Below are positions 1 through 64,000 of a DNA stretch of 64,000 bases, piece after piece. The notes beneath the pieces were generated by a model. It ran no database searches. It had not been told where the DNA came from and saw only the letters and a list, made by a program, of their open reading frames with translations. Location: the NCBI GenBank assembly GCA_963833985.1, contig CAWIAD010000002.1, positions 1,248,001 to 1,312,000 on the forward strand. The letters run 5' to 3'. The stretch comes from an uncultured Planctomycetaceae bacterium. GTDB taxonomy: Bacteria > Planctomycetota > Planctomycetia > Isosphaerales > Isosphaeraceae. The position numbers and the translations under genes are program-made. Positions within the stretch are counted from its first letter, which is position 1. Every line of letters begins with the position of its first letter.

Positions 1-2
1 AC

Positions 3-755
3 CTTCTGGGCGCGTCTGAGCTGGAGAAGTTGAGAGTCGCGGTGGCCGCTGTGGAACAGGCGGCAAGTGCGCTCGATGCGACCAATGATCGTTTCCAGCT
101 CGAGGCCGAGCCCTGCGATGGCCGGAAAGTCGCCAACGCAGTCGCCGACCCGATCCTCGATCACCCCGGGTTCTTCGAGGTTCTCAGTCTGCCCCATGTC
201 CTCGACGTCGTCGCGGGGCTTCTCGGTACGCCGAACGTCAAGCTCCACCACACCAAGCTCTTCATGAAATACCCCGGCTCTCCGTGGTCGATTCACTGGC
301 ACCAGGATTTCTCGTATCTTCTCCACTGCAATTTTGACCTGCTGGCGGTGATGTTCATGCTCGATGGATCGGACGACGAGAACGGGGGCCTGAAGGTCGT
401 GCCGGGCTCGCATCGCGAAGGACCGATCGAAGTGACAAATCCCGAGGCAGGCTGGATGATCGACCTGGCGCCCTGGGCCGCCGGACGTCTCGTGGAGTCG
501 CTCACGGTCCCGCCTGGGGGAGCTTCCATACACCACTGCTGCCTGGTCCATTCCTCCGCCCCCAATCGATCCACGCGTCCGCGCCGGGCGTTCATCGTCG
601 AATATTCCGCCGCAGACAATTATCCGATCGCGGGCAGGACTGACTACGCTGGCTATGGGACGATGCTCCGCGGTTTGGACCCTCGGAGAGCTCGCTGCAT
701 CGCGGGAGACTGGCGCATCCCGCCGGCACGCAGCCGAAGTCGACACCGCCAGTGA
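3..755 (+). CDS. PhyH-family Fe(II)/2-oxoglutarate dioxygenase, 5'-truncated by the window edge
   Basis: HWHQD (H-x-D), GLKVVPGSH, distal HSS and RRAF motifs; the frame is open back to position 3. Confidence 0.88.
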   Translation, partial: LLGASELEKLRVAVAAVEQAASALDATNDRFQLEAEPCDGRKVANAVADPILDHPGFFEVLSLPHVLDVVAGLLGTPNVKLHHTKLFMKYPGSPWSIHWHQDFSYLLHCNFDLLAVMFMLDGSDDENGGLKVVPGSHREGPIEVTNPEAGWMIDLAPWAAGRLVESLTVPPGGASIHHCCLVHSSAPNRSTRPRRAFIVEYSAADNYPIAGRTDYAGYGTMLRGLDPRRARCIAGDWRIPPARSRSRHRQ

Positions 756-1137
756 GCACCCGTTTCCGAGCATGAAGCCCGGCCCGGCCCTCAGGTCTCT
801 GGTCATCGGGCCGCCGCTCCCAGAGACTGGCCAAGCAGGGCGTGCCCGTATTCGCAGGCGACGGGCGCGTGCACTGACCGGTCAAAGTGTGGCGCTGCGC
901 CGTTGTCGCGACCGGCTGAGTGCGATGCTCCCATTGCCGAACGGAAAAGTTCGGGAGCCGCGGCCGGCGTTCCATGATTCATTCGGAACGAGTAGTGATC
1001 CAGAGCCTTGACACGGGCGTTCCGGCGCGTTCAAAATCATTTCGCTCAAGTCGGCATCGGAGATTCTCCGGTGCACGGACAACTCTATGTGCACCTCAAC
1101 GGGCCAGCAAATCCTTTCTCAAGGCCGGAGTGACACG

Positions 1138-1464
1138 ATGAGCGAACAAGATCGGATCAAGGACGCGCTCAGCAAGATGACCGAGGATCAGGTCGAGGCC
1201 ATCAGACGTGTATTGACATCCACGTACGAGGAAGGTCCCACGAAGCTCACGCCGGAGCAGATCAAGAGCCTGGCGGCTGAGTCTGCCGAATTCCACAGGG
1301 CACAGAAACAGGTGGCCGAAGCGGTCGGCGTGCTGTGGAACGCTCGTCTCGATCTGGCCATCAAACTCGGAGATCCGGAAGACGTACAGCGTGCCATGAT
1401 GCGACCGGTCGACTTTTACGACAACTGCGACTGCGGTGGCACCGTAGGCACCCAGTGCTGGTGA
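1138..1464 (+). CDS. Putative RiPP precursor peptide, 108 aa, long helical leader and Cys-rich core ending in Cys-Trp
   Basis: GGAG 7 nt before ATG 1138; charged Cys-free N-terminal ~90 aa; all three Cys in the tail FYDNCDCGGTVGTQCW; directly upstream of a radical SAM/SPASM gene. Confidence 0.78.
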   Translation: MSEQDRIKDALSKMTEDQVEAIRRVLTSTYEEGPTKLTPEQIKSLAAESAEFHRAQKQVAEAVGVLWNARLDLAIKLGDPEDVQRAMMRPVDFYDNCDCGGTVGTQCW

Positions 1465-1484
1465 CTCATGCTCCTGGCAGGTCG

Positions 1485-1505
1485 CACCTTGCGTAGCGCG
1501 AGGTG
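1485..1505 (+). promoter_or_regulatory. Stem-loop just downstream of the precursor stop codon
   Basis: CACCTTGCG-TAG-CGCGAGGTG, 9-bp stem with one G-U pair, no U-tract. Confidence 0.35.
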
Positions 1506-1651
1506 AGATTCTTCAACGGAATGGTGACAGGGCGAGTGCGTCCCCGAGCTTCCTGCGCATGGGACGGCTCGCAACCCGGTCAGCCTCTACGGACTGTCTG
1601 GGACGGAAGCACTCTGTTGATCGAAACTCGACAACCGAGGTGGCGAAGACC

Positions 1652-3037
1652 ATGAACGTAACGACCTGGATGCCATCGCGCTTCAACCTCGCAACTCGGG
1701 ACGCGGACGGTTCCCTGCTGCTCTACAACAGCTACATGGGCGCCTTCGCCCGGATCCCGGAGGCCGAAGTGCCACGGGTCCGATCGGCCCTCGACGGCGG
1801 ATTGTCCGAGGACCCCACTGGCATCCTGGCGGAGCTGTGCATCAACGGCTTCCTCGTACCCGACGGCGTCGACGAATTCAAGAGGGCCGAGGCGCTGCGG
1901 ACCGAGGAGTACACGACCAGCCGCGAATTACAGCTCGTGCTGCTTCCGAACGAGCAGTGTAATTTCCGCTGCAAGTACTGCTCGCAGACGTTTACACGAA
2001 AGAAGATGAAGCGGGAAGTCATTGAAGGTATCGTTGCGCACGTTCGATCGAGAGCTGCGGATCTGTCAGTACTCACGGTCGGGTGGTTCGGCGGCGAACC
2101 ACTCACCGCCATCGAGATCATCGAGGAGGTCGCAGGTCGCTTGCAGACGATCTGTGCAGAGTACGGGATCTATTACTCCAGCAGTATGACCACGAATGGT
2201 TACCTGCTGACGCCGCGGGTCGCGAAGATCCTCTTCCGCGCGGAGGTCCGAGGATTCCAGATCACGCTCGATGGTCCCCAGGAACAGCACGATCGGTTGC
2301 GGGTGCTCGGCGATGGCAAGACCGGCACCTTCAAGACGATCCTCAGCAACCTCAACGCCCTGCGCGACCAGCCGGAAGCGTTCAAGGCGGTCATCCGCGT
2401 CAATTTCGACGCGGAGTCGGTGGATTGCATGGACCCTTTCCTTGATCTGGTGCGCTCCGAGTTCGCTGCGGATTCGAGATTCTGCCTCGATTTCCACCCC
2501 GTGGGAAAGTGGGGCGGGCCCCATGACGAATACCTCTCGGTCTGCGGGATCGACGATGGCCGAACCTACTCGGTGGATCTGGCCAGGAAGGCGGCCGAGG
2601 GAGGGTTTGAACCTTACGCCCTGCGTGAGAAGCTCAAACCGCTTGGCAGCAAGTGCTACGCGGCCAGACCGCATTCGTTTGTCATCGGATCCGACGGGAC
2701 CGTCTACAAGTGTACGGTTGCGCTGGAAGATCCGAGGAATCATGTTGGCCGCATCACCGGCGAGGGCGCGCTGCTCATCGATGCCGACAAGCACGCTCAA
2801 TGGATCGGCACGGGAGACAATGAGGACGCCGGTTGCCATTCGTGTTTCTTCCGGCCGTCGTGTCAGGGGAACGCCTGCCCTTTACATCGAATGAACACGA
2901 GTGAGCGTCCCTGCCCGACGATCAAGACGAATATCGAACAGGTCCTGTACACGATCTCGGCAAGCCATGCCATTAAGTCGGCGGGCCGACGGGCCGAACC
3001 GGTGAAGGAGCCCGCCCATCTCACAGTCGATTCCTGA
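1652..3037 (+). CDS. Radical SAM/SPASM peptide maturase with RRE-like N-terminus
   Basis: CNFRCKYC, WFGGEP, TTNG, ITLDG; SPASM cysteines CYAA...YKCT...CHSC..PSCQGNAC..C; GAGG upstream of ATG 1652. Confidence 0.92.
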   Translation: MNVTTWMPSRFNLATRDADGSLLLYNSYMGAFARIPEAEVPRVRSALDGGLSEDPTGILAELCINGFLVPDGVDEFKRAEALRTEEYTTSRELQLVLLPNEQCNFRCKYCSQTFTRKKMKREVIEGIVAHVRSRAADLSVLTVGWFGGEPLTAIEIIEEVAGRLQTICAEYGIYYSSSMTTNGYLLTPRVAKILFRAEVRGFQITLDGPQEQHDRLRVLGDGKTGTFKTILSNLNALRDQPEAFKAVIRVNFDAESVDCMDPFLDLVRSEFAADSRFCLDFHPVGKWGGPHDEYLSVCGIDDGRTYSVDLARKAAEGGFEPYALREKLKPLGSKCYAARPHSFVIGSDGTVYKCTVALEDPRNHVGRITGEGALLIDADKHAQWIGTGDNEDAGCHSCFFRPSCQGNACPLHRMNTSERPCPTIKTNIEQVLYTISASHAIKSAGRRAEPVKEPAHLTVDS

Positions 3038-3041
3038 TTCC

Positions 3042-4088
3042 GTGACTCGCATGGAAATCGCGGACGATGCGACGGCGTCCGGCGCGTCCGGGACCCTGTC
3101 GTCATTCTTCGCGGCGTGGATCGAGCCTTTGTTCCCCCGGGACGAGCAAACGCGGATGCTCGAGGGCTTCGCATTCCTCGTCGACCGAGCCTTTGCCGCT
3201 CCGCTCGGTCCGGGAAGTCGCAGGTCCAATCTCTGTGCGGACGGGACCCCGCTGGAGATGTCGCTGGCGCTTGACAACAGCGGTCGCTGGGCGATCCGGT
3301 TTGTATGCGACGTGGCGGCAGGGTCGACCGCCGACGAGTCGATCGGGTTCCATCGCGCACTTGCGGACAGGGTGATCCCGGACTCCGGTTCACGCGCGGA
3401 GGAACTCGACTGGCTCTTCGGCAAACACCTCTCGGGTGCGCTCGAAAGCTCGCGGTTCCGGGTCTGGTACGGGATGGGCTTTGCTCCTCAGCACATGGAT
3501 GTCGGTAAACTTTATTTCAATACCGAATGGTTGTCGGCGGTCCAGGTGCACGAGATCGCGGCTCGGTTTCTGTCGCCGGAGATGCTCGACGGCCTGGCGT
3601 CGATTCCTTTGCTGAAGAGGGAATCCTACGTCGGCGTCGGTTACGATTTTGACCGCGCAGGGCTACGAAAACTGAAAACCTATGTCAGATTGGCCGGGCT
3701 CGACGTCGCTGCACTCGAGAGCAGCGTGGACTGCCATTGTCGCGGCCGGCAGGGCCGCTTTCGGCAACTCCTGGAGAGGGTAGCCGAGGCCTGCGGTCGG
3801 CCCTACGAGGACAGCTTCGTCGCTTCCGCCGGCTACGTTCCTCGCTGGGGGAAGCGAGAGTTCAAGGTCTACCTCTCGCTGGCGGCCTGGGGCATACGCG
3901 ACTTCGCGGCGACGGCTCCGTTGTTGCAGGCGATTCTCGCCGGCTGGGGATTTCAGGCGGGCACTCTTGACACCTCACCCGGCCCCGCAGGGTGCGTGCC
4001 GACGCTCCTGGCGATCGGCGTGGATGATGATCGAGAGCTGGCGTCAATCTATTTCAAACCCGAGCTGGATCCCGGAGTGTGCCCGTGA
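3042..4088 (+). CDS. DMATS-type (tryptophan dimethylallyltransferase-like) aromatic prenyltransferase
   Basis: SNLCADGTPLEMS..IRFVCD motif and repeated K-x-Y strands (KLYF, KTYV, KVYL); start may be ATG 3051. Confidence 0.7.
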   Translation: MTRMEIADDATASGASGTLSSFFAAWIEPLFPRDEQTRMLEGFAFLVDRAFAAPLGPGSRRSNLCADGTPLEMSLALDNSGRWAIRFVCDVAAGSTADESIGFHRALADRVIPDSGSRAEELDWLFGKHLSGALESSRFRVWYGMGFAPQHMDVGKLYFNTEWLSAVQVHEIAARFLSPEMLDGLASIPLLKRESYVGVGYDFDRAGLRKLKTYVRLAGLDVAALESSVDCHCRGRQGRFRQLLERVAEACGRPYEDSFVASAGYVPRWGKREFKVYLSLAAWGIRDFAATAPLLQAILAGWGFQAGTLDTSPGPAGCVPTLLAIGVDDDRELASIYFKPELDPGVCP

Positions 4089-4360
4089 TCGTTTCGGCTC
4101 CTCGATCACTCGTCCGAGGCCTTGGCGGCGTTCCATGGCAACTTGAACCTGGAGACCGATGACGCAAGGCATCCTGTACCGGCATAAGATCGCGCGGCGA
4201 TCTGCCGAAGCCAAGGCACCGGGCCATCTGGAGATGCTCGTGGGACGGTGGAGGGAGCCAGGCGCCGGGCGGAGACTCCGCTCGCGGCTTGCCGGGGGTG
4301 GATGAATGCGAGCCCGAACCGTAGTCGATAGGAAGAGCCTTCTCGCTGGGAGTCCGCGAC

Positions 4361-5908
4361 ATGAACGCCGTTCAGGATTCTTCGATCCGCTCCTTCTCTT
4401 ATTCGGGAACGGTCTACGATTTCGACACTGCCACGCTGCGTTTCCTGGCGCGCGATCGGTCGGGGCATCCTGCGGAGACGGCCTGTGGATGCCGGGAACC
4501 GGAGAGCCCCGCCGAGCCAGCGATGCGTCCGGCCGGCATCAACTTCATCACTCTGAACGTGGCCCACGACTGCAATATGACCTGCCCCTACTGCTTTGCC
4601 AAGGAAGGGCTCTACGGCGGACCGCGGCAGCTCATGACGGCGGAGACGGCCAGGCGCTGCGTGGACTGGCTGATCAAGGTCTCGGGGGCGCACTCGGATT
4701 GCTTCCTGCGCTTCCTGGGCGGCGAGCCGCTCCTGAACTTGCCTGTGATGCGCGCAGCCATGGAGTACGCCCTTGAGCAGGGGGCCGCACGGGGCAAGCA
4801 CATCCACTTCAGCGTGAATACCAACGGCACGATCTTCAGTGAGGAGGTTGATGAGCTTTTGCGGAAGTACCGCGTGACTATCTCGATCAGCATGGACGGC
4901 ACGCGGGAGGCCCATGACACGTATCGAGTTTTCCGATCCGGGCGGGGGAGCTACGACACGGTCGTGCAGAACGTCCCGAAGTTCCTTGCGATCGATCCCT
5001 ATGCGATGGTGAACGCCACCCTCACGGCCGACAACGTCGACCTCTTCGAGTACGCCGTGCATTTCCGCAGCCTGGGGTTTCAGATCATCCGGTTCGCGAT
5101 CGTCGGCACCGCGGTGCCTGGAGTTGCCGTGCGTCGCGAGGAATTGCTGGATCGCATCCGGACCAACTATGACCGGCTTGCCGAGTACTATGCTGATGAC
5201 CTGAGACACGGACACATCTGGTACCTGTCAGACTTTTACAAGTATTTCGAGAACCTGCGCTTCCTTCACCCACGAATGAATCGGTGCGGGGCCGGGACGT
5301 CGTACGTGAACATCGACGTGAATGGAAAAGTGCACCTTTGCCACCGCTTCACCGCCGACAAAACTCAGGAAATCGGCGACGTCTCGAATGGCCTGGATCA
5401 GCTCGCGGTTCCCCACGAGATCCGGAGGATGAACCAGCTGCTGCCCATGAACGGCTCGGTCCCCTCTGGCGTGCAGCCGTCCCCGGTTCCGTCGCGAGGT
5501 AATTCCGTCAGCGTCGCGCTGCCGGTCATCGGCCAGGTCTCAGGGGCCTCCTCCTGCGGGAGTCATGTAAGCAGACCGCATGCGGAGGATCCGCTCACCG
5601 CCGTGCATCGCCGGCTTGATGGAGAAGTGATGCTCGAGCAGCGCGGCTCTCTGGCCGGCGGCAATAATCCGTGCTCGATTTGCGACATTCGCTTCTTGTG
5701 CGGGGGCATGTGTTTCCACGATGGGGAAATCCTTCACGGGGACCTGTTCGGCGGTCCGGACGTTTTCAAATGCGAAGTGGATCGACACCTGGCCAAGATT
5801 GCCATCTGGCTCGTCGACCAGATCCACGCGCTGGACGATGGCGTCTTCGCCGAGCTGGACAGGTTGCACCAATGCTCGGCCCAGCGCACCAAGGGCAAGG
5901 AGCACTGA
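4361..5908 (+). CDS. Radical SAM/SPASM enzyme resembling SCIFF/ranthipeptide thioether-forming maturases
   Basis: LNVAHDCNMTCPYCFA..G.YGG.R.LM, FLGGEP, CGAG..Y...CHRF, CSIC..RFLCGGMC..C. Confidence 0.9.
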   Translation: MNAVQDSSIRSFSYSGTVYDFDTATLRFLARDRSGHPAETACGCREPESPAEPAMRPAGINFITLNVAHDCNMTCPYCFAKEGLYGGPRQLMTAETARRCVDWLIKVSGAHSDCFLRFLGGEPLLNLPVMRAAMEYALEQGAARGKHIHFSVNTNGTIFSEEVDELLRKYRVTISISMDGTREAHDTYRVFRSGRGSYDTVVQNVPKFLAIDPYAMVNATLTADNVDLFEYAVHFRSLGFQIIRFAIVGTAVPGVAVRREELLDRIRTNYDRLAEYYADDLRHGHIWYLSDFYKYFENLRFLHPRMNRCGAGTSYVNIDVNGKVHLCHRFTADKTQEIGDVSNGLDQLAVPHEIRRMNQLLPMNGSVPSGVQPSPVPSRGNSVSVALPVIGQVSGASSCGSHVSRPHAEDPLTAVHRRLDGEVMLEQRGSLAGGNNPCSICDIRFLCGGMCFHDGEILHGDLFGGPDVFKCEVDRHLAKIAIWLVDQIHALDDGVFAELDRLHQCSAQRTKGKEH

Positions 5909-6015
5909 ACAGAGGCCCGTCCGCGCCGGCCCGGGGACTTTCCCAACCTCGGTGCAGGTCTCAACGTCAATACGGCTCGTCCTTCACGGGCGGCCCGCCG
6001 GAGGCTCACTCAGCC

Positions 6016-7449
6016 ATGGTCGACTGCGTCCTGGTCTACCCGAACCCGTCTCGCGATAGCCCCAATCGCAACCTGGCGCTGGGCATTCTCTTCGTCGGTG
6101 CGGCTCTCGAGGAGCAGGGCTTCTCCGTCGCCTACATCGACCTGCGCTTCGACACGAGGCAGGAACTCGCCGGCTTGCTGACTGGCGGTGTGCGCGTGCT
6201 CGGCGTCTCCGTCATGACCGGGAACCAGTGCAAGGAAGCCGCGGAGGTACTTCGCATGGCGAAGACCCTCGCGCCCACTGTCCGCACGGTCCTTGGCGGT
6301 GTGCACCCGTCGATGCTGCCACAGGAATGCCTGGATGAACCCGACGTCGACTTCGTCGTCACCGGCGAGGGCGAGCAGACCATGGTCGAGCTGGTCCAGG
6401 CCATCCTCGACGGCACTCACGATTTTGGCGGCATCACGGGGCTGGGGTGGAAAGATCACGGGGAGACGAAGCGGAACCCCGACCGTCCGTTCATGGACCT
6501 GGCAAGTGCGCCGTTCCCGATGACTCCGGCCAGCAGGCGCTTCTACGAGATTGCCGCCCGTACGGGTCACGTCAGTTACTTCACCACGCGCGGCTGCCCT
6601 TTCCGTTGCAGCTTCTGCTACAACCTGGCCTTCAACAAGCGGAAGTGGCGCTCGCTTCCGATGGAGCGACTCGAGGAGGATCTCCGGCGGGTCCGCCGCG
6701 AAGTTCCGTTCGACCACGTCTACTTCGTCGACGATTACGTCGGCCATCGCGTCGAGCGTCTCCGCGACCTGGCCAGCACCATGAACCGCATCCAGCTCAC
6801 CTGGCACTCCTCGATCCGCGTCAACGACATCAGCGCCGAGACGGTGAAGATCCTGGCCGACGGGAATTGCAGGCTGATGCTTCTGGGTGTCGAATCGGCC
6901 GCCGAGGACGTGCAGCAGGGAATCCTCGTGAAGGACTATCGCCAGGGCATCGACGACGTGCGCCGTTGCGTCACGAGCATCGCGCGGACGAATATCACGC
7001 CGCTCTACAGCTTCATGTACAATGTCCCCGGCGAGACGTCCGAGCAGCTCAAAGAGTCATGCGAGCTGGCCGAGTGGATCCATCGCACCGATCGACGGGC
7101 GCGGATCGGCTTCTACGCGTACACGCCCTACCCGGGAACGCCCCTCTATAATCAGGCCCTCCAGTCGGGCTTTCGGCCCCCCTCGCGGCTGGAAGGCTGG
7201 GGACAGATGAGCCTGAGCAACGACCTCAACCCGAAGCTGCGCGACCTCTACTACATCGCCGGACTTCGCTTCCGGGGCCGCAAGGGCGACCGCACGGATG
7301 AGAACTTCCCCGGGCTCCAGCGGCTGCGCATCCTGCCTTTCGAGGCCATTTCACGAATGCGCTGGCGAATGCGGAGTTTCGTCTACACGGACTACGAACG
7401 CCGGATGGTCACCAACATGATCGAGCACGCCACGCGCCGTGCGCGCTAG
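6016..7449 (+). CDS. Cobalamin-binding radical SAM protein (class B methyltransferase-like)
   Basis: GGVHPS, GEGE, TRGCPFRCSFC, GVES, PYPGTPLY; GGAGG upstream of ATG 6016. Confidence 0.92.
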   Translation: MVDCVLVYPNPSRDSPNRNLALGILFVGAALEEQGFSVAYIDLRFDTRQELAGLLTGGVRVLGVSVMTGNQCKEAAEVLRMAKTLAPTVRTVLGGVHPSMLPQECLDEPDVDFVVTGEGEQTMVELVQAILDGTHDFGGITGLGWKDHGETKRNPDRPFMDLASAPFPMTPASRRFYEIAARTGHVSYFTTRGCPFRCSFCYNLAFNKRKWRSLPMERLEEDLRRVRREVPFDHVYFVDDYVGHRVERLRDLASTMNRIQLTWHSSIRVNDISAETVKILADGNCRLMLLGVESAAEDVQQGILVKDYRQGIDDVRRCVTSIARTNITPLYSFMYNVPGETSEQLKESCELAEWIHRTDRRARIGFYAYTPYPGTPLYNQALQSGFRPPSRLEGWGQMSLSNDLNPKLRDLYYIAGLRFRGRKGDRTDENFPGLQRLRILPFEAISRMRWRMRSFVYTDYERRMVTNMIEHATRRAR

Positions 7450-7469
7450 ATGAGAGGGTCGGCACGACG

Positions 7470-10085
7470 ATGATGGAGGACACAACGGAAATCTGCATCT
7501 GGGGGGCCGGCCTGGTGGGCTATTCGCTCGCGTGCGCCCTGGCGGAACGCGGGCGGAAGTGCATACTGGTCGATATCTCCCGGGATGTCGTCGAGCGCAT
7601 CAACGCCGGTGCTCCCCCCCGTTCACTGCATGGTGTGTACGGCTCTCAGCCCCTGGATGCCGGTGTCCGCGGTCGCTTGCGGGCGACGATGGAGCCGTCG
7701 CTGGCACTGTCGCCCGAGCACCCTGTGCACATCATCGCGGTGCCCACGGAGCGTGGGGGCCTGGTTTGCTCGGACCACCTGCGTGAGGTGGTCGAGAATG
7801 TCGCCCGTGCGGAATCCGCGGCGCGTCCGCTCTACTTCCTGATCGAGTCCACCGTCTCCCCCACCTGGATCGATGGCATCGTCCACGCGACGTTCCGAGC
7901 CGCCGGTTGGAGGCACGGCGAGGATTACCACGTTGGCTGTTCACCGCGGCGCGATGTCTTCGGCGATCCTGCTTATGCGATGCAGCAGATCGACAAGGTT
8001 TACGGTGCCGACAGCGAGCAGGGTGCGGAACTGATGCAGGCACTCTACACTCCGCTCTGCCGGGGACTGCATCGGGCGCCCGATGCTCGCCATGCATCGC
8101 TCACGAAGCTCGTGGAGAATCTCTACCGGCACCAGGCGATCCTGCTGGCGAATCGGCTCGCGGCCGCGCTCCCCGGCTTCGACGTCGCGGAGGTGCTCCG
8201 CCTGGCCGCGACGAAATGGAATATGCAACTCTACCATCCCTCCCTCTGGGTCGGCGGCTACTGCGTTCCGCTCGCGAAGGATTACCTGGCGTCCTCGGTG
8301 GAACCGCAATGGAGGGACGATCTCCTCCCGGTCGAGGATATATCAAGGATGGAAAAGTTGTTCCTGGATGCCCTTTTTGCCGGAGCGTCGGGCCGGCGGG
8401 TTGGTCTGCTCGGGCTTTCGTACGCGCCGGGTCTACGTATCGTGGTGAACGCTCCGGCGCTGCGGGTCGTGCGTTACCTGAAGCGTCGGGGCCTCGAGGT
8501 GGCTGTCCACGACCCCTATTTCAGCGAGACCGAGATCCTCGAGCTCGCAGCAGTGCCCAGGTTCGATTTCCCGAGCGAGCTGCGAGACTACGATGACGTT
8601 GTGCTGCTGACCGCGCACGTGGAGTATAGCCGGATCTCCGATCGCGAGCTGGCCGCTCATCTGCCGGCGCGGGCCCGGCTCATCGACAACTGCGGCATCT
8701 GGAGACGGCGCCGCTGGGCGGAGGGGATCCGCTACGTCGAGATTGGCGGGGCGGGCTTTCGCGGCACCGACATGCCGGATGGGCAGGCAATTCAAGCCTC
8801 GGAGATCGAGGCCTCCGACTGCCCCGTCGCGTGCTCACCCGCCAGGAACCGGGCGTACCTGGAGCGGCTCGAGCGGGAAGGTGAGCTGCCAGGGTTTTAT
8901 ACACACGTGGATCGCATCCTCCAGATCGACCGAGACTACCTGCACGCGCAATTCGACGGTGAGCGAATGAATATCCCGCAGCTCGGGGAACGGGTGCGGG
9001 CCCTACGAGGCAAGCCGATCGCCGACCACTCCGACGCCCAGATCGATACCATCTGTGCTCTTGCAGTCTATGGGATGGCGTGGGTGCGGCTCGAATACGT
9101 CGATATGCGAGTGACGATGGAGCGCGCCTGTCGCTACCTCGTGGATACGGCCGAAACTTACAATCGGAACCTCCTGGAGATTGGAGAGGAGCCAGCCCGA
9201 TGGCCGCCGGGATCTCCCTGGTGGAAGATCGCGTCGCAAATCCCGGAGCTACGCGAGCGGATCGACGGGCATTATTTCCGGCTCTCTCTCATCAACGGCG
9301 CGAACTGGTACCGGAGGGAGGTCTTCCTGAGGAAGCAAGAGCTCGAGCCGCAGCCAATGCCCCGGACTCTTGCCGGCGCATTCGCAGCGCATTCGCCGGT
9401 TCCCAGGCTGATCGACGCGAGCGATCCGCACGAATCGCTCCGTGCCCTCACGAGGGCGGTGCTCGAGCGAGATCAATCCCCCACAACTTTGCTGGTGACA
9501 TTGATGAAGGCGGCGACCGAGGACCCTTGCATCGACGCCCACCACACGACACTGCTGTGCCCGCGGGGCACGATGCTGGAACGTCCCTGGGAGATGTCGC
9601 CAGAGGACTTCCTCGCGTACGTCGTGTTCCGCCCGGGGTTCGAGCCGCCGGTCGGCCAGGGCGTGCACGACTTCCGCACGATCCAGAAGGCGATGCTGGC
9701 TCATCACGCGGCGAAAAAAACCAAGCTGGCAAGGCGTTACAAGGCGCGCTACGGCCCTGGCTCGGTGGCGCAGCTTGCCGACAATCTTGGTGATCTGGGG
9801 ATCTACTACAATGAGGACGCGCACCATAAGGGCCACCAGGTTGCCGGCGTCGCGTCCGCCATGCGTTATCTCATGCCCGTGCGGGTGCGGCGCGAGGAAA
9901 AGGAATTCCGGATCGAGGGCCTGACCGACTTCCGGGTCACACGCATGAGCCGGGCGGAACGAGATCGCTTCCGCCTGGAGGACTTCCCGCTGTTCCATGA
10001 CTACGGCGGCTGGGCGCGTACCATCCTGGAGACTGCGTATTCGATGGGCTTCGTCTTTCCCCGAATGCTCGAGAACTGGCGATGA
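7470..10085 (+). CDS. Nucleotide-sugar dehydrogenase (UDP-glucose/GDP-mannose dehydrogenase family) fused to an unrecognised ~430-aa C-terminal domain
   Basis: N-half GAGLVG, AVPT, IESTV, KLVEN, VGGYCVP, LGLSY, HDPY; C-half unrecognised, contains NEDAHHKGH. Confidence 0.8.
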   Translation: MMEDTTEICIWGAGLVGYSLACALAERGRKCILVDISRDVVERINAGAPPRSLHGVYGSQPLDAGVRGRLRATMEPSLALSPEHPVHIIAVPTERGGLVCSDHLREVVENVARAESAARPLYFLIESTVSPTWIDGIVHATFRAAGWRHGEDYHVGCSPRRDVFGDPAYAMQQIDKVYGADSEQGAELMQALYTPLCRGLHRAPDARHASLTKLVENLYRHQAILLANRLAAALPGFDVAEVLRLAATKWNMQLYHPSLWVGGYCVPLAKDYLASSVEPQWRDDLLPVEDISRMEKLFLDALFAGASGRRVGLLGLSYAPGLRIVVNAPALRVVRYLKRRGLEVAVHDPYFSETEILELAAVPRFDFPSELRDYDDVVLLTAHVEYSRISDRELAAHLPARARLIDNCGIWRRRRWAEGIRYVEIGGAGFRGTDMPDGQAIQASEIEASDCPVACSPARNRAYLERLEREGELPGFYTHVDRILQIDRDYLHAQFDGERMNIPQLGERVRALRGKPIADHSDAQIDTICALAVYGMAWVRLEYVDMRVTMERACRYLVDTAETYNRNLLEIGEEPARWPPGSPWWKIASQIPELRERIDGHYFRLSLINGANWYRREVFLRKQELEPQPMPRTLAGAFAAHSPVPRLIDASDPHESLRALTRAVLERDQSPTTLLVTLMKAATEDPCIDAHHTTLLCPRGTMLERPWEMSPEDFLAYVVFRPGFEPPVGQGVHDFRTIQKAMLAHHAAKKTKLARRYKARYGPGSVAQLADNLGDLGIYYNEDAHHKGHQVAGVASAMRYLMPVRVRREEKEFRIEGLTDFRVTRMSRAERDRFRLEDFPLFHDYGGWARTILETAYSMGFVFPRMLENWR

Positions 10086-10714
10086 ACCGGACGATGCTTG
10101 CGCTCATGGCCCACCCGGACGATGCCGAGCTGTGCATGGGGGGGACAATCGCCCGCTACGCGCACGCCGGGTTCCGGGCCGAGATCGTGATCTCGTCGCT
10201 GCCGGACTTCCCGGACGTCCGTCGTGCCGAGGCTGCTCAGGGGGCTGCGGTCCTCGGCGCAGGTGTCCGCATCCTCGCTCCGCCCTCGAAACGCGAGACC
10301 TGGCAGGTCGAGGACTTTCCGGTGTACCGGCTGGTGGCGGCCTTCGACGCGATCCTGGAGGAGCTCCAGCCGTCCCTCGTATTCACGCACTGGCCCAAAG
10401 ACACGCACTTCGATCATGTTCGAGTGAGCCAGGCAGCCTTCTCGGCCACACGGAGGCACAGGGTCGACCTGTACCTGTGCGAGCAACCCAACCTCTACGC
10501 GGCCACCGTGGAGCCGATGAAGTTGAATACGTATGTGGACGTATCCCAGTTCATGGATAAGAGACTGGACAGCATCGCCTGCCACCGGTCGCAGACACAG
10601 GGGAAGACCTATTCGGAGCACGTCCGTGCCCGCACCCGGTTCCACGGGGAACGGACCGGCTGCCAGTATGCGGAGGCCTTCTGCTGCGCAATCCAGCGGC
10701 TGAGGATTGATTGA
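10082..10714 (+). CDS. PIG-L/LmbE family deacetylase
   Basis: AHPDDAE..MGGTI, RRAEA, THW..D.HFDH, CHRSQ, YAEAF; start overlaps the upstream stop. Confidence 0.92.
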   Translation: MNRTMLALMAHPDDAELCMGGTIARYAHAGFRAEIVISSLPDFPDVRRAEAAQGAAVLGAGVRILAPPSKRETWQVEDFPVYRLVAAFDAILEELQPSLVFTHWPKDTHFDHVRVSQAAFSATRRHRVDLYLCEQPNLYAATVEPMKLNTYVDVSQFMDKRLDSIACHRSQTQGKTYSEHVRARTRFHGERTGCQYAEAFCCAIQRLRID

Positions 10715-11574
10715 GCATGGGGCATTCCAGTCCTGTTGGGTTCTCGACAACGGTCATCGGGCGTTCGACCGACCTCAGCCGTCTGCTGGAGCTCGAACCC
10801 GACATCATCGAGCTGTGCGGCTATTCCGCCGCGCAGTGGCCCTCAGTGCGGGCGCAAATCGAGCGGTTGGGCATTCCCGTAGGGCTCCACTGTCCTTTGC
10901 CGTTCGAAGGATTCGTCCCCCACTTCGATATCACGGGACCAGACTCTGCGCGACAGGAAGAGGCTTTTGCGCTGGTCCGCCAGACACTTCGAGCTGCTTG
11001 CGAAGTGCAGGCCCGGTACGTCATTGTCCATTTCCCGAGCGTGCTCCGTGAGATTCTCGACGAGGATGACGCTCTCGAATCTCGTCGTGCTGCGGCGCTG
11101 TGCAGCGCACGGCGGATCGCGGAGCTCAGCCAGCAATACGGGGTGGCGATCCTGCTGGAGAACGTCGGCCCCAATCCTTATCTCTATCTCGGCGAGCACT
11201 TCACCTGGTTGTTCGGCCAGGTTCCCGAGCTGAGGATGTGCCTCGATTTCGGCCACTCCCATGTCCTGCCGGGAGCCGAGGACGTGTATCGATTTGCCGA
11301 GCAGGTCGCACCATTCGTCTCCGGGCTCCACGTCTACAATGCGACCCGGGCGGGCTATCGGGTCGGTTTCCACGAGGCACCGCTGGCTGAGCACGATCCC
11401 GACGAAGGCTGGATGGACCTGTCCAGGCTGCTCGCCGTGATGGCGAAGAGAGCCACGATTCCTTATTTCATTTTTGAGTACTCCGAAGATAGTGGACAGG
11501 ATGTGGAAGCCGTCCGGCGCGGCGTGCAACACTGGACCGCGACCTGGAGGAGTCTATGCCGCGAGGAGGGTTAA
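10711..11574 (+). CDS. Sugar-phosphate isomerase/epimerase (AP endonuclease 2 TIM-barrel) family protein
   Basis: LHCP, IVHFP, LLENV, CLDFGH, LHV, FH, IFEY metal-ligand pattern. Confidence 0.8.
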   Translation: MSMGHSSPVGFSTTVIGRSTDLSRLLELEPDIIELCGYSAAQWPSVRAQIERLGIPVGLHCPLPFEGFVPHFDITGPDSARQEEAFALVRQTLRAACEVQARYVIVHFPSVLREILDEDDALESRRAAALCSARRIAELSQQYGVAILLENVGPNPYLYLGEHFTWLFGQVPELRMCLDFGHSHVLPGAEDVYRFAEQVAPFVSGLHVYNATRAGYRVGFHEAPLAEHDPDEGWMDLSRLLAVMAKRATIPYFIFEYSEDSGQDVEAVRRGVQHWTATWRSLCREEG

Positions 11575-12707
11575 GAGGCTGGCTCCGTGGGCAACGGCTC
11601 CGTGCGCGGGGGGCGTCGCTCGGGGCGGGAACTTACGTCAGCCAGGGAGTGCGGATCAGCGCCCCGGACATCCGGATCGGGGCCGGCGGTTTCCTCGCCC
11701 CGGGCGTCGAGATCCAGGCGGATCGTGTCGTGATCGGCGACCGCTGTCACGTTGCGGAGGGGGTTTCACTTCGCGCAGAGCGCATCGAGATCGGCGAGAA
11801 TTGCATCCTGTTTCCGGGCGTTCGCATTCAGACGCTCGGCGAATTCCGCATGGGCCCGTACGGGAAGATCAGCCGTGGCGCGACGATCAAGGGGGGAAGC
11901 GTCCGGATCGGGTCCGAATTCTGGATGAACGCCGGCGCCGAGATTGGCGGCGGGGGATGGCGCAGTCGGACAGGTTGTTTCGAGGCGGGGGACCGCTGTC
12001 ACGTGGGCCGGTTGACTCACATCAATGTGACCGAGCCGGTCGTCTTCGGCGACGATACGGCGGTGGGCATGCACTGTATCCTGGCAACACATGCGCACTG
12101 GCAACCCGCAACGCAGGGCTATCCGCGGCTGCGCGGGGCCATCCGGCTGGGGTCAGACGTGGCGATCTATTCGGGAGTGATCATATCTCCGGGCGTCACC
12201 GTGGGTCACGGCGCGGTAATCGCGGCGGGCGCGGTCGTTCAGACGGACGTACCGGATCTGTCCCTGGCGGCGGGAGTGCCGGCACGAATCGTCCGTGAGC
12301 ACTTTCCCCGCGGTGGGGGAGCGCCTGTCGCCCTGGCACTGCTCTGCGAGTACATGGAAACGCGCTTCCCGGGTGTATCGTACCACTCGAAGGCCGGGCG
12401 TTTCATCGCCCAGCCCGCCACCGGAGCCCAGTGCATTCTGTATGACGACGATGAGAGTGCGATGGACCACGAGTCACGGCCCGGGTCGCTGATCGTCGTC
12501 ACGCTGAACCGGGCTGTTGCGGACGCGGCACAATCCGGAGCCGAGACCGTCTTCAACCTCGGTGATCGCGAGTTGACGGGCCGCTCCACGGAATTGAGCG
12601 AGTCGCTGCGTCAGTTCTTTTTCAGCGCGGGCCTGCGCTTCAAGTACCGAGGATACCAGCGCGGACCGCTGGACTACGCGCAACTGATCGAGTCCGGAAT
12701 CGAGTGA
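11556..12707 (+). CDS. Hexapeptide-repeat (left-handed beta-helix) acyltransferase with C-terminal extension
   Basis: Many IG-x-x repeats; PGVTVGHGAVIAAGAVVQTDVP..SLAAGVPARIVR. Confidence 0.88.
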   Translation: MPRGGLRGWLRGQRLRARGASLGAGTYVSQGVRISAPDIRIGAGGFLAPGVEIQADRVVIGDRCHVAEGVSLRAERIEIGENCILFPGVRIQTLGEFRMGPYGKISRGATIKGGSVRIGSEFWMNAGAEIGGGGWRSRTGCFEAGDRCHVGRLTHINVTEPVVFGDDTAVGMHCILATHAHWQPATQGYPRLRGAIRLGSDVAIYSGVIISPGVTVGHGAVIAAGAVVQTDVPDLSLAAGVPARIVREHFPRGGGAPVALALLCEYMETRFPGVSYHSKAGRFIAQPATGAQCILYDDDESAMDHESRPGSLIVVTLNRAVADAAQSGAETVFNLGDRELTGRSTELSESLRQFFFSAGLRFKYRGYQRGPLDYAQLIESGIE

Positions 12708-12779
12708 CTGGAAGGAGCAGCATGGCATGCCCTGGATACGCCCACCGAGTTGCGGGGTGGGTCCGCCTGGCCGTACCCG

Positions 12780-15224
12780 TCACCAATCCCGGACCAGTCC
12801 TCCCACCTCACGCTCGAGGCGCCCCACGAGCTCCCGAACGGACTGGTTCACCTCCTCCATGGAGAGGGTTCGGTCGCTGGCCTGGTACAGCAGCCGATAG
12901 GTCATGCTCCGCTTGCCCGGAGGGATTGGCGCACCCCGATATTCCGTCACGAAATCGACCGACGCGATCCAGTCAGAGTGAGCCGCGCTGAGCAGGCGAT
13001 CCAGCGCCTCGTGCGTGACGGCCTCGTCAACCGTGATGGAGATGTCGATCGGGACGCCCGGGTGTCGATGGATGGGACGGAAGACCTCGGGCGTCGGGGT
13101 CAGTTGCTGGAGCACGTCGAGATTGAACTCCGCCAGCGCCAGGTGCGGGCCGCAGCCGAGCGCGTCGGCGATTCTGGGGTGGAGCGTCCCGCACACGCCG
13201 ACGGGCGCGCCTGCCGCATCAACGAACTCGGCCGAGCGTCCGGGATGGAACCACGGGGCAAGCTGTCGCTCGGGATGACGAGGCCGGATCTCCAGGTTAA
13301 GCCTGCGAAACAGTGCCTGGGTGTGCCCTTTCAGGATGGACATCGCCTCCCGGTGCCAGCCCGAGTCGCTTGCGGGTTCAAGTCCTCCGCCTCCGGACGG
13401 ATCGCCGCCTTTCGCATGCTTCCAGTAGACCAGTCCCAGGTGGAAGGGCTGATCCGGCAGACCCTTGGCGGGATGAAAGGTTCGGCCCACCTCGTAAAGC
13501 GAAAGCTCTCGCGTGTAAGGAAGACTGCGCTGAAGCAAGCGGAGCAGGCCAGGTACGAGGTAAGCCCTGAGATGGGTGTTCTCCGCGCTGATCGGGTTGC
13601 GGAGCGACACTCGCGCCCAGGTGCAAGGACCCAGTATCTTCAGAAACGGCTCGAAATCGAAGGAATAGGTCCGCGCCTCGGTGTATCGCAGGGCCAGAGA
13701 GAGCAGTGTGCGAACGCGCTTCTGGAAGACCAGGACAGGGTCGCGGTAGGCGTTGGGCAACTGGATCTGGGGTTGTACGGGTGGGATGTTGCCGTAGCCG
13801 TGGATTCGGCCGACCTCCTCCACGATGTCTTCCGGGATGGCGATGTCCTTCGTGGCCCGGAAGCTTGGTACCCGGATGCGCAACGTGTCGCCCTCGAGTT
13901 CGCGAATTTCGAACTCCAGACGACGCAGGTCGGAGACGATCGCCTCCGCGGGAATCGCAGTGCCCAGCCGCTCATTGATGAAGGAGACGGATACGTCGAT
14001 CTCGACTGATGGCGTTGGGCCCGACTGGAAGTCGGTAAGGGAAGAGGCGACGCGCGCGCCGGGCAACAAATCGATCAGCAACTGCGCACACCGTTGCGCT
14101 GCGAGCGGAGGAAGAGTCGGGTCCACTGCCCTTTCGAACCGGGCGCTGGCCTCGGTGCGCAGGCCGAGGCGAGACGCCGTCTTGCGTATCGAGGCCGGAT
14201 CGAACGTGGCCGCCTCGATGAGAATGCTGCTGGTATCAGCGCGCACTTCGCTGTTTTTCAGGCCGCTCACCCCAGCGAGCGCGACCGGCCCTTCGGCATC
14301 GCAGATCAGCAGATCGTCGCTGCCGATCTGGTACTCCTGGCCGTCGAGGCCGACCACCGTCTCGCCGGCGGGCTGTCCCGTTTGCACGACGATGCGGCGA
14401 CCGTGAATCTCGCGTGAATCGAAGGCGTGCAGCGGGTTGCCCAGATCGAGCATCACAAAATTCGTGACATCGACAAGCAGGTTGATCGGCCTGAGCCCGC
14501 AGCGTGACAGCAGCGTCTGCATCCACAGGGGCGAGGGCACCGGCCTGACCCCCTCGACACGCAACGCGACGTAGCGAGCACAGCGCTCGGGTGCCCGCAC
14601 GTCGACGGCCACGGCAGGCGTTGTGCCGAGAGACAGTTCCACGGGAGGGATACGGAAGGGTCGCCTCAACAAGGCTGCCACCTCGTGCGCCAGGCCGGCG
14701 TGGCCCCACAGGTCGGGCCGGTGGGTGATTGACTTGTTGTCGAGCTCGAAGATGGTGTCCACCAGCGGGAGAACCCGGTCCAGAGGCGTCCCCGGCGCCA
14801 GCTCATCGGGCAGCACGCAGATGCCTGTCTGGTTGTCCGTCAAGGTGAGCTCGGCCGGCGAGCAGAGCATTCCATCGCTCGATGTGCCACGAATGCTCGC
14901 GCTCTTGACCGTGGCGCCGCCCAGACGCGTCCCGGGTGGAGCGAGCGCACTCTTCATGCCCTGCCGCACGTTCGGTGCGCCGCAGACGACCTGGCGCGGG
15001 GATCCTGATCCGTCGGACACAATGCAGATCGAAAGGTGGTCGGAGTCGGGGTGGGGCTGCACGCTGATCACTTCGGCGACGACGACGCCCTCAAGGCCGG
15101 CCCCGAATACGTGAAACCCTTCCAGTTCGGCCACGGAGCTTGTGAATCGGCGTGCCAGGTCCTCCCGATCAACACCGTTCAAATCGACATAACGTCTCAA
15201 CCAGTGAAATGAAAACTTCATCAT
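12780..15224 (-). CDS. pheT: Phenylalanine--tRNA ligase beta subunit
   Basis: VVCGAPN, SDGMLCS, HRPDLWGH, INLLVDVTNFVML, RTEASARFER, VPSFR..DI..PEDIVEEVGRIHGY, NPIS, C-terminal anticodon-binding domain; 814 aa, intact. Confidence 0.97.
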   Translation of the reverse strand: MMKFSFHWLRRYVDLNGVDREDLARRFTSSVAELEGFHVFGAGLEGVVVAEVISVQPHPDSDHLSICIVSDGSGSPRQVVCGAPNVRQGMKSALAPPGTRLGGATVKSASIRGTSSDGMLCSPAELTLTDNQTGICVLPDELAPGTPLDRVLPLVDTIFELDNKSITHRPDLWGHAGLAHEVAALLRRPFRIPPVELSLGTTPAVAVDVRAPERCARYVALRVEGVRPVPSPLWMQTLLSRCGLRPINLLVDVTNFVMLDLGNPLHAFDSREIHGRRIVVQTGQPAGETVVGLDGQEYQIGSDDLLICDAEGPVALAGVSGLKNSEVRADTSSILIEAATFDPASIRKTASRLGLRTEASARFERAVDPTLPPLAAQRCAQLLIDLLPGARVASSLTDFQSGPTPSVEIDVSVSFINERLGTAIPAEAIVSDLRRLEFEIRELEGDTLRIRVPSFRATKDIAIPEDIVEEVGRIHGYGNIPPVQPQIQLPNAYRDPVLVFQKRVRTLLSLALRYTEARTYSFDFEPFLKILGPCTWARVSLRNPISAENTHLRAYLVPGLLRLLQRSLPYTRELSLYEVGRTFHPAKGLPDQPFHLGLVYWKHAKGGDPSGGGGLEPASDSGWHREAMSILKGHTQALFRRLNLEIRPRHPERQLAPWFHPGRSAEFVDAAGAPVGVCGTLHPRIADALGCGPHLALAEFNLDVLQQLTPTPEVFRPIHRHPGVPIDISITVDEAVTHEALDRLLSAAHSDWIASVDFVTEYRGAPIPPGKRSMTYRLLYQASDRTLSMEEVNQSVRELVGRLEREVGGLVRDW

Positions 15225-15332
15225 GTCCTCGGATTAGTGGACCTGCTGGCAGGCACATGCTGCGCCATCCGGAATGCGTGGGGCTTCCTCCCGGAGCCGC
15301 ATCGACGACCCGGGGGCGCGCTGGCTCCCCGC

Positions 15333-16387
15333 TCACTCCAGGCCCAGGCCCAAGAATTGCTTGAGGAAGCGGATGTCCCCGTCGAGAAACAAGCGGATAT
15401 CCGGGATCTTGTAGCGCATCATTGCGAGACGGGACAGCCCGAGCCCGAACGCCCAACCCTGCCATTGCTCGGGGTCGAGGCCGCCGGCACGGATGACGTT
15501 GGGGTGGACCAGTCCGCACGGGAGCAATTCCACCCAGCCCGACATCTTGCAGACCGAGCATCCCGCCTGGCCGCACACCAGGCAGCCAATATCCAGCTCG
15601 AAGCCGGGCTCGACGAAGGGGAAGAAGCCTGGGCGAAGCCGGATGGCCACCCTGGCGGCGAACACTTCCGAGAGCAGGCTGGTCATCGAAGCAATCAGGT
15701 TCGCCACCGTGGCCCGTCGATCGATGAAGAGGCCTTCCACCTGGAAGAAGGTGTGCTCGTGCGAGGCGTCAACGGCCTCGTGCCGGAACACCCGCCCCGG
15801 GAAGATGGCTCGGAACGGCGGAGTAAAAGTGCGCATGGCCCGGACCTGGCCGGCGCTCGTATGGGTCCGGAGCAGGTTGCCATCCTCCAGCCAGAACGTA
15901 TCTTGCATGTCTCGGGCGGGGTGATCGGGGGGAATGTTCAAAGCATCGAAATTGTAATATTCCGATTCGGCCTCCGGATAATCGAGTACGTAGAACCCCA
16001 TCGACTGGAAGATCTCCTGGAGGCGCCACTCCATGAGGCTGATCGGATGGAATGTTCCAGTATTGACCGGGGTGCCAGGGAGCGTGGCGTCGAAGTCGTC
16101 CGCGACGAGCTCGGCCTGGAGCCGAGCTTCCGCAAGCTCGGCCTTGCGCCGGCCGGCCAGGCCTTCGACTTCCCGAACCGCGTTGTTCAAGGCGCTGCCA
16201 AAGACCTGCGCTGCTCGGGGGAGAGGGTTACGATCTTCTGGAACAGGGCACGCAGCAGTCCTTTCTTGCCGGTGTACCGGCGCTCGGCGGCCTCGAGCGC
16301 CGTCAGGTCCGCCGCGCGCGTGATGGCATCTCGGGCCTCTTCCTCGAGACTCTTCAACACTTCGTCCGCAGGCTGATTTTCGCTCAT
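15333..16387 (-). CDS. pheS: Phenylalanine--tRNA ligase alpha subunit, one frameshift near 16206
   Basis: N-terminal YTGKKG coiled coil in one frame; NFDALNIPPDHPARDMQDTF, LRTHTS, GRVFR, FPFVEP, GWAFGLGLSRLAM in another; adding one base near 16206 joins them. Confidence 0.95.
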
Positions 16388-16616
16388 ATCTGGATGGCTC
16401 ACGGGAGCTCTCGGCGAAGCACTCGCGCAGGGCGCAAATGGACCGCTCGAGCATGGCCGGTTCCGCACAGGGCTCGAACGCTTTCCCGATGGTCTGACGT
16501 AACTCGTGACTGGATCGGCGAATTCGCACGCGTCGAACCGGTCGGAACGCAATCAGTCTAACCGATGCCCGGGAGGAGAAGTCAACGGCAGACTAACCCG
16601 AAGGCCGGTCCGGAGA

Positions 16617-16970
16617 TCAGGCGGCAGTCCCGGTCAGAGGGAGCCCGGTAAGGCTCCAGTGAGGAAGCCCACCCTGAAGGTAATTGATGCGAGTGACCCC
16701 ATGCCGCTGGAGCTCGTGGCAGGCGGCGAACTCCTCCTCCTCATTGTCGCCGACGACCAGGTAGTGCAGCCCCCGAGGGAGCGTGGGAAGCATTGCCGGC
16801 AATGACTCCAGGGGAACATTCCGCGCACCCTCGATGTGCCCCAGGGCGTACGCGGCTGGATGTCGGATGTCCAGAAGTTCGAGAGTGGGAGTACCCCGGA
16901 GGGAGTGATAGGCCTCGGTCGGTGTCAGGTCTCTCCATTCCCGGTTAAGTCCTCGGGGGCCCGGCGGCAA
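16617..16970 (-). CDS. Rhodanese-like domain, probably the C-terminal domain of the upstream decarboxylase
   Basis: LLDIR...Y..GHIEGARNVP...YLQGG..W; frame stays open upstream past 17130; no Cys at the active-site loop. Confidence 0.8.
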   Translation of the reverse strand: MPPGPRGLNREWRDLTPTEAYHSLRGTPTLELLDIRHPAAYALGHIEGARNVPLESLPAMLPTLPRGLHYLVVGDNEEEEFAACHELQRHGVTRINYLQGGLPHWSLTGLPLTGTAA

Positions 16971-17007
16971 CGCTTCCTCCAGGCTGTCTGTCCTTGCCGG
17001 ATTGCCC

Positions 17008-18366
17008 TCAACCCTCGCTGGCGCCTGGCACGGGAATGCGAGCGTGATCCGCTCCTCCTCCCGCGTCTCGACGGCGCGAGGTGGAAACGAGCTGACGTCC
17101 GTCGTACGAAAGACCCCGCCGTCGAGGCTCGACGAGAATTTCTCTGGGCGGAGTCTGGTTGATGAAGTAGATCGGGCTACCTGTCAAACCGTAGGCACCG
17201 GAGCAGCAGACCGCCAGGAGATCCCCGACTTCCAGGGAAGGCAGCATGGCCTTGCGGGCAAAGGTATCGTGAGGAGTGCAAAGTGGTCCCGCCAGGCAAT
17301 ACGGTCGCTCTGCTCCGGCAGGCTTTGCGCCGGAGACCCTGATGATCTCATAAGGCTCGCCGAGAAGTCCGAGATGCCGGCATGCGCCGAGATTGTGATG
17401 CATACCGCCGTCACAGATCGCAATCTCGTCTCCTCCAGATGATTTGAGGTAGAGCACTCGCGTCAGATAACAACCGGCCTCGCCAGCAAGATAGCGGCCG
17501 GTCTCCAGCACGAACCGCGTCTCCTCGAAGCCAGCGCTTCCACGCAGTTCCACGAGCATGGGGCGGAGGCGCCGGGCGAGCGCTGGAAGGTCAACGGGCT
17601 CGGCCGCCACGGTATAGGGGATACCCAGGCCAGCACCGAGCACGAGCAGCTCAGGCCGGAGCCTGAACCTGGAAACGGCGGGAACGCATGCCCGCAGGAA
17701 CCGTCCCATGTTCTCGGCAATCTGGCCGGCATCACAAAACTGTCCACCTTGATACGTGTGAAAACCACGTAAACAAAGGCGGGGAAGGCGAGCAATCTGT
17801 TCCAGGGCGTCGTGGAAGCAGCTCTCGGCAATCCCGAACTTGTCGGGGATTCGGAGTGCCTGCTCGCTCGCAGGGGGCGCTGGCCTGGCGAGGGCCAGGC
17901 GAACCAGCACGGACTGCGGACTCTCGCCGTGCCCCGCCGGGACGTGGTGATGCAATCGTTCGGCCTCCTCCACGGATTCCAGCACAACGTAGCCGATCCG
18001 CTGACTGGCCGCGGCCCGCAGTTCCTTGTCGGTCTTGCCGGGACCTGTGAAGCTGAGTTGCTCGGCGGACCAGCCGGCCGCCGTGGCGAGAGAGATCTCT
18101 CCTGCGGACGACACATCCAGCAGCTCGGCGTGCCCACGGAGCCTGCTCAGGAGCGCGGGGTTGGGATTACTCTTGACGGCGTAGCTGATGTCCAGAATGT
18201 CGTCGAACGCGCGGCGCAGCATGCGAATGCGGTCGTGGATCTGATCCATGAAGTAGACGTAGCAGGGCGTCTCGTACCGCTCGGCGATTGCGCCCAGCAG
18301 CGGGTGCAAGAGGGCCGCGGCATCCGTGCCCGCAAGCTGGGGTAAGTTGATCCGCTTCATCTGCAT
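17008..18366 (-). CDS. PLP-dependent group IV decarboxylase (diaminopimelate decarboxylase/BtrK-like)
   Basis: TPCYVY, SYAVKSNP (PLP Lys), FTGPGK, KFGI, ETGRYL, DGGMHH, GPLCT, GAYG. Confidence 0.9.
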   Translation of the reverse strand: MQMKRINLPQLAGTDAAALLHPLLGAIAERYETPCYVYFMDQIHDRIRMLRRAFDDILDISYAVKSNPNPALLSRLRGHAELLDVSSAGEISLATAAGWSAEQLSFTGPGKTDKELRAAASQRIGYVVLESVEEAERLHHHVPAGHGESPQSVLVRLALARPAPPASEQALRIPDKFGIAESCFHDALEQIARLPRLCLRGFHTYQGGQFCDAGQIAENMGRFLRACVPAVSRFRLRPELLVLGAGLGIPYTVAAEPVDLPALARRLRPMLVELRGSAGFEETRFVLETGRYLAGEAGCYLTRVLYLKSSGGDEIAICDGGMHHNLGACRHLGLLGEPYEIIRVSGAKPAGAERPYCLAGPLCTPHDTFARKAMLPSLEVGDLLAVCCSGAYGLTGSPIYFINQTPPREILVEPRRRGLSYDGRQLVSTSRRRDAGGGADHARIPVPGASEG

Positions 18367-18463
18367 TCCGTCAAAGGGGGACCTGCGTCATGAACTGGAA
18401 GCGGCTCGCCGCGCGCGTTCGACGGGGGGGTCTCTCGGACGCTTGAGACACGGAAGCTCATGT

Positions 18464-19321
18464 CTATGTCGGGAAGATCGGTCGGAAATGCCTGCGCAGC
18501 CAGTCGTTCGCCTGCAAGTCAATGGCCAGAGTGATGCGATCTGTCGTGCCAAAGTTCCACATATTATGATAATATATTGTATTGAAATAATAGAGCGCAC
18601 CTGGCGGAAGCTGATAGATCTTGATGGCATCCTGGTTGGCCGCTACGAACATCTGGTACCACGATTCCATCTGGGCTCGCCCCACGCCTTCCCCGGCCCA
18701 ATCCTTCGTGGTGCAGAACCGACGATCCGGGACAGTGAACTCCTCGAGCTGCGTTGCCGAGCTGACCATGAGGAAAGCCTGGTCATTGGTGACGATCGGA
18801 ATCTGAAATCGCTTGATCTCGGGGCTGAGGTCGATGTCCGCGTGCAACGTGTAGCTGGTACCTGGCGCCCGTCGCAGCAGGCGAAACGAGACGATCTCAC
18901 ACGAGAAAGCCTCGAACAGCTCCTCGAGGTACGGGCAGCCGTCAAGGCGTTCCGCAGGCGGTTCGGGAGATCCGTGACCCTCAGGGAGGACCCAGTTGTT
19001 GCCGTGCTCCCTCCCCGAGGCCGAAAGCCGACGAAACGTGAGCGGCAGGCTGTGGCCGTACCGGCCCCGGCTCCAGTCCCAGCCCGCAATCGCGTGCCGC
19101 ATGTCGGCGACCAGGCGGTCCAGGTCAAGTTTCAAGAACGTGTAAAGGTCCCCATGAGCCGCGCGGCCAGCGATCGGGCGCACGATTGCCGGGTGCAGAG
19201 TCTCGACCAAGGATACTGGTGGAACGCTTGGTTTCCCCAAAGGACCTGCTCCTCGGCTCCTTGACCGGATGATTCCTCTGATTCGATCATCATCGAAGTC
19301 GACCACTCTGTTGCAGATCAT
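18464..19321 (-). CDS. Aspartyl/asparaginyl beta-hydroxylase-family Fe(II)/2OG oxygenase
   Basis: LHAD, RFQIPIVTN, FNT..YH..WN.G..DRI.L.ID; start overlaps the stop of the upstream gene. Confidence 0.82.
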   Translation of the reverse strand: MICNRVVDFDDDRIRGIIRSRSRGAGPLGKPSVPPVSLVETLHPAIVRPIAGRAAHGDLYTFLKLDLDRLVADMRHAIAGWDWSRGRYGHSLPLTFRRLSASGREHGNNWVLPEGHGSPEPPAERLDGCPYLEELFEAFSCEIVSFRLLRRAPGTSYTLHADIDLSPEIKRFQIPIVTNDQAFLMVSSATQLEEFTVPDRRFCTTKDWAGEGVGRAQMESWYQMFVAANQDAIKIYQLPPGALYYFNTIYYHNMWNFGTTDRITLAIDLQANDWLRRHFRPIFPT

Positions 19322-20406
19322 CCCGCTTCTCGGTGCTTCTCGGCGGCATCCGCGCGAACTTCCGCGTACACTGGAAAATCATCACCGATGCTCACACCAA
19401 CGACCATGGCGGTCACCGGACCGAGCGTCACACCACGGCCGGGCAACACCGGCTCTTCACGCACGCAGGCTCCGTCGCCCCGAGACAGCTGCACCAGGTT
19501 GAGGAAGATATTGGTCGCAAACGAGCCGGAGGGGACCTCCCGCATCGACGGATACGCTCTGCCTTGTTCATCGAGGACCCGGGGCAGAGATCTTCGCCTC
19601 CTCAGGGTCAGGCCGACCGTGTTCGAGCCTCCCGAGAGAAACGCCTGGGCCAGCTTGCCCTGGTAATCACCGAGGTGGCCGATATTGCTCAGATAGACGT
19701 ATTCATAACGCGACGATGCAGCCAGCTCGCGGATGTCAGCCAGACCGACGCGCAGCACCGTGTGACAAAGTCGTTCTTTAAGAAGATCATAGGTGTTTTC
19801 CGTAAGGAAAGCATCGATCCGCTGCTGTGCGGCCGGGTGATAGCACAGCCTGTGACGGACGAGCCTGGAGTTGTCGGCGTCCCGTGCGTTGACAGTCGCC
19901 AGCATGCGGTAATGCGGTTGCCGGAGCAAATCAAAATACGTCCGAGCCGGAGGTGAAAGCCAGGCGCGTAGGGACTCATATCCCGCTTCATCGAAGAAGG
20001 GCCCGCAATATGTGTTGTCGTTGATTTCGGGGAGCTTGAAGAGTCGCAAATACTCGATTAGCGACAATTGCTCAACGGCTAGGAATTTCAGCTCCGTCAA
20101 GAACAGCGCAAAGGGGGAAAGATCCATCACGCGAATCGAGGCGCAGCCCTTCGAGACGAAAAGGAGCGGCAGGTCCCCGCAGCCCGCAACCGTCAAGACG
20201 TTCCGGCCCGCGAGATCGACCGTCCTGGCCAGTACACCGAATGGGTCAGATGAGTTAACATAGAGAACAGTGCTCACGTCCTCAATCGATGTGAGCGTTT
20301 GTCCTGGCAGGCCGTCGGCGAGGCTGTGCATCAGGCAAGAGACGCGCTCCGCGGTGAGACCGGAGGAAGCGTACTCGGATTCCAGTTGCTCCGCTACAAA
20401 GCTCAT
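19318..20406 (-). CDS. DUF3419/BtaA-like SAM-dependent transferase (candidate 3-amino-3-carboxypropyl transferase)
   Basis: VLTVAGCGD, D.S...LFLTELKFLA...L...EYL.LF, YVYLSNI. Confidence 0.68.
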   Translation of the reverse strand: MSFVAEQLESEYASSGLTAERVSCLMHSLADGLPGQTLTSIEDVSTVLYVNSSDPFGVLARTVDLAGRNVLTVAGCGDLPLLFVSKGCASIRVMDLSPFALFLTELKFLAVEQLSLIEYLRLFKLPEINDNTYCGPFFDEAGYESLRAWLSPPARTYFDLLRQPHYRMLATVNARDADNSRLVRHRLCYHPAAQQRIDAFLTENTYDLLKERLCHTVLRVGLADIRELAASSRYEYVYLSNIGHLGDYQGKLAQAFLSGGSNTVGLTLRRRRSLPRVLDEQGRAYPSMREVPSGSFATNIFLNLVQLSRGDGACVREEPVLPGRGVTLGPVTAMVVGVSIGDDFPVYAEVRADAAEKHREAG

Positions 20407-20772
20407 GATGATTCCCCGTGCTCGCGGACCGGCAATCAACTGCGCCCTCGTGGTACGCCTCACTGGGGGTTACGCCAGAGAGTCTCTGCCAGGACTGAAA
20501 CGGCGGCCGACCGTGCCGTCCCGGGTCCCTGGCAAGCTCCACTGGGACCCGCTGCCCGTGCGGCCGGTCTTGAAGCAAGCGCTGCTCAGGCACCCTTCAG
20601 GATCAGGATCCTGCCACCTGGGACCGCTCGGCGAGAAGCAGAGCGGGATGACGGGGCAAGTCCTCATCATAGCGAGGTCGAATGGGCCGGTCAAAGCCGA
20701 GTTCTCGTAGCCCCTTCATGCTGCTCGATAGCCCAATCCGCTGGCGAAGGCCAGTGGAAACCGCATTCAGCA

Positions 20773-20781
20773 TGATATAAT
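20773..20781 (+). promoter_or_regulatory. Candidate extended -10 promoter element
   Basis: TGATATAAT (TGnTATAAT) in an AT-rich patch of the divergent intergenic region. Confidence 0.35.
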
Positions 20782-21155
20782 ATGGAAGTGCGACAATATA
20801 AGCAAACACAAAACTCAGTGCTGTCGCGAGTGATCACTGTCAGCTCCTGGATTGGCATCGGGCGGCTTCAATGGGGCCCGGATTCGCCTCTGTGTCATCC
20901 TCCCCGTGGTCATGGCGGCAGGGGAGGCCCGGCGAGTTGGCGCCCGAGCCCCATCCTGTAACGGAAACGGCTTGCTCAAGGACTGATCCGGTGCATAATG
21001 AAGAGCCGGAAGTCCAATCGTCGATCCGGCGCGTTCGGTCGGTATTTGCCCCTGGCTCAGGTCCTGTCACGCGCTGGACCCAGGCTGCGGTGGCAGGGGC
21101 GATACGGGCGATCCTTTCCACGAGCTTTTTGCCAACCCACGAGGATGCGGGACCT

Positions 21156-21533
21156 ATGGACCGACTGGCGGCGGATCAGGTGCACCTCATTCTGCAAGAC
21201 CTGCCTGAGTTCTCACCGCAAGGGCGCTCGGTGCTGCGACTCTACCGGTCGCCGGAGAGCGAAATCTTGCTCGTCTGCTGGGAGCCCGGGCAGGAGAGCT
21301 CCACACACGATCATGGATCGTCGGAGTCTATTGTCCATGTGCTCCAAGGCAGCCTGATTGCCAATCCGGGTGGCCGGCTGATCCGCGAGCGAGAAATGGT
21401 GATCACGCCGCGCGGTGCGATCCACCAGCTTGTGAACAGCTCTTCGTCTCGAGCCGTGAGCCTGCATGTGTACAGTCCCCGTTTGCACACCCCGATCTCG
21501 CCTCCCTTCAAGGACCTGACTCAGGTCCCCTGA
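21156..21533 (+). CDS. Cysteine dioxygenase-like cupin
   Basis: CWEPGQESSTHDH, IHQLVN, SLHVYSP. Confidence 0.85.
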   Translation: MDRLAADQVHLILQDLPEFSPQGRSVLRLYRSPESEILLVCWEPGQESSTHDHGSSESIVHVLQGSLIANPGGRLIREREMVITPRGAIHQLVNSSSSRAVSLHVYSPRLHTPISPPFKDLTQVP

Positions 21534-21658
21534 ATGGTCGATGGCGAGCTGAGTATGTTCCACTTTGGCTTCGGCCGCGCCGCCGGTGACAACCTCGTCT
21601 TCAGGTCGCGAGAATCAAGGATAGCCGCAGGGCCCCTGGAGCCGGACACGGAGATCCG

Positions 21659-23703
21659 TCAACACCGAGCCACCCGGGAGGCGCCGAGGACGCTTTCCGT
21701 GCTGTCGCCGGGCCCCAGGTCAGGACGCACGCGCACATAGCCGCGCACGTTACGGATGCGGTCGAACCAATGGTTGAACTGGCCGGCATCACAGGTCGCG
21801 GGATTCAGCGTGACCAGGTCTTCCTTCGGTAAGGACTCAGGATTTCGATCGAAAAGGTACTCTCCGGCGCGCAGAGTGCGAAATGGGACAGGTCGTGCAG
21901 GTAATTCGTGGCACTCCAGGCGGACACGTCGTGCCCGAGCTCCACGCGGTTGGGCCGACCATGATCGGCAGCGCCGTAGTATGCCAGTGTGAAATCTCTG
22001 AGTGACTCGAGCTCCACGGCCGTCGTCCTCGGACGACCCGGATCCGCGTCGGGAAGGCACTGGACCAGAGTCTCGAGCACCAGTTCGACGAGCGCCGGGA
22101 CGAGATCGTTTCGGATGAGATGGTGCGCGAAGAGGAAGCCAACGCGCGTGAGCCGATGCTCTCGCGAGAATCTCTGCCTGACCGCGCAGCAGCTCGTCAT
22201 GGGAACAGTAGAGCTCGGACTCGAGTTGATCTTGCAGGTAGGCAAGCGATGCCGACACGGCAGGAGATTGGGCGGCGCGCTTGATGACCCGGAAGAACAG
22301 CTCTGATTCGATGAGGCCTCGGGAACGAGCGAAGCGTGAAATGGGTTCACCCAGTCCGCAGTGGTGCCAGAACGCCGTCAGTGAATGAAAATGGCGGAGT
22401 GTGAAGTAGTCGGCCTGTGACAGGGTGCTGGTGGCGATGACGATCTCCTCGGATTCAATGACGATCTCTTTGCCGTCGAGCTCGAGGATGCAGCCGTCCG
22501 ACAGTCGAAACCGCGTCTCCAGCCCGAATTGCTCTCGCGCCCGGGGGGACGCGAGCTCGGTACCGGGTATGAGCACGAGATTGAACATATCAACCTTATC
22601 AACTCCTTGCTCGTAGAGGCTGCCCAGGCTGCGACGGAAGGAGCCGAGCGAGTCGCCGGGGAGCCCGACGATGAGGTCCGACGCGGTAAAAAGGTTCTTC
22701 GAGCGGGCGTAGTCCGCGAGGTCCCGATAGTCGGACAGCCGGATGTTCTGACGCTTGATGTTCTCCAGCACTTCCGCGTTCAGCGACTGGACCGCGAGCA
22801 GGAAGCGGACTTTCTTGCCGAGGATTTCCGCAATTTCCACAAGCCGTCGGCTCGAGTTCTTTGCGTACCAGAGGTGGATCTGAGCCGGATAGCCATGTGT
22901 ATTCCAGAGCTTCTCGAGGTGCGTGGCGATGGCGCGGTCGCGGCCAAGGATACCGAAGTTGGCGTCCGCGATGGTGAGATGGTCATTCCCGCGGCGCGCC
23001 GGGCAATATAGCTCAATTCCTCGCACACCCGATCGAAGCTGAATTGATGGATCTTCGCGACAGTCGCCGACCCCCAATTGCAGAACGTGCAAGAGAAAGG
23101 GCAGCCGCGGTTGGTCTCGACAATGGGCGTGAAACCCCGGTCGAGGAAACGATCGAGCAACCCGCTCAGGTACGGCGACGGCACCTGATCGAGATCCTTC
23201 AGGCGTTCCGGGGCACCGCCATGGCAGAGCTGGCCGTCGCGCAGGTAGCCCAGGCCAGCGCCTGGCAACGCATCGAGACTGCCGCCGAGGACGGCCTCGA
23301 TGATGGCGGCGAACGTCCGCTCGCCCTCGCCGATGACATAGTAATCCAGCAGGGGACGGTGTTTCAGGAACGCCCACGCGGCGGCGCTTTCAGCGTCATC
23401 GAAATGAGGTCCCCCCTGGATGGTGATCGTGGCCGAATTCGACTCCTTGGCGCGACGGAGGCATTCGTAAGAGAGCGCCGTGTTCCAGACATAGTTGCTG
23501 GAAGCAACGATGTCGTAGCGGGTCGCCGCCAACGCCGCCAGAATCCGGTCCACCTCGCGCTCGATGTCGATGCGGACCTCCTGGCCAAACCGGCTAAGGA
23601 CGTACGATGCCAGCAGGCCGGCGCCCAGGGGCATGTACCAGTACGGTGTATGCCTCCCGTAGACGGGGTCGATCAGCAGGATATGCAGTGGTCTGCTGGC
23701 CAT
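21659..23703 (-). CDS. Cobalamin-binding radical SAM protein, apparently split by three frameshifts (~22985, ~22170, ~21870)
   Basis: SNYVWN, GGPH, GEGE, PSPYLSG, ETNRGCPFSCTFC.W in the first frame; IADANFG, QSL, LIVGLPG, IPGTEL in the next. Confidence 0.85.
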
Positions 23704-23799
23704 GAGAACTTCCCGATCGGATGCTGCCGCTTGCGGCCTGACTCATGAGCGAGTTGCCGTGCAAGGGTTGGATATCAGATGTGTGAATTCACAAGAGCG

Positions 23800-24531
23800 T
23801 CATTCCAGACCGATCCGGCAATTGCCAAGGCAAACCTCCGTGACCCTGCCGTCGGTGCCGCAGTCCGTCCGCGCGTGCAGGAATCGGTGGTTCGAAAACG
23901 CAATCAATTCCCCCGCGCGGAGAGTGGCGCGCACGTGGAGATCGGTCCAGATCGGGCAGAGGCGGATGAGCTCGTCGAACAGCTCTCCTTCACGCTGAGT
24001 GAGCTCGAGGTGGCTGGCCTTGTCCGCGGCACGGCGGTCGAACACCCGGGTCACGCCCCGAGGATGATCGCGGGGCACCAAGGGTACGAGCGGCCTTCCA
24101 CCCTCCGCGAGGTTCAGGATCCGAGGCTCGTGGAGCATGTGAAGAATGTCGTTGCGCCCGAGCGACGTGAGCCGTTCCATCACGTCGTCGATGTGGACCA
24201 GGAGATTCGCACCGCCCGTCGGGTCGGGGTGCACACAGCGGATGATCGTATACATCGGAGGCACAAGATAACGCGTCATGTCAGTATGGAATGCCAGGAA
24301 ACCGTGTCGCTGGGAGGTGTATTGACCGGAATCCTCGTCGATGCGGCAGACCCAGACGCCCTCCTTCCAGAATGGATGATCCGTCCACGCCTTGAACCAG
24401 GGCATCAGCGCGGCGAGCAGCTCGAGCAGCTCAGCCGGTGCGTCCGGCAGCTTCTTGATCAAGACCGCCTGGGAATGTAACGGATCATGCGTGATCGGGC
24501 AGGAGTCGAGTTCGTCCCACGTGTCCACCAC
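23800..24531 (-). CDS. TauD/TfdA-family Fe(II)/2OG dioxygenase
   Basis: FHTD, GGAN, NHRFLHAR. Confidence 0.85.
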   Translation of the reverse strand: MVDTWDELDSCPITHDPLHSQAVLIKKLPDAPAELLELLAALMPWFKAWTDHPFWKEGVWVCRIDEDSGQYTSQRHGFLAFHTDMTRYLVPPMYTIIRCVHPDPTGGANLLVHIDDVMERLTSLGRNDILHMLHEPRILNLAEGGRPLVPLVPRDHPRGVTRVFDRRAADKASHLELTQREGELFDELIRLCPIWTDLHVRATLRAGELIAFSNHRFLHARTDCGTDGRVTEVCLGNCRIGLE

Positions 24532-25137
24532 GCGAAGCCTTCGCGCCCGCCCCGGGACAAGGTTCGCTCAGGCTCCATCCGAATTGCGCGCTCGCTGCCA
24601 TTGTGGTCAGCCCCGTCATGCCCTGGTACCAACCCCGGACGGAAATCACGGAGAGCAGACAGCGCGTGCACCGAATCACCGACTGGCGATGCTCCGCACC
24701 AGAACCCGGTCGTAGGTTATCACAACCCGTCTGCGTATCAAGATGCCGCCAGGCGTCCCGCCGGGTCTCCCAAACAGGGATCGCCGAGTCTTTCATGCTG
24801 GCCCAGCGCGCTCAGCCCCGCTATGATCGTGGGCCGGGACAGGACCGCTGGCCGGGGCCACGACCCAGAGACCGCCCCAGCCCGGGTCGCACGCTTCCGC
24901 GATTGCTCATAGTCGACGCCGTCGCCTTTCCATCCCTGGGTACTGGAAGCTGAGACCTTCGCCGAGTTCGTTAGATCATCCTGCAAGCCTTGTCAGTCGC
25001 GGATTCGGGCAGACGGGCCTTTTGGAATCCATTGGTGGAAACCTGCTCTTGCGGGTACATCAGCACATCCAGACCCGCCTGCAAGCGGAAAAACGATCGC
25101 AAACCACCTCACCCGGCGCCGCCACCGAGGGACCCTC

Positions 25138-25911
25138 ATGACCGCGAATGTGGAGCATCCGGCAATCCGCTCAATGAACCTGGCCGATCTCGTCGAGGAA
25201 TTGGTCCAGCACCCGATCTACGCATTGATCCGCGACGAGGACTCCCTGTGCAGGTTCATGCAGAGCCACGTGTTTTGCGTGTGGGACTTCCAGTCGTTGC
25301 TGAAGGCCTTGCAGCGCCGGCTGACCTGCGTGGACATCCCCTGGCTACCTTCCGGCGACCCTGAAGCGCGTCGGCTCATCAACGAGATCGTGCTCGATGA
25401 GGAGAGCGACGCGATGCCGGACGGCGGTTATCTGTCACACTTCGAGCTCTATCTCCGCGCGATGCAGGTCTGCGGGGCGGACACCGGGCCAATCCTGGAG
25501 TTCACGCAATCGATCCGCGACGGCCGCACCGTGGATGACGCACTGGGCGAGACGGTGCTGCCGGACGGTGTCGCTGCGTTCGTCGCGCACACGCTTCGTC
25601 TCGCGCGGCACGCCGAAGTACACCGCATCGCCGCGGCCTTCACGTATGGCCGCGAGGACGTGATTCCGTCCATATTTCAGCAGATGGTGGGCCGTCTTTC
25701 GGCGCACTCCGGAAATCAGTGGGAGCTCTTCCTGCTCTACCTGAACCGGCACATCGAGCACGATGGGGAGCGGCACGGGCCGCTTTCCAGGGCACTGGTC
25801 GCGCGCTTATGCGGTGACGATCACAAGCTTTGGAGCGAGGCCGAGCAAACCGCGCGGGCCTGTTTGAGGGCCCGGCTCGACCTCTGGGACCGCATCGCCG
25901 CCCGGCTTTGA
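25138..25911 (+). CDS. DUF3050 family heme-oxygenase-like (putative diiron) protein
   Basis: FM..HVF.VWDF.SLLKALQ, RLINEIVLDEESD, SHFELY, FTYGREDVIP, YLNRHIEHD..HGP. Confidence 0.88.
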   Translation: MTANVEHPAIRSMNLADLVEELVQHPIYALIRDEDSLCRFMQSHVFCVWDFQSLLKALQRRLTCVDIPWLPSGDPEARRLINEIVLDEESDAMPDGGYLSHFELYLRAMQVCGADTGPILEFTQSIRDGRTVDDALGETVLPDGVAAFVAHTLRLARHAEVHRIAAAFTYGREDVIPSIFQQMVGRLSAHSGNQWELFLLYLNRHIEHDGERHGPLSRALVARLCGDDHKLWSEAEQTARACLRARLDLWDRIAARL

Positions 25912-26047
25912 GAGTCGTCGCGCAAGGCGGCTCCCACGGCAGGCGATTGCGGTCGACAGCCTGAATCGGGATGGATTCTCCCCGCACGCTCCACTCGCCC
26001 AGTGCCGATCAGGCCAGCGGATGCGGCAGCCCGGCGAGCCCGTCGGC

Positions 26048-26527
26048 CACTTGCTCCTGGCGAGCAAGGCGAGCCGGGCACCCGTCACCCGGAGGTAATC
26101 CTCCGGCGCGATCAGGACTTGCAGCCCTCGCAGACCTGCCGAGACCGAGATCACGTCGAAGAGCTGGGCCGTCTCATCGAGGTAAACCGGGTAGTTCTTC
26201 TTGCAGGCGAACGCGGTGACTCCACCCCGTATGTACCCGGGGAGCGGCTCGACCTCGTTCAGCGGCACCGTGTCAATCTTCCTGTCTCCGGTCGTCCTGG
26301 CCAGCGCCTTCAGGTCCAGCGCAGTGGCCCGGTACGAGCGCCAGGCAGACGTCGTGCTTGTCCCCCCGTGCGACGAGTGTCTTGAACACCTGCTCCGGTC
26401 CCATGCCGACCTTGCTGGCGACCGTCTCCGCAGACAGGTCCTCGGGATCGACCTCGTATTCCCGCAACTCGAACGGCACTCCCAGCCGCTCCAGCAGACC
26501 GACGGCGTTGTTCCTGGCTGTGGCCAC
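26048..26527 (-). pseudogene. ybaK: YbaK-family aminoacyl-tRNA deacylase; frameshift near 26325 and no stop at the expected end
   Basis: QVFKTLV, LDLKALA, GYIRGGV, VSAG.RG.Q split over two frames; end coordinate approximate. Confidence 0.8.
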
Positions 26528-26550
26528 GATGCACGTCCACCTCTCACCCC

Positions 26551-27246
26551 TCACTCGTCAGGGTCCCAGAGCCGCTTGCGGAAGTAGTCCTTCCAGCTCT
26601 CAGGGAGCCTGGGGGTCTGTGTCGCGCGGCGGAGGAGTTCCTGATTCTTCGCATCGACCGTGTAGAGCCTGACCACGTCCGCGACGGTCAACCCCTCATC
26701 CATCCGCTCGATCGGCTCGATGGCGTCTTCCGCCCCGACCTCACCCTCGGCCGTCACGGCGAGGTAGAAGCCGGTCCGGCCATTCCTGAGCATCCGCTTG
26801 AGCATGTCCATCCGGCCGAACCGGATCCCGAGCTTGTAACAGGGCATCCGCGGCTGAGTCACCACGAACTCGGCCGACCCGATCCGGAAGCGGTCGCCGA
26901 TCCGCACGTCCTCGCTCAGCCCCTCGGTGGTCAGGTTCTCCCCGAAGACGGCCTGGGGGAAGTCCACGTCCGGAAGCTCGTGGCGCCATTCCTCATAGTG
27001 CTCGGACGGGTAGACGTAGACGGCCTTGTCGATACCGCCGTGGACCGTCAGGTCCGACTGTTCGTCGCCCTCGAAGTTGAGGCTGGACACGCGCAGGCGG
27101 CGCCCGACCGGGTGCTTGAAGATCGAGGTGAGCACGGAATGGCCCTCCCATTCGACCTCGCGAGGAAGCCCGACGCTCAGCGATACGACTTTCAATCGTC
27201 CCTCCCTCCGAGCCTCTTCGTTCGAAGCCCGGTTTCCCGGCATCAA
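26551..27246 (-). CDS. MOSC domain protein (YiiM-like)
   Basis: GDEQSD..VHGG.DKAV, FGENLT, QPR.PC.KL, RTGFY. Confidence 0.92.
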   Translation of the reverse strand: MMPGNRASNEEARREGRLKVVSLSVGLPREVEWEGHSVLTSIFKHPVGRRLRVSSLNFEGDEQSDLTVHGGIDKAVYVYPSEHYEEWRHELPDVDFPQAVFGENLTTEGLSEDVRIGDRFRIGSAEFVVTQPRMPCYKLGIRFGRMDMLKRMLRNGRTGFYLAVTAEGEVGAEDAIEPIERMDEGLTVADVVRLYTVDAKNQELLRRATQTPRLPESWKDYFRKRLWDPDE

Positions 27247-27428
27247 GCCGTACTGTCCACGGTCAGGCTGCGGCCGCTGAAACTCACAAAACCTGGTGCG
27301 CAGGGAGACGCTCGGGTAGTTCCCCGCTATGATCCTATGTGAATCAACTCGGTTCGGCCACTGCGTCGCATCAGAAATGGAAGCAAGATCGTTCCACTTT
27401 GCAGACTCCCGTTCGAGGAAACAAGCTG

Positions 27429-28364
27429 ATGATCCGTTTGCCTTTGCTCACCGCCGTGATGCTGGCCCTTGGCGTTCCGGCCTCCGCCCAGCACCCCGCC
27501 GTGCTCCACAAGACCGCGAAAATCGGCGACCTGAACATCTTCTACCGCGAATCCGGGCCGAAAGATGCTCCGACGATCCTGCTCCTTCACGGCTTCCCGA
27601 CCAGCTCGCAGATGTTCCGAAACCTGATCCCGGCGCTGGGGCAGGAGTATCACGTCGTCGCCCCCGACTACCCCGGCTACGGCCACAGCTCGATGCCGGC
27701 CCACGACAAGTTCGCCTACACGTTCGACAATCTGGCGAAGGTCATCGACGAGTTCACCGAGACGCTCGGCTTGACCAGGTACGCCCTCTACGTTCAGGAT
27801 TACGGGGCGCCCGTCGGCTACCGCCTGGCGGTCAAGCACCCGGAGCGGGTCACCGCCATCGTGGTACAGAACGGCAACGCCTATGACGAGGGGATCGATA
27901 ACGAGTTCTGGAAGCCCATCAAGGCTTACTGGAAGGAGCCGAAGAGCAAGGAGAAGCGGGACGCCATCCGCAATCTGGTCACCTACGAAGCGACCAGGTG
28001 GCAGTACATGACAGGGGCGAAGAACCCAGAGCTGGTAAGCCCCGACGGCGCGGCCCACGACCAGTTCCTCCTGGACCGAAAGGGCAACGACGAGATCCAG
28101 CTCGACCTGTTCCTCAGCTACGGCAGCAATCCGCCGCTCTATCCGAGCTGGCAGGCGTATTTCCGTGAGCATCAGCCGCCCATGCTGATCGTCTGGGGCA
28201 AGAACGACCAGATCTTCCCGCCCGCTGGGGCCGAGCCGTACAAGCGCGACCTGAAGACATTGGAATTCCACCTCCTCGACGCCGGGCACTTCGCCCTCGA
28301 GACGAACGGCGACGAGATCGCGAAGTTGATGCGCGACTTCCTCGGCAAGCACGTAAAGAAGTAA
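27429..28364 (+). CDS. Alpha/beta hydrolase (epoxide hydrolase-like) with signal peptide
   Basis: [30 protein letters not shown]. Confidence 0.92.
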
Positions 28365-28390
28365 CCCGAATATCGACGAGGAGCTTCGAG

Positions 28391-29038
28391 ATGGAGTTCA
28401 AAAAGAGTGACACTGCCCTGGTCGTCATCGATCCTCAGAACGACGTCTTGAGCGAGACGGGCGTCTCCTGGGGGCTGGTTGGCGAGAGCATTAGGGAGAA
28501 CAACACCGTCGAAAACCTGGAGCGTCTCTTCCGGGCCGCGAAGGGTGGCAGGTTCGAGGTCTTCATCTCGCCCCACTACCTATACCCGGCCGATCAGGGC
28601 TGGGGGTTCGGCGGGGCGGTCGAGCGGATGATGCTCGAGGGCAAGGAGTTCTTCCGGCGCGACCCGCTCAGCCTCGACGGCTTCACGGGCTCAGGCGCTG
28701 ATTGGCTCGACCGCTACAAGCCGTCCATCGAGGACGGCAAGACGATCGTGGTGAGCACCCACAAGGTGTGGGGGCCACAGACCAACGACCTTGTGCTGCA
28801 GCTTCGTAAACGCCGCGTCAGCAAGGTCGTCCTGGCCGGGATGCTCGCCAATCTCTGCGTGGAGAGCCACCTGCGCGAGCTGATCGAGCAGGGTTTCGAG
28901 GTTGCCGTGGTGAAGGACGCGACGGCCGGGCCAAGGCATCCCGAACTCGGGGACGGTTATAAGGCCGCGGTCGTAAACTACAACTTCATCGCCAACGCGG
29001 TACTGACTACCGACGAAGCGGTGAGCGCGATGCGGTAA
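28391..29038 (+). CDS. Isochorismatase/cysteine hydrolase family protein
   Basis: TALVVIDPQND, HK, GMLANLCVES, KDATA. Confidence 0.92.
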   Translation: MEFKKSDTALVVIDPQNDVLSETGVSWGLVGESIRENNTVENLERLFRAAKGGRFEVFISPHYLYPADQGWGFGGAVERMMLEGKEFFRRDPLSLDGFTGSGADWLDRYKPSIEDGKTIVVSTHKVWGPQTNDLVLQLRKRRVSKVVLAGMLANLCVESHLRELIEQGFEVAVVKDATAGPRHPELGDGYKAAVVNYNFIANAVLTTDEAVSAMR

Positions 29039-29085
29039 GCCAGCGCGATCGCTTCAGACCTGACTCAACTCCGGAGATTCGCGTC

Positions 29086-30021
29086 ATGCCTTCCGAACTT
29101 GCCGGCAAGCTTCTCGGCGTGCTCGATCAGCTTTCCGGGGGCGTGCATCCCGGCTTCCGTCCCGTTCACGCCAGGGGCGTGATGTTCTCGGGTAAGTTCG
29201 TCCCCGCGCCCGCCGCGGCCGAATTGACGATGGCTCCGCACGCCACACGCCCCTGGACCCCGGTCACCGTGAGGTTCTCCGCCTCGTCCGGCATCCCCAC
29301 CGTGGCCGATAACGCCCCGGAAGGATCGAGTCCGCAGGGGATGGCGACCCGGTTCCACCTGGCCGAGCACGTCCATACCGACATCATCGCCCACTCGTTC
29401 AACGGATTCCCGGCACGAACCGGGGAGGAGGTGCTGGAGTTCTTCGAGGCGGCTGCCGCAAGCGGGCCAGGGGCTCCGGCACCGCCGCCGATCGTGGCGT
29501 TTCTGGCCGCTCACCCGGCGGCGAAAGCCTTCGTCGAGGCCCCGAAGCCGATCCCATCGAGCCTGGCGCGCCAGCCCTATTTCGCGGTCAACGCCTTCCA
29601 GTTCACGAACGCCGGCGGCCGGAGCCGGTTCGGCCGGTTCCGCCTTGTCCCCGATGCGGGGACCGATTTCTTGACCCCCGATCAAGCGAGCCGCAAGACG
29701 GCTGACTTCCTCGCCGCCGAGATGTCCGAGCGTCTTGCAAAGGGTCCGGTGATCTTCCATGCGCTGGTGCAACTGGCCGAGGACGGTGACGACGTGACCG
29801 ACGCCACCGTGATCTGGCCCGAGACCCGGCACCTCGTGGAGTTCGGCACCGTCACGCTGAGCGAGCGGATCGACGAGCTGGCGCCTGAGCATCGAAAGAT
29901 CATCTTCGATCCGGTCCCGAGGGTGGACGGGATCGATCCCTCGGGCGATCCTCTCATCGACGTGCGGGCAGATGTCTACCTGCTGAGCGGCCGCAGGCGG
30001 CGCGCAGACGCGGCGAAATGA
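29086..30021 (+). CDS. Catalase-related peroxidase
   Basis: GFRPVHARG, VRFS, GMATRF, FDP, R..VY..S. Confidence 0.92.
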   Translation: MPSELAGKLLGVLDQLSGGVHPGFRPVHARGVMFSGKFVPAPAAAELTMAPHATRPWTPVTVRFSASSGIPTVADNAPEGSSPQGMATRFHLAEHVHTDIIAHSFNGFPARTGEEVLEFFEAAAASGPGAPAPPPIVAFLAAHPAAKAFVEAPKPIPSSLARQPYFAVNAFQFTNAGGRSRFGRFRLVPDAGTDFLTPDQASRKTADFLAAEMSERLAKGPVIFHALVQLAEDGDDVTDATVIWPETRHLVEFGTVTLSERIDELAPEHRKIIFDPVPRVDGIDPSGDPLIDVRADVYLLSGRRRRADAAK

Positions 30022-30395
30022 GACCTCGGCCGGGGTTGACGCTCGATGATGAGCATCGATTCACCGAAGACCCGCATCCGAGATGCCGGCTGCGCTGAGC
30101 GATGGCTACTCGAACATCGCGATTGGTAGGTTCCTGGACTTAACGGATGCGGCCGTCAGGATCATGCTGAAGCCGGCGGGAATCAGGCGGGCGAATCGGG
30201 TTCTCTCGTCCCTCCACGATTGGCAGGCAGTCATCATCAGGGCCGAACTCAAGGCGAAACTGGCTCAGAAGGATACGGCGAATGGGACGGTGATCGCAGG
30301 TTGATTCGACCATCTCATCGGGGGATTGCCCGGGCCGGAGTTGCACGCGAAGATCGTGGAGACGCTCAAGGGGGAGCCCCGTCCGCCGGATGACC

Positions 30396-31826
30396 CTAAG
30401 AGCCGTCAGTCGCCGACGGCTTCGGCAACTTACCCTCGAGTCCCTTGTACCTCTCGACCGCCTTCTTGAAGGCTGAGCCGTCGTCGATGAACTTCCGCTG
30501 CTGACGCTGCTCGTTCGCCACGGCGAAAAGCCTGCGCACGATGGCCGGGCTGCTTTCGTTGGCCGCGTCGCTGCGACCGCTTTCCTTGTCTGGCCGCCAG
30601 GTCTCGATCAGCTCGGGGACGATTTCGAGGAGAAACTTCACGCGGGTGGCCCGGGCGAGCTTCGGATCTTCGAGCTTCGCCAGAACCTGGGCAGGAGTTC
30701 GCTGAGCGGTGCCGGAAACAACCTTGATCGGTCCGTCGTCCGCTGGCGTCGGTTCAAACGCCGTCCGCGCAAAAGGCTGGAGTGCGAGCTTCTCCGCTTT
30801 GAGGGGATCGCGGTCCAACACACCTGCTTTGTATGCATGCACCTCCTCGAGGATGCCACGCAATGCGGTGGCGAGCGGCGTCCGGGACTCCGCCCGCGAC
30901 GGATCGAGAGAGACGCGCAGGAGGTTCGCGAGGTGCTCGTTCTGGAGCCTCCGATCGCTCGGGTAGCGTTCCGCTGCCTGCATGAGCAGCCCATTGGCCC
31001 ACCGCGTCTGCCCCGCCCTGGCTTCGATCAGCGTACGCAGCGAGGCCGCCTCACCGTCGTCAAGCGCCCGAACCGGTACCTTCGAATCGGCCGCGGGGCC
31101 GGTGGTCGCTCCCGTCGCCTTTGTCACAGGCGGCATCACTGCTGGACCGCGCGGCGCCGGCTCAGGGGTTGGTGGAGTCTTGACCGTGCCCGCTGACGGG
31201 GCCGGATTGGCCGTGTCGTCATATTGCCGAAGTGGCCCAGTCGGACGCCGCCGTTCCCGAGCAGGCGCCGGCCGGGGTGCCTCGGGTTCCGGTTCGATCT
31301 CGGCAGGCGGTAACGGCGCATCACCGAGCCCGGCCAGGGCGATCGCGTGCAGCCGATCCATGTCGAACACATCGGCATCGAGCTTGCCGAGACGGGGGCC
31401 GGCGATGGGCAGGTCCGTGACCATCTCACCACTTGCCGTCTCGAACTTGGTCAGGACGAGTGCGTCCCCGTCCACCCGGCAGAAAATCTCTCGGACGCGG
31501 ATCTCCTGAGGTTCGCCGGCGCCGTTGACATAGGTGATCCTGATCGAGGGCGTCGAGGGACGTTTGGTCATTCCGTCCCTGTACCTCGGGTCAGCTGCGG
31601 CGGTCGCCAGCAATTGACGGGCGGCATACGAGCCGTATGTGGCGGGATCGGACTGGTCGATCCGCAGGCGTCCCAGTTCATCCTTGAAGACCCGGATCTC
31701 CGGTATCGTCCATGCCGCCGACGCCTGAGGCGCACGGGCTGGTGGTTTCGCCTCTCTCCGCCCGCCTTGATTATTCGCTGCGACCACTGCGACCATCCTC
31801 GCATGTCGGAAGGGTCGACATTCCAT
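30396..31826 (-). CDS. Hypothetical protein with Pro-rich linker; start uncertain
   Basis: 476-codon ORF with protein-like composition; no family recognised. Confidence 0.55.
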   Translation of the reverse strand: MECRPFRHARMVAVVAANNQGGRREAKPPARAPQASAAWTIPEIRVFKDELGRLRIDQSDPATYGSYAARQLLATAAADPRYRDGMTKRPSTPSIRITYVNGAGEPQEIRVREIFCRVDGDALVLTKFETASGEMVTDLPIAGPRLGKLDADVFDMDRLHAIALAGLGDAPLPPAEIEPEPEAPRPAPARERRRPTGPLRQYDDTANPAPSAGTVKTPPTPEPAPRGPAVMPPVTKATGATTGPAADSKVPVRALDDGEAASLRTLIEARAGQTRWANGLLMQAAERYPSDRRLQNEHLANLLRVSLDPSRAESRTPLATALRGILEEVHAYKAGVLDRDPLKAEKLALQPFARTAFEPTPADDGPIKVVSGTAQRTPAQVLAKLEDPKLARATRVKFLLEIVPELIETWRPDKESGRSDAANESSPAIVRRLFAVANEQRQQRKFIDDGSAFKKAVERYKGLEGKLPKPSATDGS

Positions 31827-31967
31827 CCCAGGGCCACCTGATCAGAAGGTCCGTTCGTGACGGTGCCTGCCGCCTAGCGCGGTACTCGACCTTCCATCCG
31901 AATCAAGTCACGGGGATTCTTGACCAGGCCTGGCCTTCTGTCTCTTTTGATACTTCATCCCACCGGA

Positions 31968-32211
31968 AAGTTCCATGGCTTCCGGGCGACCGAGGAGGCG
32001 AAAGCCTTCATCAAGGCCCCGAAAGCGACCCTATCGAGCCTGGCGCGCCAGCCTTATTTCGCGGTCAACGCCTTCCAGTACACGAACGCCTGCCGCCAGA
32101 GCCAGTTCGGCGGTTCCGCCTTGTCCCCCAATGCGGGGACCAAGTTCCTGACCCCCGATCAAGCGAGCACCAGGACGCCTGACTTCCTCGCCGCCGAGAT
32201 ATCCGAGCGTC
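31968..32211 (+). pseudogene. Degenerate internal duplicate of the catalase-related peroxidase gene
   Basis: 31998-32211 aligns by eye with 29521-29734 (for example TCGAGCCTGGCGCGCCAGCC and GACTTCCTCGCCGCCGAGAT), with substitutions and a frameshift. Confidence 0.88.
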
Positions 32212-32223
32212 TCTCAAACGCAA

Positions 32224-32289
32224 GCGCAAAATGGAAGCGCAAAATGGGGCCACCCACAATGGCAAAATGGCAAAATGGGGCCACCCACA
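32224..32289. repeat. Short tandem/direct repeat patch
   Basis: CAAAATGGGGCCACCCACA at 32240-32258 and 32271-32289, plus extra CAAAATGG units. Confidence 0.8.
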
Positions 32290-32951
32290 GTCTGAGGTGT
32301 CAGCAGATGGGCGACCCTTCCGCCATCTCCTTCTGCCATTCCTCCCGCTTTGCGTAGAGGCACCAGACTCGGAGATGGACGTGGCCGATAAGGCGCTGGA
32401 TGCAACGAGTGAGCCGCCCGTGAGCCAGAATGTGAGTGGCCCCATCTGCCCGCCCTCTTGCTTGCGCCGCCGGGTGTCCGGATCGTCAGCAGGCGACCCG
32501 ACAATCCCCTGGCAGGGCGTTGTCCCAGGCGCCTCCGTCCGGTGCAAGCGGTCTCGGACCACCCCCTCCGCGATTGGCTTCGTTCTCGCCATCATGCCAG
32601 CGAAGCCATCGGACGTAACTCTCTTTTTGAATGAGCTTTACATACGCATTTCCCGGGTTTTCATTTGGGTTCGGTCCGCGTTTTTTTGCAAGCAGCCGTG
32701 GCGATTCCCACGTCAGGTAGGGTGCGGTCGAGCGCAGCGAGGCCCACCAGACGGCCAGGTGATGGACGCCGGCGCGCCGCCAGGCTTTCCCCTGGCGGCG
32801 CCCTGGTCCGTACAAACAACCGAAATGCCAAGGAGCCGGCGCTGCGCCACTCTATTGAGTTTACGATGCGGACGCCGCGGATCTTGCCAACCAGCACACA
32901 GTTTGCTCTCCTTGTGCCGGCGCGGTCGGATCACTTCACCTCAGGTGCCCC

Positions 32952-33134
32952 ATGCGTCTGCTCTTCTCGTCGGTTCACTGTTACCTGGACCCCTCCGGCG
33001 GCGCGTCGTTGTGCACGCGGGAACTCCTGGAGTTGCTGGCGGCGCGGGGGATGGACTGCCGGGCGCTCACGATGGGGATCATGGACCCCGAGCGCGAAAC
33101 ATCGCTCGACGAGTTCAGGGCTGCGGCATTCTGA
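32952..33134 (+). pseudogene. N-terminal fragment of a family 4 glycosyltransferase
   Basis: MRLLFSSVHCYLDPSGGA..CTRELLELLAARG.DC resembles a GT4 N-terminus; stops after 60 aa. Confidence 0.55.
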
Positions 33135-33575
33135 CGGTGACAGCGGGGATGGACTACCAAGCTTTGCCGGGGCGGCGATGATGAGAAAAAGCGGACCATG
33201 CCACAGGATTCACTTGACCGATGCCGACGCCGGATTTACCTTCATCGCTTGTCCCGATGCTGCATCTCCTGATCTGGTCTCTGTGACTCGTCCGCTCGCG
33301 GTTCTCTATTCATTGATCACGATGATGGTAACGAGGGCAAAACGATCGGCGAGCTCCAGCTCTCGAGGGGGCGACGTGTGGCAGTTCGGTTCCAACGACC
33401 GCAAGCGCAACCCCACAACGAGCGCGGTCGAGAAGAGCTCGGGAGGCACGAATCGGGAGCGGGAGAACTCAACGTTGGGTGTGCCGGGCCATCCTTACGG
33501 CGTCGACGCCTGGAGCGCCGGGACCGCAGTCTGCCTGGCCTGGAATATGGCCTCCGACCAGGGTGACGGCAGCCC

Positions 33576-34835
33576 CAGGGCGATTGCGCCATAATGGGTA
33601 ATTTGGCATGATTGGGCGGACGCGATTTCGCCGCTTGTTGCGAATCAGCAAGGGTCGAGGAGATCGCGCGAGCCCGGAATTCATGACATGTCGAAATCCA
33701 AGTCTGTTCGGATCGCGGACCATTTCGCGGAACTGACCGATCCGCGGCGTCGTGCGGTGACCTACCCGTTGATCAATGTGGTAGTCATTGCCGTGTGTGC
33801 TGTGATCTGTGGCGCGGATGATTTCGTCGCCATCGCCAAGTTCGGCAAGACGAAGCATGAGTGGCTGGCGCGGTTTCTCGATCTGAAGACCGGCATACCG
33901 TCGCACGATCGTTTCAATGCGATCTTCGCCGCCCTCAAACCGGCGGAGTTCGAGAAGTGTTTGCTGAGCTGGATCACGGCTCTGCATGAAGTCACCGGCG
34001 GGCAGGTGATCGCCATCGACGGCAAGACGCTTCGCCGCAGCTTCGATACGGCCAGCAGCAAGACGGCCATTCACATGGTGAGTGCCTGGGCGACCGCCAA
34101 TCATATTAGCTTGGGGCAGGTCGTCGTCGACGCCAAGAGCAACGAGATCACGGCCATCCCGAAACTGCTGGAAATGCTCGAATTGGCCGGCGCGATGGTC
34201 ACCATCGACGCGATGGGTTGTCAAACCGAGATCGCGCGGCGAATCGTCGACGCAGGCGCGGATTACTGCCTGGCCGTGAAGGATAACCAACCCACTTTGC
34301 ATCAGGGGATCATCGACTACTTCGCGAGGCACGTGGAGGACGACTTCGCGGGCGTCCGGATGCGTCACCATACGACTGATGAAAAAGGGCACGGGCGAGT
34401 GGAGACTCGTCACTACATGATCTGCCCTGTTCCCGACGATTTGCCAGACCGTTTGCGTTGGCCCGGCCTGAAGGCGATTGGAGTTGCCATCAACATAACA
34501 CAGCGCGACGGCGAGACGGTCGGCGAAAACCGCTATTACATCCTGAGCAAATTCGTCGCGGCCAGCCGTTTCGCCGATGCCGTACGGTCGCACTGGGGTA
34601 TCGAAAACCAACTGCACTGGCAACTCGATGTCACCTTTCAGGAAGACCAATGCCGCATCCGCCAAGGTCACGCGGATGCGAACTTCAGCATCCTCCGCAG
34701 GGCCGCACTGAGCCTGTTGAAGAACGAGACCACACTGAAAGTCGGCATCAAGAACAAACGCCTCACCGCCGGCTGGGACGAAGCCTATCTCGAAAAAGTG
34801 CTGATCGGCTCATGACTTAAGGTGCAATCGCCCTG
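33576..34835 (+). mobile_element. ISAs1-family insertion sequence, complete
   Basis: Terminal IRs CAGGGCGATTGCGCCATAA and TTAAGGTGCAATCGCCCTG (17/19 match); 10-bp target duplication ACGGCAGCCC at 33566-33575 and 34836-34845. Confidence 0.95.
33688..34815 (+). CDS. ISAs1-family transposase
   Basis: DPR, GIPSHD, IDGKTLR, KSNEITAIP, TIDAMGCQ, HGRVETR, HWGIENQLHWQLDVTFQED. Confidence 0.97.
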   Translation: MSKSKSVRIADHFAELTDPRRRAVTYPLINVVVIAVCAVICGADDFVAIAKFGKTKHEWLARFLDLKTGIPSHDRFNAIFAALKPAEFEKCLLSWITALHEVTGGQVIAIDGKTLRRSFDTASSKTAIHMVSAWATANHISLGQVVVDAKSNEITAIPKLLEMLELAGAMVTIDAMGCQTEIARRIVDAGADYCLAVKDNQPTLHQGIIDYFARHVEDDFAGVRMRHHTTDEKGHGRVETRHYMICPVPDDLPDRLRWPGLKAIGVAINITQRDGETVGENRYYILSKFVAASRFADAVRSHWGIENQLHWQLDVTFQEDQCRIRQGHADANFSILRRAALSLLKNETTLKVGIKNKRLTAGWDEAYLEKVLIGS

Positions 34836-35278
34836 ACGGCAGCCCCGAGCCATACATAATCAGAAAGCGTGATCACAGCGTCTATCCCAGATTGCTCAGT
34901 CGTCGCCGGAGAAAAGTCATGTCCCCTTCAGGCCTTCCCCTTCAGGCCTTCCTCGGGCACGAGTATCCGGGGCCGCACAGTGAGGTTGGAGCTGGGCAAA
35001 GCCCTGTTCGGGCGTTCGGACAACCGGGTTCGGGCCACTCGTACCGGATCGAGGACCGAGCCGACACGACGAGAGTACCCATGATAAACTTCCGAGGCTG
35101 GCCGATATACGCCACCGAGCTCGCGTCGTCGGTTCAGCCATTCTGTGGCCGCATCCAATACGAGGCTGCCCCGGGACACGTGCGATTCATTACAGAATCC
35201 GTGCCAGCGCAACCGATACATCCCGCAAGTGCGGATAGGGACTGGAGTCACGATCATGCATGCCGGAGCGCTCGTTCG

Positions 35279-36977
35279 ATGCCTCGATCAGACTCCGGTC
35301 ATGCCTTGAGGTCGATCCGCCGCCAGTCCTGGCTGATCGTGCTCGCCTTCACAATCGGCTGTGCTCAGTCCAAGCCCGAGCTCCAGGCTCGCCTGGCTCG
35401 ACGAGTTGTGTCCGACGAAGTCGGCTCCGCTCGACCGGCCGAACGACTCGAAGTGAAGACCCCCAAGCCGGCGACGAGCGACACGAAGGTGCGGCTCGCC
35501 GCCGCCTCGCACCCTGGCCAGGCGACCAAGGCCCTCGTGGAGCAGGATCGATCCAGGGCGCTGCCACCGGCGCTCGAAGCCCCGTCACATCGTTCCGAGT
35601 CCGAGCAGCAACGTTCCCCCGGAGTGTCACTTCCGAGTGATTCCGACGAGGCCACCCTCGATGCGATCGCCGCCAGCGGCAAGCCATTGGCACTCCCTGA
35701 GGCGATCGATCTGGCGTTCCACACTCAGCCGCGATTGCGCGCTCAGCTCGAGAGCATCTCCCAGGCCCAGGGGCAGCAGCAGATCGCGTTCTCGACGTTC
35801 CTGCCCATCGTCGCCGGCCGTTTCGATGCGGGGGGATTCGGGCTCGGGGTGGGGGGCCAACCCATCCAGCTGCCGAAAGGTCTCCCCGGATTCAATTTCC
35901 TGCCCGGCGTCGGGGCCGTCCCCTTCGGCCTCAACCTGGGGACGACCTTCGAGCTGGCCGAGCTCAAGGTCCAATGGCTGCTCCTCGACTTCGGCCGTCG
36001 GCTCGGCCTCCACGAGCAGGCACGATTGGCAGGTGACATCGCTCGTCTCCAGACGGAGCGAGCCCACCAGACGGTGGCCAACGAGGTCGCGGTCGCCTAC
36101 TACAACGTCCTCCGCAGCCAGGCGCTGCGGCGGACGGCCCAGGATGCCCTCCGTCGCGCCGAGGAGGAGCTGGCCGATGCGCAAACGCCAACGCGAGGGC
36201 GTCATCGAGCGCGAGCTCGTACTGCGGTCCGAGGTGCAAACCGCCGAGTTCCGCCAGGCGCTCCACGCCGCCACGGAGGCGGAGTTCGTGGCCCTGGGCG
36301 GGTTGAACTTGGCGATCGGGCTCAAGTGCAATGAGCCGCTCCGTTTGGTTGAGCCGACCGAGATCCCGCCGTTGGCTTCCTCGCTCGCCGATTGCCTGCA
36401 GACAGCCGTCCGGGAGCGCCGTGAGTTCTACGTCGTCCAGCGCACCGTCGAGGTCGCCGTGCAGGGGGGCCGCGTCGCCCGGGCCCAGTTCGCGCCCAAG
36501 GTCGTCGCGGATGGGACCCTGCTGAACTTCCAGCAGCAAGAGCTGAAGGGCCACGCCGACTTGCGGCTGGGGTTCATCCGGCTCGAGTGGACGCTCTTCG
36601 AGGGAGGGCGGAAGATCGCCGCGGCACGCGTGGCGGACTCGCAAGTGCGCCAGGCCATGGCTCACGCCGAGTCGATCGCGGATAATATCGCGTTCCAGGT
36701 CAACGAGGCTTACCGGAACGCCGTCACCGCCCGGGTCGGCATCGACGATGCCCGCCCGGCGGTCGACCAGGCGAGCGAGAACTACCGGCTCGTGCAACTG
36801 CGGCTACGCGAGGGCGCGGCCACGTCGACCGAGATCGCCGACGCGCAAGCGTCGCTGACCCGTGCCCATCAGAATTATCTGAACGCCCGTTATGGCTACT
36901 TGATCGCGATGGACCGCCTGGCTTATGCCATGGGAGTTGGCCAGACACCGATGCCAAGTGCACCCGGGCATCACTAG
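35279..36977 (+). CDS. TolC-family outer membrane efflux lipoprotein, frameshift near 36182
   Basis: Lipobox-like TIGC; OEP repeats (WLLLDFGRR, VAVAYYNVL, WTLFEGG, DAQASL) over two frames. Confidence 0.85.
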
Positions 36978-36997
36978 CCCCGACGAGGTCGAACCAC

Positions 36998-38473
36998 ATG
37001 GAGCACCCCATGAGCGCCATTCAGTCGCCCCAGGCTCCTGCGAACAGCCCGGCCCAGCCTGCGGCCGCGACACCGTCGGCTCCGCCAGCCGATCGCCGAA
37101 GGCGCTTCCGTCCGGGCCACCTTATCGCGCTGATCGCGCTGATCGCGCTCACCACCGTCGGCCTGCCGCTCGTGATGAGGTGGGTCGAATACCGCCAGAG
37201 CCATTCGATCACCGACGACGCCTTCGTCGAGACCCACATCGTCAACATAGCCCCGCAACTGGTCTCCGGCCGGATCATCCGGTTCCTGGCCGACGAGAAC
37301 GACCGCGTCGTCCAGGGTCAGGTCGTGGCGGAGATTGACCCGATTCCGTACCGCGACAAGGTCAACGTGGCTCGGGCCCAGCTCGACTCCGCGCTCGCCG
37401 AACTGAACCGCCAACGTGCCGACCTGGAACGTGTCCGGAAGGAGGTCCCAATCCAGATCGAGATCGCCCGACGGACAGCCGCCGCCTCCCTGGCCGACCG
37501 GGTGAGGGCCGAGAAGTCACTGAGGCTAACCGAGGATGATGTCGAGAGAGGGATCGACGAAGCCCGTGCGGGAGTGAAGGCGGCCCGGGCCTCCCTCACG
37601 CTGGCTGAACTGGAGTATGCACGCTTCACCCGGCTCGAGCAGCAGGGGGCCAGCCCGATGCGTCAGCAGCAGCAAGTCACGCAGTCCCGCGATTCGGCCT
37701 CCGCGCAGGTCGACTTATCCGAGGCCCGGCTGGCCAAGGCCCTGGCCTCTCGGACCCAGATCGACGTCGCTCGCAGCGCGCTGGACGCCGCGCAGAAGTC
37801 GGAGCAGAAAGCGGCCAAGGGGATCAACCTCGCGGAGCTCGGCTACGACCAGATCCGCGAGATCGAGCTGCTGGTCAGGGTCAAGGAACAGACCGTCCAG
37901 CAGGCCCGGCGGGCGGCGGAGGCCGCCGAGAACGACCTGGCGTATACCAAGGTCCGGGCCCCGTTCCCCGGCGTGCTGGTCAAGCGGTACCGCAACCTGG
38001 GCGACTTCGCCTCAGCAGGTGCCGCCCTGCTAAGTCTTTATGACCCGGACCTGCTCTACGTCGAGGCCAATCTGGAAGAGGATCGCCTGCCTGGCATCGA
38101 GCCGGGCAACCTGGTCCGGATCGACCTCTACGCCTTCGCCGAGCCCTTTCGGGGGCGGGTCGTCTGGGTCAACAAGGCCACGGGAGCCCAGTTTGCGCTG
38201 ATGCCGCGCAACGTCGTCTCGGGCGAGTTCACCCGCGTGGTGCAGCGGGTGCCGGTGCGAATCCAGATCGAGCGCGACGACCGCTGGCCGCGGCTTCGCG
38301 CCGGGCTGATGGCGACAGTGGCCATCGCACATGGCCCCGGCGATGCCGCCTGGGCCGCCGAGGCGGCGCGGGCTATGGGTGAGCTCGAGACGCGCTATAA
38401 CGCGTCCGCCACACCCGAGGAGACCGTACTTGATGGGAGCTCCGCCGACACGTCCGGGGCGGTGACGCGATGA
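36998..38473 (+). CDS. HlyD/EmrA-family membrane fusion protein
   Basis: N-terminal TM helix, TDDAFV, VRAPFPG, TGAQFALMP.N.VSGEFTRVVQRVPVRI. Confidence 0.92.
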   Translation: MEHPMSAIQSPQAPANSPAQPAAATPSAPPADRRRRFRPGHLIALIALIALTTVGLPLVMRWVEYRQSHSITDDAFVETHIVNIAPQLVSGRIIRFLADENDRVVQGQVVAEIDPIPYRDKVNVARAQLDSALAELNRQRADLERVRKEVPIQIEIARRTAAASLADRVRAEKSLRLTEDDVERGIDEARAGVKAARASLTLAELEYARFTRLEQQGASPMRQQQQVTQSRDSASAQVDLSEARLAKALASRTQIDVARSALDAAQKSEQKAAKGINLAELGYDQIREIELLVRVKEQTVQQARRAAEAAENDLAYTKVRAPFPGVLVKRYRNLGDFASAGAALLSLYDPDLLYVEANLEEDRLPGIEPGNLVRIDLYAFAEPFRGRVVWVNKATGAQFALMPRNVVSGEFTRVVQRVPVRIQIERDDRWPRLRAGLMATVAIAHGPGDAAWAAEAARAMGELETRYNASATPEETVLDGSSADTSGAVTR

Positions 38474-40086
38474 CTACGCTCGCCGCCCCACTCCCGAGCA
38501 CGACGGCGACCACGCCATCCGACTCACCGATGAGGATCGGGCGCCAGCACTGGCTGGCCGCCCTGGCGATCCTCTTCGTCCTCTTCGCGCCCTACCAGAC
38601 CCTGGTCCAGACGGTCATCACCGACGATGCCGTCCGCAAGGGCATCGAGGCCGACGAGTACGACATGACCTGGGTCACCGTCGCCTATGGCGTCGGCGTG
38701 CTCTACGGCGTCTTCGCTGGGCTGTCGCTCTCTGCCCGCATCGGTAAGCGTTACACGCTGGTCCTGGCGATGCTCGTGTTCTCCGCCGGTAACATTCTCT
38801 GCGGCGCGGCGACCGGGCTTGTCGCCCTGGCGATCGCGCGATTTGTCGAGGGGTTCGGCAAGATGTTGGCGATGGCGGTTGGCCGCGTCACGCTCTACAA
38901 GCAGTTCGACCGCGCGCTGCTGGTGGCAATCGGGTTCTATGGAGTCTTCGCCTACTCGACGCGGCATATCACGCCGCTCGTCAACGCCTACCTCGACGTG
39001 TATCTCTCCTGGCGGTGGATGTACTGGGCTTACGTGCCGGTCGGCCTCGCCGCGGCGCTGCTGGTCTGGCGTTACATCCGCCCGGACCGGCCACCGCGGC
39101 CGATGGTCGTGCCGATCGACTGGCTGGCGATCACGACCTTCGTGGCCTGGGTCGTGGCGGTCGTGTTCGTCTTCTCCTGGTACCGCAAGTGGGGCGGCTG
39201 GTCCTCCAACGCCTTCACCGCGACCGTCGCCCTCTGCATCACTCTGCCGGTGGTGCTGGTCGCCTGGCTGGGCTCGGGTCTCAGCCCCGACGAGCATCTG
39301 AAGCGGATCCTCCGCACGCGAGTCTACGTCCTCTCGCTGACGACGCGTGGCCTGATGCTGCTGCACATGGTGGCCGTGCTCACGATCGTGGGAATGTACT
39401 GCACGGAGCTGCGAGGCTACCCGCGGATTACGGCGGGCTGGCTGATGATGCCGACCTCTCTGGCGATGGCGGCGGCGACGTTTCTTACAACGCGGTTCCA
39501 CCGCCGCTCGCTACGGCACGTCTGGCTAGTCGTCGGGTTCGTGGGGACAGCGGCCTGCGTGTGGTGGCTGTCGTCGATCGACAACTTCACACCCAAGGAA
39601 CACATACCGGTCATGCTGGCTTGCTGGGGGGCGTTTCTCGGCCTGCTCCCGCCGGTGTTCTTGACCGACGAGATCGAGGGGCTGGACCCGAAGGATATGC
39701 TCTATGCCGGCGCCATCGGCATCGTTTGCCTGGTCGTGCCGATCATCACGGTGCCGACTGCGACCGGGACCGTCGTGAAGGAATGGTCTGACAGGGCGCT
39801 CGACGTCTATCGCCATAATCTCCGCGACAACCGTCCGGCGGTCGAGCAGGCCTCGGCCCGGGTCGCCGACTACTTCCACCAGCGAGGGCTGAGCGGGACT
39901 GTTCTTCAGCAGGAAACGAGCCGGGTCCTCGGCGGCTTCGTGACGCTCGAGAGCGTCGCGCACGGGTTCCGCAGCGGCCTGCGGTTCCTCAGCCTGATGA
40001 TGCTCGGCATCGGCCTGGTGGTCGCCGTCTCGCTCGCCTGGTCCGCGCGAGGATTGCGGGCGCCGCCCGGGTCGGGCTACACGTGA
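38470..40086 (+). CDS. MFS transporter (EmrB-like)
   Basis: Many hydrophobic helices, ARIGKR, ARFVEGFG, SWRWMYW; coupled to the HlyD gene. Confidence 0.88.
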   Translation: MTTLAAPLPSTTATTPSDSPMRIGRQHWLAALAILFVLFAPYQTLVQTVITDDAVRKGIEADEYDMTWVTVAYGVGVLYGVFAGLSLSARIGKRYTLVLAMLVFSAGNILCGAATGLVALAIARFVEGFGKMLAMAVGRVTLYKQFDRALLVAIGFYGVFAYSTRHITPLVNAYLDVYLSWRWMYWAYVPVGLAAALLVWRYIRPDRPPRPMVVPIDWLAITTFVAWVVAVVFVFSWYRKWGGWSSNAFTATVALCITLPVVLVAWLGSGLSPDEHLKRILRTRVYVLSLTTRGLMLLHMVAVLTIVGMYCTELRGYPRITAGWLMMPTSLAMAAATFLTTRFHRRSLRHVWLVVGFVGTAACVWWLSSIDNFTPKEHIPVMLACWGAFLGLLPPVFLTDEIEGLDPKDMLYAGAIGIVCLVVPIITVPTATGTVVKEWSDRALDVYRHNLRDNRPAVEQASARVADYFHQRGLSGTVLQQETSRVLGGFVTLESVAHGFRSGLRFLSLMMLGIGLVVAVSLAWSARGLRAPPGSGYT

Positions 40087-40110
40087 CTTTCGAAAAGAGA
40101 GGACAACATC

Positions 40111-41154
40111 GTGTCACATGCATCATTGGCGGCAGTTGCAGCAACGTTGATCGTGGCGATGTCGGCCTGGGCCCAGGACCCGTCTAGGATCGAAGCCTCA
40201 CGTGAGGCACCAGGTCGGTCGCCGGCGAAGGCGGATGCGGACGTCGCTGGCCTATTCCGGTTCGAGCCGACGGGGCTCTCGATCCTCCGACCCTACCGGC
40301 GGGGCAAGATTCCCGTTGTCCTGATCCACGGACTGTGGTCGAACCCGTGGTCGTGGGCCCGGATGATTCGTGAACTGGAGGCCGATGCGGCCCTCCGCGA
40401 CCGCTATCATTTCTGGACCTTCGGCTATTCGACGGGGGATCCGCTCCCCTATTCGGCCGCGCTGCTGCGCCGCGACTTGGACGACGCGCGGCGGAAGTTC
40501 GACCCCGATCACGCGGACGCGGCCCTCGACCGGATGGTTGTCGTCGGTCACAGCATGGGCGGCCTGCTGGCCAAGATGATGGTGCAGGAAAGCGGTACAA
40601 GGCTCTGGCAGCTCTTCAACAAACGCCCTGCTGGGGACCTTGTGGGCGAGCCGGCCGATTGCGAACTGTTTCGCTCCGCACTGATCTACAAGCCGCGTCC
40701 GGAGGTCCGCCGCGTGGTCTTCATCGCCACGCCGCACCGCGGGAGTCGCGTCGACCGGGGCGGCCTGGAGCGCCTCGGCTCGCGGCTCGTCCGCCTGCCC
40801 GACCCGCTCCGGGCCACGCACGACCGGCTCCTGGCCCGCAACGGCCCGGACTTCTTCACCGAGCGCTTCCGCAAGGGTCTGCCCACCAGCATCGACGAGC
40901 TGGAGTGGCAGTCGCCGATCCTCATGCGCCTGGATGAGCTTGGACTCGCACCTACGGTCAAGGCCCATTCCATCATCGCGGACCGGCGCCACCCACCCGG
41001 TGCAGGAGGGAGCGACGGCCTGGTACCGTATGAGAGTGCCCATCTCCGAGGGGTCGCGTCCGAGTCGCTCGTCGCATCCGGCCACCTGTGCCAGGATCAC
41101 CCCGCCGTCATCCGCGAGGTCGGGCGAATCCTCGCGGAGCACGCGACTCCGTGA
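40111..41154 (+). CDS. Secreted alpha/beta hydrolase (esterase/lipase)
   Basis: PVVLIHGL, GHSMGG, ATPHRGS, DGLVP, GH. Confidence 0.88.
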   Translation: MSHASLAAVAATLIVAMSAWAQDPSRIEASREAPGRSPAKADADVAGLFRFEPTGLSILRPYRRGKIPVVLIHGLWSNPWSWARMIRELEADAALRDRYHFWTFGYSTGDPLPYSAALLRRDLDDARRKFDPDHADAALDRMVVVGHSMGGLLAKMMVQESGTRLWQLFNKRPAGDLVGEPADCELFRSALIYKPRPEVRRVVFIATPHRGSRVDRGGLERLGSRLVRLPDPLRATHDRLLARNGPDFFTERFRKGLPTSIDELEWQSPILMRLDELGLAPTVKAHSIIADRRHPPGAGGSDGLVPYESAHLRGVASESLVASGHLCQDHPAVIREVGRILAEHATP

Positions 41155-41255
41155 GGCAAATCGGATTCGTGACGCCGAGGTTGAATACCTGACGTCCAGG
41201 CCCTTTTGCTCGCCACCCGTTCTTTACATACTGGGTTCCTTTGGGGAGTCGAATC

Positions 41256-41893
41256 ATGTCCGAAGTGATCGCGGGGATCCGAATCCCCGACAGCAAGCTG
41301 GCCCGGGAAGCGATCGACCTGGTGCGCGAGCACGGCACCCCGTTGCTGCTTGCTCACTCCCTGAGGGTCTACCTGTTCGGGGCATCCGGGGCCGCAACCG
41401 CGGCTGGGCGGTCGATCATGAGTTGTTGTATTTCGGGGCCGTGTTCCACGATTTGGGCCTGACCTCGAGGTACCGTAGCCCGGACCACCGGTTCGAGGTC
41501 GACGGGGCGAACGCCGCCCGGGACTTCCTGCGGGCCAACGGCATCGACGAACCGACGGCCGGGGTGGTGTGGGACGCGATCGCTTTGCACACGACGCCGG
41601 AGGTCCCGTGGCACAAGCGGCCGGAGATCGCGCTCGTCACTGGCGGGGTCGAAGCGGATGTCCTCGGTGATGGGCTCGACGAGATCCCGGTCGCCGACCG
41701 GGACGCCGTCCTCGCCGCATACCCGCGGCTTGACTTCAAGCGGGGGATCGTGCGGGCGTTCGCCGACGGCTTCGCCCACAAGCCCTCCACCACATTCGGG
41801 ACGATGAACACCGACGTTCTGGAAAGGACGCTGCCCGGCTACCGCCGGCCGAACTTCTGCGATCTGATCGCTGCCAACCCGCTGGGAGGGTGA
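41256..41893 (+). CDS. HD-domain protein, frameshift near 41384
   Basis: IPDSKLA..HSLRVY in one frame; FHDLGL, FEVDGANAA, WDAIALHTT in the next. Confidence 0.88.
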
Positions 41894-42275
41894 TCAATGT
41901 CACTGGTCGATGGCCAGCTGAGAGTCTACGAAGTCGAGCACTTGATGCTGGCGTCCTCCCACCAGGGCGCGTCGGTCTGATCGAGCGAATTACCCTTGGT
42001 ACAGTCGGACCAACGCGCACAAGGTGAACACCGAATCGGAGCCTGCGAGGCCCGAGCGGTGATCGCTGCGTCAAGGAACGGGGCCTGCCCAGCCCGGATG
42101 ATTCCGTTCGCCGTACATAGGCGCGGTCCCTCAGCGGCTGCGAATTCCGCCCGGCGACAGCTCGTTCCGGCCGGAAGCAAGCGGACCGACGGCAGAGCGA
42201 ACGTATCCCCTTCGAACCTTCTGGTGGAGTTAGCCGTTCACGGCCTCGACGTGGGGAGATGGCCGGTCAGGTCTC

Positions 42276-43778
42276 TTACTTGGGCGGACCTGAAGCCGAG
42301 GCGGCTTCGTGTGGCTTGGCCGCGGCTTGATCGGCAGCACTCGACTCGAGGATCCGATCCAGCGCGGCACGGTCGTACAGGCGACCGTCGGCCACGACGG
42401 CGCGGATCCTGGTCGTGTTGCGGATGTCGGCCAGGGGATTGGCGTCGAGCAAGACGAGATCGGCCGCCTTCCCGGCCTCGATCGTGCCGAGATCCTTCTC
42501 CCTCCCGAGATACCGCGCCGGGTTGATCGTCGCGGTCCGGAGTGATTCCAGCGGCGTGAGCTCGGCCTCGACCAGGAGCACCAGTTCGTCGTGCAGGCTG
42601 AAGCCAGGGAAGCAGCACGGGTTCATCTCGTCGGTCCCGGCCAAAAACTCGACGCCGGCCCGCCTCATGGCGCCGACCAGCTCAAGGCTCCTCTTGAACT
42701 CCTCCTTCATCCTGGCGAAGTCGGCCGGCTTCATCGCCTTGAAGCGGAAGTCATTCTTCGGGTTCCAGAACGCTCGAATGAAAGGAGCCACATAATTCAA
42801 CCGGGGATCGTTGGCGAGCGCGGGGTCATCGATCCAGGCGATGGAGTGCAAGACGTTAAGCGTTGGGCACTGCCAGGTCCCGTTCTTCTTGAACCGGGCG
42901 AAGAGCGCGTCGGCCTTTTCCCGGCTGAAGGTGCTGCGGATCACCTCGCGCTCGCTCTCGACGACGGCCCGAAGCGTGGCGAGTCCCTTGGAATCCTTCA
43001 AGGCCTCGGCCCGTTTCTTCATCAGCTCGTCTTCGCGGGTTGAGCAGCCGGAGCGGATGCTGTAGAGGTGCTCCATGCTCTTCTGGCCGGCGTCGGAGGC
43101 CTGCGCCGCGGTCACCTGCTGCGGGACGTGCCCCGCGAAGGGGATGCCGAGGGCCTTAGCCTCGGCGGCGATCGCGAAGTAAGCCTCTGTGGGGATCAGC
43201 TCATAGACTTTCACGAAATCGGCCCCGGCCTTCTTGGCCGCCCGCACGGCCTCCCGGCCTTCGGCCGCATTGCGCACCACGACCGAGCCCGGCCAGATGG
43301 GGTTCGGCCCGTCGACGAGGCCGCTGGCGATCACCATCCGCGGCCCCACCGATTTCCCTTCGGAGAACGCCGTGCGCCAGTTGTCGTGGTAACGGGGACC
43401 GAAACCCATCCCCATGATCCCGGGATTGCCCCACATCACGCGCACGCCCGTCACGCCGTTGGCGACGAAGAGCGCGCCGTACGACTTCACGTGGAAGTGG
43501 ACGTGCATGTCCCACAGTCCGGGGATCAGGTATTTCCCGGCCGCATCGACGACCCTGGCGCCGGCGGGAATCGCCACTGCGCCCGCCGGGCCCACCCCGT
43601 TGATCCGCCCCCCGGAGATGACGACCGACCGATCGGCGAGCACCGAACCGCCCGCGACGTCGATCACCATCGCGTGCTCGAATGCAATCGGCTCCCGCGG
43701 CGGAGCCTCCAGCTCCGCGCCGAGGGCGAGGTGGGAAACCAAGACGCAAAGGCAGGCGAGCAGCGACGAGCATTTCAT
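42276..43778 (-). CDS. Amidohydrolase family protein with signal peptide
   Basis: IPGLWDMHVH, FVKVY, AGH, EH, AGTD, ATINPA, GK.ADLVLL. Confidence 0.92.
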   Translation of the reverse strand: MKCSSLLACLCVLVSHLALGAELEAPPREPIAFEHAMVIDVAGGSVLADRSVVISGGRINGVGPAGAVAIPAGARVVDAAGKYLIPGLWDMHVHFHVKSYGALFVANGVTGVRVMWGNPGIMGMGFGPRYHDNWRTAFSEGKSVGPRMVIASGLVDGPNPIWPGSVVVRNAAEGREAVRAAKKAGADFVKVYELIPTEAYFAIAAEAKALGIPFAGHVPQQVTAAQASDAGQKSMEHLYSIRSGCSTREDELMKKRAEALKDSKGLATLRAVVESEREVIRSTFSREKADALFARFKKNGTWQCPTLNVLHSIAWIDDPALANDPRLNYVAPFIRAFWNPKNDFRFKAMKPADFARMKEEFKRSLELVGAMRRAGVEFLAGTDEMNPCCFPGFSLHDELVLLVEAELTPLESLRTATINPARYLGREKDLGTIEAGKAADLVLLDANPLADIRNTTRIRAVVADGRLYDRAALDRILESSAADQAAAKPHEAASASGPPK

Positions 43779-44367
43779 GGCTGGCCCCTTGTGATCGCGA
43801 ACCCCCTGTCGGTATCCCCCTCCGGGGAGAGGTCGGCCCAAGGCCGGCACAGGGGGCTCGCCGGCCGCCGGCCGCGGATATTACCACCCCGAACCCGGCG
43901 TTGTTTGCCGAGGAGTGACTCCAGAAGAGTGACTCCCCAGCGTACTCATCCCCGACTTCTCGGATCAGTTCGGGCGTACCTAGATTGGGGAGGATAACAA
44001 GGCCGAATGATCGTATCGAGGAAAATGTCCGGCGCCGGAGGAAACCGAGCAACCGGCCATCCTGAGAGCCCCAGCCCGGCGGGCCATCACCCTGCCTTGG
44101 CATCCCCCGGCCAGACGAGGTCGATCTGGGATGGAGAGCCAGCCCATTGCTACCAAGCGCGCCCGCCATCCGCACCCGACCGTCGTGATCGTGTTGCCGG
44201 GTAGGCAAACCGTTTCCGTTCGCTGCAATCCTCCGAGGTCAGGCCACTGGGACGGAAAAACAGGTATTCGCAAGACCGATCACCTCTGAGCCCTCATGCC
44301 CCTCCTGGCGACTGCGTCGGTCGGATCGACCGCCGCCACCTCGGTCCCATATGTAAGGCAGTAATAA

Positions 44368-45578
44368 TCAGCATTGAAAGAACCTGTCCCCAGATCGAGA
44401 AAACGCCTTGTAGTGCTGACGCGTCCTCTCGGCATAGCGGACTGCCGAGGCGATCACGGCATCGAGCCCGGGGCCGGAGGCCCACCCGGCCAGGTCGCCA
44501 CGTCGGTCGCGACCTTCCAGGCCACTACCGCGGCTATGGGCCGAACCGACGAGCCTCCCCGCGATCGCCACGGCGCGGCGCAATCGCTTCGGATGCCGGC
44601 GGAGCCGGTCCAGGCCGGTTCGGCTCTCCTCGGGGATCAGCTCGCGCATCCGATACTCCCGCCCGGCGACGTCGAGGACGTCCAGGCAAGCGGTCGGCTT
44701 TGCCTGCAGCCGCCGCTGCGCCTGTACGACCCGCCGGGCATCGGACACACCACCGTCCCGGTATCCCGGGTCGGCGCATGCAAGGAGGGCGGGGGCTCGT
44801 TCCTCCTTGATGTCGAGGATTCGACGCCGGTCGCGCGGCCCCTCACCTCGGACCAGCACGGCGTAGCGCTCTAGCCCCAGACTGCCCGTGCCGGCGACGC
44901 GAAAGGCGACATCCAGTACCTCGAAGCCGCGCCCTGGACCGCGTCCCGGATCCGCTCCCGCTCCCCGTGGCCGACGCCGAGGAACCGCCCCGATCGGCGC
45001 TCGATTCGCCGGCCCCCGTCGGACCGTCGCACCGTGAAGTGATCGAGGAATCGGACCTGCGTCGCACGGACGGGCCTCTGCAGCAAGTCCCATATCGGAC
45101 CCCGAGCCGTGCCGACGCTCAGCGCTCGGTTGCGTCCGGTCCTGGCCGACCGGATGACCGTCGCCCGGTAGCGGTCGATGAAGGCCAGCAGGGTGCGTAG
45201 GGCCTGGACCGGGGTGTGTTTCCAGAGCTGGGCAGCCAGCAGGATGCTCGCCGCGCAACGGACCAGATCGAGGCTGCACGGGGCGACGAGGGACTCGTCG
45301 AAATCGTTGATGTCGTAGAGGAAATCGCCGTCGTCGGTCCGGTAGGCGCCGAAGTTCTCCAGGTGCAGGTCACCGCAGATGAGGATCGAGGGGCCGGCGT
45401 CGGGCGGACGGAGGCGCGGCCAGTCGGCGGCGAACAGGTGGTCAGTGCCCCGGAAGAACGCGAAAGGATCCTCCGCCATGCGTCGGAATTTGAGCCGTAC
45501 GAGCTTCGCATCGCGCCCGCGGTTGAACGCGACGATCTCGTCGACGACCGATGATCGGGCGAGAATCGTTCTCATCAT
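44368..45578 (-). CDS. DUF2252 family protein, frameshift near 44930
   Basis: PFAFFRGT, CGDLHLENFG, DINDFDE; then VAFRVAGTGSLG..RY, LDIKE. Confidence 0.88.
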
Positions 45579-45930
45579 CCTCGCGTCCTCGAGGTGGGCG
45601 GCGAGCCGATGACCACTCGATCGTGCCCCCGACGTCCTACCGTACGGGATCGGCCGTCGGGGACCTCCAGGGATTATATCGGAGAGACGTGCCAAATGGT
45701 GCCCCGTCCAAAGCCCACGCCGAAGAGGCGGGCCGAGCACGTCGGTGGGCTCCGAGGCGACCCGAAGGAGCGGGAGTGACGCCATGCCGATCGGGCGTCC
45801 ATCGACCAAGCGACTGACGATCGACGTCGTCGGAGGCCCCGGGGCTCACCACGCGGTCATCGCCGCGGTGGACAGCGAGGCTGTCCTGGCCGGAGCCATC
45901 GACGTTGCTCGATTCGTGGGATCGACCGAG

Positions 45931-46977
45931 TCAGCCGGCGTCGGCGTATCGTCGTCGGCAGCAAGGGCACTCGCTGCCGCTTCCCTTCACCAGGGCCTGG
46001 AACGCCGTTGGCTGCGGCAGCGTCATGATCGCCCGGAATGCCAGCGGCGCCCGGTGGGCGTAGTGGCGGTAGGTGATCCCGCCGATCGAGTGCCCGAGGA
46101 TCTCCACCGACGACTCCGGCACGTGCTCGTCGTGGTAAGTCGCGCAGGTCTTGCGGAGGTCCTTCAGCTCCCAAGCCTCCTCTCGGCCGGTCTCGACGTC
46201 CATCCGGGGCTTGATCCCCGCGAGCTCGCAGAGCGACCGGAACCGGGCGTTCGGCCGCGCCCCGCCGCCGAGGAAGACCGGGTCGGCGGGTCGCGGGTCG
46301 GCCGGCATGATGTCGCGGAGGTGGGCGTGGACCACCCGGTTCATCGGCCGGTGGAACGGCTTGCCCGTCTTCACACGCCGGTAGAACAGCCAGCCCCAGG
46401 GCGACCGCTCCTTGACCTCGCGATCCGGAGAGTGCCGCTCCCACGAGACGTGCCGCCACAGGATCGGCTCGTGGGCCGGCATCGACTCCCAGACGGTGCC
46501 GGTGTCCACGCCGTAGTTGAAGAAGACGACCAGGGCGGCTCGCCAGTAGCGGCCGATCGGCAGCGGGGCATCCCAGCCTCGCGGCCGGCCCATGGCGTGG
46601 GTGGCGAAGTAGAGGGCGTTGATCTCGGCCTTGGTGAGGTCGTGGCGGCCGGCGACGTCTCGCTGCTCCCTGGGCCCGGGGAACCGGGGCGGCGCCTCGA
46701 TCAGCTCCTGCTCCCAGGCCCAGGACAGCACGGCGCGGAGGTGCTCGCGGGCCTTGTTGGCGGTGCGGCCCGGGTTGGTCCCCTCGTCCCCAACGGCCTG
46801 CCCGTGGACCCAGTCGAGGAACTCGCGGACATCCTTGCGCCGGAGCTGCTCGATCGGGCCGCCACCGCCCCACCGCTCCCACTTCCGGATGGTCGAGGTG
46901 TACTCGTTGCGAGTCCCGCGGGAGAGGCCCTTGGCGCGGAGGTAGCTCTCGGCCGCCGATTTGAAGGTTGTGGACAT
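45931..46977 (-). CDS. Tyrosine recombinase/integrase-like protein with atypical active site
   Basis: Core-binding N-domain (RTANK), KTGK, KDLRKT, ILGHS, ITYRHY; box I reads NYGVDTG. Confidence 0.8.
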   Translation of the reverse strand: MSTTFKSAAESYLRAKGLSRGTRNEYTSTIRKWERWGGGGPIEQLRRKDVREFLDWVHGQAVGDEGTNPGRTANKAREHLRAVLSWAWEQELIEAPPRFPGPREQRDVAGRHDLTKAEINALYFATHAMGRPRGWDAPLPIGRYWRAALVVFFNYGVDTGTVWESMPAHEPILWRHVSWERHSPDREVKERSPWGWLFYRRVKTGKPFHRPMNRVVHAHLRDIMPADPRPADPVFLGGGARPNARFRSLCELAGIKPRMDVETGREEAWELKDLRKTCATYHDEHVPESSVEILGHSIGGITYRHYAHRAPLAFRAIMTLPQPTAFQALVKGSGSECPCCRRRYADAG

Positions 46978-47537
46978 CCCTCGGCCCCCATCCATGAGGC
47001 CCGTTCGCCTAAAGTGGTATCCCCGTTCCTGTAGGTGGATTCCGGACCTATGAATCGGTCGACGGCGTTCGGGAAATTCGCGGAATCCGCCACGAGTGGG
47101 AGCGGAGCCTGTCGACTGTTCCGCCTGGGGCGAGTTGCAGGATGACTCGGCATGCCGGACCGAAGCGCGCAACGCGACAGTCGGTTCGGATGATAAGGCT
47201 ACGTCCTCGACAGCGGTTGAGGCGAACCGTCCGCTGTAGGCCATCCTTGACGCCCAGAGAGCGTGAGTCAGGGGAGGGCGGCGAACATCCAGGGGGAGGG
47301 AGCCGTTACCCCGGCATCTGGCTCCGGCGACGGCGGACGGATTCTGGCCGCCCGTTGACGCGTGCCCTTTCTGCGACAAGGGGCGCACTCGGCCAGGGAT
47401 GACGCGGAACAGGCGGGTATTTACTGCACGAGGGTTCGTGCGACAATATGTTGGACGCGACGTTGCGAAGAGCCTGGCCGCGGTTTCGGCACCGAAGCCT
47501 ATCGAGCCGGGACGCCGTCGCGGTCCGGAGTCTCGCC

Positions 47538-50500
47538 ATGAGCGCCGCCGACCGTCATCTCCTGTTCGGGTTGCTCGCCCTTCAGAACGGCCTCATCGAC
47601 CAGGGCCAGCTCGTGGCCGCATTCCAGGCATGGACGCTCGACAAGTCCAGGAGCCTCGCCGACCACCTGGAAGCCCGCGGGGACCTGATCCGAGCTAAAC
47701 GGTGCTGCTGGAGGCCTTGGCCGACGTCCACCTGGAAGCCCACGACGGCGACCTTGCGAAGAGCCTGGCCGCGGTCTCAGCCGGCAAGTCGACCCGGGAG
47801 AGTCTGGCGCGGATCGGCGACCCGGACGTCGAAGCGACGCTGGGCCGCGTCGCCACGGTACACCTCCCGACCGAGGACGGCGACGCTGACCGCACGACAT
47901 CCTACGCCGTCGGCTCGGCCACCAGCGACGGCCAACGGTTTCGCGTGCTAAGGCCGCACGCCAGGGGCGGCCTCGGGGCCGTCTTCGTGGCGCTCGATGG
48001 CGAGCTGAACCGAGAGGTGGCCCTGAAGCAGATCCTCGACCACCACGCCGACGACCCCGTCAGCCGCCAGCGGTTCCTGATCGAGGCCGAGATCACCGGC
48101 GGGCTGGAGCACCCCGGGATCGTCCCGGTCTACGGCCTGGGCACCTACGACGGCGGCCGACCGTACTACGCGATGCGTTTTATCAAGGGCGACAGCCTCA
48201 AGGAGGCCATCGAGCGGTACCATGGTGACGCGACGCTGAAGGCCGACCCGGGGCGGCGGTCGCTCGAGCTGCGCCAGCTCCTGCGGCGGTTCACGGACGT
48301 CTGCAACGCGATCGAGTACGCCCACAGCCGCGGCGTCCTCCACCGCGACCTGAAGCCGGGCAACATCATCGTCGGCCAGTACGGCGAGACGCTGGTGGTC
48401 GACTGGGGCCTGGCCAAGCCGCTGGGGCGGGTCGAGCACGGCCAGGAGGGCGGCGAGCGCACCCTCGTCCCGTCCTCCGCCAGCGGCTTGGCCGAGACGC
48501 TCCCCGGCTCGGCGCTGGGCACCCCGGCCTATATGAGCCCCGAGCAGGCCCGCGGCGAGCTGGACCGCCTGGGGCCGCGGTCGGATGTCTACAGTCTGGG
48601 GGCAACGCTCTACTGCCTGCTGACCGGGCGGCCCCCGTTCGAGGGCGAAGACATCGGCGAGGTGCTCCGCAAGGTCCAGCGGGGCGATGTCACGCCGCCC
48701 CGGCAAGTCGACCCGTCGCTCGACAAGGCGCTGGAGGCGGTCTGCATGAAGGCGATGGCGACGAATCCCGAGGATCGCTACGCCTCCTGCCGGGCGCTGG
48801 CCGAGGACCTGGAGCGGTGGTCGGCCGACGAGGCGGTCGTCGCCTGGAGAGAGCCGTGGAATCGGAAGCTGGTGCGGTGGTTGACGCGACACCGCACCGG
48901 AGTCACGGCCGCCGGCGCCGCCCTGCTGATGGCGATCGTCGGGCTGGGTGCCGTCTCGGGCGTCCAGGCCCGGGCCAACGGCGAGCTGAAACGGGCCAAC
49001 GACGCCCTCTCCGCCGCCAACAGGCGGGTCGTCGAGGCCAACTCCGAGCTGAGCGAGGCCAACGTCCGCGAGCGCGAGCGGTTCAACCTGGCCATGGACG
49101 CGATCAAGCTCTTCCACGGCGAGATCAGCAGGGACCTGCTTCTGAAGGAGGAACAGTTCGGCAATCTCCGGGGCAAGCTGCTCCGCGGGGCGGCCGACTT
49201 CTATGGACATCTCGAAGAATTGCTCCAGCAGCGCACGGACTGGGATTCGCGGGCGGCACTCGGCCGCGCCTATGAGGAGCTGGGAAAGCTCACTGGCGAC
49301 ATCGGCACCTCGAACGAGGCCCTGGAAGTCGTCCGCAAAGCGATCGCCATCCGACGCGGCCTGGCCGCCGAGCCCGAGGCCGACGACACGATCAGGCTGG
49401 ACCTGGCGCGGAACCTGATCGACCAGGGCTTCCTCCAGGGATCCATGTCCGACAGGCCGGCGGAAAAGGTGTCGTACGACGAGGCGCTGGCGATCGTCCA
49501 GGGGCTGAAGCCCACCGAAGGCATGACCGAGCCCGTCTCCCTGGTCCAAGCCAGGGTCATGCACCGCATCGGCTGGTGGCTTCACGCGAGGGGTCGTGAG
49601 GAAGAGTCGGTGGTCTGGTTGCGCAAGGCCTTGGACCTCGTCGAGAAGGAGATTGCATCCCGACCCGCGGGCACGGGTGCGAGGGTATCGAAGGAGTCTC
49701 TGCTGTTCGCGGCGAACACGGTCCAGACGCTCACCTCACCGATGTACGCGCTGGGGCGATACTCCGAGGCCCTATCCGATGAGCGGCGGACACTCGAGAT
49801 GGTGAGCAAGGCGGCCGACGCCGCCAATCGCGATGATCCGGCGTTTCGACTGAGCTATGCGGCCTCCTATGCCAACATCGGCGCCTTGCTTCGGTCTCTG
49901 AATCGGCCGGACGAGGCCTTCGCGGCCTATCGATCGGCGCTCGCCGTCGCGGAGAAACTCGTCGATGAATACCCGGCGATCAGCAACTATCGCATGCTCC
50001 TGGCCAAGTCCCTCGGCGACTGCGGCCTTATGGCGAAGGACCTGGGCCGGGTCGATGAGGCGATCGCCTATCTCCATCGCTCGCGGGCGGTCTGTCAGAA
50101 GGTGGTCGACGACAATCCCGCCCGGGCCAGAATCACGGCGATCGAAGTGGCAAGAAGACACAGCACGATCGGCTGGACCCTCTTCGGGTCGGGTCGAGTG
50201 GATCAGGCCCTGGAGCAGTACGAGGCCGCCAGGGCGATCACGCAGAAGCTCATCGACTCGTTCGGCCGAGCAGGGAGATATCATGACGATCTGGCGACCA
50301 TCCTGATCAACATCGTCGAGGCTCAACGATCGCAAGGCCGTCTGGCCGAGGCGAGGGCGAACTGCGATCGGGCCATCGCGGCCCGGGAGCTTGCCATCAA
50401 GGCGTTCCCCCAGGTGTTACAGTATCGGACCAGGATGGGCGAGTGCCGCTTGCGATCAGGGCAACTCCGGGTGGCCGCCGGCGATCTCCCGGGCGCGGTG

Positions 50501-50821
50501 GCCGACTGGCGCGCCGCGATGGCATCTTACGAGGCGCTCCCGGCTCGCGATCGCCAAGGTGAACCCGCCATGTTCGAGGCCGGCTGCCACGCGATGCTGG
50601 CATCCGTGGCGGACCGCACCGGCTCGGGGATCGCCGGCCCCGAGCGCTCCTCGGAGGAGGAGGCCGCGATGGTGATCCTCCGCAGGATCATCGCGGGAGG
50701 CTACCACGACAGCCAGCTCATCATTGAGTCCTCCCTGGACCCGCTTCGTTCCCGTCCGGACTTCCGGCTCTTGATGATGGACGTGGCCTTCCCGGCCAAC
50801 CCGTTTGCCCACAGCGACTGA
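47538..50821 (+). CDS. Ser/Thr protein kinase with TM helix and TPR repeats (planctomycete-type), frameshift near 47700
   Basis: LLFGLLALQNG N-terminus; ARGGLG, VALK, HRDLKPGN, DWGLAK, GTPAYMSPEQ, SDVYSLG; C-terminal LDPLRSRPDF..LMMD.AFP..PF. Confidence 0.92.
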
Positions 50822-51601
50822 GCGGCGCGGCCGGGCCTTCCCTACCTGCACGATGGCGAGAAGGCAGCTTCGGGCCGGCTGCCCTTGATCGAGTGTGCCT
50901 TCCGCCTGCAACGGCGCACTCAGGCCTCCGGCGAGGTGCTCGTCCTGTGGGACGCAAGCCACGGCGGCCTGACGGGATGGGCGCTTATCTCTGGCCTTTC
51001 TTCTGTCATCAGGACCTGCCGGAAGGCACAGCGGCCGCGTCTTTCGTACCCGATCGCTTAGCGTTTGCAGCCTCGGGAGCAGGAAATCAGCTCAGCTGCT
51101 GTCGTCAGTCCGAGGTCGATGGAGTTGCCGGCCCATAACGGTCGCCCCTGGTCGTTCTGATATCCCCGGGGCGCACTTCACTCGGCCTCCTCACGTGATT
51201 TCCACTGCGGCGGACAACGCAATCGTCCGAGCCAAAGCCAGTGACCCTGCGCGCTTCGGTCGGATCGACCGACGTACCCGAGAAGCATTTTCGCGCCTCG
51301 CTGCCTTTCTTCACGCTTGTCGCCCTCGCCGCGCGAATGGCTACGTGTGGTTTGTGTCAATTCGCCTGCAATGGCACGCGTTCCAGTGACATACAGGATC
51401 ATCTCACGAAGGCATAAGGTATCCGTTAACGCCAAGAATTAGCGAGGTGCCCGGCGGCGAGACCGTTGGCGAGCACCAGGCCCACGAGGGTGAGCTCACG
51501 ATGCGTGCACCGGATGTCCTTGGGCACTTCGGCGAGTGCATCTCCCTCGACTCTGTCATTTGCCAGCCCTCCGCACAGGTCTCTCCGCCGCAATACCCCT
51601 A

Positions 51602-52423
51602 TCATGGGACGCACCGGGGCCGGACTCCGGCTTGCCGCAGCAGCGGATCGAGGCGACGGGATAACTCGGGCAGGTTGTGGCTGGGCACTTCGGGGTACAG
51701 ATGGTGCTCAAGGTGGTATGTCAGCTCCAGGAACAACGCCGGGACGATCCTCCCCCGCAGAGTGTGGGTCTGCGAAAGCGGCGTATTGCCGAAGTCCCGG
51801 TGCGGCAGGTGGACCGTCAGCAGTGGATAGACCCAGCTACCGACGATCGCCAAAGCCGCGTAGACCAGCAGAACGGGTGTCCGGGGAAGGACCCAGATCC
51901 CGGTGGCCGGCACGGCGACGGCCCATGCAGCCTCGGCGATCAGCCATCGCCTCGTGGTGCTTCCCGGCTTGCTGCGCGCGTAGGACCAGCACCAGAGCCG
52001 GGGCAGAAACAGCGGCCCCCACAGGACCGCCTTCAGGAAGCTCATTCGCGCCGGGTCGCCTTCCGGATCGTCGAGCCCCGGGAATACGAGATGGTGCCGT
52101 AGATGGGTGGCTCGATAGGCATGGCCGCTCTCCAGAAGGACAGCGCCCATCGCGAAGAGGGCCCACTCTGTTTGCCCTCGTGAGAGGCCCAGTGATCCGT
52201 GGACGATGTCGTGAGTGACCGTGACCACCGCCACGAAAACCAAGAAGACCAGAAAAGGCGTCAGCCACCAGATTCCGGCGTAAGCTGCCAGCAAATAAGC
52301 TGCGACTCCAAGGAATGGCCGGACCAGGGCCAGTCGACGCTGGCGTCGCGTTGTCACGAGGAGATCGCTTCCAAGCATCTGTAGGCCGGGTAAGTCCGTA
52401 TCAGCTTGCGTCGCGGATGGCAT
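51602..52423 (-). CDS. Membrane fatty-acid-desaturase superfamily protein (carotenoid hydroxylase/ketolase-like)
   Basis: Three His boxes HDIVH, HLRHH, HLEHH and TM helices. Confidence 0.85.
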   Translation of the reverse strand: MPSATQADTDLPGLQMLGSDLLVTTRRQRRLALVRPFLGVAAYLLAAYAGIWWLTPFLVFLVFVAVVTVTHDIVHGSLGLSRGQTEWALFAMGAVLLESGHAYRATHLRHHLVFPGLDDPEGDPARMSFLKAVLWGPLFLPRLWCWSYARSKPGSTTRRWLIAEAAWAVAVPATGIWVLPRTPVLLVYAALAIVGSWVYPLLTVHLPHRDFGNTPLSQTHTLRGRIVPALFLELTYHLEHHLYPEVPSHNLPELSRRLDPLLRQAGVRPRCVP

Positions 52424-53948
52424 TCGCGGCTCCTGGGACGCGGGTGGACGTGGGGTGGAAAACTCGGGACCGCCGGCGGGCGTTGGCCAGCACACCCTCG
52501 GCGACGAGGCGGCTGCCCAGGCAGCATGCGACGGTCCCCAGGCCCGGCCAGGTGCTGTCACCGACCAGCCAGTAGCCGGGGACGCCCAGATCGTGCGGAA
52601 TCGCGTGCTGGTTCGCATTGGCGAGCGTCTGTCGCACGCCGCCCACTGCGCCGCGCGGCCGCCCGGTGTACCGCTCGTAAGTCCTCGGCGTGGCGAACTC
52701 GCACACGGCGGCGTCTCGGCCCAGTTCGGGGTAGATTCGCCTGCCCAGCGTGATAAGTCGCACGCCGGCCTGGTGCTTTTTCGCCTGGTATACCTCCGGT
52801 GCAAGACCCTCCCACGGCCCCAGGTCGCAGTGTGTTGAGATCATCACGGCACGGTAGCCCAGGGGGGCACTCTCGGCGTCGCCGGCGGCGGAGACCGAGA
52901 CAAACATGTTGTTTCCATCACCGAGTGGCTGGGTGTAGTCGTGTAGTAGCTGGTGGTGGGTAAACGCTTGACCGGCAACCTCGCGCTCCGGGACGCCGAG
53001 GAAGACGGCCAGGGCCCCGCCCATCGCGGATAGATCGCGGCGAAGATACGGTGCTAATGCTGCGGCGACCGGTGCCGGACCCAATCGCGCCGCCAGGGTC
53101 GCTGGCACTGCGGCGATAACTTGACTGGCCGCGACGACTCCGCGACGGGCCTTGACACAATAGGCACCCCCGTGCCTCGCGACCCACTCGACCGCGCAGC
53201 CGACGCGCAACTCCCCGCCGAGGCGTCGGTAATGGGCAATCAAACCGCTCCAGAATCCGCGCATGCCGCCCCGAGCCCGTGTCAGGCCGGCGCCCCGGAT
53301 CGTGATCCCCAGCGCGGCGTTGATCAGCGGTGCCTCGGCCACGGAACTGTGGATCGTGTCCTCGATGAGCATTGCCAGCAGGCCAGCCAGCGCCTGATCG
53401 TGCCGCAGGCCGTGCGCCCGCAGGGCGTCAGCCATCGTCCAGCTCAGGTAGCGGACCAGAGGCAGGTTGCCCATGCCGACCGCTCGCGCAACGCGGAGCG
53501 CGTCGGCGGCACCTCGGATCGGCAGCTTGATGCCGCAACGGCTGGCCCGCCAGAATACGCCTGCGAGCCGGTCCAGTAGTTGCCAGAGATCTCGGTGCGC
53601 CGGTGTGTCCCCTAGAGCCCTGAGCCGCTCGAGCGTCCAGGAGGCCGGGTCGCGGTGCAGCGTCACCGTGCGGTCCGGCAGCCAGGCGACGTAGCCGGGC
53701 AGCGTCTCGCCGTCGATCGACATCATACCGACGCTCTCGAGCAACTCGCCACCGACGCCGCCGGGGCCGAAGTCCACAAGCGTGGTGGCCCCCACGTCGA
53801 AGGAGAAGCCCTTGCGTCGGAAGAAACCAGCGCAGCCGCCCGGCTGGCCGTGTGCCTCGAGGACCACGGTCGACAGGCCGTGCGCCTGGAGCCGCAAGGC
53901 CGTTGCCACTCCGGCCATCCCACCTCCAACAATGGCCGCGTCGTACAT
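52401..53948 (-). CDS. Phytoene desaturase-family FAD oxidoreductase (CrtD-like)
   Basis: VGGGMAG, GGCAGFFRRKGFSFDVGAT, ATPRTYERYT, GDSTWPGLG. Confidence 0.85.
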   Translation of the reverse strand: MYDAAIVGGGMAGVATALRLQAHGLSTVVLEAHGQPGGCAGFFRRKGFSFDVGATTLVDFGPGGVGGELLESVGMMSIDGETLPGYVAWLPDRTVTLHRDPASWTLERLRALGDTPAHRDLWQLLDRLAGVFWRASRCGIKLPIRGAADALRVARAVGMGNLPLVRYLSWTMADALRAHGLRHDQALAGLLAMLIEDTIHSSVAEAPLINAALGITIRGAGLTRARGGMRGFWSGLIAHYRRLGGELRVGCAVEWVARHGGAYCVKARRGVVAASQVIAAVPATLAARLGPAPVAAALAPYLRRDLSAMGGALAVFLGVPEREVAGQAFTHHQLLHDYTQPLGDGNNMFVSVSAAGDAESAPLGYRAVMISTHCDLGPWEGLAPEVYQAKKHQAGVRLITLGRRIYPELGRDAAVCEFATPRTYERYTGRPRGAVGGVRQTLANANQHAIPHDLGVPGYWLVGDSTWPGLGTVACCLGSRLVAEGVLANARRRSRVFHPTSTRVPGAANAIRDAS

Positions 53949-54258
53949 CGTCTCTCCCCCTCGCTTGCCCGGCTCGTGATCGATCGTCGGTACCGGGTTC
54001 TCACCACGACCGGTCTCTGAAGACGTCGCGTTCCGATCCTGACTGGCATCTGCCCAGAGTACCGGAAATAACTTCAACGGATTAACCGCGAGCCCGGTCG
54101 GCCTCGAACCGGCGGCAGATCGCGTCAACATGGCGCGCCAGGGCGACCTCGGGTGCCTCTTGGTCGTGGGGATAGGCGTCGCTCAAGGGAGCCTCCTGTT
54201 GGGCGGATCGGTTCCAGGAGTGACATGTCCGCCTGGCGATAGAGCGTGCCACGAGATT

Positions 54259-54690
54259 TCAGAACCCGGCGTCGCACCAGATCGTTCGGATCAGGGCAAG
54301 CTGTCGCGCCACGGTCCGGCGTGCGCATCCCAACCGGGCGGCAATCGCGTCTTCCGTGTCTCCCTCCATGCGCCAGACGGCGACCTTCTTCAAGGTCGCG
54401 TCGTCCAGTGCGTCGAGCAGCCGGCGGAACTCCTCAGCCATGACCGCGGCCGCCTCGGGAGTTGGCTCCGATCCCACGGCGCGGGCCAGGACGTCGTCTT
54501 CTTCACGATCTTCGTCGACAGGCCCAGGCACGTCGGAGGCGTTGCGGACGAGCCCGCCTCCACGCTTGAGACGATGGCCGCGCCGGGCCTGGGCGAAGAC
54601 CTTGCGCGCGGTGATCAGGGCGAGAAGCCTCCCGAGGTCGTCGCGGTCGGCCAGGGCGGGAATCTTCCCCGCGCCGCACCGGCACAGAGG
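54259..54690 (-). pseudogene. Planctomycete-type ECF sigma factor, N-terminally truncated
   Basis: LADRDDL.RLL..ITARK, EPTPEAAA, EEFRRLLDAL, IAARLGCARRTVARQLALIR; N-terminal region missing. Confidence 0.75.
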
Positions 54691-55068
54691 CTGGATGACG
54701 GAGACCTTGCCAAGCTTCAGGCCCACCCCCTCGATCTTCGTGGGTTACCGGCCCCGGACGCGGCTCGGGCTCTTTACGAGTTTCTTCAGAAGCATTTTGA
54801 GCCGGGCGACGAGTGCTCGCTGTGGTCGCCTGTCGAGGCCAAAGCCCGAGGATATAGCCCCTTCTGGCGTGTCAGCTGGGAGGCGGGACCGTTGGAGTGG
54901 GGGGTTCTATTGACGCGTGGCGAGAGCATGTGGCTGCAGGAATTCGAACTCGGATACGAGCATCGGCCCGAGGTCTTGCTTCAAAGCGGCAATGGTTGGT
55001 ACACAGAGCCACATTTCCGGTTTGACATCGGGTTCGTCGAGGATCAGGGAAACCTGGTCGCAAGCTGA
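54691..55068 (+). CDS. Hypothetical protein, possibly a 5'-truncated fragment
   Basis: Protein-like stretch (WRVSWEAGPLEWG...WYTEPH) abutting the broken sigma gene; start not identifiable. Confidence 0.4.
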   Translation: MDDGDLAKLQAHPLDLRGLPAPDAARALYEFLQKHFEPGDECSLWSPVEAKARGYSPFWRVSWEAGPLEWGVLLTRGESMWLQEFELGYEHRPEVLLQSGNGWYTEPHFRFDIGFVEDQGNLVAS

Positions 55069-55140
55069 ATTCACGTCAAAAGTGCGTCATATATTATTGG
55101 AACCGGGGTTAGAACTTGGAACTTCACAGGAGATCCAACC

Positions 55141-55509
55141 TTGTCACACATCGTGACCATCAAGACCGAGGTCCGCGACCATGCGGCAGTCAGTGCCGCC
55201 TGCCGTCGACTTGAACTGCCACCGCCGCTTACCGGCACGACACAGCTCTTCAGTGGCGAGGTCAGCGGACTGATCGTTCGCCTGCCAGACTGGACCTATC
55301 CGGTTGTCGTTGACACAGCGACCGGGCAGGTCCACTACGACAACTATCACGGAGCCTGGGGCGACCAGGCGCAGCTCGACCGCTTCTTGCAGTTCTACGC
55401 TGTCGAGAAGGCGCGGATCGAGGCCCGCAAGAAGGGCCACCAGTTCACGGAGCATTCCCTGGCCGACGGCTCCATCAAGCTGACCATCCGCGTCGGAGGT
55501 GGCTCATGA
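55141..55509 (+). CDS. DUF1257 (Ycf35-like) domain protein
   Basis: MSHIVTIKTEVRD, W.YPVV.D..TG..YDNY.G.WG, YAVEK, DGSIKL; AGGAG before the TTG start. Confidence 0.85.
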   Translation: MSHIVTIKTEVRDHAAVSAACRRLELPPPLTGTTQLFSGEVSGLIVRLPDWTYPVVVDTATGQVHYDNYHGAWGDQAQLDRFLQFYAVEKARIEARKKGHQFTEHSLADGSIKLTIRVGGGS

Positions 55510-55697
55510 AGTTCATCGAGATCACCGTTGACGCCAAGGGCCAGACGAAGGTCGAGACGCGCGGCTTCACTGGCGGCGAATGCCGGGAAGCGAGCAAGTT
55601 CATCGAGCAGGCGCTCGGCCAACCCGCCGAGGAGAAGCTAACCGCTGAGTACTATCAGAGCCAGGCGACCGACCAGCAGCTCAAGCAGCCCCACTGA
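55506..55697 (+). CDS. DUF2997 domain protein
   Basis: IEITVD..G..KVETRGFTG.EC.EAS..IE.ALG...T.EYY; ATGA overlap with the upstream gene. Confidence 0.85.
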   Translation: MKFIEITVDAKGQTKVETRGFTGGECREASKFIEQALGQPAEEKLTAEYYQSQATDQQLKQPH

Positions 55698-55757
55698 TTG
55701 CTTCCCGCCTTCCCCTATCGCTTCACCTTTCACCCAGAACAGCAAAGGAGAATCTTC

Positions 55758-57260
55758 ATGACGCTCACCGAGCGTTTATCGGAACTCGTGCGCGCCGCGT
55801 TCACCGGGATCTGGATCCAGTCCCACGAGCACGACGACGGGCTGATCGAGATCGCCCGGCTCTGCCGCCATCAGCAGTGGGCCCTGGCCACCTGGGACAT
55901 CGATCGCGGCCTGTCGATTGCGGGGCAGGACGATGGCTCTGGCACGACCGTCAGCGCACCGGACCCGCTGGCCGCGATCAAGGCAATCGGCTCACTGGCC
56001 ACGCCAGATGGAACCACACTGCTCGTCCTGCGGAACTTCCACCGTTTCCTGGGGAGCATCGAGGTTGTTCAAGCACTCGACACGGCGATTGCCGCCGGCA
56101 AGCAGAACCGGACGATCCTGGTGATCCTCTCGCCCGTGCTGCAGATCCCGAGCGAGCTGGATCGCCAGTTCGTCGTCCTCGAGCACGATCTGCCTCCTCG
56201 CGAGCAGATCCAGCAGATTGCCCGCTCCATTGCCACCGAACCCGGCGAGCTGCCCGACGACGAGGATCTTGGAGCCGTGCTCGATGCCGCGGCTGGTCTC
56301 ACGAGGGTCGAGGCCGAGAATGCCTTCTCGCTCTCACTGATCCGCCATGGCCGGGTGACACCGGATGTCCTCTGGGAGCTGAAGGCTCAGACGCTCAAGA
56401 AAAGTGGGCTGATGACGATCCACCGTGGCGGCGAGACCTTCGCTGACCTGGGCGGCCTGGACGCCTTGGAGGCGTTCTGTAGCCGTTCGTTGACCCGCAA
56501 GACGGGCAATGCACTCGCACGTCCCAGGGGCGTCCTTCTGCTGGGCGTTTCGGGCACGGGCAAGTCGGCGTTTTGCAAGGCGCTGGGCAACGAGGTGGGC
56601 CGTCCCACGCTCATGCTCGACCTCGGGGCGCTGATGGGCTCGCTGGTCGGCTTGACCGAGGAGCGGACCCGGCAGGCACTGCGCATTGCCGACGCGATGG
56701 CACCCTGCATCGTCTACATCGACGAGATCGAGAAGGGCCTCTCCGGTGTGCAGGCCAGCGGGCAGACCGACAGCGGCGTCTCGGCCCGGATGTTCGGCAC
56801 GCTCCTGAGCTACCTCAATGATCATGAAAGCGATGTCTACTTCGTCTGCTCTGCCAACGATGTCAGCAAGCTGCCGCCAGAGTTCACTCGTGCCGAAAGG
56901 TTCGACGCGATCTTCTTCCTGGACTTGCCCGGGGCGAGGGAGAAGGAGCAGATCTGGCGGCTCTACCTGGAGCGGTTCGGCATCGATCCCGCCCAGCGCC
57001 GGCCCGAGGATCGCGAGTGGACCGGCGCCGAGATCCGGGCCTGCTGCCGGCTCGCGAGCCTGCTCGACATCCCGCTGGCTGAAGCCTCCTCGAACATCGT
57101 CCCCGTGGCCATCACGGCCGGTGAGTCCGTCGAGCGGCTGCGGAACTGGGCCGCGGGCCGCTGCCTGTCGGCAGAGCGGCCGGGCGTCTATTCGCGCGTC
57201 GCGGACTCGACGGGTCGGTCCGGACGCAAGCTGCGCCGCGGCGACGCCTCGCTCAACTGA
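55758..57260 (+). CDS. AAA ATPase (Ycf46-like)
   Basis: Walker A GVSGTGKS, Walker B YIDEIEK, LPPEFTRAERFD; AAGGAG upstream. Confidence 0.92.
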   Translation: MTLTERLSELVRAAFTGIWIQSHEHDDGLIEIARLCRHQQWALATWDIDRGLSIAGQDDGSGTTVSAPDPLAAIKAIGSLATPDGTTLLVLRNFHRFLGSIEVVQALDTAIAAGKQNRTILVILSPVLQIPSELDRQFVVLEHDLPPREQIQQIARSIATEPGELPDDEDLGAVLDAAAGLTRVEAENAFSLSLIRHGRVTPDVLWELKAQTLKKSGLMTIHRGGETFADLGGLDALEAFCSRSLTRKTGNALARPRGVLLLGVSGTGKSAFCKALGNEVGRPTLMLDLGALMGSLVGLTEERTRQALRIADAMAPCIVYIDEIEKGLSGVQASGQTDSGVSARMFGTLLSYLNDHESDVYFVCSANDVSKLPPEFTRAERFDAIFFLDLPGAREKEQIWRLYLERFGIDPAQRRPEDREWTGAEIRACCRLASLLDIPLAEASSNIVPVAITAGESVERLRNWAAGRCLSAERPGVYSRVADSTGRSGRKLRRGDASLN

Positions 57261-57373
57261 GGAAGGCCATTACTGACCTATCGCTTTGATGGTGCACATT
57301 CAGGCGTTTGTCTCGTGGATGGCGGCTCGGGTCGCCATCCGTGTTTTCTTTCGACACGTACCGAGGAGGATTC

Positions 57374-57571
57374 ATGATCGAGCAATTCAAGAACATCAGT
57401 CGTAAGCGCGGGCGAGCCCTTCTTGCCGCTTTGGTTGCTCTCATCGCGGCCAGCACCGGCTGCGACAAGAAGGTCGATTGGCGGGGAGTGAGCACGGACG
57501 CCAGGGATGGCGGTCAGGCAGCCAGCAACGATGTTGCACCTGGAGAACCTGTCGATGCCAAGCCTCGATGA
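57374..57571 (+). CDS. Small putative lipoprotein
   Basis: AGGAGG upstream; basic n-region, hydrophobic core, STGC. Confidence 0.5.
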   Translation: MIEQFKNISRKRGRALLAALVALIAASTGCDKKVDWRGVSTDARDGGQAASNDVAPGEPVDAKPR

Positions 57572-58187
57572 GCGGAAACCGCGCCGGCTTATCTCTCTTC
57601 TTGGGACCATCGCGTTGCTTATCGTCCTGGTGACCCTCGTTCTGGTCGTCGCCCAGGCCATCCGCCTGCTGAGAGGGTGGGACTTGGGGATCGCCGAAAC
57701 GCCACCGAACTTTAGCTCGTCCGGGCCAACGATCGTCCAGCTGGAGCGGCTTCAGTACCTTGTTTCGACCCGCGTGCATGTTGCCGACGTCCTTGTCGGG
57801 GAGTCGCGCTGGCTGGAGGGCTGCTGGATCATTCAGGGCGATGCGCTGCTCGCAGTCGACATCGCAAAGGCCGAGCTCAAGGACAGGAACGAGCAGGCCA
57901 GGACAGCCGTCATCGTGCTGCCCAAACCGGCCGTTCTATCGGCACGTGTCAACCATGAGAAGACCCAGGAGTGGGATATCAAGTCACGCAGCTGGGTGCC
58001 GCTGGCGAGCGTTCTGCTCGGCGACCGGACTGCCATGGAAAAGCAGGCCATGCTTCAGGCACAGCAGCTTGTTGAACGTGCGGCTGGTTCAGACGACAAC
58101 AAAACGACGGCGCGGCAGGGCGTCGAACGGATGCTCACCGAGTTCTATCGAGCCGTCGGCTGGGGCATCTCAGTCCAGTGGAGATAA
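57555..58187 (+). CDS. DUF4230-like membrane-anchored protein
   Basis: N-terminal TM helix; GDALLAVD, I.LP.P.VL, A..AA motifs. Confidence 0.7.
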   Translation: MPSLDERKPRRLISLLGTIALLIVLVTLVLVVAQAIRLLRGWDLGIAETPPNFSSSGPTIVQLERLQYLVSTRVHVADVLVGESRWLEGCWIIQGDALLAVDIAKAELKDRNEQARTAVIVLPKPAVLSARVNHEKTQEWDIKSRSWVPLASVLLGDRTAMEKQAMLQAQQLVERAAGSDDNKTTARQGVERMLTEFYRAVGWGISVQWR

Positions 58188-58431
58188 GACTCCACATGGC
58201 AATTGCAATGCGGACCGCACCTTCCATGATCTGGATGCAGGTCCTGGCGAAGTGGTCCCGAGCCAATCTGCAGAGGCGACGATCCGGCCGGGCTGTCGCC
58301 CGAGCTCGTTTTTCCAGCTCGAACCCGGACACCGTGTCCGGCACAGTGTCGCCAGCCCGGCCGCCAGTTTGAGATATCGATATCTCAGGTTCAGCCCCTG
58401 CACAAGCCTGCTTCACTGCTCCAGGAGCTAG

Positions 58432-60432
58432 CCCATGTTTGGGGTGGGTCGCCCTAAGTCCTTGCGGCGCAAGGGGCGATTTTTCAGATTGTCACTACAT
58501 CACGGTTTTTTCGTCTTCCGGTGGTGCTGGCGGCCTGAGCTCGGTTAAGCCCAGCGCCTTCAGGACCCGCCGCGCATCGGGGCAGCCTCCACTGACTCCT
58601 TGCCGTTCGGGCTGATCGTCGAGACGGAGGGTCACCACCCGGAGCGTGGAGAGAGCTTGCATCGCCCTCTCTGGAGAGAAATCTATCCCAGCGTGCTCAA
58701 GTCGGCGGTGCAATAGCCGCTGGACCAGTAATGCCAGTGCAGCTACGAAAATATGTGCTTTTACTCGTTCCTCAATCTGATGATAAATCGGCCGCATGGC
58801 CAGCACGTCCTTGAGCTGGCGAAACCCGCGCTCGACATCGCTCAGGTCCTTGTAGATCGCCACGACCTCAAGCACGCTGAGCGCTGCTTCACTCGTGGCG
58901 ATCACATACTTGCCTTCGATTCCCTGCTCATTGGTCAGACCCTTCGTGTTCTCAAAGTAGCGGAAAATCCCCTTGTCGAGGTCCCACGAATAGTAACGAT
59001 AGCCATGGTTTCGTTGCAGGAGGCGCTCGGCTGCGGCGCCAATCTTCTCGGGCTGTTTCAACTTCCCTGCCGCCACACGCCCCTGCAACTTCTTCGAGCG
59101 ATTGATGTGTCCGCTCCATGGCCTTCTGACGCATGGCTTGCTCGTATTCGCGGCGCTCGTCGGAATCGACGATGATTATCCGCAAACCTTCAACTCCTGA
59201 CGGCACCTCTTGCGCCCGAGTGCGCGGTGGATTGGTCTTTTCCCGGGCGGTGATCCCTACCGGGCAAGAAATCCACTTGGCATCGTCGAGGGCAGCCAGC
59301 CACTTGGTCAACTTTGCGTTCCGCCTTCGCTTCACGCCCACAAGATAGCCATGCTTGTCGCCAGTGATCGCTTCCAGATTGTCATTGGTGATCATGCCTC
59401 GATCGCCGACAAAAACGAGGCGGCTGAAACCAAATCGCTGGTGCAGATCACGAATGGCTTTCTGCACGGTCTGGTGGTCGACTTCGTTGCCGGCCCAAAC
59501 GTGATGAGCGATCGGCCAGCCGCCCACCATCACCACTCCGACGATCACCTGGACGTTGTGCGGCTTGCCGTCCCGACTGTAGCCATGCTTGGCGAAGTTG
59601 GCCGGTCCAGCTCCCTCGAAGTAGGTGCTCGTGATGTCATAGAGCACCAGGTCCGGCTTGATACTGAACAGGTCGCGAAGGCGGTGATAAAGAGCCACCT
59701 CGATCCGTTCCTTGGCGTCCACGAGTTGATTGAGGGTCCGGTACCAGGACTCCAGTTGGCGAAAGTCGACGCGAACCCGCTTGTGCTGGTGCCAGCGAGG
59801 AACAAAACGGCGGCCTTGGCGATCACAGACGAAGTCGGTCTCCAGCCACCCCGCCAAGCCGTGTTCGCTGGCGGGGTGAATCAGGCGATTGGCAATGAGC
59901 ACGAAGGCCCGGTCAGTAAACGGCACGCCTTTGGCTTTGCCGAGTGATTCGTCGAGGATGGTCCAGAGCCCGAGTTGGTCGAACAAGGCCCGGACGGCGA
60001 GGACCGGCCCCCAGGTGGAAGCGTCCAGGATGTCGAGATCCTCGTCCCCAGCGGACTCCGACTCGACATCTTGACCGAGCAAGCGTTTTAGCTTGGGAAA
60101 CAATTCCGCAAGCAGGTCCTTGCGTCCCAGATCGGCCACGGTGTGTTGCTTGACCTTACCGTTGTCGCGATAGGCTTCGACGACGCGGACGTACTCGTTC
60201 AGCGCACCGCTGGACGACCGGACTTTTATGGTTCTCAGGTACATGTCGTGAAGTATCACGACGGAACGCGCCGATTTCAAGGCGAAATCAAGGTAAATTC
60301 CGAAGTAATCGCGTCGATATTGTCACTACACTTTTCGGAAAAAAACGGGTATGCCGCTCGCCAACCCCTGGAAAATAGAGGAATTATGCGTGGCAGCAGT
60401 CGCGCGGAAGGCGATCTCACCCCAAACATGGG
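58432..60432 (-). mobile_element. IS1634-family insertion sequence, 2001 bp
   Basis: Perfect 15-bp terminal IRs CCCATGTTTGGGGTG and CACCCCAAACATGGG, each flanked by CTAG (58428-58431 and 60433-60436). Confidence 0.9.
58495..60244 (-). CDS. IS1634-family transposase, frameshift near 59090
   Basis: LYDITSTYFEG, GYSRD, VGDRGM; then Y..L..VERGFRQLK..L.MRPIYH...RVKAH. Confidence 0.92.
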
Positions 60433-60689
60433 CTAGCCCGAGGCTGGTCCTTCGAGCGCTGGGCCACGAGGAAAAGAAGTTGCGAACTCTTGATGGTTTG
60501 TGCACTTTGCGGCGAACGGCACCTCGGACAGGTCAATCCTCCACCCTCATGGCAGCAAGGGAGAATGATCTGTCTGGAGGCCCCGAGCCAGTTTGACCCT
60601 CCCACGCTCTGGGCTTGATCGACTTCACGGCTCAACGGCGCACATGGCGGGAAGGAGTGTGTGACAACCACTGACGATGGAGAAACCCC

Positions 60690-61295
60690 ATGGCAGCGAT
60701 CTGCGAAATGAATCTTGAGGACGCCGCAAGAAATGCGGTCGGCAACTGGAAGCGCTTCTCGTGTTTTTGCTGGGATCGGTTGCTGCAGCTCGACGACCCG
60801 GACAGCTGGGCCATCGTCTATACGCACAACCGGGACAGCGGACTGCTGGCCCAGTCCAACGCAGCTGTCATCGCGGACTTGCTTCGGCCCTTCGGCGTGG
60901 CCGAGAATCCGGATGTCGTTTTCGAGAGTCACTCGCACTGGGCGGTCGGTCACGTGGATGGCTTCAGCATCCGCGTCTACCGTGACGGTGGGATCACGGA
61001 CGCCTTCCGCACTTACCATGATCTCTCGGAGCGGCTGGCCGAGTACCCCATCCTCGACGAGAGCGACTACTGCGAGCGGGAACACGATGCGACCCTCGAC
61101 AACCTTGTCGACGCAGCCTGGCGGCTGAAGAGCCAGTACGAACTCCCGGACGCCTGGGAGAACGACGCCTATTCGTGGCTCTCGGACAATCGGCCTGGCA
61201 GCGTCGAGAACCATGACGACCGGGGCGGCTACCCTTCCGAGGATGAGCTCCGCGACGCCTTCGACGCCTTGGGCTACCGTCTGGTCCACGACTGA
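60690..61295 (+). CDS. Hypothetical protein (acidic, mobile-element associated)
   Basis: GGAG upstream, strong codon bias; HWAVGHVDG and YPILDE motifs. Confidence 0.75.
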   Translation: MAAICEMNLEDAARNAVGNWKRFSCFCWDRLLQLDDPDSWAIVYTHNRDSGLLAQSNAAVIADLLRPFGVAENPDVVFESHSHWAVGHVDGFSIRVYRDGGITDAFRTYHDLSERLAEYPILDESDYCEREHDATLDNLVDAAWRLKSQYELPDAWENDAYSWLSDNRPGSVENHDDRGGYPSEDELRDAFDALGYRLVHD

Positions 61296-61449
61296 CAGCA
61301 GCCGATGGGTACCAGATGGTTCAACCAGAGAGATGGAGCCGTTGCGATTCGCGATAGGCAATAGACTCCACGGGTGACCGTCCGGCTACCAAGGCAGCAA
61401 GCGCGGGTGAGAAAGAACTCGAATCATCGAGGGCGGATCTTACCGGCCG

Positions 61450-62073
61450 TTGTCACTCAGATTTCAAGAAAGGGGGGAGATCTTGTCCGAGCGAAGCATC
61501 CTGCTGGGGGTCAGCAGCAATTGCAGCGACGCGATCGATGGACGTGTCTTCGTGTCGATTCCGTTCGATCGACAGACTCTGGGACACCTTCCGGGTCGTG
61601 CCAGCTGCTATCGCAAGGCCAGGGAGGTCTACCCGGACCTCTACGATACCTACGAGTTTCACTACCTGCCACAGTGGTACGAGACGGGCAAGAGCGAGGA
61701 GTATGACAACCAGTCCGATCGCGACAAGCTCGCGAGGCTCTCGTACGACGCCGAACCTGGCGAGGGAAGTCCCTGTGACGGGTCTCTGTGTGAGGGCCTG
61801 GACAGGCTCGAAGCTCAGGAAGTCAACGCGCTCGTGGTCCCTGCGGAGACGCTCCCCAGCACCGGGAACATGCGTACCGAGTGCGATCAGCTCGTGATGT
61901 CGCGGCGCGGCGATGCTTCCGACATCGTCGACCTGCGATGGATCTGCTACGTCAAGCACACGGACGTCGAGCTGCGGACGACAGAGATCAATTCCGAGGA
62001 CATTGACCACTGGCTCACCGAGCTTGAACAAGAGGAGGACCATGTCGAAGAAGCGACCCAGGGTCGATCCTGA
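61450..62073 (+). CDS. Hypothetical protein; start uncertain
   Basis: Acidic ORF with coding-like bias, co-oriented with its neighbours. Confidence 0.6.
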   Translation: MSLRFQERGEILSERSILLGVSSNCSDAIDGRVFVSIPFDRQTLGHLPGRASCYRKAREVYPDLYDTYEFHYLPQWYETGKSEEYDNQSDRDKLARLSYDAEPGEGSPCDGSLCEGLDRLEAQEVNALVVPAETLPSTGNMRTECDQLVMSRRGDASDIVDLRWICYVKHTDVELRTTEINSEDIDHWLTELEQEEDHVEEATQGRS

Positions 62074-62353
62074 CGACGAGGGTAGACGATTGATCGTGAT
62101 CGACCCTGGAGGCGAGGTCGTCCAGATAGCGAGGGATGTTGCATGAGCCGGCGTTCCATTCTCGCGGACGAATATCAACCAAAGCTTGAGGCTTTCGCCA
62201 TCGCATTCTTCGATCCCAGCCAGTAACAACTCCGCAGTCGTTGTCGCTTGTGCGGACGCGTCCACCACACCTGCGGACACGCACGCGGCGAATCCCAAGT
62301 GCTAAACATGTATCCCGAGACCAACGCGGGGAGAGCAACGGAGGAGATCAGAG

Positions 62354-62767
62354 ATGTCAGCCTGGTACGCGATAAGCGGCAGTGTCCAGGTCCGAAGATG
62401 CCCGGAGGTTTGCGCAATCGCCGCGAGGATCCTAGCGCACTGTGATCGCGACTTCGCGGTTCGCCTGGCACCACAGGATTCCGAGTTCGAAGAGTTCACC
62501 ATCGAAGGGGCGGGCGAATTTGCCGCGGGTGGCGTGCTGGTGCTCGACGAACTGCTCGAGTCGCTGGGCCCTTACGCGCTCGAAGCGGCCGTCCTGACCG
62601 CTGAGTACGAGAACGAGCCCTGCGAACTCGTGATCGCACCGACATCCGAAGCTGGCGCAACCGCTTTGAGCCACTACCGCATGAACCAGATCAAGCCGAT
62701 GCTACAGGACCTGACGGCTCAGGACCATCAGTCCTTGGTGATCCTCATGCGAGAGCCGGATAGTTGA
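62354..62767 (+). CDS. Hypothetical protein
   Basis: GGAG upstream of ATG; 137-aa acidic ORF. Confidence 0.65.
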   Translation: MSAWYAISGSVQVRRCPEVCAIAARILAHCDRDFAVRLAPQDSEFEEFTIEGAGEFAAGGVLVLDELLESLGPYALEAAVLTAEYENEPCELVIAPTSEAGATALSHYRMNQIKPMLQDLTAQDHQSLVILMREPDS

Positions 62768-62847
62768 TTCCCGGCCCGCGTGCCGAGAGGTATGGACCGT
62801 ATTCGAGGGCGGACTCAGTGTCCGCCTTTTCCTTTTCTGGAGGTTTC

Positions 62848-63834
62848 ATGAGCACCCTGATTGACCGCACTGAATCCCGATCAACCAATGGCCGCACCGG
62901 TACGGATCACTCCACTCCGGCTGACCGGCTCCGCAACTCGATGGCCGCCTGCCGGGTCCAGTTCACGTGGTTCGGCACCAAGAAGGCCTTGACGGCCGAG
63001 CAGAAGGCCCAGGCGGCCGAGCCGTTCGACGCAGAGGGCCAGTTCCTTTCCTCTGGCAAGAAGCTGCTCGACACGAAGCACAGCGCGTTCCGGGCCGTCA
63101 CGGCGATCCGGACCAAGATCACCGATTACTGGCGTGGTCTGACGATGCCGTTCCCCGAACCCGGCGTCCGGCTGATCAGGCACGATCAGGTCGAGGGGTT
63201 TGACCAGCAGATGGCTGACTTCAAAGTCGAGCTGGATGAAGCCGTCAAAACGCTCGACCGATGCTTCGAGGAGCTGAAGCAGGCGGCTGCTCAGCGACTT
63301 GGTTCCTTGTTCAATCCGGCTGATTACCCGGCAACCCTGGTCGGTCTGTTCGGTGTCTCCTGGGACTACCCGAACATCGAGCCGCCCGACTACCTGATCG
63401 GGCTCTCACCGGACCTTTACCGGCAGGAGCAGGAGCGAGTGAGAACACGCTTCGAGGAAGCGGTTCAGCTCGCAGAGCAGGCCTTTCTCGACGAGTTCGC
63501 CAAGTTGGTCACGCACCTGACCGAACGGATCTCGGGCACCAACGAGGATGGCACGCCGAAGGTCTTCCGCGACTCGGCGGTCGATAACCTCTACGCATTC
63601 TTCGAGCGATTTCGCTCGCTGAATGTCCGCAGCAACCAGCAGCTGGACGACCTGGTCACGCAAGCGCAGCGAGCCGTGCGCGGTGTCGCGGCACAGGATC
63701 TCCGGGACAGCCAGTCGATTCGCCAGGAGGTCACCACGCAGCTGGCACAGGTCCGGACCACGCTGGACGCGATGCTGATCGAGCGGCCCCGGCGAAGGAT
63801 CCTGCGCAATGCAGCCGCAGGTGGGGAGGGCTGA
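62848..63834 (+). CDS. DUF3150-like coiled-coil protein
   Basis: GGAGG upstream; W.GT.K.L, GKKLLDT, PFPEPGVRL, FRDSAV.NL, RPRRRILR. Confidence 0.7.
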   Translation: MSTLIDRTESRSTNGRTGTDHSTPADRLRNSMAACRVQFTWFGTKKALTAEQKAQAAEPFDAEGQFLSSGKKLLDTKHSAFRAVTAIRTKITDYWRGLTMPFPEPGVRLIRHDQVEGFDQQMADFKVELDEAVKTLDRCFEELKQAAAQRLGSLFNPADYPATLVGLFGVSWDYPNIEPPDYLIGLSPDLYRQEQERVRTRFEEAVQLAEQAFLDEFAKLVTHLTERISGTNEDGTPKVFRDSAVDNLYAFFERFRSLNVRSNQQLDDLVTQAQRAVRGVAAQDLRDSQSIRQEVTTQLAQVRTTLDAMLIERPRRRILRNAAAGGEG

Positions 63835-64000
63835 TGGACCTGGTTGTTCTTCCCGATGGAACCATCCGAGCTGTTTACGCCGAGGAGATCGACCTGGGTG
63901 TTCTTGGTCGGGCCATGATCATGCGGGCCAGTCATGTCGAGCCCGATGAGCAGGGTCGCTGGATCGCGGATCTGACGCCGGTGGCCGGTCCGGTCCTCGG
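63834..64000 (+). CDS. Hypothetical protein, 3'-truncated by the window edge
   Basis: TGATG coupling; MDLVVLPDGTIRAVYAEEIDL..LG...RASHVEPD..G.W.ADL. Confidence 0.75.
   Translation, partial: MDLVVLPDGTIRAVYAEEIDLGVLGRAMIMRASHVEPDEQGRWIADLTPVAGPVL

Follow-up and report, generated by a model that had tools for sequence, protein, structure and literature searches.

We describe a real, rare and unnamed family of precursor peptides with a conserved three-gene module; by the tests run, it is a member of no named family. The peptide studied here is encoded in a 64,000-nucleotide stretch of DNA from an uncultured Planctomycetaceae bacterium (the window), followed by a radical SAM enzyme (rSAM-1) and a prenyltransferase-like protein with a DMATS fold. 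Judged by their sequences, the family members are likely RiPP-type, precursor-like peptides, and the system is most likely ranthipeptide-like with Trp prenylation.

The precursor family and its core motif

The module and the elements of the precursor gene are as follows.

1008..1037 (+): sigma-70-like promoter, a consensus match only (one found against 0.1 expected in shuffles)
1138..1464 (+): gene of the 108-aa precursor peptide, a member of the unnamed family (open frame, homologs, profile searches)
1174..1203 (+): leader repeat 1, residues 13-22, missing from short family members (self-repeat comparison)
1243..1272 (+): leader repeat 2, residues 36-45 (alignment, self-repeat comparison)
1300..1371 (+): most conserved leader segment, residues 55-78, with the LWNAxLD helix; putative enzyme-recognition site (A55, L66 and W67 in at least 90% of 70 rows)
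1420..1434 (+): conserved core motif D95-N96-C97-x-C99; putative cross-link site (family counts)
1435..1461 (+): variable tail GGTVGTQCW; its last residue, Trp108, is the sole Trp of the core (alignment, family counts)
1652..3037 (+): rSAM-1, with predicted RRE, radical SAM and seven-Cys SPASM domains; putative cognate maturase, TIGR04463-like below cut-off (family scores, model, alignment)
3042..4088 (+): DMATS-fold (indole-type) prenyltransferase with Glu72 and the basic and Tyr residues kept (model fold match, profile, alignment)

A GGAG ribosome site precedes the ATG of the precursor gene, and seven homologs of 105–111 aa, with 45–71% identity, share the same start Met. Since these homologs agree in both length and Met, 1138-1464 is a gene with a correct start. 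Its translation ends in FYDNCDCGGTVGTQCW, a tail that holds all three Cys. The 108-aa frame, its two leader motifs and its Cys/Trp tail are thus present as the original prediction described them. The precursor sequence had no plasmid match, no meaningful match among PDB sequences and no usable match in the ESM Atlas. Among sequencing runs, none of RNA was listed; two soil DNA runs contained a small share, and a few pieces of 151–248 bases aligned at 99% or above. Precursor models in Pfam and NCBIfam matched none of 70 aligned members, and the family is unnamed in both.

A profile search found 43 proteins and a full HMMER scan 56; in total, 96 homologous sequences were counted. This set includes six further precursors read from loci, with five rows left out before the core counts, namely two long unrelated proteins (P0078 and P0079) and three sequences cut or frame-shifted ahead of the core (P0051, P0055 and P0080). 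Weak family matches in G035 and G070 were rejected, as they covered only 24–25 profile positions inside frames of 406–499 aa. Many of the 96 are near-duplicates, and clustering of a 97-sequence set at 55% left 44.

The CxC is present in 95 of 96 members; the exception, P0047, retains the leader and an F-F-D triplet. Asn or Asp immediately precedes the first Cys in 93/95 (41/44 after clustering), the position before that is Asp (81) or Asn (7) in 88/95, and the position three before the first Cys is aromatic in 70/95. Downstream of CxC no position is fixed. A further Cys occurs in 37/95 members, a terminal Trp in 45/95 (14/44 after clustering) and a Thr at Cys+5 in 4/95. Tail lengths range from 0 to about 30, with four or fewer residues after CxC in 12 of 89 members; Gly stands at Cys+7 in just 37/89, Gly-rich tails being typical of the main subgroup. 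The counts for CxC and the preceding Asp/Asn pair therefore define the family core as D-[N/D]-C-x-C, not as a CDC...CW tail. Of the Cys/Trp tail that homologues had been expected to conserve, the CxC stood, whereas the third Cys and the terminal Trp turned out not to be family features. As a side observation, four loci (L004, L009, L011 and L012) carry tandem precursor pairs, in which one peptide has a short tail without Trp and the other a longer tail ending in Trp.

The Asp/Asn pair and the LWNAxLD leader helix are the most conserved parts of the peptide, and both had been overlooked previously. In the 70-row alignment, the conserved part of the leader is the helix around L66-W67. The two leader motifs resemble each other modestly, with a score reached by 9 of 300 shuffles, and under a strict pattern 31 of 92 members have two copies, 23 a single one and 37 none, with three copies in P0080. 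This varying copy number indicates that the repeat is real in long leaders yet dispensable.

It had also been suggested that the leader is of the Nif11/NHLP type, and this did not hold. None of the 70 members matched a Nif11 or nitrile-hydratase-like leader model (Pfam, NCBIfam, E 0.01), although the same library detected a positive control, L030:1960-2484, which matched TIGR03793 (NHLP leader) above cut-off. In precursors with Nif11/NHLP leaders, a double-glycine site separates the helical motif from the core. The 108-aa peptide has none between Trp67 and Cys97, and G-G or G-A occurs anywhere in this stretch in 18/87 members. The leader repeats sit 50–80 residues before the core.

The family was found in 13 other loci: eight metagenome contigs, an uncultured alphaproteobacterium, Bradyrhizobium lablabi, a second locus in the same genome as the window, G029 and G999. 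One contig (L003) stops just past the precursor, and two (L006 and L007) carry an identical precursor. In all 12 other loci with downstream DNA, an rSAM-1 homolog of 46–68% identity directly follows the precursor, which bears out the predicted link to the enzyme at 1652-3037. In 8 of the 10 loci that reach far enough, a transferase comes next after the rSAM (L004, L005, L006, where only the start is seen, L010, L011 and L028, and in fused form L001 and L018). The remaining two are L012 (G522), with no transferase in its whole genome, and L008, where an unrelated gene and no transferase is found in the 0.4 kb visible. By eye, the gene that starts after the rSAM in L008 (2179-2437), in the transferase's place, resembles a papain-type protease.

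The second locus of the same genome (G000:C1:~963520-967930; L001 9519-13930) encodes a precursor ending FYDNHGCDC...QCW, an rSAM-1 paralog of 48% identity and a prenyltransferase-cyclase fusion that is interrupted near L001 13450 by a change of frame. The fusion is intact in G029 (L018 10699-12759), where the transferase domain is joined to an MstE-like terpene cyclase. Across 11 loci, leader similarity tracks rSAM-1 similarity (rho 0.88, 0/5000 permutations); this shows pairing, not chemistry, because kin share both.

The putative maturase and prenyltransferase

The best NCBIfam family for rSAM-1 is TIGR04463, at 220.9 bits against a curated cut-off of 525, and all 10 aligned rSAM-1 enzymes match it. 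The next-best families are the Clo7bot, CefB and geopeptide maturases, which act on Cys-rich peptides. Scores are far lower against SCIFF (TIGR03974, 58 bits; cut-off 425) and against the cyclophane families YhhB (51), AmcB (48) and GrrM/OscB (44 bits; cut-offs 310–445). A match of the search to the FlmE/OhkG family was rejected, since it leads to an unrelated DD(I/V)LF precursor family, for whose rSAM no function is stated.

The rSAM-1 model has an RRE-like N-terminus (strands, then three helices), and its top fold match is CteB (TM 0.61). CrpC, a TIGR04463 member, makes ranthionine thioethers with a seven-Cys SPASM domain (PMC13692751). In 10/10 rSAM-1 rows, seven SPASM Cys lie in near-CrpC register (C335, 354, 395, 398, 404, 409 and 421, against C333, 352, 390, 393, 399, 403 and 422 in CrpC). 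An eighth Cys, C298, is also invariant; it could occupy the open AuxI site, and by eye CrpC has a similarly placed Cys. The residues after the AuxI Cys are Thr-Val in rSAM-1, as opposed to His-Gln in CteB (PMC10288494).

The transferase model (pLDDT 85.5) adopts an ABBA barrel and matches the folds of 5-DMATS, PriB, IptA and CymD with TM 0.65–0.70 (E 1e-11 to 1e-9). In a profile search, too, DMATS enzymes came up, with E values from 4e-8 to 1e-3. Direct scores stay below cut-offs (Pfam Trp_DMAT 20.2 vs 25; TIGR03429 18.3 vs 163.85), and identity to bacterial DMATS enzymes is 14–18%. In the alignment, Glu72 falls on the Glu of the 'PVEFS' stretch of DMATS enzymes, and all 11 of 11 rows as well as the G999 enzyme retain it; R86, Y158, K212 and Y214 are likewise conserved in 11/11. 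We take the Glu to be that of the indole site, and the basic and Tyr residues to lie at the diphosphate. The fold and profile matches agree with the earlier suggestion of a Trp-type prenyltransferase gene near the precursor.

As to the acceptor, all nine transferase loci (the window included) have a core Trp in at least one precursor; it is terminal in seven and lies inside the D-N motif in two (G029 and G999), being the sole Trp of the G999 precursor. Terminal Trp shows no link with the transferase (7/9 with, 2/2 without). Both transferase-free loci (G522/L012 and L008) still end in Trp, so that a terminal Trp does not by itself mark the prenyl site, and both are without Tyr or Trp before the motif. 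We nevertheless lean, by a modest degree, towards Trp108 as the preferred acceptor. MppC attaches a prenyl group to a Trp in a peptide cyclised by thioethers, depends on the leader for this, and accepted Trp, not Tyr or His (PMC12715784), and the nearest folds are those of Trp enzymes.

The second choice is Tyr94, the aromatic residue just before the putative ring motif, which we consider possible but distinctly less probable; prenylation there would be compatible with thioether rings. A Tyr or Trp in or directly before the D-N motif is found in 9/9 transferase loci versus 0/2 without (Fisher p 0.018), a comparison that was chosen post hoc, among related loci, with just two transferase-free examples, one of them visible for 0.4 kb. 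A DMATS structure with bound Tyr is also among the fold matches.

Proposed chemistry and its alternatives

We propose, at roughly even chances, that rSAM-1 forms two small thioether rings between the pair Cys97/Cys99 and the pair Asp95/Asn96, and that the DMATS-fold enzyme prenylates a core aromatic, probably Trp108. The family, its motif, the order precursor–rSAM-1–prenyltransferase, the leader/enzyme co-variation and the enzyme families and folds are the observations from which we infer this chemistry. The N-terminal RRE of rSAM-1 would bind the helical leader, and the substrate Cys would be held on the three-Cys AuxI cluster. The beta-carbon of Asn/Asp would then lose a hydrogen to the enzyme, and S-C(beta) bonds would form, with a change of -2 Da each. 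The simplest pairing would be Cys99-Asn96 (an N-x-x-C ring) together with Cys97-Asp95, giving two overlapping rings in five residues; other pairings, e.g. Cys97 to Tyr94, are conceivable. Thereafter the prenyltransferase would alkylate Trp108, or alternatively Tyr94, and the leader would be removed near an Arg-Pro motif by a protease, possibly a C25-like protein encoded upstream. At this locus only, further enzymes (rSAM-2, a B12 enzyme and sugar enzymes) may decorate the product, e.g. with a third thioether from Cys107.

The position of the acceptors follows from the short tails. Thus, with four or fewer residues after CxC in 12 of the 89 members, family-wide acceptors must lie upstream, where Asp95 and Asn96 are the conserved candidates. 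A precedent is NxxcB, which joins Cys to the beta-carbon of Asn and also accepts Asp (PMC9389541). A thioether on Cys, as originally envisaged, is the likeliest reaction. Several facts speak against the proposal. Sequence-distant radical SAM enzymes often change chemistry, and rSAM-1 scores far below all curated cut-offs (221 against 525). It differs from CteB in the Thr-Val after the AuxI Cys, and its C298 could occupy the open AuxI site. The aromatic-x-D/N triplets of the family, P0047 with no CxC, and the two transferase-free loci that end in Trp also count against it. In addition, each Cys of CrpA precedes its acceptor (PMC13692751), the reverse of the Asp/Asn-before-Cys direction proposed here.

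Alternatively, rSAM-1 might form a three-residue cyclophane (Phe93-Asp95 or Tyr94-Asn96), alone or plus one thioether, leaving CxC as a disulfide or metal site. An aromatic-x-D/N triplet lies somewhere before CxC in 91/96 members (here F93-Y-D95 and Y94-D-N96), and it is retained as F-F-D in P0047, where CxC is lost; the triceptide link runs from an aromatic i to Asn/Asp i+2 (PMC11002830). Nevertheless, with D/N fixed, any nearby aromatic yields such a triplet almost automatically, and its register is not fixed (Tyr94-type 66/96, Phe93-type 56/96; 19/44 each after redundancy reduction). The cyclophane families score 44–51 bits, compared with 221 for TIGR04463, and no other conserved enzyme would then explain the invariant CxC. 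We thus regard the cyclophane as rather improbable.

Lower still do we place two readings that would put the acceptors into the tail. StsA and BlaA connect C-x-C to Gly residues of the tail (PMC10288494), and the Gly-rich tails of the main subgroup invite the idea of a hairpin sactipeptide in which Cys97 and Cys99 are bonded to Gly alpha-carbons. The short tails of the 12 members, the overall spread of tail lengths and the frequency of Gly at Cys+7 make this very unlikely. A Cys97-Thr102 link of the CteB kind, which the original prediction favoured, fares slightly worse as something made by rSAM-2 at this locus only. It draws on the scores of rSAM-2 (205–225 bits to the Nif11-rSAM, PapB, SCIFF and QhpD families), on its Cys-His-Arg, which resembles the His-Gln of CteB (PMC10288494), and on there being no other precursor-like ORF seen beside rSAM-2. 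However, rSAM-2 has no close homolog in other loci (22–29% identity only), and the invariant Cys97 would be expected to be used by the invariant rSAM-1. As a family trait the link fails, since the Thr at Cys+5 is confined to the 4/95 and is absent even from the 71%-identical homolog.

Carrying the two thioether rings on the D-N-C-x-C motif one step further, a tentative and less probable proposal is a new lipo-ranthipeptide class. In it, one radical SAM enzyme would knot D-N-C-x-C into two interlocked thioether rings, and the DMATS-type enzyme would lipidate the product; at the paralogous loci, cyclisation of the prenyl chain by the fused MstE-like cyclase would yield a polycyclic terpenoid and with it a hybrid of peptide and meroterpenoid, and here the extra rSAM, B12 and sugar enzymes would decorate the product further. 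To our knowledge, a five-residue D-N-C-x-C double ring would be the tightest such knot.

Neighbourhood, distribution and relation to known systems

The gene order in the window is PhyH dioxygenase, precursor, rSAM-1, prenyltransferase-like gene, rSAM-2, B12 radical SAM gene, nucleotide-sugar dehydrogenase fusion, PIG-L deacetylase, TIM barrel and acetyltransferase. The genes around the module are listed below.

1..755 (+): PhyH-type dioxygenase, beginning before the window (family match)
4361..5908 (+): rSAM-2, a PapB/QhpD/SCIFF-like SPASM enzyme whose N-terminus is short and whose AuxI Cys is followed by Cys-His-Arg; an add-on of this locus (family scores, alignment)
6016..7449 (+): B12-binding radical SAM protein, probably a methyltransferase; an add-on of this locus (family matches)
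7470..10085 (+): nucleotide-sugar dehydrogenase with a fused domain of 440 aa that fits no known family; an add-on of this locus (family searches)
10082..12707 (+): PIG-L deacetylase, xylose-isomerase-like barrel and hexapeptide acetyltransferase, apparently in the same operon (family matches)
G000:C2:1245459-1247330 (L002 7459-9330) (-): C25-peptidase-like gene, 623 aa, 0.7 kb further upstream on the opposite strand (Atlas look-alikes)

rSAM-2 scores 216 bits against TIGR03974 (SCIFF; cut-off 425), and no separate precursor for it was seen among ORFs of at least 20 aa at 740-1660 and 4060-4400. The 440-aa C-terminal domain (window 8760-10085) had no Pfam, NCBIfam or plasmid match. No close counterpart of rSAM-2, the B12 enzyme or the sugar genes was found in the other loci, most metagenome contigs being too short to tell; these genes may belong with the peptide, to which position alone ties them.

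The 623-aa gene, whose protein belongs to an unnamed family, recurs in 3/5 genomes searched, where it lies near RiPP loci, two other loci of the precursor included, with H215 and C284 invariant in 3/3 and a C-terminal Cys pair. Its protein resembles Atlas C25 clusters weakly (0.80–0.81) and large Actinomycetota clusters at 0.95–0.98. As it has no Pfam, NCBIfam or PDB match, a role as leader protease is only a lead.

Further along, the pheT/pheS genes (window 12780-16529 (-)) are the sole copies found in their own genome, and PheT is 33–36% identical to those of four congeners. They are a foreign copy inside an island, the native copy being displaced or missing from the 96%-complete assembly. 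At window 17008-25911 lie further genes of the tailoring type, for a PLP decarboxylase, an Asp/Asn beta-hydroxylase-like protein, DUF3419, a cysteine-dioxygenase-like cupin, TauD and DUF3050, as well as a B12 radical SAM gene spread over two ORFs at 21659-23703. The Asp/Asn hydroxylase lies near a peptide with a D-N core, and a link between the two is only one possibility.

Some other loci have accessory genes of their own. Upstream of the module in the Bradyrhizobium locus (L012 1-9000) lie a transketolase-like pair, a glycosyltransferase-like gene, a kinase and oxidoreductases, with an S51 peptidase after the rSAM (11730-12431); like the window, this locus combines the module with sugar genes, though different ones. 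In G521 (L030 1960-3835), a second RiPP module sits behind the transferase, consisting of an NHLP-leader precursor, whose core has Q-T-W-x-D-T-W repeated twice, and an unclassified rSAM. Three plasmid loci with rSAM-1 relatives of 35–42% identity were set aside as other contexts, judged by annotation only: two on Deinococcus plasmids (L022 and L023; 38–42%) with LLM oxidoreductase and lantibiotic-dehydratase genes and small ORFs, and one on a Bacillus plasmid in an annotated methyltransferase context.

The system is rare. None of 13 congeners has it, and 121 genomes of its own family gave two real matches. Sampling gave 1/401 in the phylum (its own), 1/401 in the family of G522, 2/301 in the family of G521 and 1/3, 1/101 and 1/251 in genera; outside its own family the frequency is thus around 1 in 300, and only one locus (G999) was added in this way. 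Such rare and patchy occurrence suggests horizontal spread.

Among known systems, CrpC/CrpA of Methanococcus voltae is close in that CrpC belongs to the best-matching family of rSAM-1, shares the RRE, radical SAM and seven-Cys SPASM arrangement, and acts on a Cys-bearing substrate with a structured N-terminal part (PMC13692751). It differs in the residues after the AuxI Cys and in the score gap of rSAM-1 (221 vs 525); CrpA is a 29-kDa repeat protein with Cys ahead of acceptor, as opposed to the single D-N-C-x-C motif here, and the available part of PMC13692751 reports no prenyltransferase for crp, where our module has its DMATS-fold partner. Ranthipeptide systems likewise have a cognate radical SAM/SPASM enzyme with an RRE beside a Cys-bearing precursor, a feature seen here. 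With NxxcA/B, PapA/B, CteA/B and QhpC/D our system would share a Cys-to-Asn/Asp beta-thioether; it contains an N-x-x-C unit (N96-C97-D98-C99), and CteB is also the top fold match (PMC9389541, PMC11002830). In contrast, rSAM-1 scores at most 107 bits to these enzymes, the precursor family is another one, and they share no prenyltransferase partner of the kind present here. With the two Cys one residue apart, rings here would overlap or nest. SCIFF/thermocellin (CteA/CteB) further differs in its six-Cys precursor with a conserved Thr acceptor, compared with two conserved Cys here. The triceptides (Xye, Grr, Fxs, Yxd, Yhh and Amc) share aromatic-x-Asn/Asp triplets and Gly-rich tails; they differ in the low rSAM-1 scores, and our family has an invariant CxC and no fixed triplet register.

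On the prenyltransferase side, 5-DMATS, IptA, PriB and CymD act on free Trp or small indoles. The enzyme described here shares their fold, the Glu at the catalytic position and the barrel's basic and Tyr residues, and differs in its low identity and in its peptide substrate, which is putative. MppC and NctPC are Trp prenyltransferases of lanthipeptide-type RiPPs (PMC12715784; PMC13290415); as in our system, an ABBA-barrel enzyme accompanies a thioether-forming enzyme and a precursor whose leader is long and helical, and the MstE-like cyclase fusions of L001 and L018 have the prenyltransferase-cyclase architecture given for NctPC in the review PMC13290415. The rings are made there by a lanthionine synthetase and, as we propose, by a radical SAM enzyme here; the leader here is not Nif11-like.

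In the literature searched, which covered few subscription papers, we found no description of this precursor family, and no case in which a DMATS-type prenyltransferase or a prenyltransferase-cyclase fusion accompanies a radical-SAM thioether enzyme. Neither LWNARLD nor LWNAQLD occurs in the table of 3,421 precursors in PMC10288494, and its single DNCNC is unrelated. As all parts are of known kinds, we consider the module a new combination, not a new principle. It offers a small, testable three-gene system in a TIGR04463-like radical SAM clade for which one characterised member was found, with a short substrate whose conserved motif suggests overlapping thioether rings. If our proposal is true, peptide lipidation would reach the ranthipeptides, beyond lanthipeptides and cyanobactins, and the module would provide enzymes for making compact lipidated macrocycles.

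Follow-up and report, generated by a model that had tools for sequence, protein, structure and literature searches.

Two genes, pheS and pheT, encoding the alpha and beta subunits of phenylalanyl-tRNA synthetase (PheRS), lie in the window (the whole stretch of 64,000 nt from an uncultured Planctomycetaceae bacterium that was analysed here). They belong to an island of about 31 kb, which starts about 4.7 kb upstream of the window (near position 1243350 of G000:C2) and was not found in five of five congeners. Both genes score above the cut-offs of their curated equivalog families: pheT reached 597 bits against 403 for TIGR00472, and pheS, which ends at 15333 on the reverse strand, 268 bits against 237 for TIGR00468. 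Biosynthetic genes flank pheST on both sides within the island (Table 1).

Table 1. Features of the island and of its pheS-pheT pair, in window coordinates.
Feature	Position	Strand	Remarks
Window portion of the ~31-kb island	1..26050		
RiPP-like operon	1138..12707	+	
Candidate precursor, 108 aa	within 1138..12707	+	Operon member; Cys/Trp C-terminus
Two radical SAM/SPASM-like enzymes, B12 radical SAM	within 1138..12707	+	Operon members
DMATS-like prenyltransferase	within 1138..12707	+	Operon member; weak
UDP-sugar dehydrogenase fused to a 430-aa domain	within 1138..12707	+	Operon member; the domain has no assigned family
PIG-L deacetylase, TIM barrel, hexapeptide acetyltransferase	within 1138..12707	+	Operon members
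Gap between converging operons, 72 nt	12708..12779		Between the pheT side and the hexapeptide gene side
pheT, PheRS beta subunit	12780..15224	-	813-814 aa; Myxococcota-type xenologue; B2 tRNA-binding domain present
pheS, PheRS alpha subunit	15333..16387	-	One-base frameshift near 16205-16215 as assembled
Spacer, 229 nt	16388..16616	-	Between rhodanese domain and pheS
BtrK-like type III PLP decarboxylase with C-terminal rhodanese domain	16617..18366	-	
AspH-like hydroxylase	18464..19321	-	PF05118, weak
DUF3419 protein, predicted SAM-dependent aminocarboxypropyl transferase	19318..20406	-	Stop/start overlap with hydroxylase
Sigma-70-like promoter match, 10/12	20666..20694	-	Upstream of DUF3419
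Other island genes	21156..25911		Cupin (+), B12 radical SAM (-, split in two frames), TauD-family oxygenase (-), DUF3050 (+)

The sequence-only reading placed pheS and pheT on the strand of the DUF3419, hydroxylase and decarboxylase genes, 72 nt from an operon converging on them. This orientation is borne out and the gap is exact, with the hexapeptide gene running towards pheT. It is also correct that pheS lies downstream of the decarboxylase, but a rhodanese domain (16617-16970, PF00581) comes between the two; this domain is fused to the decarboxylase in the homologues P0148 and P0388 (69%), and in the window the two are broken apart by a one-base indel near 17130. Because of the 229-nt spacer, the shared orientation of this gene and pheS does not by itself amount to co-transcription. 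Within the spacer, no Rfam family, consensus promoter, terminator or unusual fold was called. A regulatory RNA or leader ahead of pheS was rejected, given no Rfam match in positions 1-35000 and folding z-scores from -0.7 to 1.0.

The decarboxylase is closest to BtrK, and after the 69% homologue its next matches fall to about 50% identity or less. The DUF3419 protein is one that we take to be linked to BtaA; no homology to MccD was detected in sequence searches (phmmer, 59-sequence profile against the PDB; tblastn against plasmids). Profile scans of the island proteins returned no adenylating or clearly Phe-specific enzyme, and an ESM Atlas search with the 430-aa domain gave no usable match. 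No island-flanking repeats occur within positions 1-35000 of the window, a span outside which the left border lies.

Having proposed that pheST is a self-resistance pair, the sequence-only reading looked to a second housekeeping pheST and to a departure from the species tree. The first is absent: in a genome that is 96.3% complete and assembled in 2 contigs, no second intact pair was found, and the window genes are the only pheST. The second is evident, as PheS nests in a Myxococcota-type clade, and its grouping with the host family was rejected (AU test, p=3e-51, on a tree of 29 of the 79 rows; all trees were quick trees). None of 120 host-family genomes carries this PheS type, which is found in 61 of 400 genomes of the phylum. 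Congeners keep the order rplT-pheS-ORF-APC permease-pheT (11 of 11 mapped loci, plus G014), and their native-type PheT is without the B2 domain and differs at the editing loop equivalent to T354/A356. At the native rplT locus of the host genome, two pheS pieces and 34 pheT codons are left, followed by a transposase-like ORF; the locus is contiguous through these relics, which rules out an assembly gap. Measured against G011, 11 of 57 second codon positions have changed in the 3' relic of pheS, whereas each of five congeners shows 0 changes in 66-67. Since the native genes survive as relics, the window pheST was once a second copy, and it is now the sole one because they decayed. Overall, this is an old xenologous displacement: a foreign pheST, located in an island missing from congeners, is present in a genome whose resident genes are dead or lost, and has replaced them.

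The lack of an infC-rpmI-rplT context, another argument of the sequence-only reading, is real, as those genes sit on the other contig, but as an argument it is worthless. No rplT match occurs at any of 160 loci of the window's PheS type (113 of them at least 10 kb long); its absence is therefore normal for this type, and we discarded it as a sign of a role in the cluster. Neither codon usage nor GC content proves a joint acquisition: the pheT score of 0.25 and GC3 of 0.78 fall near the 22nd percentile, like those of the native pheT of G002, and the codon usage of pheST is not distinctive.

The closest homologues of the window's PheS (P0133, 88%), PheT (P0269, 75%) and decarboxylase-rhodanese protein (P0388, 69%) each list a longest contig of 52,693 nt. 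They are likely encoded on one such contig, a match that covers one biosynthetic gene and leaves gene order unseen. From this shared figure we infer that pheST co-travelled with the DUF3419-hydroxylase-decarboxylase module. Recurrence of pheST in a related cluster is likely in this one, indirectly seen case; no true cluster homologue was found in the 160 related loci, and no recurrence in the other genomes searched. The source of P0133 and P0269 was not matched in samples of 120 family, 400 class and 400 phylum genomes, in 301 Myxococcota-centred and 301 Acidobacteriota-centred genomes, in viral contigs or in the 160 loci. Ordinary loci of this PheRS type show NRPS/PKS matches in 1 of 160 cases. 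Family f8 also carries the type (4 of 8). The genome G1380 went through the same displacement and holds the type as its sole copy, alone among the 97 of its family; no homologue of the biosynthetic genes of the window or of Azospirillum sp. B510 lies within 32 kb there.

In B510, plasmid pAB510a (NC_013855.1) carries an NRPS-PKS operon flanked by IS elements, whose final NRPS gene is followed directly by pheS-pheT of the same type, in the terminal run pheS-pheT-formyltransferase. Like the window pair, these genes are foreign to the host phylum and close a biosynthetic operon at its 3' end; unlike it, they belong to a separate PheS lineage and accompany NRPS-PKS chemistry, with no biosynthetic genes in common. 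Monophyly of the two PheS was rejected (p=0.004, on 52 of the 79 rows plus B510), which rules out a single cluster-specialised PheRS clade joining them. The B510 pair is an independent case. No characterisation of its cluster was found in the literature searched, which included the main text of the B510 genome paper (PMC2818188).

Set against the parent clade, the catalytic core of PheS is unchanged, with a difference in 1 of 112 near-invariant columns, and its Phe pocket is that of the parent clade, but differs from the native type. PheT keeps equivalents of every one of the seven residues that PMC8599791 names for editing (R244, N254, H265, G318, E334, T354 and A356). Of the near-invariant columns of the B3/4 domain, 7 of 47 are altered; the rest of PheT has 1 of 69 (post hoc Fisher test, p=0.007). 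The audit used 119 of 120 matches (>700 aa), and the leave-clade-out maximum among 116 other homologues was three changed columns. The excess is not significant singly in P0269 (p=0.09) or P0270 (p=0.06). Four of the seven changes (L335I, K364R, L366V and F378C) go to residues found in other PheRS, and only T291G and M319S stand out. A small subclade (window, P0133/P0269 and P0002/P0270) shares T291G/A, L335I and F378C, with M319S in two. Some of the changes adjoin the G318-equivalent residue.

For a functional link between pheST and the cluster count the contig match, the terminal pheST of B510 and the editing-domain changes of PheT, while the unchanged Phe pocket, the single copy of today and the cluster-free displacement in G1380 count against it. 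The idea of a self-resistance PheRS gains from pheST being foreign, in a biosynthetic island and a former second copy, and loses its rplT argument and the second intact copy. With slightly less than even confidence, our best explanation is that the foreign pheST that replaced the native genes arrived with the DUF3419-hydroxylase-decarboxylase module as putative self-protection against a predicted phenylalanine-like product. A Myxococcota-type pheST would have entered on the island with this module and shielded the host from that product. It is tempting to speculate that the PheT editing domain clears a mischarged Phe analogue or, alternatively, that the Phe pocket of the whole clade is insensitive to it. 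The native PheRS may then have been lost because it was useless or harmful in a producer, and the island would now be undeletable, since it holds an essential gene.

It is also distinctly possible that a free-standing pheST stood by chance beside the donor's biosynthetic genes and came with the island, with no role in the cluster chemistry. Either chance or some general benefit of the newcomer, such as its B2 domain or canonical editing loop, would explain why the native genes were replaced, and the link would persist since the island can no longer be lost. Such a scenario agrees with a housekeeping enzyme this common in the phylum, free-standing in the nearest Myxococcota genomes and away from rplT throughout, as well as with the G1380 displacement and the unchanged Phe pocket. 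PheS displacement is also on record (three of 68 events in universal single-copy genes, COG0016, in the available part of PMC3151239), and phylogeny alone flags 26% of core genes according to the ARTS authors (available part of PMC5570205). It fits less well with a linkage to the decarboxylase likely retained at 69-75% protein identity, the central position of pheST in the island, the independent cluster-terminal pair of B510 and the excess of editing-domain changes.

A broader form of the self-protection explanation seems unlikely to us. It supposes that Myxococcota/Acidobacteria-type pheST was repeatedly recruited to clusters for self-resistance, that the products would be the first bacterial ones directed at PheRS, that remodelled proofreading clears the analogue and that the 31-kb island is locked in. 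The clusters named in it are the window island, its 52.7-kb relative and the B510 NRPS-PKS cluster.

Quite improbable is a role in substrate supply, in which some tRNA-dependent step of the cluster drew on the enzyme for Phe-tRNA, either plain or in a modified form that the altered editing site lets pass; the housekeeping role would have come later. Aminoacyl-tRNA supply has precedents in valanimycin VlmL and the PEARL enzymes, and changes beside the G318-equivalent residue would suit it, as would an adjoining RiPP-like operon with a 430-aa domain of no assigned function; nevertheless, the scanned island proteins match no LanB/PEARL, FemX or CDPS family, and a sole housekeeping enzyme must remain Phe-specific.

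As assembled, pheS is not one ORF, about 65 N-terminal codons (from 16387) standing in a different frame from the rest. Both parts are conserved relative to P0133, which is intact (351 aa). The frameshift is likely an assembly error, and the window PheRS is presumably active despite it. Among 26 further genes conserved in congeners, about 4 by hand count are split too, one of them a sigma-factor-like gene 88-94% identical; CCWGG depletion was considered as a cause and not seen. That the island was misassembled into the genome, or that pheS is a true pseudogene with a working copy in unassembled DNA, is highly improbable: the frameshift, the incomplete genome with its 3.9% contamination and the absence of frameshifts from the audited rpoB, rpoC, tuf and ribosomal protein genes speak for it, whereas the contiguous native locus with its old relics means that a replacement must exist, pheT and the remainder of pheS are intact and conserved, other genes are split as well, and the island is embedded in a 6.6-Mb contig.

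PheRS is a pursued antibacterial target, and concrete leads come from two clusters, unrelated to each other, that each end in a foreign pheST; one of them is in a cultured strain (B510). The case also points to a blind spot of duplication-based mining, in that a resistance copy can end up alone in its genome. Should the link to the cluster be neutral, we are still left with a clean fossil record of the swap of an essential two-subunit enzyme, by which an accessory island would become indispensable.

Resistant synthetases encoded in clusters include the IleRS of mupirocin, the SerRS of albomycin and the ThrRS of borrelidin and obafluorin. To these, the available parts of PMC5570205 and PMC13515044 add the LeuRS of agrocin 84 and the ThrRS of vibriomycin, respectively. 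The window pheST resembles them as a phylogenetically foreign synthetase that closes a run of co-oriented biosynthetic genes within an island. It differs in being a two-gene PheRS, now the sole copy as the native genes decayed, with changes in the editing domain rather than the synthetic site and a putative resistance role. In terms of ARTS, it shows cluster location and phylogenetic incongruence, but no duplication. No cluster-borne resistant PheRS was found in the literature searched, and among natural compounds directed at PheRS, the available part of the review PMC7916415 names fungal ochratoxin A alone. With Microcin C MccD/MccE, as far as covered in the available part of PMC10491745, the window shares only the logic of pairing a predicted SAM aminocarboxypropyl transferase with a PLP decarboxylase where the cluster has a tie to a synthetase; its decarboxylase is closest to BtrK, and there is no MccB-like adenylyltransferase. 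The displacements in the available part of PMC3151239 likewise put a foreign orthologue in place of a resident essential gene, but in the present genome both displaced genes can still be read as relics at the native locus, and the replacement lies in a biosynthetic island. Finally, the free-standing housekeeping PheRS of the Myxococcota/Bryobacteraceae type belongs to the same clade as the window enzyme and has the same Phe-pocket motifs and lack of rplT context, whereas the small subclade of the window is set apart by its B3/4 changes and its linkage to biosynthetic genes.

The window spans C2:1248001-1312000 of the 10.16-Mb source genome G000 (contigs C1 and C2; 96.3% complete). Its 76 DUF1559 domains, a family associated with Planctomycetota, indicate that phylum, and the rplT sequence suggests an Isosphaeraceae-like placement. 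G000 carries one pheS and one pheT by tblastn and Pfam. The sequence-only reading had counted a sole pheS-pheT pair among the outcomes against self-resistance and proposed a search for a second, housekeeping pair; the pair is indeed the only one, and no second pair is intact, native relics alone being found. The congener gene order rplT, pheS, small ORF, APC permease, pheT was seen at 11/11 loci mapped, plus in genome G014, and the same rplT-locus synteny is retained on C1. There, native pheS consists of a 5' fragment interrupted by a stop and a frameshifted 3' fragment of 170 nt. Of native pheT, 34 codons are left, next to which lies a transposase-like ORF that we take to be IS4-like. The 3' pheS relic spans invariant motifs and differs from G011 at 11/57 second codon positions, whereas five congeners compared with G011 differ at 0 of 66-67; the native loss is therefore old. 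The native PheT of the genus is short (~670 aa) and without the tRNA-binding B2 domain, and its T354/A356 editing loop is divergent.

The rplT genes of the congeners are 90-95% identical to that of G000, while the adjoining PheS is only about 42-47% identical to the window PheS. PheS matches were obtained in 112 of 120 family genomes; identity along the gene never exceeded 49%, and a single short fragment reached 54%. The nearest homologues were the collection proteins P0133 (88%) and P0002 (79%), followed by a 68-74% group including proteins named Myxococcales. In a quick tree of 79 rows, the window PheS, P0133 and P0002 clustered together (SH-aLRT 99) within a Myxococcota-type clade, and monophyly of the window PheS with eight host-family rows was rejected (p=3e-51; 29 rows). 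Thus, the gene does not follow the species tree; agreement with that tree had been set beforehand as an outcome against self-resistance. Against a role in the cluster, this type is common (61/400 genomes of the phylum, with sole copy checked in G031 and four others), and the two nearest Myxococcota genomes carry it as a free-standing pair. Acidobacteriota-type PheS was also seen in three loci (L139, L148, L158) titled Bordetella, Limnocylindrales and Solirubrobacteraceae; these titles may be wrong, and the Bordetella-titled genome groups among Acidobacteriota-like genomes.

In 5/5 congeners nothing corresponds to window positions 1 to ~26050 or to the ~4.7 kb preceding the window, while both flanks do have a counterpart; pheS-pheT is central in this ~31-kb island. 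Overall, an essential enzyme has been replaced by a copy within a biosynthetic island, a real and well-documented event, and the foreign PheRS has borne the cellular load since the old loss of the native pair. The pheS-pheT pair passes curated cut-offs and is co-oriented with the DUF3419, hydroxylase and decarboxylase genes, and the 72-nt gap between the pheT stop and the end of the converging RiPP-like operon was confirmed. A promoter-like site lies upstream of DUF3419; no promoter, terminator or RNA family was called in the 229-nt gap before pheS.

Features of the island, its surroundings and the compared loci (positions are those of the window unless a handle is given)
Feature	Location	Strand	Remark
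Class III aminotransferase and 623-aa ORF without family match	L263:15725-19331		Island left end, upstream of window
Candidate RiPP precursor	1138-1464		C-terminal Cys/Trp core; singleton in protein collection; followed by radical SAM enzymes and DMATS-like prenyltransferase
430-aa domain fused to UDP-sugar dehydrogenase	8787-10085		No match in Pfam, NCBIfam, PDB, ESM Atlas
pheT	12780-15224	minus	Above curated cut-off
pheS	15333-16387	minus	Above curated cut-off; frame broken as assembled
DUF3419, AspH-like hydroxylase, BtrK-like PLP decarboxylase, rhodanese domain	Upstream of pheS	minus	Strand as pheS-pheT
B12 radical SAM gene	21659-23703		Frameshift-split; assembly error or genuine island decay
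ybaK	25807-26547		Frameshift-split; assembly error or genuine island decay
Direct repeat of catalase-like gene part	29517-29741, 31994-32218		225 nt, 85%
ISAs1 transposase	33688-34815		Marks mosaic region
Integrase-like ORF	45931-46977		Marks mosaic region
Native pheS/pheT fragments, small ORF, APC permease	G000:C1:1297528-1300150		Transposase-like ORF in place of pheT
Native pheS and pheT	L034:2784-7995 and congeners		Small ORF and APC permease between
pheS-pheT of G1380	L281:6928-10426		Same PheRS type, sole copy; independent lone acquisition; 1/97 in its planctomycete family
Azospirillum B510 NRPS/trans-AT-like PKS cluster	L264:14-24028 (NC_013855.1 744840-768855), L265:38004-46001		IS-flanked

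The minus-strand module most likely makes a small amino-acid-like compound. The DUF3419 protein, presumably linked to BtaA, would perform a predicted SAM aminocarboxypropyl transfer; hydroxylation and PLP decarboxylation would be the other steps, and the rhodanese may handle sulfur. Protection of the producer would fall to the foreign PheRS, which either clears a mischarged analogue more effectively or is insensitive at the level of its clade; the native PheRS would then have decayed and the island become indispensable. We favor this chain of events tentatively; taken jointly, it falls slightly short of probable. Speaking for it, the window PheT is changed at 7/47 near-invariant columns of the B3/4 editing domain versus 1/69 elsewhere (leave-clade-out maximum among 116 homologues, 3), in a post hoc test where P0269 or P0270 (PheT) alone is not significant. 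M319S adjoins the G318-equivalent residue of the editing site (PMC8599791). Against it, all seven named editing residues are retained, 4/7 of the B3/4 changes lead to residues common in other PheRS, and the PheS pocket is that of the parent clade (1/112 columns changed).

Neutral displacement, with pheS-pheT as a passenger, is a serious if somewhat doubtful alternative. In G1380, a planctomycete from another family, the displacement stands alone: the surrounding 32 kb contain no homologue of the biosynthetic genes of the window or of Azospirillum B510. Likewise, 0/160 related loci held a real cluster homologue, the few matches being domain-level (23-32%) plus one YbaK. On the other side, the longest contig is given as 52,693 nt for P0133, P0269 (75%) and the decarboxylase-rhodanese P0388 (69%) alike; the three likely lie on one contig of a second organism, an indirect sign of linkage that gives no gene order. 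The DUF3419 protein likewise has a close homologue, P0396 (62%). That the enzyme supplies aminoacyl-tRNA for biosynthesis is unlikely, and family scans of the island proteins detected no aminoacyl-tRNA-using or adenylating family, a result that also speaks against a role in the cluster. An artefact is very improbable. The one-base frameshift splitting pheS near 16205-16215 is likely an assembly error because G000 has no other pheS, and both parts align to the intact 351-aa P0133 (69% and 88%). The decarboxylase-rhodanese, a single protein in P0148/P0388, is likewise split near 17130, as are about 4/26 other congener-conserved genes (hand count), and none of the essential genes audited is split.

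A plasmid also speaks for a link to biosynthesis. PheS matches were present in 54 plasmid records, and the single one of the type was Azospirillum B510 pAB510a (58%; next 45%). There, pheS-pheT and a formyltransferase gene come directly after the final NRPS gene in an NRPS-PKS operon; the background rate of an NRPS/PKS match is 1/160 ordinary loci of the type. The cluster includes an A-KR-T-C module, LuxR (Pfam), a LuxI-like gene, an aminotransferase and a thioesterase (labels read from sequence). A term search of the main text of the B510 genome paper (PMC2818188) gave no match. The B510 pair is a recruitment separate from that of the window (p=0.004). We assume that B510 also holds a chromosomal pheS-pheT; its cluster, which lies in a cultured strain, makes a better case for classical self-resistance than the window does.

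Under the ARTS criteria, the window pair shows proximity and HGT but lacks present-day duplication, and therefore we do not class it among resistance genes; self-protection is a testable possibility. No cluster-borne resistant PheRS was found in the literature searched, with most subscription papers outside its scope, and ARTS-type supplementary tables could hold pheS matches. Besides those of agrocin 84 and vibriomycin, other cluster-borne resistant synthetases are known. Those of agrocin 84 and vibriomycin are described in PMC5570205 and PMC13515044, respectively. No homology between MccD of microcin C and the window transferase was detected by phmmer, a 59-sequence profile against PDB or tblastn against plasmids; the likeness to MccD/MccE (PMC10491745) lies in the transferase-plus-decarboxylase logic.
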